A DNA stretch of 64,000 nucleotides from Selaginella moellendorffii (taxonomy: Eukaryota; Plantae; Lycopodiophyta). Where the stretch lies: positions 1,929,046 through 1,993,045 of the forward strand of contig NW_003314262.1 of NCBI RefSeq assembly GCF_000143415.4. The letters are read 5' to 3'. Position numbers and translations under genes: made by a program. A model generated the notes under the pieces. The model did not search any database, was not told where the DNA came from, and worked only from the letters and a program-made list of their open reading frames with translations. Positions 1 through 64,000 of the stretch are shown one piece after another; the first letter of the stretch is position 1, and each line of letters starts with the position of its first letter.

Positions 1-621
1 TCTTTGACTAATTGTTGAATATTTCATTCCTCCACATAACATTGGAAATCTCTTTGAGCACATCCCACATTGCTGCCTCTCTCCTCAAGTTACAAACAAA
101 CAAAAAGTAACTCGAAAGTGTTTTTCCATTACAATAAATTTACTTAAAAAATGTAGCAAAGAGTATAACAATTGAAGGTTAAACTCCTTTTCCAAAGCAC
201 ACATCTTTAATGCCATTATACTCTAGTAATACTCCACTTTATCTCTGGATCCACCATCAACCATGATATCCCAAGAATGAGATCCACACAATGGATATCT
301 ACAAAAGAAAAAGTCTTCATAAATGTGGTTTTGCCAATTAACACTTCAAGCTCTTTTACACAAGCATCAAAATGTTAAACAGGGGTAGCTGCACCTTCCA
401 CCGTGTATGGAAGAACTCCTTATGTCACCAAACTATGCTCCTCAATAAATTTTGTCGAAACAAAGTTGTCATCACTCCCACTAGACCTCAACAAAACACA
501 CTTTCTAACAGTAATACTAATGCATGAGTGTCCTCAAGTTCCATCTTATTCCATATATAGTTGAATTAATGAATAATGATTGAAAGCTACTTCTTCTAAC
601 TGGGATGATCTTCCTCTTCAT
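1..621 (-). mobile_element. Degenerate LTR-retrotransposon remnant (protease-like region); left part of an older element interrupted by the Tat-like insertion
   Basis: Minus-strand fragments resemble an aspartic protease (SGSDDNFVSTKF, DLILG.SWL) with many stops; the gag-like part lies on the other side of the insertion (16411 onward). Confidence 0.4.
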
Positions 622-798
622 TGTTGGGGGAAGGAGGGGCACCTCCCCTAACACTTGCTCAAACACGAGAAATGCTTCAATACTCTTTGCAAAATGCCCC
701 CCTTGCCCTTGTGAGGCAAGGGTTTTATACAAGGAAGATGCCAAGGACCAAAATATTCCCTCTCTCTCTCTCACTCTCTCGGTAGCCACGCCCTAACA
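622..798 (-). repeat. 3' LTR of Tat-like element (177 bp)
   Basis: tgttggggggaagg...ccctaaca, homologous to 16218-16410. Confidence 0.85.
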
Positions 799-2199
799 TG
801 CGACCACAGTGGATCGTGTTGGCTCCAGATGCGCGAGAACCCTCTGAAGAGTGTAGAGTGTACCTCTGCTATTAATGCCAAGTGCTGGTAACTGCGTGAA
901 ATTGTAGAAACTCTAGAAAACAAAGTGGAAATGAAAGAAAAGAGGTAGGTGTGAAGTTTGGAGACAAGGAGGAAAACCCGGTGGGAAACCCTGTAGTTAA
1001 ACTAGACCCTGAAGTTAAAAAAAAGTGCAGAAAAAGTGTGAAAAGAGGGGAAAAATAGTGTGAGTACCCAAAGAACTTAACCCATACCTGGATTTCGGCT
1101 CAGAGAAATGTAATATGCAAATGTAGCCTCTTGATGACTTCCAGTATGTTCCAAGGATTGGTCGAGATCGAGAAAGAAAGAGAGGTAGAAGAGGGGATGC
1201 GTTACCCAAGTGTGGAAATGATGAAAGATGGAATGACATGGTGGAGCGCCAAGATGGTGGTGGCACTCTGAAAAGGTGGCCATTAATAATCGTTGGCCCG
1301 TAGAGTAAGCACTAACCTCTTGGAGTCTGGTAACCAGTAACTAGTAACCAGTAATTAGGAACCTATAACCTGTAACTAATAACCACCTGCTCTCACTCCT
1401 ACTCTTGTGCCTGCTCTAGCACCGATATGGGGAGAGTGATATGGTGGAGCGCCGAGAAGGTGGCCATCTCTTAAAGTGTTAGGCCAATGGTCTTATATGT
1501 CGAACTGAAGAAGACAGCAGCTGAAAAGGATGGCGTGGTCACTGGGTTGCCGGTAAAGAGAGGTGGCATGTGTCCGCTGAGTTCTGGAGAAGAAGAAAGT
1601 GGCTTCGGCTTCTATGGCCTCGCCTAAAGATCCACTTAGGTGTCTTGAGTGAACAGGTTCACCTGGTCGGAAGAAAGTCGCTCTAGAAAAGCTAGTGCGT
1701 TGTCAGCAAATGGTCGTAAGGATATCTCAAAAATGCATGTCTAAATGAGGTGGTGTTTGTCGCTGCTAGTGCATGTATATGTGTCCATGGTATGGTGTAA
1801 ATGTGACCTCAAACGGAGATGTGGATGATAGTGAAAGAATGAAAGATGCAAGATGGGCATCTAGAGATAAGTGCGGGCAACGCTGCTGGAAGCAATTGGT
1901 GATGGAACTGTGAGTGCAGATGATATGGAATGGGTGAGGGGAATGTGTGGAGTGTAGTAATGGTAAGGGAAGGGCCAAAGAACCTGGAACATAGACTGAG
2001 CCAAGCGAGGAACCTCCATACAAACAACAATGCAGCCTGAGCATGAAATCCAAGGCATGGGCCATGGTCCAATGGAGAAACACCCTCTAAAAGTAAGAAA
2101 AGGAGTCATGAAAGTAAAGTGAAAGAAAGGAAGAAAATGAAAAAGAAGAGAAGAGGAACACCTCACCGGATGAAGCATTTGAGGTGAAAGTGGTTGTGA

Positions 2200-3512
2200 G
2201 CGTGTGGGAGCTCACGTCCATCAGCATCAACTAGCATATATGCTCCACCTCCGATGTGTCGCTGGACAAAGTAGGGGCCGGTCCAGCAAGGGGTGAACTT
2301 CAAAAGCAGCATAAACTCCTTGAGTAGAACAAGATCGCCATCCTCGAATGGTTTGGTAGACCGCTAGTGATCAATGACTAATTTGATCTTCTGCTTGCCT
2401 TGAAGGAGATGTTCCAATGTGGATTGTCGCTGTTCTTCCAAGGCAAGAACCTCCAAGTCACGTGCATGAAGCTTGTCCTCATCGCTAAGCTGTATCGTTG
2501 CTACGTATCGAAGTGAAAGTGAGAGTGATGGCACTTGGATCTCCACTGGAAGCACGGCCTCTGTCCCATAGACAAGGGAGAATGGGGTCACAGAGATGGA
2601 TGTCTTGAAGGACATCCAAAAGGCCCACAACGCCGTAACCAAGTGCTCGTGCCAATGCCTTGGGTGATCCTCCACAAGCTTTAAGATGACTGTCTTCAAT
2701 ATCTTGTTGCTGGACTCTGCCTGATCATTGCGCTCAGGATAATAGCTGCTGCTCTTCATGTGCTTGACTTGCAGCTATTGGAAAAGATGCTACATCACTT
2801 GTCCAAGGAAGCTACTGCCACGATCAGAAATTAAAACGGCAGGAACTCCGAATCGACAAATAATATACTCGTAGACAAACTTTGCTATAGACTGTTGATC
2901 TGCCTATCATAGAGGGGTGGCTGCAACCCATTTCGTAAAATAGTCTGTCGCCACGATGATGTATTGCTGTCCTTTTGAGCTCGGTGGGTTGATCGGGCTG
3001 ACGAAGTCAAGTCCCCACTGGAAAAAGGGACCCGAAGAATTGATGAGCTGGAAAGGAAGACATGGAACATGGCTTCGGGGGTTGAACCATTGGCACTGCT
3101 CACACGCCTTTGCATAGGCCAAGCTGTCCCGGTGAATCCAAGGCCAAAAGTAACCATGGCACAAGAGGAGCTGTGCTGTGGCCCGTCCTGAGAAATGCTC
3201 CGCATAAGAGTGGAAAGCACAAAGGAGCTCAGGGACCTTGTGTTCACCCACACACCTCAACAAAACTTCCTGAGAACTTCTCCTATAAAGGTGTCTGTCG
3301 AGAAGGCAAAACCCCCGTGCTCGAATCTCCAATGCCTTTTGTTGCTCTAGTGAGGATTCTACTAGGAACTGACCTGAATCCAGGTACACTGCAATGTCCT
3401 GTAATGCTGTTGGGACCACAAAGGAAGTAGCTTCAGCAACCAAGAACTTGCTCGGATCCATCACATGCTTCCACCGCATGTGAAAAGTTGGCTGGAACTC
3501 TTGGATGGTCAC
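2200..3512 (-). pseudogene. Integrase of Tat-like element (frameshifted, with stops)
   Basis: H..H...C..C zinc finger (FHSYAEHF...CEQC), WGLDFVSP, YIIVATDYFTKWV, SSYYPERNDQAESSNK, TPFSLVYGTEAVLP in ORFs 2907-3512 and 2364-2759. Confidence 0.9.
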
Positions 3513-3559
3513 AATCCAAGATAAAGTACGAGGACTGTGAACTGGTCATTATAAAAGAA

Positions 3560-4700
3560 AGGTCAGCACATTAAAATAGACATGGAAATGGATATGGGCT
3601 CCAACGAGAAAGTGACGAAATCGCTCCAAGGTGTAAACAACAGCCATTGCTTCTTTTTCTACATCCACGTACTTCTTCTCAGTCTCCTTGAATGAATGTG
3701 AGGTATAGTGTGTTGCATGTGGTGGCTTGCTAGGCTGTGAGCATTGGCAAAGGCATACTCCAAAAGCCTCTGTACCCGTTGTAATGTAAATGTCGAAAGG
3801 AAGTTGTTGTTCTGGTGGTTGGAGTACCGGGGCCGTACGGAGTGACTGCTTCAGTGATTCAAAGGCTTGTTGCTGGGACTCACCCTAGACAAATGGAACA
3901 TTGTGTTGTAGCATAGCTATCAAAGGCCATGAACGTTCAGCATAGTTGTGGAGGAAACGGCGAAAGAAACCCGTTTGCCCAAGGAAGTTGCAAAGCTGCT
4001 TCACGTTGGTTGGTGGGTTCCAATCCAGAATCTCCTGAGCCTTGGCTACATGGGGCTTGATCCCATTTTGTGAGATATCAAAGCCTAGTAACCGGCCTTC
4101 AGTCACCCCAAATTTACACTTTGCCAGGTTCAATGAAAACCTATATTGTCGGCAGCGAGTGAAGATCTGTTCCAAGTGCACAAGGTGGTCCTCAAAAGAG
4201 TCAGAGGTCATGCACAGATCATCCATATACACCCTCAAGGTGCTTCCAATCAAGTCATGAAAGGCGTGGGTCATAAAGCGCTGAAAAGTAGCTCCAACAT
4301 TACACAAGCCAAATAGGAGGATGTTGAAAGCGAAAATGCCCCAAGGTGTCCGAAAGGCCATAAGATCTCAATAATCAGGATGAATGAAGATTTGGTTGTA
4401 CCTTGAAAAGCCATCCATAAAAGAGTAGTAACTGTGTCCAGCCATCTTATCCACAATCGCATCGATAAATGGAGTCGGAAAGTGATCTTTCACAGTTTCC
4501 TTGTTCAAGTCTTGAAAGTCAACACAGAGGCAGAGTTTTCCATTTGCCTTACGTGCAGGGACGAGATTGGCCACCCACTCTAAGCTCTTTAAAGGGTAAA
4601 TAAAGCCGGCTGCCAAAAGTCACTCGATCTCCAACTTCATCTCTAAGTGAGCTGCTGGGCTGAAACGCCACATCTTTTGACGGACTGGTTTGGCTGATTC
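3560..4700 (-). pseudogene. Reverse transcriptase and retroelement RNase H of Tat-like element
   Basis: LCLCVDFQDLNK, FMDGFSRYNQI, LFGLCNVGATFQR, VYMDD, KCKFG..LLGF in ORFs 4368-4616 and 3885-4361; RNase H remnants at 3560-3880. Confidence 0.9.
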
Positions 4701-4888
4701 TAAAAGCACAATACTGTGCATGATTGTGTCCATGGGAACCCCTAGAAGCTGGCTATAGTCCCAAGTAAACATGTCCTTGAAACAGTGAAGAAGATCCAAG
4801 AGCTTTCCTGCGTTTGTTGAAGCAAGCGATGTGGTGATAAAGACCAGGTCTTTGTCATCACCTAGGAAAATAGCATGAACCCTAGAGT

Positions 4889-5270
4889 CTAGAGAAACCT
4901 TGGGCTCAAGGGCTCATCTATCTTAGATTCCTCCCTGACCTTGGAAACCAAAGAGCAGGGAGTGCCTTTTGCCTCTCGCATCATGGTGATTGCTTGATGT
5001 GATAACCTGTCCACCCAATAGTTTTTTTCATGAGGGACACTTTGAAAAGTTACATGAGAGAACTCATCCTTCAAGTTGACCGCCCACTGCCATAGCTCAT
5101 TTAGGTTCTCTTTGCGGACTTGGTTTTCTCCAGTAAATTGGCATATGATGAGTTGTGCATCTCCAATGAAAGTGACTTGCTTAAACTTGAGATTTGTGGC
5201 CAACTTCATGACACTGATAACCGCCAAGTATGCTGATGAAGTGATAGAGAGGTTGGCTACTTTGTTCTGC
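4889..5270 (-). pseudogene. C-terminal part of the additional RNase HI (aRH) domain of the Tat-like element
   Basis: YLAVISVMKLA..QVTFIGDAQLII..VPHEKNYWVDRLS matches the cellular-type RNase HI pattern; its N-terminal part lies beyond the transposon (13342-13440). Confidence 0.75.
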
Positions 5271-5274
5271 AAAA

Positions 5275-5298
5275 AAGCTTTATTTCGTTAAAGTGGGA
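5275..5298 (+). repeat. Left terminal inverted repeat
   Basis: aagctttatttcgttaaagtggga; reverse complement at 13314-13337. Confidence 0.9.
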
Positions 5299-5963
5299 TT
5301 TATTCAGTAAAATGGGACTAGGTACAAATTTTCAAGTATTTGAAAATGACGTGAAATTATATGTTTTTTGTCCAGGGGCTAGACATATCTGGGGCATGGT
5401 GACTAGCGCAGTGACTTTGTGTCCAGACTGAGTCCATCTGGTTGTATAATAAATCTCATTGTCAAGGTGAACAAGTCGAATCTGAAGCTAAAGAAGAGCG
5501 ATGGCATGCGCGCACACACTATTTGTTTGTTCATTGAGCGTGTGGTGAGCTTTCCAAGATGAACGTCATTCCTATTAGCCAGACATATAACTTAATGGTG
5601 AGAACATTTAGATATTATTCAATGTTATTTTTTTCTAACGAATCTAATTGTGAAGGTGTAGCAAGAGGCATTGCTAGTCTGGAGAAGTCATTTAACTCAT
5701 TTGACCCTTAGTGTATTTTCATGAAACTAAATAACATTCATATTATTAAGGAATTTCTCTAGTACCTTTTTTTTACGACATAGAGGCTTGCATTTCTTTC
5801 AAAGGTGATTTAGTAAAAGGCCTGAGGGCACATGCCATTCTATTTCTCAGACCGGTATTAAGATATACTAGTGCAAAGGGCCACATGCCATCACGCCTCC
5901 TCTGATTCAGATTCGGATTGTTCACCTTGAAATAAAATACATTAGAAACTTAGTAAAGGAATA

Positions 5964-8243
5964 TTAATGAATCTCACCTTGAACCCGGGTTATGAATGCT
6001 CTTGCTGCATCTCTTGCATGGTCTGGCAAGGTGATGGTGGCACTCTGCTTCCGCATCCAACCATGCACAACATTATCCACCGATATGCTCATGCTGGGAT
6101 CCCTTGGATTCAGCACCCATCTCTTTTCTAGGCAATCCTTCGTATATCTGGAACTTGGCTTGAACCACTCCACAGTTACATTGAAGGAGTTAGTTTCCGC
6201 GTCCTCCTCTGCATCAGTGATGCAACGCCCCACCCATATCATTTGTTTTTTATTACTGGGTCTGACAAGCACGACCATTCCTTTGCAGACCTGTACTGGA
6301 TTGAATGCTGAATCCGGCTTCTTGTTACTCGGCCCACAATAGTGATCCTCAACATCGTTATCTGTCACTGCATTTCCAGAGGACATTGTTCCGCTACTAT
6401 CTGGTGCTCTGGGTTCTGGCCAAAAGGACTCTTCCAATTCTTCATATACAACCGGCCCATTTTGGATAGCAGATATAATATTCTCCCAGTATTTGAGCAA
6501 AGGCTTGCACCTCTTAAAATAGGATTCTCCACCAAACACCAACCCCCTCTTCCAGAAGGCAATATGCTGTCTAATCCCGGCCACTATACTTTCCTGGTCT
6601 TTGAGTCCATCCGGGTGCATCGGCCGTGGGGAACCCTGAGGAATCATAGGTTCCTCAGTTATGGGATCTCTCTTGAAGAGTTCAATGCCATCCACTAGCA
6701 GCCACACTGTGTCCCATTCTCTCATCTTGTACCTCATCACTGGAGCACCGTCACACATGCTGAAATGAAACTGAAGAGGCTTGGAGTGGCCAATCAGCGT
6801 TTCGGATCCGTCCCTGATGTAGCCTCTTACAAACCCCTTAAAGTCTGGAACCTCTGTCACAAGTGCAGCTTCAACAGTGCCTTTGATGCAATTTTGGAAT
6901 TCATCGTAGAGTTGTGGGAGGGTGAGGACATTGGATCGCCGGAAGGACTCTGCCAGGTGACTGAACATGGCATCGACGTCTTCATGAGTGTGCCCAACCA
7001 TGAGAAAGCCAAGTGTAACCATTTCAAATATGCCTTTGGCAACAAGCATCGCCAAGTACGCGAAGACATACATGTTTTTGTTCTCACTGCCAGCATTGTC
7101 TGTTTGGAGCAGAAGATGGGGTGGAAGGCCACATCGGCCGCAAGAACTTCCTTGAGATTCTGCTTCATTTGGATGAGGCTGTGCATTCACCGGGCGACCA
7201 GCCTCGTCGGAATGGCATGAGGCCTCACGTGATAACCCTACAATCTGATGGCCAACATATTCACTGGGATGGCATGGGGCCCCACGCGATACTGCAAGCC
7301 TTTGCTCCTCCTCCAACTGAACCCTGTATGGGGTTCGATCGACAAGGGCCTTATGCAAGGGTTGGCCGTTCAGCTCAGTCTGCGCACTTTGCACAGACCT
7401 TAAGTGTTTTGCTAGGGACGCAATCATCATGTTTGCACCCCCGCCACCCCATAGAGGTACAAAGAAGTTCCCATAGTTCTGGACACCATGCCCATGAGCG
7501 ATTATGCCAAACAAAGACACAGGCAGCTGCATGGATGAAGAGATTGCCTTGGGGGCAGGATTGAGTCGAGGTAAGCACGTGTTTTTCTGGTCCATTTTGT
7601 CGTGGATGATGCAGAGGTAAGAGTCAGGTCTCTCCATGGAGAGAATCCTGTTATGATAATATGCAGTCCTGCAGCTTCTCTACTCGATGTTGTGGTCGAG
7701 CCGCCTTCTAACCAACGTCTCTCGCCCTTGAGCGCTGCAAGAATTCTTTGACAAAGCCATTTTGATAGCAGTGCACTCGTCACACTTTGAAAAGCTGGAG
7801 TACTTTCCTATACTCACATCCCTGAACCTGTTGCTCCACAATCTACTAAATCTAGATTGGCTCAGCTTCCTGTAGCCATTACTCTGGAGTTCCCGATTCA
7901 CATCTTCCAATATGGCCCCCTTGGTATACATGGAAGGGAGAACTCGTTGGGTGTCTCGTGTTCCATCTTCCAAGAGGCGGGTTTTATGTGGTTGCTGCTC
8001 GCTACATGTCTCGACAAACCTCTTGAAGATTGCCTCTCCATATACAATATGACCCCTGGTTTTGTGCATACCGTCGTTCCCATGGACTGCCTGTTGAACC
8101 CTTTGTTGCTCAAACTCAGTTTTGATTCTGTAGAATGTGCTTCGAGGGACTCCATAAATGATTCTCCATGCCTTCATGCAGACCAAACCCCTCTGGAAGA
8201 CCATGCCCCCCACCTGATGTTCTGAAGCATCAATAGATGACCG
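5964..8243 (-). pseudogene. Sola1-like (DUF7869-type) DDD transposase; one premature stop, 5' end deleted
   Basis: ORFs 7680-8213 and 5964-7637 share a frame, separated by one TAG at 7680-7682 (HNIE*RSCRTAYY). Motifs: FSKCDEC, LCIIHDKMDQ, LLLQTDNAGSENKN, FLMVGHTHEDVDAMFS. Family assignment is from motif recall. Confidence 0.8.
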
Positions 8244-11200
8244 TCTGATGAGTGGGTGGAGAAACTGAAGCAGAAGATGCTGGCAAGTCTAGTAACACCC
8301 GACATCGCAGACGTGATCCCCTACTACCGAACAATGAAGGGCGAGACGAGGTTTCCAGACTTGATCAATAGGAAGGTGTTGGACGATCAGAACATCCGGT
8401 TCTATGCCGTCTCCGGGCAGCATTCTAGCTTGGCGATGCAAGAGATAGTTGTGGATATTATGGTGGGCGAGGAGGTGAAGAAAGTCTTCAAGACAAGAGT
8501 TGTCCGCCTGATAAAAGGCAACTCGCCCCTCCGATCTATCATATACATCTCCCACGCGCAGAATGTCAAGCAAGAAACGTGCTACAAATCGGGTCTGCAC
8601 GAGACATTGGCACGAACACGGAAGCTCTGGGTTCAACTGAAGAAGCCACAAAAACCAGGACAAGGACGTGCACTAGCAACTAGCGCCTGGCAGGTAAGCC
8701 TCGTTGCATGTGGCATAGCATGTGGCCTCACGCCATTTCCATTGCAGGAATTCTCGACTCTTCTCTCGAAAACACTGGGGGTCAATGACACACTCAGCAT
8801 CCATAACATTCTACTCGCGACAAAAGTTGTTTTTGACAAATGGGTAGATGTGCTGAGGAGGTACCATGACGGGGAGTTGCCAAACTCAATGGGTGTGGAG
8901 GACGGCCGGAAGCCCAATGATTTGAAGCTCAACGCCTTGCGTTTCTCGCGGTCTCTAGACGACGACGACCTTCTGACAGTGGCTAATGCTCTTCTACGTG
9001 GTGAGGTAGTCTTCAACAAGACCAAAATGACTCCCGGCCATATTGTGACATACGAGGACTTGTGCACGACTCTGAGAGCTCGTGCGCTATTGAAGGATTG
9101 GATCTTCGAGCAAGTGGCCGTGGAGAGGGTGAGCATCGACACCACGCAAGAGATGATGGAAGCGCTGGAGTTGTCAAATGAAGACATCGACGAGTACGTG
9201 AAGGGGGCCCCCAAGTTCATCGATCTGCTGCGGGATGCCACGAAAAGTAAAGCTGAGAAGTTGGATCAGTATCCAAATTTCATTAAGATTGATGTCGACC
9301 GCCGGCTTCAGAAACAGCTCGACCCCGCAGCAGAGGCCTATCGAGAACCTTACCGGGTATACTTGAATTCGGATGAGGATCAAAGGTGGAGGAGCATCGT
9401 TTCCCGCGGAGATGAGCAGGTCAAGAACATCTTTTGTGTGATGGACTTCACAAACAAGGAGATCACTCATGCAGACGAAGTCAGCTCCATCATTGACTTA
9501 ATGGTGGGACTTGTGGAGGTGGAATCTTCAGTCCACTATATGATCTATGACTCCGAATCCTATCACAAGTTCTGGAAGGCCTTGAACGAGGTGAAGGCTC
9601 GGTTGAAAGGCAAGGAGATGCAGGAGATCCATGGGATAATGGCTAAGAAGAAGATACCGACGAATGTCCGCATCTTCACACTCGCCCTTGTTATTGGTCT
9701 TGCAGCAGAGTGGGACTGGAGTGACTTCCCAGCTTCGTTCGACAAGGCCAATCGAATTGATCTGAGGGAGGTCAATTTACCCGTGCCTGAGGAACTGAAG
9801 ACGGCTATGGAGCTTTCGAATCCAAAAAAAGCTCCAGGTGCAGCATGGGAAATGCTCAGCTGGGTCTTCAACGCAATAGCGGGTGGGTCACCTGCTTCCG
9901 ACTCCAAGGGCAAATGCGTTGTCGAGTACAACTGCGGCGGACTATTCTTTCGAGCTGCACTACTCAAGGGTGTCCCGTGTGTTGCGGTGACAAACTCCAT
10001 TGAAGAGGTGACTTCAATGGAGCATATAATTACAGTTGCCAAAGAAAAACAGTATCTTCTTTGCGAACTTGGTGAGTACACACTTTAAGTTTAAATGTTA
10101 TCTCACAAGCTCTGTATGCAGGAGCGTGGCCACCCCCAGATGCTGAAACGGCGTTAACAGCTACTGTTGAAGATACCCATGTTGGGCCGAGCTCACAACC
10201 TGCACAAGGTAAGGTCACGTGAGGCCTCACGCCATTTTGATTATAGATCATTGTGAATATTCAGACACGAGGACTGAAAAACGCACTGGTGGCACATCGA
10301 AGAAGGACAAACAGACAAGCAATAGGAAAAAAGGAGGTACAAATTATATTTGCAATGGCGTGTGGTCTCATGCCATTCCTTGCAAGAGAGACTTCTTCAA
10401 AGGCAAAACAGGCAAGCACCAGCCAAGCTCAAACTGACAGTGGTCATAAAAAGCGAAAGCACGTTGGACAGTCGTCGAGATCAGAGGCGTTTGATTCGAA
10501 AAGGAAGAAGGGCAACGAAAAGATGATAGGTAATGCCTCGCGGTTATGGCGTGTGTGCTCATGCCATTCATTGCAGATCAAGGGCTGAGTGAAAGCAAGC
10601 AGTCACCACCTCATGACTCAGATTCCTATGGCGGACTCCCCTTCCCCAATCTCAATGGAGAGGTACAATGGATGAGGGATGCTTTTCAAGTCAGGGCCAC
10701 TTTTTTCTCATCTCGTCATCTTCGAAGGGTGCAAGAACGTGCAGAAACCATGTTAAGACAGTCGGGTGAGGATACGGTCCTAGGTCACGCACTAAAACAG
10801 GCTATGGATGTCTTGTATTTTGAGATGGAGACTCGGCCAGATGATTTTCCCAAGATGGTCCTGGAAGAACAAGCCATCCAGCCTGAGCAGCCTATGGAAG
10901 AAATGCAGGAGGGGGATGAGGAGCCAGAGAAAGATAATGAGCAGGAAGAGCAGAAGGACGAAGAGGAGGACAAAGAAGAGGAGGACGAAGAAGAGGAGGA
11001 CGAAGAGGACTTGGATGGTCCTCACAATGGTGACGATCACAATAACGACGACGATGATGATGACGACGATGGCCAGCCTGAGGTGGCCAAAGAGCAGCGG
11101 AGGAAGGTCATACAAGACAAACCATCAGGTAAATAATAGTACATCCATTCCTAACCTTTTACCATTTCTAACATTGTCCATGTAGGTCGCAGAGCAAATG

Positions 11201-12895
11201 GTAAGTAGAGATTATTCAGTTGAATTTACAAACTCTAGCCTTTAGTGTCAAGGAAGGATAGTGCCAAGCAAGGGTCGAAACGTATGTCCAATCCTTCAGA
11301 ATCAGCAGTGCGCCCAAGTGATATCAGTCCTAGTTCCTCAATAGCAGTTGATGGTAAATACAGTATAGTCGATTCAATGTGCTAATGAGTTTGTTTTTAG
11401 TAGCACGGGAGGATACCATCTCAATCGAAGGGAGATATTTGGACATGCATATGGATCTGCCAGTGGACTCTACTTGGCTGCAAGAGTCATCAGAGCTGGT
11501 GGAGGCTACTATCCATATCAACGCCAAGCAAGTTGACCACGCTCCACTTGATGCTGCCCATACCACTGAGTCAATCTTGTCCACGTATCCAACTGATGGT
11601 GACCAGGCGCCATTGGACCCACATGAGGCCGCCCCAGCTGCCGAGCCGGTCGTATCCTCATTTCCAACGGACTCAACATGTGCCCAATCGTCTGACTACG
11701 CGCCGTTGGAACCTCCCTACACCGCCCCTGCTGCCTGTTCGGTCATGTCCACTTTGCCAACGGAGGCACCAGCTGAAATGGCGTGTGATCACACGCCATC
11801 GGAACCACCCCATGCCACTATTGAGCCAGTTGTACCAGAGTCTACAGCTGAAATGGCATGTGCCCACACGCCATCGGATGCGATTGACCCCACATTGCAG
11901 AGGAGAGTATTTCCGCCCTTCACGTTTCCTCGACCAAAACCCTCTCAACGACCATCGGGAGCAACATTCGCTAATATTGTAGATGGTAAAATTGACTTGT
12001 ACCATTTTTTATGCTGACGCATTTCATTTCAGAGTCACGGCAAAGGTACTGTATCATTTTTTATCTGAACGGTGTCCTTTTCTCCCATGAGCGTGGCTCG
12101 TCCTCGAATGTCATTGCACCCTCCAAAGCCTGCCGTCGCAAGTTGGTCAAAAGAGACAGATTCACATTAATCACACAGGAGAAACTGCGGGATCTAATAA
12201 TGACCATGCGACACTTAAAACAGAGGGCCGGGTTCAATTTGCAATTGGGAGTTTGGACATCCATGATGCGCCACAATGCATTAACGTTGCTACAGATGAT
12301 GCACGATCAGATGCGAGTAATATTACCATTTGACTTTCTCCTAACGCAGGAGGATTGCTTGACTATGGTCCATGTGAGGGGTAGCAAGCCCATCTTCGTC
12401 AAGCCAGAGGCTGTAGTGATGAACCGGACTGCTAGCTCAAGTGAAATCCTCATCATCGATGACTCGCCGATTAAAACTGCAGCAAACACGCACACATATG
12501 CAGTGCACCCCATCTCTTGCAGTATGGAAACTAGGGAGAAGAAACCGTATGTTCTGGGGGACCTTGCAAAACGGCTTGGAGCGATGGTGATAGAGAACCG
12601 GCCAGTCTAGGAGGTGGCTGCAGAAATCAACCAAATGGCAGATGGAACGGTATATCAGAAGCCATTTGATCGGACAGACACCAGTCATCATTTATGGCAT
12701 GTATATTGTCTAGCCAAGCACTATCCGCATCTCCATAATCTGCTCAACCGGATGGGTTCTTCAACCACTGAACATGAGCGTGGATGTATTAGAGAAGAGA
12801 TGGCATTACTATTGGGTTTAAATCCTGATAGTGTGGAGAGTGATGAAATTCCAAGATTATTGTATAGGCGTTGGAGGCAAAAAATAACAGTCTGA
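8244..12895 (+). pseudogene. Transposon cargo gene, copy 1 (5'-truncated, 10 exons): ParB/Srx-like + DNA methyltransferase-like + acidic/Pro-rich linker + FCP1/HAD-like domains
   Basis: Nine introns of 45-57 nt (8694-8747, 10072-10121, 10209-10264, 10337-10385, 10530-10576, 11129-11185, 11201-11245, 11354-11400, 11986-12032) join ORFs 8256-10088, 10546-11136, 11379-12017 and 12011-12895 into one frame. Lesions: AG->AA acceptor at 10385, TAG at 12608-12610; both are intact in copy 2. Confidence 0.75.
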
Positions 12896-13313
12896 GATGG
12901 CATGTATTTATTTAAAAATGTAACTTATTATGGCATGGGGTTCCATGCCATTGTATTAATATTAAAAGACAATTCTTTGAGAGGATTTGCATTATACTAG
13001 AAGTGTTACAGCATGTTATTGGAAGTCTACGAAGTTGTTTTATTAATAATGGGAAAGTAAAGATTGAATGGAGACTTGGGCTCCACCTAGACTCGGAGCA
13101 ACTGAGCCAATATTAAAAGGATGGAAAGAAATTGGACGACGATGACAAGGAGAAGAGAGAGGTGAAGTAGTGGCAGGGGGAGGAGAAGGGATTGAGTAGA
13201 CATTTCCTTGTTTAAAATAAAATGGCATGTGCCTCAATGCAGTTGAATTTTGTTATATTTATATACTATATAAAGGTTTGGAAACCTTATTTTACAAGTG
13301 GGATAATGACAAT

Positions 13314-13337
13314 TTCCACTTTAACGAAATAGAGCTT
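13314..13337 (-). repeat. Right terminal inverted repeat
   Basis: ttccactttaacgaaatagagctt followed by the TSD aaaa; a sub-terminal AAGTGGGA at 13296 can pair with it. Confidence 0.9.
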
Positions 13338-13341
13338 AAAA

Positions 13342-13440
13342 TCAATCATCCAAATTCCAATGCCAGCAACCTGGTTTTTGGGGCAGAAAGCACCGTTAAA
13401 ATAAGCTGTAATCATAGGAGTGTCCTCTTCAAATAAAGAT
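13342..13440 (-). pseudogene. N-terminal part of the aRH domain
   Basis: Translates as MITAYFNGAFCPKNQVAGIGIW, the RNase HI first motif Y-F-D-G-A with D->N. Confidence 0.7.
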
Positions 13441-14439
13441 GTTGGGGACACCACATCCAGCAAGACCGTCTGGCAAGCAAGAATGTTGCTGTTGGATCCG
13501 GAGTCTTTGTCTATTGTTCTCGTTGCTTTTGATGCTCTGAGTGCCCGATTTCCAATGCAAGGATAGTGGCCAAGTACTCTGCAAGCGAAGGAAGATCCTC
13601 CACCAAAGTCAAGTCCAAGTCTGGTGCTAAAGTTTCAGTGTAATACACTTGGATCTGTACCGGGAGTTCCATAGTAGGAAATTTTGAACTCAAAGAGCTA
13701 CAACTCGCATGTAGCACATCCGATTGGCTTGATTCTTTCTGCTAGTTCTGTGTCTAGATGTAATTTTCCATCTCCAAGAAACAGCATGACAAAATACACT
13801 TGGAGTTGTCAGCTACCATGATTTTAGTAGGAAGATGCAGGCTGTATGACACCTCAGATAGTTGCTAAGGAGGATTGAGTTCAGCTGTGTCCTGTGAAAG
13901 ATGGACCTGGTCTGGAGTGATTATGTCATCAAGCTCCATAAGAGAGAGTTGGTCCCATGCAAGAAATAAATCAAGAAGCCCTTCCTCTATCAAGAAACAC
14001 CCCGGAAAGCTGGATGTAGGAGCCTATACTCTATAAGCCCCGCAATCAAATAAAGAGGGCGTGGCTAAAGGCTCGGCCTTACTCTCAAATAAAGAAAGTG
14101 AAGTTGAAAGATGTCTCGAGCTATCTAACTCACCTCCAACTATGTCAATCGCATTGCATGATAAAGCGTCTGTCATATAGATGGTCGACTCCACTGCCAA
14201 CTTAGGAAAAACCTTTGTGAGCTCAAGAGGAAAGTGTGGTGGAGGCCATCTTAGTCTGAGCCTACTAGGCTTGCTGAGAAAGAGCTCTGCCGTGGTTGTT
14301 GAAAAAGGTGGCGTTATGGGTTCCATCACTAATTTCCATCTTGCCTTATGCACTATCAATGGTGCAATGGGTTGTGACTTGCCATGAGCGGCCAAGGATG
14401 ATAGAGTCCTTCAAAGAGGATGTTCTAAGATGTTGGTAG

Positions 14440-15830
14440 TCAACCATGAGGAAATCTATCTCAGAAATAACACCCTACACTGAGATCTTGACACCACAGC
14501 AAATGCCCGCTGGAGGAACGGTGTGGTTGGCGAAGGTTTTGAGCATGATGGAGGAGCTCTCAGTGATCCGTAACTGTGTTGAAAGGGCAGCTTCAAGAGA
14601 GATATGTTGCTTCCAGAACCAAAGTCAACCAAAGCATCCATCCTATAAGAGGAAGTACCGATCTACATCGGGACGAAGAATGGACCAAATCTCCACCATA
14701 TCTTGTCATGTAGACAATGTGCACCTCTTGAGGAGTCCTCTTGAGAGTGCTCTATGGTGTTCCTGACAGTGCAAACTCCTTTAAATGCTGGCCAAATCCC
14801 ACAACAAAACACAATATGTCCCAGAGCGAAAAGGTGATGGGAGTGTCAACCAATTGTTGAAGAACCAACTGCAAAACAAGAATAGCTGTTGGTGAGATCT
14901 CAGGAGGAGAAGAGAATAGTGACTTGAAGGGGAGCTTACAAATCACCCTCTGTGTCACTAGATCTGTGTTGTGTGTGTTCGTCTCGCAGTGAGTGCACCA
15001 ACGGGAATTAAATCTGCATTCCTGAGTTGCAACAGCCTCTTTCTTGGACTCCACCAGCTCCTAGAGTAGCTTGTCATGGTGTGATTGTTGCTGAAGAATG
15101 ATCTCCTTCAGCTGCCACATCTCATTTGTAAAGTTCCCAATATCCGAAGGTGTATGCTCACTAGTGACAGGCTTTGGTGTGGACAGGTGAATGGCTGCAC
15201 AAGGTGACTCTGATAGGGTGATGGCTAGGTCAAAATCAACTCTAGCAATCCATAGGTTGACAAGGAGCTCTCTTTCCAGCTTTGTGGCAAATGAAAATGC
15301 CTTGTGGCAAGACAACAAATGTCTTCTTAAGAAGTTTCCGCTACAAGTTCCCACGCTGTGAATGCCGTGACCCCCTGTTACTCATTTTGGACCACTCTAC
15401 CATCCCAACACTACTTCCAGTATGCTCAAAACCGGGTGATATAGTCAGGAACAAACTCATGAGCACTTTGTTAGAACAAAAAGAGGTCGACAAGTAGCCG
15501 ATTTGTGGGTTTTTCTTCAACAAAACGTTCTTTGAAAGAAGCGAGTAGTGTCTGGAAGTTTGTGTGGTCCTCTGGGAGGAGAGAATTTGCCCAGGTGGCT
15601 ACTTTGCCTTCGAGAGATTGCAAGAAGTCGTGGCACATACAATCATCATCGACAATCATGTTTGTGGTGTAGTAGTAATCAAAGCGACTAATATGTGATG
15701 TTGGAGAGACTATCCCAACACTTGAGAAGGTTAGCAAAACACTCCCCTTCTGCAGAACATAGAGCTGAGGTCGAGCTAAAGGTGGCTGCACCATAGCTTG
15801 TAAATCTAAGTCACTGGAATCTGCCAATGA
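14440..15830 (-). pseudogene. gag and aspartic protease remnants of Tat-like element
   Basis: FLQSLEGKVATWANSL..FKERF (gag), WCTHCETNTHNT (zinc-knuckle remnant), DALVDFGSGSNI (protease). Confidence 0.75.
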
Positions 15831-16217
15831 TGAAGAGGACTCAGCCCGAGAAGGTGCTGTGCGTCAATTTGGCCAAATCTAGCACCAAGAATAATAGCTA
15901 CTTGTAAATTTAAGCTAGATCTACAAGCCCAAATGCACTGATTTGAGAAATTAGGCCAAGGATCTAGGTGAGAAAGTGAAAACCCCAAAATGTTCCTCAA
16001 ACCGAGCCAAGAAACGTTGTATCTCTTCAAATACTGCACAGCTTAATGAGCACCATACCTTGCTGGAAAGAGGAGCTCCAGACCTATTTAACAAGCCCAA
16101 GATCAAACAAAACCACTGCCAGACGAACAAGAAATTCCTTTCCAAAGTCTACAGCCAAAAGAAAAAAAGATAAATGACGCCTCCGAAAGTACTATGCATC
16201 ATGCTGGATTCACCATT

Positions 16218-16410
16218 TGTTGGGGGAAGGAGGGGCACCTCCCCCAACGCTCACTCAAAAACGAGAAATGTTTCAATACTCTTTGCAAAATGCGCCCCCC
16301 CTCCCCCCCCCATGTGGGGCAAGGGTTTTATACAAAGAAGATGGGGAATATTTTGAAGACCAAAATATTCCCTCTCTCTTTCTCACTCTCTTAGTGGCCA
16401 TGCCCTAACA
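16218..16410 (-). repeat. 5' LTR of Tat-like element (193 bp)
   Basis: Homologous to 622-798; TG..CA ends; adjacent PBS-like sequence. Confidence 0.85.
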
Positions 16411-17300
16411 TCATTATACTCATAATATAAATGTAACTTTTTAGTATCTAACTTATAGTTATTGGAGGATTGGCCATTCTTTTTACTCTACTACTTGTTC
16501 TTGGGTTGTTGACAATCAACCTTATAGTGTGTAAGCTCGCCACAATGATCACAACCTTGGCTATAATTCTTCACAAAGAACTACTGCTTTTTTGTATCCA
16601 AAGTAGTCATCAAAGATTTCAACTTGTGATGTTTGTTCCTATCCTTGTGTCTATGGTGATCATCACTATGATTCTCAACAGAAAGACTCATTGAATGCTT
16701 GCAAGACCTATGCTTGTCATTATCAAGTCAATGAGCTGCATCAAAGAGCTACTCCAAACTCTTTGTAGGCTAAAAATGACACAAGTGTTACTACATGCTC
16801 TCACTATGAAGGCCATCAATGAAGTAGGACTTGTTTTCATCTAAATCTTTTGTTGGAACACGACTAATCAAGCAAGTAAAATTCTTAATATAATCCTCAA
16901 GCATCATTTTCTTTTGTTAGGGATGTTAGAGTTCCATGTGAGCATTCTCCACATTGTAGTGAGGGGAAAAACTTAAACAAAAAACAACCTCAAACTCATT
17001 TATAGTAGACATTGGTAGTTTATTATCCATAATACAAAACTCCTTAAGCCAATTCTACTATCAAAGATCTATATTATGCAAAACCATTAAAATATCCACT
17101 AAAGCCTCTACATCTAGAGTTCCTCTAGCAACTAAGAACTTCTTCACATTAACTAGCCAAACCAAACACTCATATATACCACCATCACGGGAAAAAGTTG
17201 GAATCTTGAATCAATCTACTAAAGAAGTTTTACTTAGAGCACCACCACGTCTAGCCTTGAGTGTTTCAACACTCCCACGTATGGTATCCATCATATTATA
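16411..17300 (-). mobile_element. Degenerate gag of an older LTR retroelement
   Basis: Minus-strand zinc knuckle GCDHCGELTHYKVDC (CX2CX4HX4C) at about 16512-16556; gag-like KIPTFS..G at about 17190-17210. Confidence 0.6.
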
Positions 17301-17334
17301 CATTTCATCTTGCATTTCTTGTTAATTGTAATGC

Positions 17335-17465
17335 ATGTGATCATGGGATGAGATTTGGATATACTGCCACCATGGATATTTGAAACCTTGGGGATAAATA
17401 GAGATAAAATAGCTACTAAAGGCTCTCTCATCAAACAATTACCCCTTTTTCAGTTGGTTTAAAGG
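17335..17465. repeat. Dispersed repeat; inverted copy at about 41640-41765
   Basis: tcatgggatgagatttggatatactg...ctctcatcaa versus its reverse complement near 41661-41762. Confidence 0.7.
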
Positions 17466-18849
17466 GAGAGAGATAAGGTATGTTACACTGATTTTGATTA
17501 GGGGCTCATAATTTATAAATAACATCCTGAATAATCCAAACCTCCACAACACCATTAGCGCTATTGTTGGCACTATTGACAATAGGATTCTAGCATTTAT
17601 TTTAGTCAACCATCATAACTAACTTCTTTAATACCAATATTACAACCCAGCGCTAAAAAGCAAGAGGTTTAGTCTCCCTAAACTATGTTATGCCTCCTCT
17701 TGAGGTTCCTCACCACCCAACCACCCTCAAGCTACCTCAAAAGCTTTATTGTCCTGCTGTTGGAATTTAACCTACCTTATGTCCATGAATAAGAGCGCAC
17801 CTCTTTTTTCAATTAGTTAAAGGTTTTACGATACTTGGGGTTAAATATCATTGGGTTTGAATAGTACTGGGTTGGATGACCTCCCACGAAGTATAAATTT
17901 ATGAGGTTACATTTTGTATCTAGGGTCTCAAGCTTGACTCTATTGGTTGACTTAGAGGAAATATACTATATGTTAAGATTAACATCTAACAAGTTCAATT
18001 TGCTTCTGACTAAGCTTGACCCAAGGGTTAGGGTGTCAAGAGAGCAAGACTCTCATAAAAGCCCTTTATAGTCTTATTCCTACACTCAGGAGTTTGGCTC
18101 CATCCCTTAATTAAAGGCTTTAAAACTTAAGTCCCAATTTGTTACCCTTGGCATATGTGTCTAAGGATTAAGTTGCACTCCATAGTTATTTTATTATTAA
18201 GCTTCACCTTTTTCTAAGGCTTTAGTATAATAGTATATTTAAAGCTAATAAAAGGGTGTGTAGCTTTGGGAGCATTGTGGATTTTCCTTCACAAAAGTAC
18301 CTCCACTCTAGTATGATGCCAAGTGGTTGAAAGAAGCTCAATTCATTAGAATTAGATGAACTCATGTAGCCAATTATAGGGTAGCTATTGTCGACTAGTC
18401 ACATCACCCGCCTCTTTATTGATATTTCTTATTTCAATAAAGGGCATGACCATGTAAACAATTCTAACCACCTATTTACAATATTCTATCTAAACCTTAC
18501 TAACAGGTTTAGTTTCATTGCTCAAGAGGGTTGGGACCTCTAACTTCTTTTTCTATGTCCCTGCAGTCAAGGGCATATCACACTTTTATAAGCTGGGTGA
18601 CACCCAAAGTAGCAAGGGTGGCTAACTCCATTGTTTATTTCCTTGTTAGTGACGGCTGGAAAGTGTTTGAGTTTGTAGCACATCTAGGTTAGACAAAGAG
18701 GTTATCTTAACTCATTTAAGTTAGTGCATTTCTCATATAGTGTGATTGCTGTGAACTTTTTATGGAATTGTTTCCTTTGCAGTGATCTAGACTAAAGTAT
18801 GCATTGACAAAGACGTCAATCTTCCCTAAGGGGGGGAGAGTGTCATGAA

Positions 18850-19650
18850 TATGACTATGGGTATTGAAAGTTATTTGTCGACTAATCCTTTCAAATATTC
18901 TTTCCTTACTGCCACAATGGCAAGAAGTCAATATTGCTACACCCTTTATCAGTCCCTCTTGTTCAAGTGTTAGTAAACTATGTTTAGCATCTATACTTAA
19001 CCAGATGAACATAAGGGTAGGAACTTTTATGTGTTTGTTGCTGAGCATACTTGGCCTGGCTCTTAGTTGTTTTTTGCTCTATCTTGCACTCACTTGACAA
19101 AAACCCTCATGTATTAAGACTAGTCTTTCAATATCGCTAAATGATAGTTTACTGTGTCTGCCAAACACCCTTGCTATCATGCACCTTGTGTTAGTATTGT
19201 TTGGTTACAATTGCTATTTATAGAAAGTGTTTAGATTTACTAATTTGGCATATTTACAGAATGTAGAGATTGTCCTAAACACAATGGCGTTCACCCTATG
19301 TCCAAATTCACAATTTAGTTCCATTATATATTTAGTAAGTTTCAAGTTAGTCCCAGAGACGAACTCGTAGTACTAAGGGTGGCTAAGGGTGAAAGCCCAA
19401 AGCGTATGTTCCTCAAGGGGGGGTGGGAGTAGGATATGGAAGGTTCCAAATGTATAACAGAGATAGTGGGTAGGTTGGGAATGGACAACTAACTTGTGAT
19501 ATTGTTTAGCTCCAACTTGTATGCATATCCTTGTGTTATGTCTGGCTTGGGTCTAAGCCCAAGTTCTACACCATGCTAGCTGGTGGAGTACCCATATCCT
19601 TGTGTTATACCACCAATATACTGAAATAGTGCTAAACTCCATTTGGTTCT
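18850..19650. repeat. Dispersed LTR-associated repeat (family C)
   Basis: Homologous to 33373-33636 + 40975-41520 (same strand), to 27600-27900 and 42980-43150 (inverted), and partly to 26510-26620. Confidence 0.65.
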
Positions 19651-19699
19651 ATTTTGCATATTAATCCTAACATTGGGATGTTAGATGTTCCAGAACTAT

Positions 19700-22600
19700 T
19701 CTAATTCGTTTCGTGTTTTTGTCCCTTCACTTCTTGAGTTATACACTTAAGAGTCACTCCATGCTTTTGTTCCTTTGCTCCTTAGCTCCATGCTTAGGAG
19801 TTTGGCACCATTATTTTGTTCACTAGCCTTTCTTCAGAGTGTTTTGACCATTGCAAATAGTTTCTTTTTTGTGGACATGCCAATTTCACTGAGCCTTATC
19901 CAACTTGTTTGGTCCACTCCCTATTGAAAGTAAGCACAAAAATGCTGCCTCCTGTGGACATTAATAAAGTAGGAGTCTTTAGCCTTACATTGCCCTACCT
20001 TTAAATCCTGGGCCTCCACTCTATATTGTTCTCTTCAGGCATTTGCCAATACCACTAAGTTCCTACCTTGTCTATGCAAGGGTACCACAAATTGATTAAA
20101 TTAATCCATCCCGAAGATCATATCAAATCCCACCATGTCTAACACGGTGAAATCCATGTCTACTTTCCATGTCTTTACTTTGACTTTTGTTTGTTAAAGT
20201 ACTTCATTGATGCTTTAGCTAACTTTAACAAACTTTATAGTCCTTGGTTCACTTAGCCACTACACCATTAATCTAGCTTGCCAAACTATGTTTACAGCCA
20301 CAAAATTATCCAAAGCATCTATGTCAATAAAGATCTAGCTACTTTCAAGCTTCCCTTGGAAGGCTAGTGGATATTGTGAATGACTTTCTACCAAAGTTGC
20401 TCGTGTAATAAGTAACTTTGAGTTAGGGATTGGATCATGTACCTTAGTTTAAACTTCACTTAACTTAATGGCTATATTGACTTTGGCTTTCTAATGGGCC
20501 TTCTAATGGCCTTCTTTGACTTTCGTTGCTAACAAACTTAGCCTTTTTATCAGGGTTTGTCCCTTTTCACCTAAATCCCCATATACTTGCTCGCTAGCTA
20601 TCAAATTTGCCTTTTCAAAATTCTGAAGACTCATTCTTAGAGAAACTCTTCCTAAATTTCCCTTTGCTATATGTCCCCTTTGGTTTGACTCCTTTGCTAA
20701 ATGTGGTCCCCAACTCTATTGTATTCCTCTTTCGCAAATTATCATTGAAATGCACCTTAATAGCTGCATCCAATGTTTCCTTGTAGTTGATCAAGTTTCA
20801 ACACATCACCTCACTTTGAGCCCATGTCTGTAAGCTTGATATGAAGGCATGGAATGCATCCATATTGCCCATTTCCGTAACAAGGATCCTCTTTGCTATA
20901 AACACATTTATATATTCTTGAATAGTTCTTATTTACTTTATCCTACTCAACTCATCCCTTAAATGCAGAGTAGCATTTGGAGGAACATAAGTTGCACGGA
21001 TCCTCACCTTCATCATTTCCCAAGCAGCCCTAAACCAGTCCTTCATTGGCCTCCATTATTCTCCACCAAACTTTAGCATTATCTGCTAAGTATGGTTTTG
21101 CTTATAGGACCTTTTCCAAGCTTGATAACCACAATGCTCTAAAATAATCCTTTATATTGTAAAACTAACCCTTCACCACCTTATATTCCTTCACTCCTTT
21201 GAAGATCAATGGGGGCTTTGGTTTATACTTGGGAACTACTTAAGGGACTGATTCTACTTTGGTTTATTCAACCTTATTCATTTCCGCCTCAGTTTTCACT
21301 AAAGGGTCCATGCCTTCTGCACTACCAATATCCGTAGTCTTTTACCTTTTCTTTCATTTCTCAATACACTTTAATTTACGTAAGAAGGTCTTTAGCAGGG
21401 CATTGGTCTGTGCTAATTATCCTTTTAAAATGTCCAATTAAGCCTTGGATGACCAAACTTCACCATTAGACTCTTGTTTGGAATTTTACTCATTGGAGTC
21501 AGCCTTATGCAAAGATTCCTTATCCATAGTTTCTTGTTCAATTGGAGAAGGATAGATGTAAATTGTTGGGAGATGACTAAAGTAGAGTGTAAGAGAACCA
21601 AGATAGAAATGGAATTTCTTGCAAAGCTAGAGCCCTAAGAAGAAGGCTCTAATACTAAACTGTAAGCCATAAATTTTTTCTTTCCAATTTGTTAATTTAC
21701 CTTGTCTATCCATTCACCATTACCTTAGCCTTTATTAAGTTCCCTTGCCAAAGTTTCCACCTATTATACTAACTCCTACTTGGTTCTACTTAGTTTCAGT
21801 TACTCACTACACAAGCAATGGTGTGTTAGCTATCCATCCATGGATTGCCAAATTTTCTTCGAATCCCACTCCCCGGGTTAGACTAGACTTAAAGTTCAAC
21901 TACACTCCCTACAAGCACAAACAACCAAGAATAACAAACCTCCAGGTTTTTAACATCCCTTGGTACAACAACACTTAATCATGAGACCCTCTAAATCCTA
22001 AACCTTGAGTGCATCTCTTACTTTAGGACTTTAGGGGGAAATATTGTGGCCTAATGGCCTAATATAGGTACCCCTACTCCCCACTTCCATCCTAAAAGAA
22101 AGGCCCAAGCTCCTAGGAAGAAACAAGGACCAATGAGCAGTATAGTACTCAAATGAACACCATTCCACATGAGCTGAGAGTACCGCAATCAATTTCCCTT
22201 CAAAGAGTGGGAGTTACTTTTGAGCACTTCCTTAGGTGGCCCCCTCCAACACCACTTGAGTCCATGCTCACTCCCACCCAAGTCCCCTAACCCCCAGCCT
22301 CAACCACAAGTTGGTTTGGAAGCACCACTAGAGAGTTCCTTCAAGACTAATTTTTGGATCTCACTATCTCTATTATATTTTTGGTATTAGTATTTGGACT
22401 TAATCTCTCAGACTTGATCTCGGACTCAGTCTTGGACTTGACCTCGGACTTGGTCTTGGACTCGATCTTGGACTCGGTCTCAGACCTGATCTTGGATCTC
22501 GGACTCGGTTTCAAACTTGGTCTCTAACTTGGTTTCAAACTTGGTCCCTGACTCGGTCTCAAACTCAGTTTTGAACTTGGTCTCAAACTCAGTCTTGAAC

Positions 22601-22798
22601 TTGGTCTCAAACTCAGTTTTAAACTTGGTCTCAGAATTGGTTTCAGACTTGATTTTAGACTCGGTATCAAAACTCGGTCTCAGAGTCGGTTTCAGACTCA
22701 ATCTCAAACTCGGTCTTATCCGATGAACTCTTTATAATTTCGGTCATGGTTTCAAAGATCCTTTAGTATATGACACCTCAAGGAGTTGATTCCTTACA
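19700..22798 (-). mobile_element. Decayed chromovirus-family copy: 5' LTR 21661-22798, then gag-protease remnants
   Basis: The LTR is the reverse complement of the 27901-29095 family; gag matches 29155-29570 ([12 protein letters not shown]); many stops. Confidence 0.75.
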
Positions 22799-22799
22799 C

Positions 22800-23760
22800 T
22801 TAGATGATCTAGAAAATTAGCAATGTGAAGAAGAAGGTATACTTGAAAATGTTCCCAAGACTACTTTTTGTACACTATTTGGTTTTTTTAAATTCTTGGT
22901 AATGCCATTTAGTTTGAACAATGCTCCAACAACTTTCTAGCGAATAATAAATAAGGTTTTTTGCAATATACCAAAGGTGACTACTAACTTCATCTATAAT
23001 ATCTTGATCTACTCAAAAGGGATATGGAAGGAGCATGTTTATGATATTCATAAGGTGTTAGATCTACTATAGTAAGTTGGTTTAAAGTTGAAGTAGTCAA
23101 AGTGCATATTTGGCTCCAAAGACACAACTTATCACAGGTACCATATTTTTTATGAAGGTTTGTAAATTGATCTTGACAAACTTGTGGCTATTCTAGAAGT
23201 TTGTACTCCGAAGTGTGTGAATGATATACAACACTTTCTAGGCAAGGTGCAATATCTCAATCATTTCATTGATCATCTTTCTAATCATATTATACCATTG
23301 TTAAAATAGTCAATATCATTTTTTATCTAGTTTAAGGATTGTAAATAGTTATTAATAACTCCTTCAGTTTTAGCATGTCTTGATTACACTCAATAATTCA
23401 TTTTACGTATGAATGCTTTTAATATTGGTTTTGAAGTGTTGATGCAAAAGAGTCTAGGTGTGCCTAGTCGGCATCATCCTATTGCATACATCAACCGTAT
23501 ATTACTAGAGATGAATTACTCCACAACAGAGAATGAGTGTTTAGTAGTAATTTTGGGTTTTAAGAGGCTTCATATATATTTGCATAGTTTTTGAACATTA
23601 CTAAAAAGTGATAATGCTGCAATTACTTCATTATTGAAGCGAAAGAATTTAATTGATCGTACTATTTAATGAGCTTTGAAGTTTCAAATATATAATTTTG
23701 AGGTTATTCATTGCATAGAGAGTTCTATGGCTAATATTAATGCCCTTTCTTAATGTCCTT
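22800..23760 (+). pseudogene. Highly degenerate Ty3/Gypsy RT-RNase H fragment
   Basis: KTTF..LFGFFKFLVMPFSLNNAPTTF; HPIAY..NYSTTENECLVVI. Confidence 0.7.
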
Positions 23761-24530
23761 TCCCTTTTTCATTATCTTCTCCATTTCCTAATAAGTTTGT
23801 TATTCCAATATCAATGGATTTTCGAAACAAATATTCTATGCCATTAGTGGTTGTTGTACATGATGTTTAATGTCTATAAAGTATGGAGCAAGATTTACCT
23901 TCTTTTAACGAGGTTCATGAGCTTCAAAATATTGAGTTTTAGACCTAAAAGCTTCATTAGAGGTTTTAGAATTTTGTATCACTTATTAATGACTTGCCAT
24001 TTCGGCATTTACAATTTTAATATCACCTTTATAACAACTTTTTTTATTTTGTGGGGACTAATCTTGTTAATAATCTACAACTGATGGTGCGTTCAATATT
24101 TATTCCATACTTTCTCCATATTTATCATGACTTTCCTATTCTAAATAGATATAAACATCAATATGTGATTATGAAGTTGCACAAGTCTTTGTATAAGTGT
24201 ATTTAATTGGGGTTTAGACCCCTACTTATATACAAGAATGGATGAACTATATTACGATTTATATGCTATAGTACTATATCTAACTAAGGTAATATATGTA
24301 TATACATACATATATTTACAAACTTTATAATAATATTTAATTTGTTTAAGGGTCTCTTTGTTTAGTAAATTATATCAAGATGTTACAGAAAATCACAAGT
24401 TTCAACAAACTGATACTCTAGATATGTAGCGATTTAAATATTTCATTCATTTCCTTAAAAAACCCTTGGGAGGGGGAGCGATTTGAAAATTGGGATATTC
24501 TTTGTTTTAGGGTTTATCGATTCTTCATGA

Positions 24531-25169
24531 ATGTCCGGCGAGCGCGACACCACTGCCATCGCGATCTCCTCGCACACATCAATCCTGCGGGACTGCGCCA
24601 GCACTCGAGATCTGACCGCCGCCAAGCAAGCGCAGTGGGAGATTGCCAGGGATGGATTCGGGGGCGACAGGTACCTTGGCAATCTTCTCGTCCAAGCCTA
24701 CGGCAAATGCCGTAGCGTCCGCGATGCCAGAGAGGTTTTCGATCGCATCCAGCACCGAATAATCTTCTCCTGGACGATCATGCTCGGCGCCTACGCTGAC
24801 AATGGCCACGGCCGCGAGGCCCTAGGCCTGTTTCACGAGATCCAGTCGCGTGGCATGGCGATCGACAATGTGACGCTCGTCAGTGCTCTCAAGGCGTGTG
24901 CCGTGGCCGGGGATCTGGAAGAGGGCCGCGGCATTCATGCCAATGCGCGGTCTCTAGGGTATGAATCCAAGATCATCGTGGCCACCGTGCTGGTGAGCAT
25001 GTATGGGAAGTGTGGGCATTTGGAGGAGGCCAAGGAGGTGTTTGCGACGCTGGTGGAGAGGAATTGCGTGTCCTGGAACGCGATGTTAGCAGCGTATGCC
25101 CAGAACGGGCATTGTGAGGAGGCTGTGAGGCTCTATCGTCTTATGTGCTTCAAGGGGATCAAGCCCGAT
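24531..25169 (+). pseudogene. PLS-class pentatricopeptide repeat (PPR) gene, N-terminal half
   Basis: PPR repeats (LVQAYGKC..AREVFDRI..FSWTIMLGAY; LVSMYGKCGHLEEAKEVF..VSWNAMLAAY); breaks off mid-repeat at GIKPD. Confidence 0.85.
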
Positions 25170-27274
25170 AGAGTCTAACGAAATGCAAAGTGCACTCTGC
25201 CACCAAGCATAATGCTACAAAAGAAAGGCACAAGGGTCACCTTTCTAGAAAAGTGCAACGGCCACTTTTCTTACACCAACTCCAGACTCTATACAACTCA
25301 ATTGCCTTATCCCCAAAAGTCAGCATTCCTTTTGGGTTGCATCATACAGACTACTTACTAAGGTTTAAGTTAACCGAAGTCAACCCCAACCCTTTCGCTA
25401 GTTTGTACTAGCTTACGAAAATAGAATGGTTTTCAAGCAAAGTGATCAACAGATCAGCCATTGGATAAGTCTAAGAAAATTTGTGGAAAATTTTCCATCC
25501 TAGAGAAAGAATGACTCTTGGTCTAGGAATACAAACTTCCAAGATTCAACCAACTTCTTCCTACTAACAACTTCACATAGGTTCACCTCAACACCAATTC
25601 TCATGACCCATAGTATGCTTAAGCATCGAACATCTTTTTGCCCATATTTCTGACATCCAACTCCGACATCTGCCAAAATGCAAAGTGATCATCTAAGGCT
25701 TGATCACGAAGACCATATCTTCGGATATTCACATTGCACTAACACTCTTCTTCAACCATTTTCAGGATTCAATTTGAAGCTAAAACACTAACAAGAAAAA
25801 TGACATGGAAAATCAAGCTCTAAGGAAAATTCCTCATCACTCAAAATAACAATGCCACTTCCACTAACACAAGTGCTAGCGATGTCAATGCCTCAACTAC
25901 ACACTTTCTCCATCCAATAATTTACTCCAAGTGTTAACGGACCAACTGACAAGCCATAGCAAGTGAATGCTACAACCCTTTTCCAACACCTTAGTGGGCA
26001 AACTCAAGGAAACAAGGAACCAACTTAAGCTTAGCATAATGAACCACCATCGAGAATCCAGTCAAAGCTACTACAATGCTATTTCGTGCAAGTAGACTAA
26101 TTTCTCCATCAACCACTTTGGGGTTGATCATCATTTAACCAAGCAACTTCGTAAACACATTGCTCATTATCACATGGATATGATATAGAAATCACAATGA
26201 CTTGATCATCAATTGAGCAACACCACGAGCAATGCCAATGTCATTACTTCAAAGGCTTATGTGAGTATCAAGTGCCAACTCAATTCGACAAAATGCAACA
26301 TAAATGCCACACTCCACTGATAGAGATTTACAACACTCAACATCACTAACTTTTGTTCACAACATGAACAAACTCATGCCACTCTCTATCCAACCAAACT
26401 CAAAACTAATCCAACATCAAGCTACTCAAGGAACAATAGCAAGGTTCCCCAGAAAATAATTGAGCATTGCAACCCAAGTCTTCCAATAGCAAGCTATCGC
26501 GAATGTGACTTTGGGTATCGAAAGTTACCTGTCAACCAGTCCTTACGGACACTCTTACCTTACTGCCACGATGGTAGGAGGTTGGTATTGCTGGACCCTT
26601 TATCAGTCCCTCTTGTGCTAGTGGAGTTAACACCTCGTTGCAAATCATCTCTCCAAGAAGAGAAAATGATTTACGTATTTGATCCTCTGTCCTCGATGAC
26701 TCTCTTTTCGATCTCATCTTTGACCAAACCTCAAGCTTGCTTTCGCACTGCCTTCAGTTCAATCCAAGAAAAGTTTATGAGAGAGCACGGCAATGATTAC
26801 TTGAACCAATAGACTAATCCCTACAGTCTTGGTTGATTCACTTGTAATCATGCCTAGGAAAGATCCACTAGCGCCATGCTAAACAGCTATGGACCAGCCT
26901 ATTTGCCACTCATAGCAAACTCAGGGAAGGTTTACTTTCACCCACGGTACATGGAACAACTTATGGAACCACTGATAGGCTAACATTAATCCTGCCCACT
27001 CAAAGTTTAATCACTAGTTGCTAATGTGCCTCACTCACGAGCCCAAGCGTAAACTCGTGCTAACAGAGCATCTCAAATCCATTCTATGAGCCCAAGAGAA
27101 AGCTCACATTATTAGGTACAAAAAGTAACCAAAACCATACCCAAGGAACGAATGTGAACCCTTTGCACCAAACATGTACCCACTTAGATCATCGTTTTCA
27201 TCTCTACATATGCAACGAGACTAGTTGCCCAATCTCATTGAATAGTACTCGCTGAGACTCATCCTCTGATACCA
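25170..27274 (-). mobile_element. Degenerate LTR-retrotransposon internal region (possibly Copia-like gag-PR) with tRNA-Met PBS
   Basis: Minus-strand TGGTATCAGAG at 27264-27274, next to an LTR end at 27277; only weak coding remnants. Confidence 0.45.
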
Positions 27275-27276
27275 AA

Positions 27277-27900
27277 TGTAGCACACCTTTATCCTATGGT
27301 AATTTACCATAGGATAACACCACGAAGTGGAACCTAAACCCTTTTTGTGCCACATGACAAATGCCATGTGTCACATGCCATGTGTCCATGCCACGTGTCC
27401 ATAGGAACCTGAGGTTCAGGTCCTTGGGCCACTGAACAAAGGAATGGTGCCAAACTCCCAAGCGTGGAGCCAAGGAGTGATGGAACCGAATCACGAAGCA
27501 ACTCCCCAGCATAAAGCCTAAGGAGCAAAGGGACAGGGGCCCGGAGCGACTTGGAACAGTCCTAGAGTAACCAGCATCCCAATGCCAGGACCAGCACACA
27601 AAACGGAGCCAAACGGAGTCTGGCGCTATTTCGGCATACCGGTGGCCTAACGCGAGGATATGGGTACTCCACCAACTAGCATGGAATGGAACTTGGGCTT
27701 AGACCCAAGCCAGACGCAGAACAAGGACAGACACGCAAGCGGGAGCTAGACTATGCCTCAGGTTGGTCAGCCATGCCCGACCTACCCACTATCCCTACTA
27801 TACATTTGGAACCCCCCACAGCCCCCCCCCCCCCCCCCCCCTTTGAGGAACACACGCTTTGGGCTTTCACCCCAAGCCTCCCTTAGTACCAGGAGTTAGT
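27277..27900 (-). repeat. LTR fragment (family C), interrupted by the chromovirus LTR at 27901
   Basis: Begins tgta beside the PBS; 27600-27900 is homologous (inverted) to 41220-41520 and 19370-19650. Confidence 0.6.
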
Positions 27901-29095
27901 TGTAAGGAACCGACTCCCCGAGATGTCGTAGGCTAAAGGATCCCCAAAAGCTTGACCGAAATGACAAAGAGTTCATCAGATGGGACCAAGTTGAGGATCG
28001 AGTCCAAGACCGACTCTAGGACCGAGTTCGAGATAGAGTCCGGAATCGAGTCCGAGACCGACTCGGGGACCGAGTTCGAGTCCGAGTTCGAGACCGAGTT
28101 CGAGACGGAGTCCGAGATCCGAAATCGGGTCTGAGACCGAGTCCGAGGTCGAGTCCGAGGTCGGGTCCGAGATCGGGTCCGAGATCGAGTCTGAGATCGG
28201 GTCCGAGATCGAGTCCGAGATCGAGTCCGAGACCGAAGCCGAAGTTGGATCCGAAATCGGGTCCGAGATTGAGCCAGAGACTAAGTCCAAGTACTAATAC
28301 GGGTCAAGGGGTGAAAGCCCAAAGCGTGCGTCTCCCAGGGGGGGGGGGGGGGGGGGGGGCCTTCCGGGGGTTCCCAAAATTTTGTAGGGATAGTGAGGTC
28401 CAGGAACCAGTCTTGAAGGAACTCTCCAGTGGTGCTTCCAAACTGACTTGAGGTTGAGACTGGGGCCGAGGGGCCTTGGGTGGGAGTGAGCATGGGCCTG
28501 AGTGGTGCCGGAGGGGCCACCTAGGGAAGTGCTCAAGAGCAGCTCCCACTCCCGAAAGGGAAACCGACTGCGGTGCTCCTGGCTCAGGTGGAGTGGTACC
28601 CCACTTGAGTACCTTGAGGCTCATTGGTCCTCGCCCTTCCTAGGGGCTTGGGCCTTCCCTTTGGGATGGAAGTGGGGGGGTAGAGGTACCCATACCGGGC
28701 CGTTAGGCCACGGTGTTTCGCCCCGACGTCCCGAAACAAGTGCTGCACCCAAGGCTTGGGATTTAGAGGGTCCCATGATCAAGTCTTGTGGCACCTTGGG
28801 GTGTTAGGAATCTGGAGGCTTGGTGTGCTTGGCTGCTTGTGCCTGCGGGGAGTGTAGCTGAACCTTAAGTCCAGTCTAACCCGGGGAGGGGGATTGAGAG
28901 AGATTTGGGAATCCGTAGATGGATGGCTAACACTCCGTTGCTCATGCAGTGAGTAGCTGAAACCAAGTAGGACCAAGTAGGAGCTAGTACCATAGGTGAG
29001 AACCTTGGCGAGGGAACTTAGCACAAGCCAAGGCAGAGTTGGTCGGATAGTCGAGGTAAGCTGGCAAATTGGAAAGGAAAAATTTGTGGCTTACA
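27901..29095 (+). repeat. 5' LTR (family A) with GAGTCC/GAGATC hexamer array and poly-G tract
   Basis: tgtaaggaacc...ggcttaca; homologous LTRs at 21661-22798, 47643-48394 and 50208-58382 (interrupted). Confidence 0.85.
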
Positions 29096-29098
29096 ATT

Positions 29099-29110
29099 TG
29101 GTATCGGAGC
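29099..29110 (+). promoter_or_regulatory. Primer-binding site (initiator tRNA-Met type)
   Basis: TGGTATCGGAGC, 3 nt after the LTR end. Confidence 0.8.
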
Positions 29111-31465
29111 CTCTTCCTCAGTTCTAGCGAAGGATAAAGGCGGATTGCTGGGAGATGGCAAGGGCGGGACGTAAGCGAACCCAGGCGGAGACGGAACCTC
29201 CTCCGGAGCTGGAGCCTCCGGTCGAACAAGAGGCTATGGATGAGGAATCCTTGCATGAGGAGGACTCCAGTGAGGCAACTTCCAAACAAGAGTCCGGTGG
29301 TGAGGTTCGGTCGTCCAAGGCTCGATTGGACGTTCTAGAAGGACAATTGGCACAGACAAATGCTCTGCTAGAGACTCTCGTACGCAAGCTAAAGCGTGAT
29401 GGGAAGCAGAAGAAAAAGTGAAAGACTGCGGATGCTGGCAGCGCAGAAGGTGCGGACCCTTCGGCAGGGACTGAGGCAAAACCAGACAAGGTCGAACAGA
29501 CCGAAGTGGAATCAGTCCCTCAGGCAGTTCCCAAATACAAACCGAAGCCCCCACCAGTCTTCAAGGGAGTGAACAAAGGGTATGTTAGGTTGAGCAAGTC
29601 GCCATATGGGGCGCCGGTGTTATTTGTGAAAAAGAAAGATGGATCTATGCGCATGTGCATAGACTACCGGTTGCTCAACAAGTATACAAAGAAGAACAAA
29701 TACCCTTTGCCAAGGATTGAGGACCTATTCGATAGGTTGGGAAAGGCAAAATACTTCTCGAGGATTGACCTAAGGTCAGGATACTACCAGATCAGGGTAG
29801 CCGAGGAAGATGTCGAGAAGACAACCTGTCGAACGAGGTATGGGAGCTTTGAGTTTCTGGTGATGCCCTTCGGGCTATGTAATGCGCCGGCAACGTTTTC
29901 GGCTCTAATGAACCACATCTTTGTACCCTATCTGGATCACTTCATGGTCGTCTATATCGACGACATCCTGATCTATAGCGAGACGCTAGAGGAGCATGCC
30001 GAACACTTGGCGAAGGTGTTTGAGAAACTAAGGGAACACAAGCTGTATGCTAAAGAGAGCAAATGTGACTTTGCTCAACAAGAGGTAAAGTTTCTCGGGC
30101 ATGTGATGGGCCAGGACAGGCTCAAGGTGGACCCGGAGAAGGTCCAAGCGATCCAGGAATGGGAGCGACCAGCCAATGTACACGAGTTGAGGGCATTCCT
30201 GGGGCTATGCAACTACTATCGAAAGTTTATCAGACACTATTCGAGAGTAGCCCTGCCCTTAACGGACCAAACAGGAAAAGGGAAGATAGTGTGGACAGCG
30301 GAATGCGAGGCGGCATTTGTCCACCTCAAAGGGAAGTTGAGGAAGGCTCCCGTATTGGCATTACCAGACTTTGGTAAGGACTTTGAGGTAGAAACGGACG
30401 CTTCGGACTTTGTGTTGGACGTAGTTTTGAAGCAAGATAACCATCCAGTAGCGTTCTTCTCGAAGAAGTTGGAGAAGGCTCAAAGGAAGTGGCCTGCCCA
30501 CGAAAAGGAACTATTTGTGGTGGTCAAGGTGCTCAAGGAGTGGTGACACTACCTTGGGAGACACTTCAAGGTTTACACGGACAATGTGGCAACGAAACAC
30601 TTCTTGTCACAGCCCGACCTGAGAGGGAAACAGGGTCAATGGGCCAATGCCTTGGCCGAGTTTGATTGCGAGATTTTGTACAAGCCTGGGAAGAGCAACA
30701 TCGTGGTAGATGTGTTGAGTCGAAAAGCGAGCTTGAAGTTGGCGATATCCAATGCGACAGCAACCTTTTGGGATGATGTGCGGACAACATATGAGAATGA
30801 TGGTCTAGCACAAGAAGTGTTGCTGAGGAATCTAAAGGCACGGGAAGCTCACCAAAGAGGTGAGCTGCCAACGGAAGAGAAAACGGGCTATGCAGAACGC
30901 AACGAACTCATCTATTACAAGCGAACGAGGGTGTATGTTCCAGAAGGGGAACTAAGGAAGGTAGCCTTAGAAGAGTGTCATGACGGACCTCTTGTGGGAC
31001 ACGGCGGAGTGCCCAAGATGATGGGCTTACTCAAGAGGAAGTACCATTGGCCAGATATGGCTAAGGACGTCCAAGACTATGTAAAGACATGTCCAACATG
31101 TCAGCAGGTAAAAGCTGTGACTAAGGCTAGTGGGGGCTTGTTGCAAAGCATCCCAATTCCAGATCGCCCGTGGAAATGTCTTACGATGGACTTCATCACG
31201 GGACTCCCCCCAAGCGAGGGGTTTGATGCGATATTCGTGGTGGTGGACCGATTTTCGAAAATGGCACACTTCATACCCACCACAATGGAGGTGGATGCGG
31301 AAGGTGTGGCAAAGCTGTTCTTCAAACAAGTGGTTCGAGTGCGGGGAAGACCGGAAGAGATCATCTCAGATCGAGATAAGATCTTCACCAGTAGCTTCTG
31401 GAGGACTCTCCTGGAACAGTATCGCACCAAGTTGAAATTCAGCACAGCCTATCACCCACAGACAG

Positions 31466-31511
31466 GTATGGGGTATTGATTCAAGTTGTTGGCACTAACA
31501 CTTCTTGACAG
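31466..31511 (+). other. Spliceosomal intron (46 nt) within the integrase HPQT-DGQTE motif
   Basis: GTATGG...CACTAAC (branch point)...TTCTTGACAG; excision restores AYHPQTDGQTERVN exactly. Confidence 0.85.
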
Positions 31512-31929
31512 ACGGACAAACAGAAAGGGTGAATAGGCAGCTGGAGGATTATTTGCGATGCTATGTCTCGGGAGACCAGACCGATTGGGTAAGTCATTTG
31601 GGACTTGCGGAGATGTGTTATAACAACTCACCACATTTGAGTATCGGGGTGAGTTCATGGGAAGTCATCAATGGGCGAGCTATTGAAGGTCCTGTGGAAC
31701 TCGGCATGGCCGAGTATCATGGAGAGTTGCCCGCAGTGGAGGCATTCACGGTGGAAAGACTCAGCATTTGGAATCTAGTGAGGGATTCCTTGGAACGGGC
31801 TCAACAAAGGCAAACCAAATATGCGAACCAGAAGCGTTGGGATGTAGAGTTCCAAGCTGGGGAGAAGATGTGGCTGAACACCAAAAACCTCAAACTACCA
31901 AGTGAGATCAGCCGAAAGTTGACCCAAAG

Positions 31930-31981
31930 GTAAAGATGCATGTATTCCTATAAATGAATTGATCTTGAGTTCCTTAAGCAG
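31930..31981 (+). other. Spliceosomal intron (52 nt) within the integrase GPY motif region
   Basis: GTAAAG...TTAAGCAG; excision restores KLTQRFAGPY exactly. Confidence 0.85.
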
Positions 31982-32330
31982 GTTCGCGGGGCCTTACGAG
32001 ATTGAGGCACAAATCGGTAAAGTGGCTTACCGACTCCGACTTCCTCGAGAGATGGGGAAGATGCACCCAGTGTTCCACGTGAACTTACTCAAGCCGTACT
32101 TTGAGGATTTGCTTCGCAAGGACCAAGTGAGACCTTTACCTGAGGTTATCCAAGGGGAAGAGGAATACGAAGTCGAGGCCATCCTCAATGCGCGCAAGAG
32201 CAAGCGACAAGGACGCGAGGTGAGAGAGTTCCATGTGAAGTGGAAAGGATTTCCACACTGCGAAGCAACATGGGAACCGGAGGAGAACCTAGCGAACGCG
32301 CGAGATCTAGTGGAGGAATTTCTGCAAGGC

Positions 32331-33372
32331 AGAACTCTATGTACTTATGCAAAATTCAATTAAAAATATCAATTTGCAAAGTTGAGCAAGTGGCATATGT
32401 TGGGACCCGAAGGCGCGCCAAAGGTAAAATTTCTTGGACATATAGTCGGTGGTGGCGTAATTGAGGTTGATCCAAAGAAAGTGGAAGCGGTGAAGTCCTG
32501 GGAAGTCCCGACCACTGTATCAGATGTTCATTCTTTTCTTGGTTTCGCGGGATACTATTGCAAGTTTGTCCGCAATTTTGCAAGAATTGCTCTTCCGTTG
32601 ACTGAGTTGACGAAGAGTAGTATTCCGTTTCATTGGACACCAGCTTGCCAGCGTGCTTTTGTACGGTTGAAGGAGATCTTGACTACGGTTCCTGTTCTCA
32701 GGATCCCAGATCTTGATAAACCCTTCAAAGTGAATTGTGATGCATCTGGCTATGCTATTGGTGTTGTATTGCAGCAAGATTGTGACAAAGCGGTTGGTGT
32801 TACGCTAAGGCAACTTGGTTGTCCTGTTACATTCTATTCTAAGAAATTGGATGAAACTCAACGAAGATGGCCAATGCATGAGAAAGAGATAGTGTCGGCC
32901 TTGGAACACTGGAGACACTACTTAGGTGGACACACCAAGGTTTATATAGATAGTAACATATTGAGCTACTTTGCTATGTAGCCTAAGCTTACACTGAAGC
33001 AGGCTCATTGGCAAGAGAAGCTTGCTAGATATAATATTGAAATCATATATAAACCTGGAAAAGACAATATTGTTCCAAATGCATTGAGTGGTCGAGCTCA
33101 GTTCTAGGCAATATTGGCAATCAGTTCAGACTGGTTGGAGGATGTTCGGGTTTTATACGGAAGTGATCCATTGGCAAAGACAATCTTGCACCATACGGAG
33201 TTGTTGAAGCAGAACCCTGGTAGCGACGGCGAAAGCTGTTAGTCGAACCAATGCGAAACTTCACTTTTCAATTCAGGATGGGCTTATATTCTATAAGCAA
33301 GAAAGATTGTATCTTCCCTCTAAGGATCTGTAGCAGTTGTTTCTACGGGAACATCATGATGTTCTAGCAGTA
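32331..33372 (+). pseudogene. RT-thumb/RNase H fragment of a different Ty3/Gypsy element
   Basis: VKFLGHIV..VDPKKVEAVKSW, NCDASGYAIG, FYSKKLDETQRRWP; abuts the chromodomain. Confidence 0.8.
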
Positions 33373-33636
33373 GGTATCGAAAGATACTTGTTGGCCAGTC
33401 CTTATGGACACTCTTTCCTTACTGCCATGACGGCAAAAGGTCGGTACAGTTAGTTCCTTTTATCGTTCCCACTTGAGCTAGTTGAGAAATTGGTCAATGA
33501 CCGTGTACTTAAATCAGATAAACATAAGGTAGGAACCCTATGTGTTTCTTGCTGAGCATACTCAGCCTGGTTTGAGAAACTCTTATCATTGTTTTGCACT
33601 TGCTAATATCAAGAAGCCCCACGATATTGAGAATAG

Positions 33637-35306
33637 TGTGAGACACAAAATCCCTAGGCCCCAAAGTGGAGCCGGAAAGGGTGCCACGTGGTAGTGGCCG
33701 AAGCGAAAGCCCAAACGAGTGTAACACGTTTGGACTAAAAGCTCTGACTTGGAAGGTCGAGAGCGGGAGTGGAACTCCCAACAAAGTGCTCAAGGAGCGA
33801 GCACAAAGCGAGCAATAAGCAAGGCTCCAAAAAGGGACCCAAAAAGGACCAACACATGACACGTGGAAGAGTCCGAGATAGACCCGAGATGGAGTCCGAG
33901 GTGGACCGAGACGGAGTCCGAGATGGACCCGAGATGGAGTCCGAGATGGAGTCCGAGATGGACCCGAGATGGAGTCCGAGATGGAGTCCGAGGTGGACCG
34001 AGATGGAGTCCGAGATGGACCCGAGACAGAGTCCGAGATGGACCCGAGACAGAGTCCGAGATGGAGTCCGAGATGGACCGAGATGGAGTTCGAGATGGAG
34101 TCTGAGATGGAGTCCGAGAAGGACCCGAGATGGAGTCTGAGGTCGAGACCGAGACCGGGACCGAGACCGAGACCGAGACCAGGACCGAGACTGAGACCGA
34201 GGCCAAGGCTGAGACCAAGCCCGAGCCTGAGTCCAAGTCCGAGTCCGAGTCCGAGTCCGAGTCCGAGTCCGAGTCCGAGTTCGAGTCTGAGAGGGTGAAA
34301 GCCCAAAGCGTTCGTCTCCCAGACCCTGGGGGGTTTGGTGAGCTCCAAAAGTATAGTAAGGGGGAGGAATGCAGTGGAGCCAGTGTGGCCAGGAAAGGCC
34401 AGTGTGGCCAGGAAAGGCCAGTTTGGCCCAGGAAGGGCCCGACCCAGTGTTGGGTGATGAACTGACCACTGGGAAGTCCAAGACTAGAGTGAATACGGAC
34501 CGACAAGCGGGGTAGCTTGGTGAAGTGTTCAAGAGCCGGCTCTAGTTCCCCCGGGAGATCGACTAGCCGATGCTCCCAGTCCAAGTGTGGGTGGCACTAC
34601 CTACTTGGATACCAGGCGTGGCTCAACGGAACCTCGCTCTAAGCCCATGGCTAGAGCACCTAAAGGCGGAAGGCGAGGAGAGTACCCACGGGGCTCGCGT
34701 AGGCCCACGGTGTTTCGAAATGTTGTCCCGGAGTCCCAAATGGAGAAAGGAGGAAGAGCAGTCCTCTAGTGTGGTGATTAAGGATACAGTCACATGGTGA
34801 GGAAGTCCCGGAGGACCATGGGACTTAGTGGTCGGGCCTGTGGGCCTTGATCGAGTGGCAGTGTTGGCGAACATGGCCATGGACAGAAAAGGGACTTGGT
34901 AGGAACTGACAAAGGGATATTGGGGAAGGCTATTCCCCATGTCTGTGGGCATCCTAAGGATGCTAAAGAGTGGATCTAGGTTGACCACTCGTGGACGGAT
35001 GGCCCAGTCTTGGAGAGACGGGATTGTGATGCAAGTGGTATTGGACCACTAGTGCGGCAAAGGTGAATGGGCATGGCCTTAGCGTAACGGGCCGATATGT
35101 CAGTGGTGCCTTTGGGTGTCGGTCTTGGGACCGGACACGTGGAGCACTTGGACTAAGTGCAAGCGATGAGTGGCATGGATGCCATTCTTGGGCTAGCAAG
35201 CCCCAAGTCCTGAATTGGACTTAAGGGGGTTGTGAATGAGACTCCTCCAAGCGGTCGAAGGTGTGGTTAAGTGACTAAAGTAGAATGGAAAAATTAGTCG
35301 CTTACA
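33637..35306 (+). repeat. 5' LTR (family B) with GAGTCCGAGATG tandem array
   Basis: Nearly identical to 39337-40969 except for array length. Confidence 0.9.
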
Positions 35307-38300
35307 ACTTGGTATCGGAGCTGTTCCTTAGTCCGACTTTTATTGGTGCTCTAGTATATCACTATTGATATTGGCATCGAAAGGTCCTAGGAGTGGGCTT
35401 ATCCTTGAGGAGTAGCACGTCGAGAGGACATGGCTCTCCACTCGAGTTCATGCATGAACTTGGGCACGATGTGGTGGATAGAAAAGGGGCCAGTAAGGGA
35501 ACGACTTTGGGATCTTGGGAACAGTATATGGTTTTCCTTAGAGAGTTGAGGATGTGATCCAGATGAGCATTTGACTTAGCAAACTGGCTAATGTAGTTGT
35601 GGTAAACAACTATAGTTGGGATCACGGGAAAGATAAAGACTCCAAAGCAATAAAGGAGTCACAAGATTATCCTCATATAGTTGAGGTTGGTGCTCATGAA
35701 TGTGAGACCAGAAGTAATGACCGTGGGAGGTCAAATACGGAAGAAGACTCTAGTCCTTGAAATGGTAGCTAGGGCTGCCTTTAATAAATGCTGGAACAAC
35801 CCAAGGAGTTGGGGGGTGTACTTAGAGATGAGTTGGTACTCTCATCACATGGACAAGTAGTCCTAAGGGGCAAAGGTTGCCCCAGAGAACAAAATCAAGT
35901 GTCAGAGTAATATTTGTGAAAATAGTCCTTGTGAGTGAGGACATGAATGCAAGAAGTGTATTCTAGTGAGCTAGTGCCCGACAAGTAGAACCTTACGGGT
36001 CTGTGGATTAACCAAGTCCAAAACTGCTGGATGACTCAAGTAGAGTCAAGGGATGGTCCTAAAGGACTAATGGAAGCATTTGGTCTGAGGTGTGTTGTAC
36101 CCCACGAAGGATGGGGGGGACCATAGGATCCAAGGATAAGAACAGAGGGTATCTCATCAATGGCAAAATGTGCCATACTAAAGTCGTGGGAAAGGTGTTC
36201 CCAAAAGAAAACAACTTTGATACAAAGTTGTGTATGATCTTTATGGTGCAGTGCTAACGGATGGTTAGCATAAGAAAGAGCGGTGTTGGTCTTGGCAAAG
36301 ACTTAGACACAAAGAAGAAGTGTCATAGAGGTAGGCTCGTGGAGCTGATGGTGTGGAGACACCAAAGGTGCCAAGGTGTGATACCTTGAGGCTATGTTGG
36401 TGGGTTCATGAGAACCCCTTGCCAAGGGAATCCCAATGGAAATAGGAATGGCATAGCCTAAGCTGCAGAGCATGCAGTTAGAGTATGGTGACCCAGATAA
36501 TGGTGGAGGTGTGGAAGCACCAGCAATGAGTTGTAAGACTTGACAACTATGAGGCAACTAAGCGAGAGGTGCAAAATAATTGGTTAAGCGGGTAGAAGGT
36601 AGCTACCCAAGCCTTCTTAATGGCATAGGGAAGTTGGATATACCCTTACGGGGATAAGTTGCTTATGTTGCGATATAGTAAGTCAATGTCATAAAAGGAT
36701 CAATGTCATAAAAGGAAATACTCATTGTCAAGGAAGCCATCATTGGGACACCCGAACACTCTAGAACACCAGGAGGTGGTGTTTGATGTCGCGAGGGCAA
36801 TAGATGAGGCCCAAGGGACTAAGTCTCTAGCAAATGATGGATAGAAGGTGCTATCCAAATGTCCAAGGTGGCGAAGACAGGAGAAGACTGTCTACTGGAA
36901 TTGGACAAAGCCAAAAATAGAATTTTGGCAAGATTAGCGATAGGCATGTAAGGGCCCATAAGCAACAACGTAATCCCGGTGTGTGGGATTATAAGGTGAG
37001 CATGCCCAAGATTGAGGAACCACTCCCTAGGCTATTGGGTAAGTTCATCCCTAAGAATACTTGCTAAGGCATGATAGAAAGTGCAAAGCTATCCTCCTAG
37101 TCGGGAGGAGAATGACCGAAGGAAAGGTGTGAAGCCAAAAGAAAGTAGTAAGGGGATAGAACCAAACCATAGGAATCGAAGGGCATAACCAAGGGTAGTT
37201 ATGTCAGTTGAGAGTGGAGAATCAAGTGGGGGCTCGAGGGTGTTGTTGCTAGCAACCGTGATGCCATGGAAAGTCTAAAATATGGAATAGTCCATATTAG
37301 ACTATATGGCAACTAGAAAGCTTGCGAAAAGGGAAGCCTTAGCAAGCTAAGGGACAGAGTTCCTTCAAGGTTCCCAAAGACGATTCTAGGTAGCTTAGTA
37401 CCTAGAAAGGCCAAGTGTAAATGGTTCAAGGAAAGCGTGAAATCAGAGTGGCACAGCAAAAGCGTGGTCTTGAAGCTTGCCATGAGGCAAAGCTATCAAG
37501 GTTAGGGAAATAGTTCCCGAGTGTTCAAAGAGAGGGCTTTGAACGAAAGTCGATGATCAAGGGCTTTCACGCTTGTGCAGGAACCATGTTACAGTGGTCG
37601 GAAGACTTGCCAAGTGAGATTGGCAAGTTAGGGGAACAAATACCCTAGTTGAAAGTGATAACTTCAAAAGGGGTGGGCCATGGGGCCAAGTATGGAGGAG
37701 TCCATGCATGATCACAGACTTGTCAAGTGAGAGGACTTGGCAGTGTGGAGGAATTAGGTTCCTAAGCTGTGATCTATAGCGCGCTTTGAGTAAAAGTTGG
37801 TGCACCAGTGTGGGGAGTCACGCCAGGCATCCTGGGTGATGCCGTCCATAGATGCATATACGGAGGTTGGGTTCGAGTCCCGACCCTCTAGTGCTTGGGT
37901 TCGAGTCCCACATCACTAGGGCGTGGTGATGGTTTGGAATATGAGGACACTCATTTTTCGGTGGTCATGGACTCTCAATGAGGAGATTGGCTTGGGCACA
38001 CCGCCAAGCAGGGGATGCCCCGGAGTCGTGATGCACGGTTAGATTACTTAGAGTGAAAGCTTAGCATATCTAACTTGAACACTTTGGTGCAAAAGGCACC
38101 AAGGACGTGGTGAATGAGATGGGGACACCCAGTCTCAGTTGCTATGAATCCTTGGCCGGAAGGGCTAGCTTGGGCGCACCACCAAGTGTGGGGGATGCCC
38201 CCGGGGTCATAGTCAACAACTTATTAAGGTCTTTGTTTGGATTAAGGAATATAATTCTTAGTTCAAAGTGTTGATTTGAACTATTGATAAAGGTGTGGCT

Positions 38301-39336
38301 TGGTCAAGGTGACTAAGTGGGAAGGACACCTAAGGGAAATGAACTACTACAATACAATGGTATTATGAGTTCAAGAAAATAGTCTCCAGAGACAGGCCCA
38401 TGGGTGGGTCACAAGGTTGGGCTAGGAAGAGAGCCTAGAACAGTGGGGAGACTTACTAGGGGTGAACACCCTAGTCTGGGCAAAGTAGATCCTTTGCTAT
38501 GGAACCAAAAGAATACCTCAAGGAGGGAGGTAATGATCCTATGTTGCTTGGTGCAACAATCCAAGGATAGGAGCAAAAGATGAGTGCCCAAGATAGGGCC
38601 GTGGAATCCATTGGAAAGAATCCAAGTGGCAAAGTTAGCCAAGGAACACTAATGTGTTTGATGCTAACGGATTGCGGAAAAAGAAGTGGACTTCCAAGGA
38701 TGGATTCCCAAGTGCTCCAGTTTGGCAAAGGAAAGGCTCCAAGTGAGGGAGCAACTAAGTAGCCAAAAGATAGGGCCGTGGACAGCCCTAGCACAAATAA
38801 TGATAAATGGAACGTAATGCCAATGGTGGCACAAAAATAGAAAAGAGGATGAGGGTGCCTCAAGTAGAGAACTTCCTAGGAGGGGAAGTGGAGTTGCACA
38901 AAATGTGCAAAGCAAGGTGTCGGAGACACCTAGGAAATTGACTCCAAAAAGTCAAGAGTAAACGTTCCAAAGTGCAAAGGTAGATCAATGGAATCTGTGA
39001 CTACTCAAAAATGAGTAGTGGAATTGAGTTAGAGAGGGTGTCTCTAACGGGTTTAGTAAGAACTGAACCAATAAAAAGGAGCAAACCACCCCAGGTGGTC
39101 AAGTGAGTCTCTAAGTTGGAGAGACTATCCTCCTTAGAGGATGGGCAAAGCATGGTGAGCCTTTGGTGTCGAACCATTGACGAATATGGAGAAGGCATGG
39201 TGAGCCTTCAATGTCAAACCATTGACAAATATTGGCTAGGGGCCAAGGATGGAAATGGTAACACGTGCGGGTGTTACTTTATAAAATGGTTTACCGTTCG
39301 ATGAGGACATCGAACTTCGTCTATGGGTGGTGGAGT

Positions 39337-40969
39337 TGTGAGACACAAAATCCCTAGGCCCCAAAGTGGAGCCGGAAAGGGTGCCACGTGGTAGTGGCCG
39401 AAGCGAAAGCCCAAACGAGTGTAACACATTTGGACTAAAAGCTCTGACTTGGAAGGTCGAGAGCGAGAGTGGAACTCCCAACAAAGTGCTCAAGGAGCGA
39501 GCACGAAGCGAGCAATAAGCAAGGCTCCAAAAAGGGACCCAAAAAGGACCAACACATGACACGTGGAAGAGTCCGAGATGGACCCGAGATGGAGTTCGAG
39601 ATGGAGTCCGAGGTGGACCGAGACGGAGTCCGAGATGGACCTGAGATGGAGTCCGAGATGGAGTCCGAGATGGACTCGAAATGGAGTCCGAGATGGAGTC
39701 CGAGGTGGACCGAGACGGAGTCCGAGATGGACCAAGACGGAGTCCGAGATGGAGTCCGAGATGGAGTCCGAGATGGATTCCGAGATGGACCGAGATGGAG
39801 TCCAAGAAGGACCCGAGATGGAGTCCGAGGTCGAGACCAAGACCGGGACTGAGACTGAGACCGAGACCGGGACCGAGACCGAGACCGAGGCCAAGGCTGA
39901 GACCAAGCCCGAGCCCGAGTCCGAGTCTGAGTCCGAGTCCGAGTCCGAGTCCAAGTCCGAGTTTGAGTCTGAGAGGGTGAAAGCCCAAAGCGTTCGTCTC
40001 CCAGACCCTAGGGGGTTTGGTGAGCTCCAAAAGTATAGTAAGGGGGAGGACTACAGTGGAGCCAGTTTGGCCAGAAAAGGCCAGTTTGGCCCAGGAAGGG
40101 CCTGACCCAGTGTTGGGTGATGAACTAACCACTGGGAAGTCCAAGACTAGAGTGAATATGGACCGACAAGCGGGGTAGCTTGGTGAAGTGTTCAAGAGCC
40201 GGCTTTAGTTCCTCCGGGAGATCGACTGGCCGATGCTCCCAGTCCAAGTGTGGGTGGCACTACCTACTTGGATACCAGGCGTGGCTCAATAGAACCTTGC
40301 TCTAAGCCCATGGCTAGAGCACCTAAAGGCGGAAGGCGGGGAGAGTACCCACGGGGCTCGCATAGGCCCACGGTGTTTCGAAATGTTGTCCCGGAGTCCC
40401 AAATGGAGAAAGGAGGAAGAGCAGTTCTCTAGTGTGGTGACTAAGGATACAGTCACATGGTGAGGAAGTCCCGGAGGACCATGGGACTTAGTGGTCGGGC
40501 CTGTGAGCCTTGATCGAGTGGCAGTGTTGGCGAACATGGCCATGGACAGAAAAGGGACTTGGTAGGAACTGACAAAGGGATATTGGGGAAGGCTATTCCC
40601 CATGTCTGTGGGCATCCTAAGGATGCTAAAGAGTGGATCTGGGTTGACCACTCGTGGACGGATGGCCCAGTCTTGGAGAGACGGGATTGTGATGCAAGTG
40701 GTATTGGACCACTAGTGCGGCAAAGGTGAATGGGCATGGCCTTAGCGTAACGGGCCGATATGTCAGTGGTGCCTTTGGGTGTCGGTCTTGGGACCGGACA
40801 TGTGGAGCACTTGGATTAAGTGCAAGTGATGAGTGGCATGGATGCTATTCTTGGGCTAGCAAGCCCCAAGTCCTGAATTGGACTTAAGGGGGTTGTGAAT
40901 GAGACTCCTCCAAGCGGTCGAAGGTGTGGTTAAGTGACTAAAGTAGAATGGAAAAATTAGTCGCTTACA
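39337..40969 (+). repeat. 3' LTR (family B)
   Basis: Homologous to the 5' LTR; followed by TSD aatag. Confidence 0.9.
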
Positions 40970-43462
40970 AATAGTCCCTCAATATTTGCTAAATGATAGT
41001 TTACCGTGTCTGCCAAACACCCTTGCTATCATGCTCTTTGTGTTAGTCTCATTTTGGTCCCAAATGCTATTTATAGAAAGTGTCTAGATTCGCTCATTTG
41101 GCTCATCTACAAAATGTAGAAATCAGCCTGAACACAATGGTGTTCATCCCGTGTCCAAATTCGCAATCTAGGGACATTCTATATTTAGTAAGTTTCAGAC
41201 TTGTCCTAGAGACTAACTCCTGGTACTAAAGGAAGCTTGGGGTGAAAGCCCAAAGCATGTGTCCCTCAAGGGGGAGGGAGGGGTGGCCGCTGTGGGGGGT
41301 TCCAAATGATAGTAGAGATAGTGGTTGGATTGCATATCTGACTATCTGAGATATTAGTTTGGTTCCTACTGGGCTGTGTCGCTCCTTATTCTGCATCTGG
41401 CTTGGGTCTAAGCCCAAGATCCACGCTGCTCTAGTTGGTGGGGTACCCTCCTCCTCACGTTAGGCCACCGGTATGCCAAAATTGTGCCAAACTCCATTTG
41501 ACACCATTTTGTGTGTAGGTGCTAGATACAGAGAGTTGGTGCTCGTGGGATTATATTGGACCCTTGTTTTGTAGCGCAATGGGTTTGGAGTGCTATTTGC
41601 TCCAATACCAACTGTAGCACACTTTATTTTTCACCCTTTAAACTAACTGGAAAATGGGCAATTGCTTGATGAGAAAGCCTTTAGTGGCTATTTTATCCCT
41701 ATTTATCCCCTAAGGTTCGAAAGATCCATGGTGACAGTATATCCAAATCTCATCCCATGATCATATGCGCACACTAGGAAGTTTTGAGTATGATGAACAA
41801 CTATAAACTATGTTTAATCAAGAAGTTATTTATATGGTTTATGCATCCAATCATCTCACACAGTGCAAGCTTCTTAAGATGTCAAATAGTAGTAAAATTG
41901 GATGTAGAAGATGCCACTAATAGATAACTAGTGTTGGTGGAGTGCTCATATTTGAGCCAAGTCTATGGAGCCATAAGTTAAAATAATTTGGAAGGATTGG
42001 GAGAATAGTGTTCATAAAAGTTTGATAGTTTAGAAGTCCAGAAAAGTATAATGAGATATAGGGATTTAAGGAAAGTTATTGCTATCAAAGTTCAGGTTTA
42101 GATACATATTACTAGGAGTGAAAAGTATAATTTCTTCTATTAGTTTCTGTCTACAATAGGATCAAAGCTTAAATATAGTGTCTAAAGTGACTCAGGTGCA
42201 AGTTAGGTATATAAAGAAATATTTAAAATGTCTTTTTAACCTATTTTGTCATATATATATCTTTTGATTTATCCATACTATTATTGAGATCTTTAGTTTC
42301 TTTAGTACTATATATCCTTACTCTAATGTTGTTGTTGCTCATTCTTATTCCATCACTAAGCCCATTTGTCTCTTTTAGCCCCTCTTTCAAAAAAAATATT
42401 GAAGCATTAGGATATAAGGAGAAAATAAGAAAAATGGAAGAGAAAAAAAAGTGAGAAAGAAAAAACTGAATATTAAAAAAAAGCACTTGTTTAATAACAA
42501 TTGATAAAAAAGAAAGACAATTTATGCTAGGAGTGTATATGGTTTTCAACTTTTACCCTATAGTAATTTACTATAAGATAACTATAAAGTGAAACTTTAA
42601 CCTTTAAACACATGGGCCAAAAATAGTTGAGTTTTAGGGTTTTAAGCCAGGATAAAACTAAACTCCCAAATATATAGTTAAGGAGTAAAGGAATCTGAGC
42701 ACAAAATGACTCTTGAACATACAGCCTGAATGAGCATAGAATGACATTGGAATAATTCTAATACTAGCATACAAAATATACCTAAACGAAATCAAGTGTT
42801 ATTTCAGCATGTCTCTAGGACAATTATAAAAAATTACTAAATATGGAATAATGCTAAACATAGGAATAATGAGGCATGATAGCAATAATATGTGGTGGAC
42901 ACAGTAAACTGTAGTGACTAAAGCTCAATATATAAAGATTCTTATTAAATTAATGTAAGACAAAATAAAAAAGAACTAAAAGCTAAGTTGAGTATACTCA
43001 GCAAGAAACACATAGGAGTTTTTACTTTATATTTATCTAACCAAGTACAAATTTTAAGCCCAATTTATTAATACTTTAAATAAGAGGGACTAAAAAAAAA
43101 CCAACAATATAGATTCCCTGCCGTTACCATTGTGGCAGAGAGAATATCTATTGCTGACAAATAACTTTTGATACTTGTTTAAGGTGTGCACCTTGGTATA
43201 AAGTGTGTTTACATTCTGAAATGTTTGGGCTCACTATAGAGAAGAAGAAAAATAATAGGCAGCTTTAGGTAGATCCAAACTAGAAGATGTTACAACTAGT
43301 ACTAGGTACTACTTACCAATCAATGATCTTAACATCAATGGATCACACAGCTTGGAGTTGATGAAAGAAGGATGGAAGAACCACCTTTTCGGGAGTGATG
43401 GCATTAATCTCTCAGCAGAAAATCTCACTAACAAAAACGAGAACCAAGCGATGAGCTAGCTT

Positions 43463-45916
43463 TCATCCTTTTGCTGGCATTCGACCCCTGCCTGCCATGG
43501 AGAACATGGTGGAGAGCAAAGCATATGGAGCAGCGTTTTGTGGATCCAGCTCTATAACATAATCGGCAGCACGCCTCCCCTGCTCAAAATCACGATGTAT
43601 CCGGCAAGCTCCCAGCAAAGTCATCCATGCAACGTCGTTGGCTTGGAAGGGCATCCTGTTTAGTACCTCCTGTGCCTCCTCCAGCCTGCCTACTCGTCCC
43701 AGGATGTCTACTACGCACACGTAGTGCTTGGTGTTCATCGCAATCCCATAATCAACCCCAGCCGATAGAAACAAATCCAGGCCCTGTTGGATCGACCCAC
43801 CGTGACTGCACGCGAAGAGGACGCTGAGAAACGTTAACTCGTCCGGCATGATCCCCTCCAAGCCCATCATGTGGATGATCTCCACACAATCTTCCAAGCC
43901 ACCCTTCGTGCAAGCCGCGGCCAGCATGGAGTTCCAAGTGACAAGGTTCCTCCTGGATTTCATGTCGAGGAAGACGTTCCGTGCCTGCTCCAGACTCCCA
44001 CACTTGCCGTATAAGTTTATCAGTGCCGTGCCAATAGCCTCGTCTCTTTCCAAGCCGCTTCTCTCGAGCAAAACTTCTCCTGTTTCGAGAGCTCCCAGGC
44101 CGGAGCATGCCGCAAGAACGCCTACCATCGTCAAGCTGTCGGGTGGAAGGTCCATCTTTTGGTAAAGACGGACTGCTTCTCGTCCGTGGCCGTTTCTAGC
44201 AAATCCAGTGATCATAACGTTCCAAGGTACGATGTCCTTGCCTTCGATGCCATCAAAGACGCTTCTTGCAGTATCCACGTCGTGGCATTTGGAGTAAAAA
44301 TCCACCAGAGTAGTGCCTACAATGACATCCTTGTCATACCCCACAGAAACGGTGTGCAAATGAACTTTCTGACCTTCAGCAAGCGCTTCTGCATCTGCAC
44401 AGACGCTGACGATGGAGGAAAATGTGAACCGGTTCTTCTCCATTCCCTCCAAGTCCATGTTCCGATAGACAAGAAGCGCCCCTTTGGCATCCTCGTTTCG
44501 AGAGTACGCCGTGAGCAAAGCAGTCCATAAAACAATGTCCTTGGAAGCGACTCTATCAAAAACAGCTTTTGCTTCTTCCATGCACCTGCAGCAGCCATAC
44601 ATTTTTATTAGTGTCGTGGCAACGAAGCAGCTGGAATCAAATCCCGACGCTGCAATGAGAGCATGAATCGCCTTACCTTCAGCCAAGGCCTCACTCGCAG
44701 AGCAAGCATGGAGAACCGAAATGAATGTAAACTTGTCCGGTTTCAGTCCCTCCAGTTCCATCTTTTGGTGGACTCCCAAGGCCTCCTTCCCATCTCCATC
44801 CCCTGCATAAGAACCGATTAGAACGTTCCAGGAGACGAGATTTTTATGAGGCACGCTGTCAAAAACGCTTTTGGCAAGCACCAAGTTCCCTCCCTTACCA
44901 TACATGTTGACAAGAGAATTAGAAACGTCCAAGCCGGAGCTGCTGACGCCAATGCATCTATGGAATGCCGATCCTTGTTTTACAGCACCGCCGCTGGAGC
45001 ATGCATCAAGGATGCTGACGATCGTTAGCTCGTTGGGCTTCTGACCTTCGAGGCTCATTCTGCTGAAGAGATAGATAGCTTCTCTGACGAACCTGTTGTG
45101 AGCGAATGCCGTGATCAAGGCATCCCAAGGCATCACTCCGAGTTGACGCATCTCCTTAAAAACCTGTACTGCTCCATCCAAGTCACCGCACTCGCTGTAC
45201 ATGTTGATAAGTGCTCCTCCCACTGAGAGAGTCGATAGAAGCCCCAAGCTCGCAACCTCGGCATGGATCTTCCTGCCCGCTTCTAAAAACCCCGTAGCAG
45301 TACAGGCTACAAGAAGATTCACAAAAGTGACGCTGTTCGGTTCCACCAGAGCTCGCCTCATTTCCTGGTAGAGATGCAACGCTTCCAAACCACACCCGTT
45401 CTGTGCGTAAGCTCCAACCATGGAGTTCCAGCAGACTCTGTCTCTCTCCCGAGCTTGCTCGAAACACTGCTTGGCCTCCTCCAGCCTCAAGAACCTCCCA
45501 TACATGTTAACCAGGCTAGTCGATACGAGAACGTCTACCGGAAATCCACTGGCTTTGATATGCTCGTGGACCAATCTTCCTTCTTCGATGTCCATGCAAG
45601 CTCCAAGAACATTGACGAAGCTCACACTGTCTGGAGCAACGTCCATCTCCCAGAACAAATTCACGGCCTTGCCATAGCGCCCGTTCTGTGCATACGCAGT
45701 TAGCATGGCATTCCAGGAAACCACTGTTTTCTCAGCTATACCATCAAAGACGTACCTTGCGTCGTCCACCCTTCCACCGCTTCCATACATGCTAACCAGA
45801 GCATTGGCAAGCATCGTGTTGGATCCAAATCCACTCTCCACAACCTGGTCGTGGATTCTTCTCCCATGTTCTCCTTTGCCCTTCCAGCCATCGAGAACAC
45901 TGATGAAGGTGGTAGA
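43463..45916 (-). pseudogene. PLS-class PPR gene with E-type tail (no DYW seen), C-terminal portion
   Basis: 819-aa ORF of tandem P/L/S repeats ending AWMTLLGACRIH..AAPYALLSTMF; starts mid-repeat at STTFISVL, which complements the 24531-25169 fragment. Confidence 0.85.
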
Positions 45917-48900
45917 TTTCATTTATGGGAATTCTAGCAATGATGTGTACCATTGGGTTTATTAATTTGTAATGATTTATATTTATCATTTTTTGGGATG
46001 ATATTTAGCATTTATATAAGTTTTCCACTTGTCTTCAAAGACAGTATTGTAATAGTTATTATGGTCTAAGTGCAACCACCCATACAAATTGGAATCTTCT
46101 CCTAGATGTTTTTAAATGTGCAATTGGACTTATTGATAATTATAATGATATCTTCTAACGAGTGTATCATCTTTGTCAAGTGCCATTTAAGTTCATTATG
46201 TAATTTAGTATTTACTTTAAAAGCTTCTTGCTTTGTGCAAAACCAAATATGTCAAAGTGAATCAATTTGGGAATTTTATGACTAACACTTTGCCAAAATT
46301 TGATGGGATTTATACATATGCTAGTTTAACCACCCTTCCCAACATTCTTTGAATAATATAATGTTATGAAACATTACTTCTCCCATTTATAGCTATATGT
46401 GCTTCAACTCTATTTCCTATAAAATATGATCTAGTTTTGATGAAAGTTGACATTACTAATGCTTGTGTTCAATGATGAAGATAAGGATGAGGATGTGGCT
46501 ATGATGTTTGCTATTGATTGTATGATAAGATTGGCCATATGTACCAATGTTTCCCAAAATAGCATTTTCCATTGCTAAATGAAGGCCTTGGTTCAACAAT
46601 ATCATATTGGTGTCAATGTAGTGAAAGGTTTTGATATAAAGATTTTTTCAAAAAATAAAGAGTCATAGAAGTAATAGAGGGTCTTTTTACAAATAAGTTA
46701 GTGACCTCTCCATTCTACCACCAAAGGGTTCACTTGACAAAAGTTTATACAATATTCACTTTCTAAACTCATTTTCATAATAAAAAGTCTCATGTGTTAG
46801 TTAAAATAGGTTTGAGTTTATTTCTATTGTTTAGCCTATTGCTATATCCTATTTACATTTATATTGTGTAGTAGAGCCAATCTTCATTCTCTATAACAAT
46901 GAAAGTACAAATGCAAATGGGTGAGACAATGTGAACTTAATTGTATGTATTGGTGATCATAAGGTAGTGTTGAATCAAATTTTTAACTTGTCTCATATTC
47001 CCTTATGTCTTTTTATTCCTTTCATTTGTTTTCCACTTCATCCTTTTTTTTTTTACTTCTGCTTCTATCATTTTTATTTTCTCATTATTATTTATTGAAT
47101 TTCCTTCTTACTCTTATTCCCTTTCTAGACCCTTTAGATGGTCTTTATGCTATTGCATTTGACCAACTCAAGAAGAAGTATATTAATTTCTTCAACTTTG
47201 ATTTATTTTATAGGGTTAAGATTGTAATATATCATTTTGTTCCTACTAAAGATGTTTGTCCAATAAAAAATTTAGTTTGGCATCGGTCACCAAAAGACCC
47301 TTCTCTAACATTTTCTTGATATCCATTCATAAGATCTTGGCCTATTATTCAAAAGTCTCAAAGTATTAGGGTGTGTGAACCTTAAGGAGTATTCAATTTA
47401 GCATTGACTAATGTTTATTTAATAATATGATTATCTCAAATATATACCATTTTTCCTCACACTACTAATCTCTTAGATTGTTTGGGGTATTGGTTCACCA
47501 AATAAAATATGGTTCACATAATACTTGCTTTTAAGTTCTTTCAGATACTAAAAGCTAAGGAGGATATTTCCAGTGTTGCTACCATTATGGTAAGGTGCAA
47601 TATCTTAAACGTTTTATTGATCATTTTTCTGATTATATTATGTATAGGTACCCCTACTCCCCCACTTCCATCTTGAAGGGAAGGCCAAACCCCTAGGAAG
47701 GGCGAAGACCAATGAGCCACAAGGTATTCAAATAGGGCATCACATCATATGAGTTAGGAGCATTGCAATGAGTTTCCCTTTTAGGAGTGAGAGTTTCTCT
47801 TAAGCACTTCCTTGGGTGGCCACTCCAACACCACCCAAATCCATGCTCACTTCCACCCAAGGCTTCTAAGCCCCAATCTCAACCTCAAATCAATTTGAAA
47901 GCATCATTGGAGAGTTCTTTCAAGACTAGTTCCTAAACATCACTATCTTTACTATACTTTTGGAACCCTCTACAATGCCCTCCCCCCCGGGAGACATACG
48001 CTTTAGGCTTTCACCCCATGACTTGTATTGGTATTGGTATTCGGACTCGGTGTTAGACTTGATCTTGGACTCAATCTCGGACTCAACCTCAGACTTGGTT
48101 TTGGACTTGGTCTCAGACTCGATCTTGGACTTAATCTCGCACCCAATCTTGGACTCTATCTCAGACTCGACCTTGGACTTGGTCTCGGACTTGATCTTGG
48201 ATCTCATACTCGGTCTCAAACTTGGTCTCAAACTCAGTCTCGGATTTGATCTTGGATTTGGTCTCGAACTCGATCTCAGAGTTAGTCTCAAACTCGATCT
48301 CGAACTGGGTCTCATTTGATGAACTTTTTATCATTTCGGTTGTGCTTTTGGGGATTCTTTAACCTACGACATCTCAAAGAGTTAGTTCCTTACAACTCCA
48401 CCACTCATAGAAGTTTGATACATGTCTCTTTTTAATCCTACAACTTGTTGACTATGTCTCCAGGGGCATCCCCCCACTTAGCGGTATGCCTAAGTTAGCC
48501 TCCCCAGCCAAGAGCCTATGACAATGGAATATAGATGTCCCTATACCCCTCACCTCAACATGCTCTAGTATGGGTTGGGATTTGAACCTAACTTTGCTTT
48601 ATTAGAGGGTTGGGACTCAAACCCAACCTCTGTAGAATACATCTATGGATTAAACATCCCTGTATGTAGTTCTTTACGCCTGGTGGACCTAGATAACCTA
48701 TGTTAATTAACTTACTTTTGGCATGCCTTTAGATTGTTTACTTTACCTCTTGTTGAGCAAAGTCAAATTTGCTTTCTTTAGCATGCAATTTGTGTTCCCT
48801 TAGTTTCTCAAAAACCTTTGTCAAGTGTTCGACATGCTCATCTAGTGTTTCGCTATAGATCAAGATTTTATCAATGTAGATGACCATGAAATGATCCAGA

Positions 48901-50493
48901 TAGGGTACAAAAATGTGATTTATTAGTGCTAAGAATATCGCTAGTGCATTGCACAGCCCAAAGAGCATTATTAGAAACTCAAAGCTTTTATACCTTGTCC
49001 AATAAGTTGCCTTTTCAACATCTTCCTCTGCTACCTTGATTTAGTAGTACTCTAACCTAGGTCAATCCTCGAGAAATATTTTGCTTTTCTTAGCCTATTG
49101 ACTAGGTTGTCAATGCTTAGTAAAGGGTACTTCTTCTTCTTTGTATACTTGTTGAGCAACTAATAATCTATGCACAAACACATAGAGCTATTTTTCTTTT
49201 TTACAAATAACACCAGTGCCCCATACAGCGACTTGCTTAGCCTAATATACCTTTTTTCCACCAACTCAAGTTAGCACTTGAGCTCTTCAAGTTTCTTTTC
49301 ATTCAACTGATAGGGGGGATGAACCATCGCCTTAACACTATTGACTAGCTCGATCTTATATTCTATCGGTTGTGTGAGGGGTAACCTTGCTGATAACTCT
49401 TTTAGTATAGTATCTTGAAATTGGTCTAACATCTATTGGATCACTAAAGTTATTTTTTTTATTCTCATCTTTTTGTCACTCCTCACTGAGAGTAAACACA
49501 AAAATACTACTTTGGTTCCTTTAGTGAGTTGTCCTCTCGTAAACACCAAGTTTAAGTAAGAGTCTTTGGCCTTACTTTGCCCTACCTTTAAATCCTTGGC
49601 CTACATCCTAGACTTAGTATTATCTGTCAAGTATGGTTTAGCATATGGGGCTTTCTCTGAGCTCGGTAACTGCAACACTTAAAAGTAATCTTTTATATCA
49701 TAAAATCAATTCTCCACCATCTTATAGTCATTCAATCCCTTGAAGATCGGTAGGGGCTTTGGTTTGTACTTGGAAATTATTTGAGGGATTGATTCCACTT
49801 TAATTTTTTTGATTTTATTCAGTTCCACTTTAGTCCTCGCCAAAAGGTCCATGCATTTTGCACTATAAACATCTACAGTCTTTTGCTTTTTCTTTCGCTT
49901 TTTGTCACATTTTAGCTTGCATACAAAGGTTTCCAACAAGGCATTGGTCTATGCCAAATATCCATCTAAAACATCCAATTGAACCTTGTACAACTAAACC
50001 TCACCACCAAACTCTTGTTTGGAAGTTTCCTCACTAGAGTCTCCTCATGCAAGGATTTCTTATAAATAACTTCTTATTCAACTAGAGACTCCAACTTTGG
50101 AAGAGGTTCCATCTCTGCCTTAGTTTTCTTATGCCTTGCCTTAGCCATCTCCTAGTAATCTACCTCTATCCTTTACTAGAACTAAAGAAAAGGCTTTGAT
50201 ACTAAATTGTAAGCTATAAATTTTTCTTTTCTAATTTGCTAATTTACTTCGTCTATCCGACCACTATGACCTTGGCTTTAGTTAAGTTCCCTTGCTAAAA
50301 TTCCCGCTTATTATACTAACTTCTACTCGGTCCTATTTAGTTTCAGCAACTCACTATATGAATAATAGAGCATTAGCCATTCATCTATAAATTCTGAAAT
50401 TCTCTCCCAATCCCCCTTCCTAGGTTAACTTGGACTTAAGGTTCGGCTACATTCCCCACAAGCACAAGTAGCCAAGCACACCAAGCCTCTAGG

Positions 50494-53400
50494 TGTGAGA
50501 CAAAAAATCCCTAAGCCCCAAAATGGAGCCGGAAGGGTGCCATGTGGTAGTGGCCAAAGCGAAAGCTAAACGAGCATAACACGTTTGGACTAAAAGCTCT
50601 AATTTGAAAGGTCGAGAGTGGGAGTGGAACTCCCAACAAAGTGCTCGAGGAACGAACACGAAGCGAGCAATAAGCGAGGCTCCAAAAAGGAACCGAAAAG
50701 GACCAACACATGACACGTGGAAGTGTCCGAGATGGAGTCCGAGATGGACCCGAGTTGGAGGCCAAGGTGGACTCGAGATGGAGTCCGAGATGGACCCGAG
50801 ATGAAGTTTGAGATGGAGTTTGAGATGGACCTGAGATGGAGTTCAAGATGGACCCGAGATGGAGTCCAAGATGGACCCAAGATGGAGTCCGAGATGAAGT
50901 CTGAGATGGACCCGAGATGGAGTCTGAGATGGAGTCCGAGATGGAGTCTGAGATGGACTCGAGATGGAGTCCGAGATAGAGGCCAAGATGGACCCAAGAT
51001 GGTGTCCAAGATGGAGTCCAAGATGGACCCGAGATGGAGTCCAAGATGGAGTCCGAGATGGAACCGAGACCGGGATCGAGACCGAGATCGAGACCGAGTC
51101 CAAGTTCAAAACCAAGACTGGGATTGAGTCTGAGTCCGAGTCCGAGTCCGAATACTAATATAGGCTGTTGGGTGAAAGCCCAAAGCGATCGTCCCCCGGG
51201 GGGGGGGGGGGGGGGGAGCCCAGTGGAGCCAATTTGGCCCAAGAAGGCCATACCCAGTGTTGGGTGATGAATTGACCATTGGGGAGTCCAAGACTAAAGT
51301 GAATATGGACCGACAGGGGTAGTTTGGTGAAGTGTTCAAAAGTCGGCTCTAGTTCCCCTGGGAGATCGAATGGTCGATGCTCCAAGTCCAAGTGTGGGTC
51401 GTACTACCTACTTGGATACCAGGCATGGCTCAACAGAACCTCGCTCTAAGCCCATGGCTAGAACACCCAAAGGTGGAAGGCAGGGAGAGTACCCATGAGG
51501 TTCGCATAGGGCCACGGTGTTTCAAAATGTTGTCCTAAAGGCCCAAACTGTAGAAAGGAAGAAGAGTAATCCTCTGGTGTAGTGACCAAGGATAAAGTTG
51601 GGTGGTGAGGAAGTCTTAGAGGACCGTGGGACATAGTGGTCGGGCCTATGGGCCTCGATCCAGTGGCAGTGTTGGTGAACATGGCCATGGGCAGAAAGGG
51701 ACTTGGTGGGGACTAGAAAAAGGATATTGGGGAATGCAATTCCCCATGTTTGTAGGCATTTTAAGGATGCTAAGGAGTGGATCTGGGGTGATCACTCATG
51801 GATGGATGGCCCAGTCCTTGAGAGATGGGACTGGGATGTAGGTGGTGTTAGACCACTAGTGTGACCAAGGTGAAGAGGCATGGCTTTAGCATAACATGCT
51901 GATATGTCGATGGTACCTAGGGGTGTCGGTTATGGGATTGGACACGTAGAGCATTTAGACCAAGTGCAAAGGTTGAGTGGCGGGGATGCCATTCTCAGGG
52001 CTAGCAAGCCTAAGTCCGAAATAGGACTTATAGAGGTTGTGAATGAGACTCCTCCAAGTGGTCAGAGGTGTGGTTAAGTGACTAAAGTAGAATAGAAAAT
52101 TTAGTCACTTACAACTTGGTATTTGAGCTGTTCCTTAGTTTGACTTTTATTGGTGTTCAAGTATATCACCATTGATATTGGCATTGGAAGGTCCTAAGAG
52201 TGGGCCTATCCTTGAGGAGTAGCATGTCGAGAGGACATGGCTCTCCACTCAAGTTCATGCGTGAACTTGGGCGCGATTTGGGATAATAAGGGAACGACTT
52301 TGGGATCTTGGGAACAGTATAAGGGTTTCTTCAGAGAGTTGAGGATGTGATCCAGATGAGTGTTTGACGTAGCCAATTGGTTAATGTAGTTGTGGTAAAC
52401 AACTATATTTGGGATCACAGGAAGATAGAGACTCCAAAGCAATAAAGGAGTCACAAGATTATCCTCATATAGTTGAGGTTGGTGCTCATGAATGTGAGAC
52501 CAGAAGTAATGACCACAGAAGGTCAAATACAGAAAAAGATACAAGTCCTTGAAATGGTAGCCAGGGCTACCTTTAATAAATGCTAGAACAACACAAGGAG
52601 TTGGGGGTGTACTCAAAGGATGAGTTGGTATTCTCATCACATGGACAAGTGGTCCTAAGGGGCAAAAGGTTGCCCCAAGAGAACAAATCAAGTGTCAGAG
52701 TAACACTTGCAAAGATGGTCTTTGTGAGTAGAACTTGAATACAAGAAGTTGTATTCTAGTGAGCTGACACCTCAAAGGTAGGACTTCACGGGTCGTTAGA
52801 TGACAAAGTCCAAAAAGCTGGATGACTCAAATAGAGTCAAGGAATAATCTTAAAGGATTGATGGAAGCATTTGGACTGAGGTGTGTTGTACCTCACAAAG
52901 GATGGGGGGGATCATAGAATCCAAAGTATGAGAACAAAGGGTATCTCATCAATGGCAAAATGTGTTATACTAAAGTCATAAGAAAGGTGTTCCCTAAAAA
53001 GAAAACAACTTTGACATAGAGTTGTGTGTGAACACTATGATGCACTGCTAACTGATAGTTGGCATGAGAAACGACTGCTTTGGTCTTGGCAAAGACCCCG
53101 ACACAAGTGGGGAGTGTCGTAAAGGTAGGCTTGTAGAGTCGAGGGTGTGGAGATACAGAATGTGCCAAGGCGTGTTGCCTTGAGGTCAAGTTGGTGGGTT
53201 TATAAAAACCCTTTCCTAGAGGAATCCTAATGGAAATGGGAATGGCATGGCCTAAGCTGGAAGGCATATAGTTGGAGTGTGGTGACCCAAATAATGATGA
53301 AAGTGTGGAAACACCAAGCAATGAGTTGTAGGAGTTGACAACTATGGGGCAATTAAGCAAGAGGTGCAAGATAATTGGTTAAACGGGTAGAAGGTAGCTA

Positions 53401-56400
53401 CCCAAGACTTCTTAATGTTATAAGGAAGTTAGATATACCCTTACAGGGGATAAATTGTTTATGTTGCAATATAGTGAATCAATGTCAAGAAAGGAAATGC
53501 TCATTGTCAAGGAGACCATCATTAGGACACCCAAACACTCTAGAACACTAGAAGGTGGTGTTTAGTGTTGCGAGGGCAATAGATAAGGCCCAAAGGACTA
53601 AGTCCTTAGCGAATGATGAATAAAAGATGCTACCCAAATATTCAAAATTGGGAGACAAGAGAAGACTATTTACCCGAATTGGACAAAGCCAAAATGGAAT
53701 TTTGGCAAGGCTAGTGATGGGCATATAAAAGCCTATAAGTAGCAATGTTAATCCTGGTGTGTGGGATTATAAGTTGAGCATACCCGGATTGAGGAACCAC
53801 TCCCTAGGTTATCGGGTAGATTCATCTCTAAGAATACTTGCTACAACATAGTAGAAAGTGCAAAACTATCCTCCTAGTTTGGAGGAGAATAACTGAAAGA
53901 AATGTGTGAGGCCAAAAGTAAGTAGTAAGGGAATAGAACCAAACCATAGGAATTGAATTGCATAACCGCAGGTGGTTATGCCAGTGGAGAATCAAGTGGG
54001 TGCTCAAGCATGTTGTTATTAGCAAATGTGATGTCATTGAGAGTCTAAAGCATGGAATTGTCCATGTTAGACATATGGCAATTAAAAAGCTTGCGAAAGG
54101 AGAGGCCTTAGCAAGTTAAGGGACAGAGTTCCTTCAAAGGTTCCCAAAGACAATTTTAGGTAACGTAGTACCTAGAAAGCCAAGAGTAAATGGTTCAAAG
54201 GATGCGCAAAATCAAAGTGGCGCAGCAGAAGCGTGGCCTTGAAGCTTGCCATAACGCAATGCTATCAAGGTGGGGAAGNNNNNNNNNNNNNNNNNNNNNN
54301 NNNNNNNNNNNNNNNNNNNNNNNNNNNNNNNNNNNNNNNNNNNNNNNNNNNNNNNNNNNNNNNNNNNNNNNNNNNNNNNNNNNNNNNNNNNNNNNNNNNN
54401 NNNNNNNNNNNNNNNNNNNNNNNNNNNNNNNNNNNNNNNNNNNNNNNNNNNNNNNNNNNNNNNNNNNNNNNNNNNNNNNNNNNNNNNNNNNNNNNNNNNN
54501 NNNNNNNNNNNNNNNNNNNNNNNNNNNNNNNNNNNNNNNNNNNNNNNNNNNNNNNNNNNNNNNNNNNNNNNNNNNNNNNNNNNNNNNNNNNNNNNNNNNN
54601 NNNNNNNNNNNNNNNNNNNNNNNNNNNNNNNNNNNNNNNNNNNNNNNNNNNNNNNNNNNNNNNNNNNNNNNNNNNNNNNNNNNNNNNNNNNNNNNNNNNN
54701 NNNNNNNNNNNNAAAAAGAAAAAAAAAAAAGGTATCAAAGGGTGGCGGCAGACGGCAGTGCAGCTTGGGAGTTACCGTTGTCATAATGTCAGCTTTCGAG
54801 AACTTTACACTTATGCATGAAACTATGTTATATTGGTCAGATGACTTGCTAAGTGAAATTGACAAGTCAGGGGCCTAGTTGAAGGTGCTAACTTCAAAAG
54901 GGGTGGCCCATGAAGCCAAGTATGGAGGAGTCCATGCATGATCACAAACTTGTCAAGTGAGAGGACTTGGCAGTGCGGAGGAACTAGGTTCCTAAGCTGT
55001 AATTTATAATGCACTTTAACTATAAGTTGGTGCACTGATGTGGGAAGTCACGCTAGACATATTGGATGATGCCTTCCGTAGATGCATATACGGAGGTTGG
55101 GTTCGAGTCCCAACCCTCTAGTGCTTGGGTTTGAGTCCCAACTCACTAGGGCGCGGTGATGGTTTGAAATATGAGGACACTCATTTTTCGGCGGTTATGG
55201 ACTCTCAGTGAGGAGACTAACTTGGGCACACCGCCAAACGGGGGATACCCCGAAGTTGTGATGCATGGTTAGATTGCTTAGTGTGGCTTAGCATATCTAA
55301 CTTGGACACTTTGGTGCGAGTGGCACCAAGGACGTGGTGAATGAGATGGGGACACCCAGTCTCAATTGGTATGGACCCTTAGTCGGAAGGGCTAGCTTGG
55401 GAGCACCGCCAAGTGTGGGGGATGCCCCTGGGGTCATGGTGAACAATTTAAAGGTCTGGATGACTTATACCTATTGGCAAACTTATTAAGGTGCCAAAGT
55501 TAGATCATAAGGTGATCTTATGGCTAAAACAAAGACAAGATTCTTATGAGGTAAAAGGGATAAGGTTCTTAGTTCAAAGTGTTGACTTGAACTATTGATA
55601 ATGGTGTGGCTTGGTTAAGGTGACCAAGTGGGAAGAACACCTAAGAGAAATGATCTGTGGCAATGCGATGGCATAGCGAGTCCGAAGAAAGTAGTCTCTA
55701 TAAGAGACCCATGGGAGGGTCACAAAGTTGGGCTAGGGATAGAGCCCATAGCAAAAAATGCTAAAGAGACTTACTAGGGGTAAACACCCTTTGGACTTAG
55801 CAAAGCAAAATCTTTGCTATGGAACCAAGATGATACCTCGAGAATGGAGGTAGTGATCTGGTGTTGCTAGGTGCAACAATCAAGGATAGGAGCAAAAGAT
55901 TAGTGGCTAAGAAAAGTGGGAAAAAATCTAAAAGGCAAAGTTAGGCCAGAAACACTAATGTGTTAGGTGCTAACGAATTGTGGGAAAGGCAATATGTTTC
56001 CAAGGATAGATTCCCAATTGCTCCGATTTGGCGAAAGTAAAAGCTCCAAAGGAAGGAGCGGTAAAGTGGCCAAATGATAGGGCTATGGACAGCCCTAGCA
56101 CAAAGTATGATAACTGGAACTTAGTGCCCAAGGTGGCATGAAATAGAAGAGAGGATGATGGTGCCCTCAAGTAGAGAACTTTTTAAGATGGGGAAGTGGA
56201 GTTGCACAATATATGCAATGCAAAGTGTCAGAGACACCTAGGAAATTGGTCAAAAGTAAAAGTTCCAAAGCGCAAGGGTTATATCGATGGAAACTGAGAC
56301 TACTTGAGAAGGAGTAGTGGATTGAGATAGAGACGGTGTCTCTAACAGGTTTAGCGAGGACTGAATCATTAAACGGGGAGAACCACCACAAGTGGTCGAA

Positions 56401-58109
56401 TAAGTCTCTAATTTGGAGAGACTATGCTCTTTAGAAGATGGGCAAGGCATGGTGAGCCTTCAGTATCAAACCATTGACGAATATTGGTGAGAAATGAAAC
56501 CAATAGAAACGGTAATACAAGTTGGTTTTATTTTATAAAATAGTTTATCGTTCAATGAGGACATTGAACTTCGTCTATGGGTGGTGGAGTTGTGAGACAC
56601 AAAATCTCTAGGCCCCAAAGTGGAGCCGGAAGGGTGCCATGTGGTAGTGGCCGAAGTGAAAGCCAAACGAATGTAACACATTTGGACCAAAAGCTCCGAT
56701 TTGAAAGGTCGAGAGCGGGAGTGGAACTCCCAACAAAGTGCTCGAGGAACAAGCACGAAGCGAGCAATAAGCAAGGCTCCAAAAAGGGACCCAAAAGGAC
56801 TAACACATGACACGTGGAAGTGTTTGAGATGGAGTCCGAGATGGACTTGAGTTGGAGGCCGAGGTGGACCCGAGTTGGAGGCCGAGGTGGACCCGAGATG
56901 GAATCCGAGCTGGACCTGAGATGGAGTCCGAGATGGAGTTCGAGATGGACTCGAGATGGAGTCTGAGATGGATTCCGAGATGGACCCGAGATGGAGTTTG
57001 AGATGGAGTCCGAGATGGACCCGAGATGGAGTCTGAGATGGACCCAAGATGGAGTCCGAGATGGAACCGAGACCGGGACTGAGACTGAGACCGAGACCGA
57101 GACTGAGTCCAAGTCCAAAACTAGGACCAGGACCGAGTCCGAGTCTGAGTCCAAGTCCGAATACTAATACAGGCTATTTAGTGAAAGCCCGAACCGATCG
57201 TCCCCCGGTGGGGGGGGAGCCCAGTGGAGCCAGTTTGGCCCAGGAAGGCCATACCTAGTGTTGGGTGATGAGCTGACCACTGGGAAGTCCAAGACTAGAG
57301 TGAATACGGATTGACAAACGGGGTAACTTGGTGAAGTGTTCAAGAGCTGGCTCTAGTTCCCCCGGGAGATCAAATAGTCGATGCTCCCAGTCCAAATGTG
57401 GGTTGCACTAACTACTTGGATATCGGGCGTGGCTCAACGGAACCCTGCTCTAAGCCCATAGCTAGAACACCCAAAGGTGGAAGGTGGGGAGAGTACCCAT
57501 GAGGTTTGCGTAGGGCCACGGTGTTTCGAAATGTTGTCCCAAAGGCCCAGACTGTGGGAAGGAAAAGGAGTAGTCCTTTGGTGTAGTGACCAAGGATACA
57601 GTCAGGTGGTGAGGAAGTCCCAAAGGACCGTGGGACTTAGTGGTTGGGCCTGTGGGCCTCGATCCAGTGGCAGTGTTGGCGAACACGGCCATGGGCAGAA
57701 AGGGACTTGGTGGGGACCGGAAGAGGGATATTGGGGAATGCAATTCCCCATGTCTGTGGGCATCCTAAAGATGCTAAGGAGTGGATCTGGGGTGATCACT
57801 GATGGCCTAGTCCTTGAGAGACGAGACTAGGATGCAGGTGGTGTTAGACCACTGGTGTGACCAAGGTGAAGGGGCATGGCCTTAGCATAACATGCTGATA
57901 TGTCAATAGTACCTGGGGGTGTCGGTCATGGGATCGGACACATGGAGCACTTGGACCAAGTGCAAAGGTTGAGTGGCGGGGATGCCATTCTCGGGGCTAG
58001 CAAGCCCAAGTCCAAAATAGGACTTATGGAGGTTGTGAGTGAGACTCCTCCAAGTGGTCGAAGGTGTGGTTAGGTAACTAAAGTAGAATGAAAAATTTAG
58101 TCGCTTACA
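50494..58109 (+). mobile_element. Non-autonomous LTR element (LARD-like), copy 2
   Basis: LTRs 50494-52113 and 56591-58109; TSD CTAGG; PBS remnant tggtatttgagc; interior colinear with copy 1; contains an assembly gap. Confidence 0.85.
54279..54712. other. Assembly gap (N run)
   Basis: Run of Ns. Confidence 1.
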
Positions 58110-58556
58110 CTAGGTTCTTAATATCGTTTGGTATAACAAGACTTGATCATGGAACCCTCTAAATCCCAACCCTTAAGTGCAACACTTGCTTCGGGACATG
58201 GTCTTGGACTCAGTTTCGGACTCGGTCTCGTACTCGGTCTCGAACTCAATCTCAAACTTAGTCTCAGAGTCAGTATTGGACTCGATCTCAGACTCAGTCT
58301 CATCCGATAAACTCTTTATAATTTTGGTCATGCTCTCAAAGATCCTTTAGATTAGGACACCTTAAGAAGTTGGCTCCTTACACAAAGATGAACTACTTCA
58401 TAATAGATAATGAATGTCTAGTAGTAGTTTAGGGTTTTAAGAACTCTATGTGTACTTGCATAGTTCTTAGATGCTACTAAAGGATGATCATTTTGTTGTC
58501 ATTTTATTGCTAAAGTAAAAGAACTAGATTGGCTATATTGCTTAATAAGCCTTGAA

Positions 58557-61500
58557 AAGCTCTATTTCGTTAAAGTGGGAATTGTCATTATCCCACTTGT
58601 AAAATAAGGTTTCCAAACCTTTATATAGTATATAAATATAACAAAATTCAACTGCATTGAGGCACATGCCATTTTATTTTAAACAAGGAAATGTCTACTC
58701 AATCACTTCTCCTCCCCTGCCACTGCTTCACCTCTCTCTTCTCCTTGTCATTATCGTCTAATTTCTTTCCATCCTTTTAATATTGGCTCAATTGCTTCGA
58801 GTCTAGGTGGAGCCCAAGTCCCCATTCAATCTTTACTTTCCCCTTATTAATAAAACAACTTCGTAGACTTCCAATAACATGCTGTAACACTTCTAGTATA
58901 ATGCAAATCCTCTCAAAGAATTGTCTTTTAATATTAATACAATGGCATGGAACCCCATGCCATAATAAGTTACATTTTTAAATAAATACATGCCATCTCA
59001 GACTGTTATTTTTTGCCTCCAACGCCTATACAATAATCTTGAAATTTCATCACTCTCCACACTATCAGGATTTAAACCCAATAGTAATGCCATCTCTTCT
59101 CTAATACGTCCACGCTCATGTTCAGTGGTCGAAGAACCCATCCGGTTGAGCAGATTATGGAGATGCAGATAGTGCTTGGCTAGACAATATACATGCCATA
59201 AATTATGACTGGTGTCTGTCCGATCAAATGGCTTCTGATATACCGTTCCATCTACCATTTGGTTGATTTCTGTAGCCACCTCCTGGACTAGCCGGTTCTC
59301 TATCACCATCGCTCCAAGCCGTTTTGCAAGGTCCCCCAGAACATACGATTTCTTCTCCCTAGTTTCCATACTGCAAGAGATGGGGTGCACTGCATATGTG
59401 TGCGTGTTCACTGCAGTTTTAATCGGCGAGTCATCGATGATGAGGATTTCACTTGAGCTAGCAGTCCGGTTCATCGCTACAGCCTCTGGCTTGACGAAGA
59501 TGGGCTTGCTACCCCTCACATGTGTCGCATGGTCATTATTAGATTCCGCAGTGTCGCATGGTCATTATTAGATTCCGCAGTTTCTCCCGTGTGATTAATG
59601 TGAATTTGTCTCTTTTGACCAACTTGCGACCGTAGGCTTTGGAGGGTGCAATGACATTCGAGGACGAGCCACGCTCATGGGAGAAAAGGACACCGTTCAG
59701 ATAAAAAATGATACAGTACCTTCGCCGTGACTCTGAAATGAAATGCGTCAGCATAAAAAATGGTACAAGTCAATTTTACCATCTACAATATTAGCGAATG
59801 GTGCTCCCGATGGTCGTTGAGAGGGTTTTGGTCGAGGAAACGTGAAGGGCGGAAATACTCTCCTCTACAATGTGGGGTCAATCGCATCCGATGGCGTGTG
59901 GGCACATGCCATTTCAGCTGTAGACTCTGGTACAACTGGCTCAACAGTGGCATGGGGTGGTTCCGATGGCGTGTGATCACACGCCATTTCAGCTGGTGCC
60001 TCCGTTGGCAAAGTGGACATGACCGAACAGGCAGCAGGGGCGGTGTAGGGAGGTTCCAACGGCGCGTAGTCAGACGATTGGGCACACGTTGAGTCCGTTG
60101 GAAATGAGGATACGACCGGCTCGGCGGCTGGGGCGGCCTCATGCGGGTCCAATGGCGCCTGGTCACCGTCAGTTGGATACGTGGACAAGATTGACTCAGT
60201 GGTATGGGCAGCATCAAGTGGAGCGTGGTCAGCTTGCTTGGCGTTGATATGGATAGTAGCCTCCACCAGCTCTGATGACTCTTGCAGGCAAGTAGAGTCC
60301 ACTGGCGGATCCATATGCATGTCCAAATATCTCCCTTCAATTGAGATGGTATCCTCCCGTGCTACTAAAAACAAACTTATTAGCACATTGAATCGACTAT
60401 ACTGTATTTACCATCAACTGCTATTGAGGAAATAGGACCGATATCACTTGGGCACACTGCTGATTCTGAAGGATTGGACATACGTTTCGACCCTTGCTTG
60501 GCACTATCCTTCCTCGACACTAAAGGCTAGAGTTTGTATCTTAATTCAACTGAATAATCTCTACTTACCATTTGCTCTACGACCTACATGGACAATGTTA
60601 GAAATGGTAAAAGGTTAGGAATGGATGTACTATTATTTACCTAATGGTTTGTCTTGTATGACCTTCCTTCGCTGCTCTTTGGCCACCTCAAGTTGGCCAT
60701 CGTTGTCATCATCATCGTCGTCGTTATTGTGATCGTCACCATTGTGAGGACCATCCAAGTCCTCTTCGTCCTCCTCTTCTTCGTCCTCCTCTTCGTCCTT
60801 CTGCTCTTCCTACTCATTATCTTTCTCTGGCTCCTCATCCCCCTCCTGCATTTCTTCCATAGGCTGCTCAAGCTGGATGGCTTGTTCTTCCAGGACCATC
60901 TTGGGAAAATCATCTGGCCGAGTCTCCATCTCAAAATACAAGACATCCATAGCCTGTTTTAGTGCGTGACCTAGGACCGTATCCTCACCCAACTGTCTTA
61001 ACATGGTTTCTGCACGTTCTTGCACCCTTCGAAGACGACGAGATGAGAAAAACGTGGCCCTGACTTGAAAAGCATCCCTCATCCATTGTACCTCTCCATT
61101 GAGATTGGGGAAGGGGAGTCCGCCATAGGAATCTGAGTCAGGAGGTGGTGACTGCCTGCCTTCACTCAGCCCTTGATCTGCAATGAATGGCATGAGCACA
61201 CACGCCATGACCGCGAGGCATTACCTATCATCTTTTTGTTGCCTTTCTTCCTTTTCGAATCAAACGCCTCTGATCCCAACGACTGTCCAACGTGCTTTCG
61301 CTTTTTATGACCACTGTCAGTTTGAGCTTGGCTGGTGCTTGGCTGTTTTGCCTTTGAAGAAGTGTCTCCTGCAAGGAATGGCATGAGACCACACGCCATT
61401 GCAAATATAATTTGTACCTCCTTTTTTCCTATTGCTTGTCTGTTTGTCCTTCTTCGACGCGCCACCAGTGCGCTTTTCAGTCCTCGTGTCTGAATATTCA

Positions 61501-64000
61501 CAACGATCTATAATCAAAATGGCGTGAGGCCTCACGTGACCTTACCTTGTGCAGGTTGTGAGCTCGGCCCAACATGGGTATCTTCAACAGTAGTTGTTAA
61601 CGCCATTTCAGCATCTGGGGGTGGCCACGCTCCTGCATACAGAGCTTGTGAGATAACATTTAAACTTAAAGTGCGTACTCACCAGGTTCGCGGAGAAGAT
61701 ACTGGTTTTCTTTGGCAACTGTAATTATATGCTCCATTGAAGTCACCTCTTCAATGGAGTTTGTCACCGCAACACACGGGACACCCTTGAGTAGTGCGGC
61801 TCGAAAGAATAGTCCGCCGCAGTTGTACTCGACAACGCATTTGCCCTTGGAGTCGGAAGTAGGTGACCCACCCGCTATTGCGTTGAAGACCCAGCTGAGC
61901 ATTTCCCATGCTGCACCTGGAGCTTTCTTTGGATTCGAAAGCTCCATAGCCGTCTTCAGTTCCTCAGGCACGGGTAAATTGACCTCCCTCAGATCAATTC
62001 GATTGGCCTTGTCGAACGAAGCTAGGAAGTCACTCCAGTCCCACTCTGCTGCAGGACCAATAACAAGGGCGAGTGTGAAGATGCGGACATTCGTTGGTAT
62101 CTTCTTCTTAGCCATTATCCCATGGATCTCCCGCATCTCCTTGCCTTTCAACCGAGCCTTCACCTCGTTCAAGGCCTTCTAGAACTTGTGATAGGATTCG
62201 GAGTCGTAGATCATACAGTGGACTGAAGATTCCACCTCTGCAAGTCCCACCATTAAGTTAATGATGGAGCTGACTTCGTTTGCATGAGTGATCTCCTCGT
62301 TTGTGAAGTACATCACACAAAAGATGTTCTTGACCTGCTCATCTCCGCAGGAAACGATGCTCCTCCACCTTTGATCCTCATCCGAATTCAAGTATACCCG
62401 GTAAGGTTCTCGATAGGCCTCTGCTGCGGGGTCGAGCTGTTTCTGAAGCTGGCGGTCGACATCACTCTTAATGAAATTTGGATACTGATCCAACTTCTCA
62501 GCTTTACTTTTCGTGGCATCCCGCAGCAGATCGATGAACTTGGGGGCCCCCTTCACGTACTCGTCGATGTCTTCATTTGACAAATCCAGCGCTTCCATCA
62601 TCTCTTGCATGGTGTCGATGCTCACCCTCTCCACGGCCACTTGCTCGAAGATCCAATCCTTCAATAGCGCACGAGCTCTCAGAGTCGTGCACAAGTCCTC
62701 GTATGTCACAATATGGCCGGGAGTCATTTTGGTCTTGTTGAAGACTACCTCACCACGTAGAAGAGCATTAGCCACTATCAGAAGGTCGTTGTCGTCTAGA
62801 GACCGCGAGAAACGCAAGGCGTTGAGCTTCAAATCATTGGGCTTCCGGCCGTCCTCCACACCCATTGAGTTTGGCAACTCCCCGTCATGGTACCTCCTCA
62901 GCACATCTACCCATTTGTCATAAACAACTTTTGTCGCGAGTAGAATGTTATGGATGCTGAGTGTGTCATTGACCCCCAGTGTTTTTGAGAGAAGACTCGA
63001 GAATTCCTACAATGGAAATGGCGTGAGGCCACATGCTATGCCACATGCAACGAGGCTTACCTGCCAGGCGCTAGTTGCTAGTGCACGTCCTTGTCCTGGT
63101 TTTTGTGGCTTCTTCAGTTGAACCCAGAGCTTCCGTGTTCGTCCCAATGTCTTGTGCAGACCCGATTTGTAACACATTTCTTGCTTGACATTCTGCGTGT
63201 GGGAGATGTATATGATAGATCGGAGGGGCGAGTTGCCTTTTATCAGGCGGACAACTCTTGTCTTGAAGACTTTCTTCACCTCCTCACCCACCATAATATC
63301 CACAACTATCTCTTGCATCGCCAAGCTAGAATGCTGCCCGGAGACGGCATAGAACCGGATGTTCTGATCGTCCAACACCTTCCTATTGATCAAGTCTGGA
63401 AACCTCGTCTCGCCCTTCATTGTTCGGTAGTAGGGGATCACGTCTGCGATGTCGGGTGTTACTGGACTTGCCAGCATCTTCTGCTTCAGTTTCTCCACCC
63501 ACTCATCAGATACTAGCCTGTGGTTGTATTTGCTTTGGATGTCGATACGGCTCACGTCGATTGTATATACTTTGTTGGAATAGTAACAAGTACTATTATC
63601 TGTGACGATTTTTGCTGCCTCTTCTTGCTCTTTCTGCTCTTTGCGGCTCTTCTTTTTGGTGGGTGTAGTGTTCGAACCCGAGGCAATGGCATCACCGAGT
63701 AGCTTCTTTTTTGGAGGAGAGTCGGACGTCGGCTTGAGTTTGACCACCCTTTTCTGCTTCGGGGTAGTTTCCAGATTGACCCCCTTCCCCTTCGCTTCGC
63801 GAACTGGAGGCACTCTCAACGGCTCAATGTTGGAATATAGTTTTTGAACATCGCCGTAGGTGAGGTCTGTGGATTCCATGTGATCTTCATAGACCCGCAG
63901 CGTCTTTGAAATTGTGGGCTTCCTGGAAAACCTCTCCCTAGCTTCCTCTAGGAATTCCTCATAGCCGCTGCCCCCCTCCTAGAAGCCGCTAGGATGTGCA
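58557..64000 (-). mobile_element. Sola1-like DNA transposon, copy 2 (inverted; runs off the window end)
   Basis: Starts with TIR aagctctatttcgttaaagtggga; reverse-complement colinear with 8244-13337, plus extra 5' cargo sequence at 63511-64000. Confidence 0.9.
58998..64000 (-). pseudogene. Cargo gene copy 2 (ParB-like/MTase-like/FCP1-like), retaining more N-terminal sequence
   Basis: ORFs 63007-63879, 62179-62904, 61666-62172, 60810-61208, 59865-60386, 59539-59754, 58998-59519; same intron positions as copy 1; stops at 62179, 60810, 59865; deletion plus 29-bp duplication at 59522-59579. Confidence 0.8.

What the first reader, a model, noticed from the sequence alone, without database searches (positions are those of the whole stretch)
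31466..31981. Two canonical spliceosomal introns inside the integrase of a chromovirus LTR retrotransposon
Inserts of 46 and 52 nt have GT donors and YAG acceptors (the first also a CTAAC branch point). Removing them restores HPQT|DGQTE and KLTQR|FAGPY to the base. Both break the frame and contain stops. A retroelement copied through RNA should lose such introns; described cases (Ogre, Copia gag splicing) lie around gag/PR/RT, not within INT. Either the family packages unspliced RNA and makes integrase only by splicing, or introns were gained after insertion. Two precise post-insertion gains in one dead copy seem unlikely, which favours the first option (inference).
Basis: partly seen in the sequence, partly recalled or inferred. 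Interest (0 to 1): 0.8.

Follow-up and report, generated by a model that had tools for sequence, protein, structure and literature searches.

The report
Introns inside a retrotransposon integrase
A high-copy plant jumping gene, likely from a spikemoss, carries two tiny introns inside its integrase gene and a third across its copying-primer site, all three cut out exactly in likely-RNA sequence data but kept in DNA, so it likely makes integrase only from spliced RNA and copies itself only from unspliced RNA, although elements that copy through RNA normally lose introns.

Summary
Confirmed. Inserts at 31466-31511 (46 nt) and 31930-31981 (52 nt) are GT-AG introns. Intron 1 is skipped exactly in 4 of 8 runs laid (three studies; one read from a recorded RNA run) and intron 2 in 3. 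In DNA run X1, 0 of 15,403 laid contigs show either skip, so the introns are family-wide. None of 73 measurable distant relatives has an insert at site 1, so they were gained. Intron 1 separates the catalytic Glu of D,D(35)E, so unspliced RNA cannot encode a complete integrase. A third, 66-nt intron (29056-29121) removes the LTR end and primer-binding site in one run; it likely explains why spliced RNA is not copied back. The element fits the description of SM1-Galahad of Selaginella moellendorffii, whose published three-ORF layout matches these introns; that paper never mentions splicing. This copy itself is broken. Not shown: RNA status of three runs, coupling of the three splices on one molecule, intact copies with target-site duplications. 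The scan noted this family earlier on other pieces of this genome; the primer-site lead came from such a note and was tested here.

The parts
27900..29095 (+). 5' LTR, 1196 nt, TGTAAG...CTTACA ends, with a 12-nt tandem array and a 22-nt poly-G tract (28338-28359)
   Evidence: related LTRs elsewhere in the window; 3 X5 contigs leave the stretch at 29095-29098 with other sequence, as expected of LTR ends at other insertion sites (table 7)
29056..29121 (+). 66-nt GT-AG leader intron spanning the LTR 3' end and the primer-binding site
   Evidence: skipped exactly in one X16 contig with 255 nt on the shorter side; donor matches CAG|GTAAGT at 7 of 9; GT and AG kept in both other related copies in the window; no branch-point motif found
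29099..29111 (+). primer-binding site, tRNA-Met type
   Evidence: sequence; tRNA-Met type is recalled, and fits the 13-bp PBS described for SM1-Galahad
29155..29574 (+). gag start, with an in-frame stop at 29419-29421; followed by an internal deletion of the rest of gag and protease in this copy
   Evidence: contigs of X16, X18 and X5 carry other sequence at 29569/29574 (table 7); no Pfam hit
29570..30660 (+). reverse transcriptase and RNase H, with a stop at 30544-30546 that X16, X18 and X5 do not share
   Evidence: Pfam RVT_1 E=3.5e-40, RT_RNaseH_2 E=4.4e-25; table 3
30949..31465 (+). integrase exon 1: H2C2 zinc finger and catalytic core with both Asp residues, ending HPQT
   Evidence: Pfam Integrase_H2C2 E=4.5e-21, rve E=2.6e-11
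31466..31511 (+). intron 1, 46 nt, phase 1, splits the Asp codon of HPQT-D-GQTE
   Evidence: skipped in X15, X23, X16, X17; retained in X1, X5, X18
31512..31929 (+). integrase exon 2, with the Glu of D,D(35)E at 31523-31525
   Evidence: 35 residues between D and E; aligns to Ty3-G Gag-Pol 7q5b residues 1269-1385, E=0.0058; 775 relatives at E<=1e-10
31930..31981 (+). intron 2, 52 nt, between KLTQR and FAGPY
   Evidence: skipped in X15, X16, X17; retained in X1 and in an X5 contig spanning 31839-32170 at depth 56
31982..32338 (+). integrase exon 3: GPY/SH3 region and chromodomain
   Evidence: Pfam SH3_Tf2-1 E=9.1e-16, Chromo E=1.7e-16
32340..33375 (+). fragment of a different gypsy RT-RNase H that follows this copy; no 3' LTR or polypurine tract of this copy was seen
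   Evidence: about 44% protein identity to the element's own RT-RH; no second LTR match after 32340 that closes this copy

Best explanation
This is a broken copy of a high-copy Ty3/gypsy chromovirus, likely SM1-Galahad of the spikemoss Selaginella moellendorffii, whose genomic copies carry two short spliceosomal introns inside integrase and a third across the primer-binding site, and which likely splits its RNA into a spliced pool that makes protein and an unspliced pool that is copied into DNA. Shown: all three segments are removed exactly in likely-RNA contigs; DNA copies keep the integrase introns; read unspliced, the frame stops before the catalytic Glu. Inferred: a complete integrase with its chromodomain can only come from RNA with introns 1 and 2 removed. 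Inferred: RNA that has met the spliceosome also loses the LTR end and the primer-binding site, so reverse transcription cannot start on it. Inferred: only unspliced RNA is therefore copied, new insertions inherit the introns, and introns gained inside pol can persist.
For: Exact skips of intron 1 in X15, X16, X17 and X23 (studies P2, P3, P6), of intron 2 in X15, X16 and X17, and of the 66-nt leader intron in X16. X15 and X16 each carry both integrase skips on one contig. DNA run X1: 0 of 15,403 laid contigs show either skip, although single-contig deletions at depth 109-237 with sides of 23-53 nt were listed. X5: 0 of 329. Of 80 distant metagenome loci, 73 were measurable at site 1: 71 have exactly one codon there, one has 2 nt, one has 4 nt, none has an insert. 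At site 2, none of 53 measurable loci has a ~52-nt insert. D-to-E spacing is 35 across intron 1. Family-polymorphic differences downstream of the intron-1 stop are 7 synonymous of 8, against about 1/3 expected (p=0.002); copy-private ones are 5 of 14. The published SM1-Galahad, built from several copies, has an ORF ending in core integrase plus ORFs of 316 and 309 bp; here they are 321 and 312 nt.
Against: X15-X18 are RNA by the tool's guess only. The recorded RNA runs gave 5 and 2 reads, with one junction read in all. The leader splice was seen in 1 of 4 runs laid over it (X17 had almost no cover there; X18 and X5 are unspliced) and on a different contig from the integrase splices, so coupling on one molecule is not shown. 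X18 shows no skip at any of the three sites; it could be unspliced RNA or DNA. No assembled family copy with paired LTRs and a target-site duplication was seen. The 2012 paper found no intact copy and no TSD, with LTR identity 90.2%. Unitig data can miss rare intron-less copies. The selection test rests on 40 of 176 table rows chosen by the tool, and on a 90% cut-off of mine.
Confidence: 0.62

Rival explanations
1. The introns are real and needed, but unspliced RNA is selected by something other than loss of the primer site, such as a separate promoter and RNA pool as in BARE1, a packaging signal, or export of unspliced RNA. The leader splice would then be incidental.
For: BARE1 keeps an intron by copying only uncapped, unspliced transcripts from a second TATA box (PMC3735527 passages). 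Leader and integrase splices were not seen on one contig, and the leader splice was seen in one run only.
Against: The leader intron removes exactly the LTR end plus the PBS, and its GT and AG are kept in 3 of 3 related window copies aligned.
Confidence: 0.2
2. The family is non-autonomous for integrase. It is moved in trans by an intron-less relative such as SM2-Galahad, and the introns are tolerated passengers whose splicing gives no needed protein.
For: SM2-Galahad is a close, high-copy relative with a single 4731-bp ORF and an intact copy, while no intact SM1-Galahad copy was found. Expression in the recorded RNA runs is very low.
Against: Both splices restore the frame to the base, and family-polymorphic changes in exons 2-3 are 7 of 8 synonymous. 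Mobilisation in trans would still need unspliced RNA as template.
Confidence: 0.1
3. The intron-bearing copies multiplied at the DNA level (segmental duplication or carriage inside another element), so intron retention needs no special RNA handling; or active copies are intron-less and were missed.
For: The window is a nest of rearranged, deleted elements and holds a 5-kb inverted duplication of another element. No TSD was seen here or in the 2012 paper. No assembly census was possible.
Against: X5 contigs leave the LTR end into differing flanks. No intron-less DNA junction was listed among 15,403 X1 contigs. Variation among copies looks protein-constrained.
Confidence: 0.06
4. The spliced contigs are intron-less DNA copies in runs wrongly guessed as RNA.
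For: X15-X17 are 'RNA?' by guess.
Against: One read of a recorded RNA-seq run has the 46-nt skip. The deep DNA run lists none. A DNA copy lacking its own LTR end and PBS by an exact GT-AG cut would be hard to make by reverse transcription.
Confidence: 0.02

Closest known systems
SM1-Galahad of Selaginella moellendorffii (Novikov, Smyshlyaev, Novikova 2012, PMC3350952; seen: passages, section 2.1 whole, Table 1)
   Same: LTR over 1 kb with TG..CA and a poly-G tract, 13-bp tRNA-Met PBS, hundreds of copies about 95% alike, ORF ending in core integrase followed by two short ORFs, the last with a chromodomain.
   Different: The paper treats the pieces as separate ORFs; 'intron' and 'splic' occur 0 times in its main text. 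Identity by sequence was not tested; its supplement was not opened.
BARE1 of barley, Ty1/copia (PMC3735527; seen: abstract and passages)
   Same: A short GT-AG intron kept in genomic copies; separate RNA pools for translation and copying; spliced form absent from DNA.
   Different: The BARE1 splice lies at the start of protease and makes Gag only; Pol comes from unspliced RNA. Here splicing is needed to complete integrase, and the candidate block is loss of the PBS, not of the R region.
EVD and Arabidopsis Ty1/copia shGAG splicing (PMC5580714; seen: passages)
   Same: Introns retained in genomic RNA, with spliced and unspliced isoforms.
   Different: Splice sites cluster around protease, and the unspliced RNA encodes the whole Gag-Pol. 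The paper found no conserved splicing in Arabidopsis Ty3/gypsy.
Ogre elements (as summarised in PMC6317226 and PMC3735527; seen: passages; the primary paper PMC2596294 was not held)
   Same: Ty3/gypsy element in which splicing of a subset of transcripts is needed to translate the whole polyprotein.
   Different: [quoted passage not shown]
Foamy virus pol expression (PMC5035957; seen: passages)
   Same: Pol is made from a spliced mRNA whose donor lies in the 5' LTR R region, upstream of the PBS.
   Different: One long splice to a separate pol ORF; no small introns inside pol; an infectious retrovirus with env.
Penelope-like elements (PMC8557442; seen: passages)
   Same: Retroelements that keep spliceosomal introns after retrotransposition.
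   Different: Different order of element, with no LTR-PBS-integrase cycle; the paper says the significance of retention is unknown.

Membership tests
Ty3/gypsy chromovirus | RT-RNase H-integrase-chromodomain order behind an LTR and PBS | tested here: met
   Pfam hits in that order; LTR and PBS
Ty3/gypsy chromovirus | paired LTRs, polypurine tract and TSD | tested here: inconclusive
   this copy is cut at about 32340 and has no 3' LTR; no other full copy was available
SM1-Galahad | LTR over 1 kb, TG..CA, poly-G of 11-25 nt | tested here: met
   1196 nt against 1076/1146 published; poly-G 22 nt
SM1-Galahad | ORF ends in core integrase, then ORFs of 316 and 309 bp, the last with a chromodomain | tested here: met
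   stop at 31477-31479; ATG ORFs of 321 and 312 nt, close but not equal
SM1-Galahad | high copy number, about 95% alike | tested here: met
   15,403 X1 contigs laid on 1341 nt; X16 contig differs at 48 of 1083 nt; summed depth is not a copy number
SM1-Galahad | over 80% nucleotide identity to the published element | not testable with these tools
   the published sequence was not at hand
SM1-Galahad | CCHC and protease domains | tested here: inconclusive
   deleted in this copy (loose ends at 29569/29574)
Galadriel clade | RT-RH-INT phylogeny | not tested
   no tree with named references; best homologs are 36-52% identical plant and algal polyproteins
U2-type spliceosomal intron | GT-AG ends | tested here: met
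   all three introns
U2-type spliceosomal intron | exact removal in RNA | tested here: met
   one read from a recorded RNA run, the rest from runs guessed to be RNA
U2-type spliceosomal intron | branch point and lariat | tested here: inconclusive
   CTAAC at -17 in intron 1, weak TTGAT in intron 2, none in the leader intron; lariats not testable
Ginger/GingerRoot DNA transposon | integrase-like transposase between terminal inverted repeats, with no RT | tested here: not met
   RT, RNase H, LTR and PBS precede the integrase; GingerRoot features from PMC6839031 passages
Domesticated single-copy integrase gene | single intact copy | tested here: not met
   high copy number; this copy has two stops, a deletion and a truncation

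The most novel reading that the evidence does not exclude
An LTR retrotransposon that splices out its own primer-binding site, making every spliced RNA a dead end for reverse transcription, and has thereby turned pol into a safe harbour for intron gain: two host-type introns gained inside integrase now put the catalytic step of transposition under the control of the host spliceosome.
Probability: 0.55. Interest if true: 0.85.

Novelty: new variant of a known kind. Interest (0 to 1): 0.75.

Why it matters
Copying through RNA is the standard route of intron loss, so an LTR element that gained and kept two introns inside its integrase is an exception that needs a mechanism. A primer-removing intron offers a simple, testable one. 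It would give a rule for when retroelements can keep introns, a splicing switch on transposition that host or element could tune, and two lineage-specific intron gains with an intron-less sister family for comparison. It also warns that ORF-based annotation can call such families defective, as the three-ORF description of SM1-Galahad suggests.

Tried and rejected
No whole genome was held, and the assembly index gave no answer, so no census of assembled copies, TSDs or other Selaginella species was made. No RNA holder was listed on record; 8 of 24 listed runs were laid. X24 gave 2 reads and no junction. Protein searches found no close family member: best-segment identities were at most 52-53% among the 120 listed in each, no hit, and at most 48% among the 150 listed. 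The first motif count on the 80 loci matched only 16 and was replaced; there 7 loci were not measurable at site 1 and 27 at site 2, and one site-2 value of 36 nt comes from extrapolating over 30 unaligned residues. Alternative acceptors (31523, 31527, 31969, 31978 and others) were rejected because the observed skips are 46 and 52 nt. Rejected: a Ginger-type DNA transposon, a domesticated gene, and gain after insertion in this copy only. Literature searches that found no account of introns inside an LTR-retrotransposon integrase or of a PBS-removing intron: in an open-access library only. The 5 supplementary files held for PMC6317226 had no hits but total only 17,418 characters, so its element tables may not have been seen. 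The supplement of PMC3350952 was not opened. PMC13192763 was seen as abstract and outline only. PMC2596294 was not held. No figure for host intron length was found; PMC6157073 only says the S. moellendorffii distribution groups with fungi.

Full report
Observation. The window holds a Ty3/gypsy element on the + strand from 27900 to about 32340. Pfam finds RT, RNase H, the integrase zinc finger and core, an SH3-type region and a chromodomain in that order. The integrase is broken into three frames by inserts at 31466-31511 (46 nt) and 31930-31981 (52 nt). Both begin GT and end CAG, both are 3n+1 long and hold stops, and both are poorer in GC (0.41, 0.33) than the exons (0.49-0.53). Intron 1 has CTAAC at -17; intron 2 has only a weak TTGAT. 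In 109 of 120 homologous proteins a single Asp stands where insert 1 sits. Counting across the break gives 35 residues between the second Asp and the Glu at 31523-31525. This is the D,D(35)E spacing of integrases (established knowledge), so the unspliced frame stops before the catalytic Glu.

Splicing. Eight of 24 listed runs were laid. A contig of X15 and a contig of X16 (both study P2) each skip exactly 46 and 52 nt with GT..AG ends. X17 (P3) shows both skips, on separate contigs. One of 5 reads from recorded RNA run X23 (P6) has the 46-nt skip; X24 gave 2 reads and no junction. X18 (P4) runs unspliced through intron 1. X15-X18 are RNA by the tool's guess only.

DNA copies. In DNA run X1, 15,403 contigs were laid on 31000-32340 and none shows either skip, while single-contig deletions at depth 109-237 were listed. 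Summed depth over intron 2 (763,000-855,000) is in the range of the exons. The dip over intron 1 (469,000) is matched by a dip in exon 2 (496,000), and falls where X5 and X18 differ from this copy at four listed places and one added letter inside the intron. X5, a different sample of unknown kind, shows no skip among 329 contigs and spans intron 2 at depth 56. X1 may be the sample behind the window, and unitigs can miss rare forms, so a few intron-less copies are not excluded.

Gain, not ancestry. Among 80 distant relatives from metagenome contigs (44-55% protein identity), 73 were measurable at site 1 and none has an insert: 71 have one codon, one has 2 nt and one 4 nt. At site 2, 53 were measurable and none has a ~52-nt insert. 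The sister family SM2-Galahad is described with one unbroken ORF. Both introns have short repeats at their ends (GACAG, AGGT), which would fit gain by insertion at a staggered cut; this is inference, and part of each repeat is expected from splice-site preference.

Selection. Of 40 difference rows shown (176 in all), those polymorphic in the family are 7 of 8 synonymous in exons 2-3 and 9 of 10 in exon 1, against about one third for random transitions (p=0.002 and 0.0003). Those private to this copy are 5 of 14 and 5 of 8. Sequence downstream of the intron-1 stop therefore looks protein-constrained, as expected if it is translated after splicing. The sample is small and the 90% cut-off is mine.

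The leader intron. One X16 contig skips 29056-29121 (66 nt, GT..AG), which removes the last 40 nt of the LTR and the PBS at 29099-29111 and leaves the gag ATG at 29155. The donor and acceptor dinucleotides are kept in the two other related copies in the window. X18 and X5 show no such skip, and X17 has almost no cover there. The leader and integrase splices lie on different X16 contigs, so their coupling is not shown.

Identity. Novikov et al. 2012 (PMC3350952; section 2.1 read whole, Table 1 and passages) describe SM1-Galahad of Selaginella moellendorffii: hundreds of copies about 95% alike, LTRs of 1076/1146 bp with poly-G of 11-25 nt, a 13-bp Met PBS, an ORF that ends in core integrase and two further ORFs of 316 and 309 bp. 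Here the LTR is 1196 nt, the poly-G 22 nt, and the ATG ORFs 321 and 312 nt. Their element was reconstructed from several copies, so its three-ORF layout is independent evidence that the inserts are typical of the family. The paper does not use the words intron or splicing. Host and family are inferred from this match, not from a sequence comparison. This copy is dead: stops at 29419 and 30544, loss of most of gag and protease at about 29570, and truncation at about 32340.

Mechanism. Shown: three GT-AG segments removed exactly in likely-RNA data, the two in integrase kept in DNA, and a catalytic Glu behind intron 1. Inferred: spliced RNA makes the full polyprotein but lacks the PBS, so it cannot prime reverse transcription; unspliced RNA keeps the PBS, is copied, and passes on the introns (0.62). 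Rivals: selection of unspliced RNA by a separate promoter, export or packaging route (0.2); mobilisation in trans with passenger introns (0.1); DNA-level amplification or missed intron-less masters (0.06); mislabelled DNA runs (0.02).

Comparison. Separate pools for translation and copying are known in BARE1. Copia splicing makes Gag. Ogre splices between ORFs to complete its polyprotein. Foamy viruses make Pol from an RNA spliced from a donor upstream of the PBS. Penelope-like elements keep introns for unknown reasons. None of the passages read has small introns inside integrase motifs, and eight searches of an open-access library found no such account; subscription papers and unseen supplements could hold one. 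It works like the BARE1 and foamy-virus split of RNA roles, it is likely a member of SM1-Galahad, and its intron layout is a new variant.

Limits. No assembly could be searched, so no copy with paired LTRs and a TSD was examined and no other Selaginella species was checked. The scan has noted the same family on other pieces of this genome (8 notes shown of 20 fitting); these are unreviewed and are not counted as support.

Verdict. Real, family-wide introns inside a retrotransposon integrase, with a plausible and testable primer-removal mechanism. Interest 0.75; new variant of a known kind.

Noticed in passing
window 33637-40970, 50491-58109: A second LTR family (LTRs about 1.67 kb, 93.5% alike at 33637-35307 and 39337-40970) with about 4 kb inside and no pol-like frame found, likely non-autonomous. 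Its PBS at 35310 is also followed by a pyrimidine run and AG, so it may have a similar primer-spanning intron.
   Followed up: no
window 5964-8288 (-): Two adjacent frames, the longer 571 aa with Pfam DUF7869 (E=5e-42); looks like a DNA-transposon transposase (recalled resemblance).
   Followed up: partly
window 8244-13337 and 58557-63510: A 5-kb segment present twice in inverted orientation, 97% identical, with a 615-aa frame that has no Pfam hit.
   Followed up: partly
window 24531-25178 (+) and 43463-45922 (-): Pentatricopeptide-repeat genes; the second is an uninterrupted 819-aa frame with a weak E motif.
   Followed up: partly
window 21190-22798 (-) and 47642-50492 (-): Two more decayed relatives of the element (LTR, gag start, part of RT; 70-82% identical). 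Neither reaches the integrase, and the second also appears to lack the gag-protease middle.
   Followed up: partly
window 2733-4553 (-): A distant, broken gypsy RT-integrase, about 30% identical to the studied element.
   Followed up: no
window 27427-27900 (-): The element's 5' LTR abuts an oppositely oriented piece of a related LTR, which suggests nested insertion.
   Followed up: no
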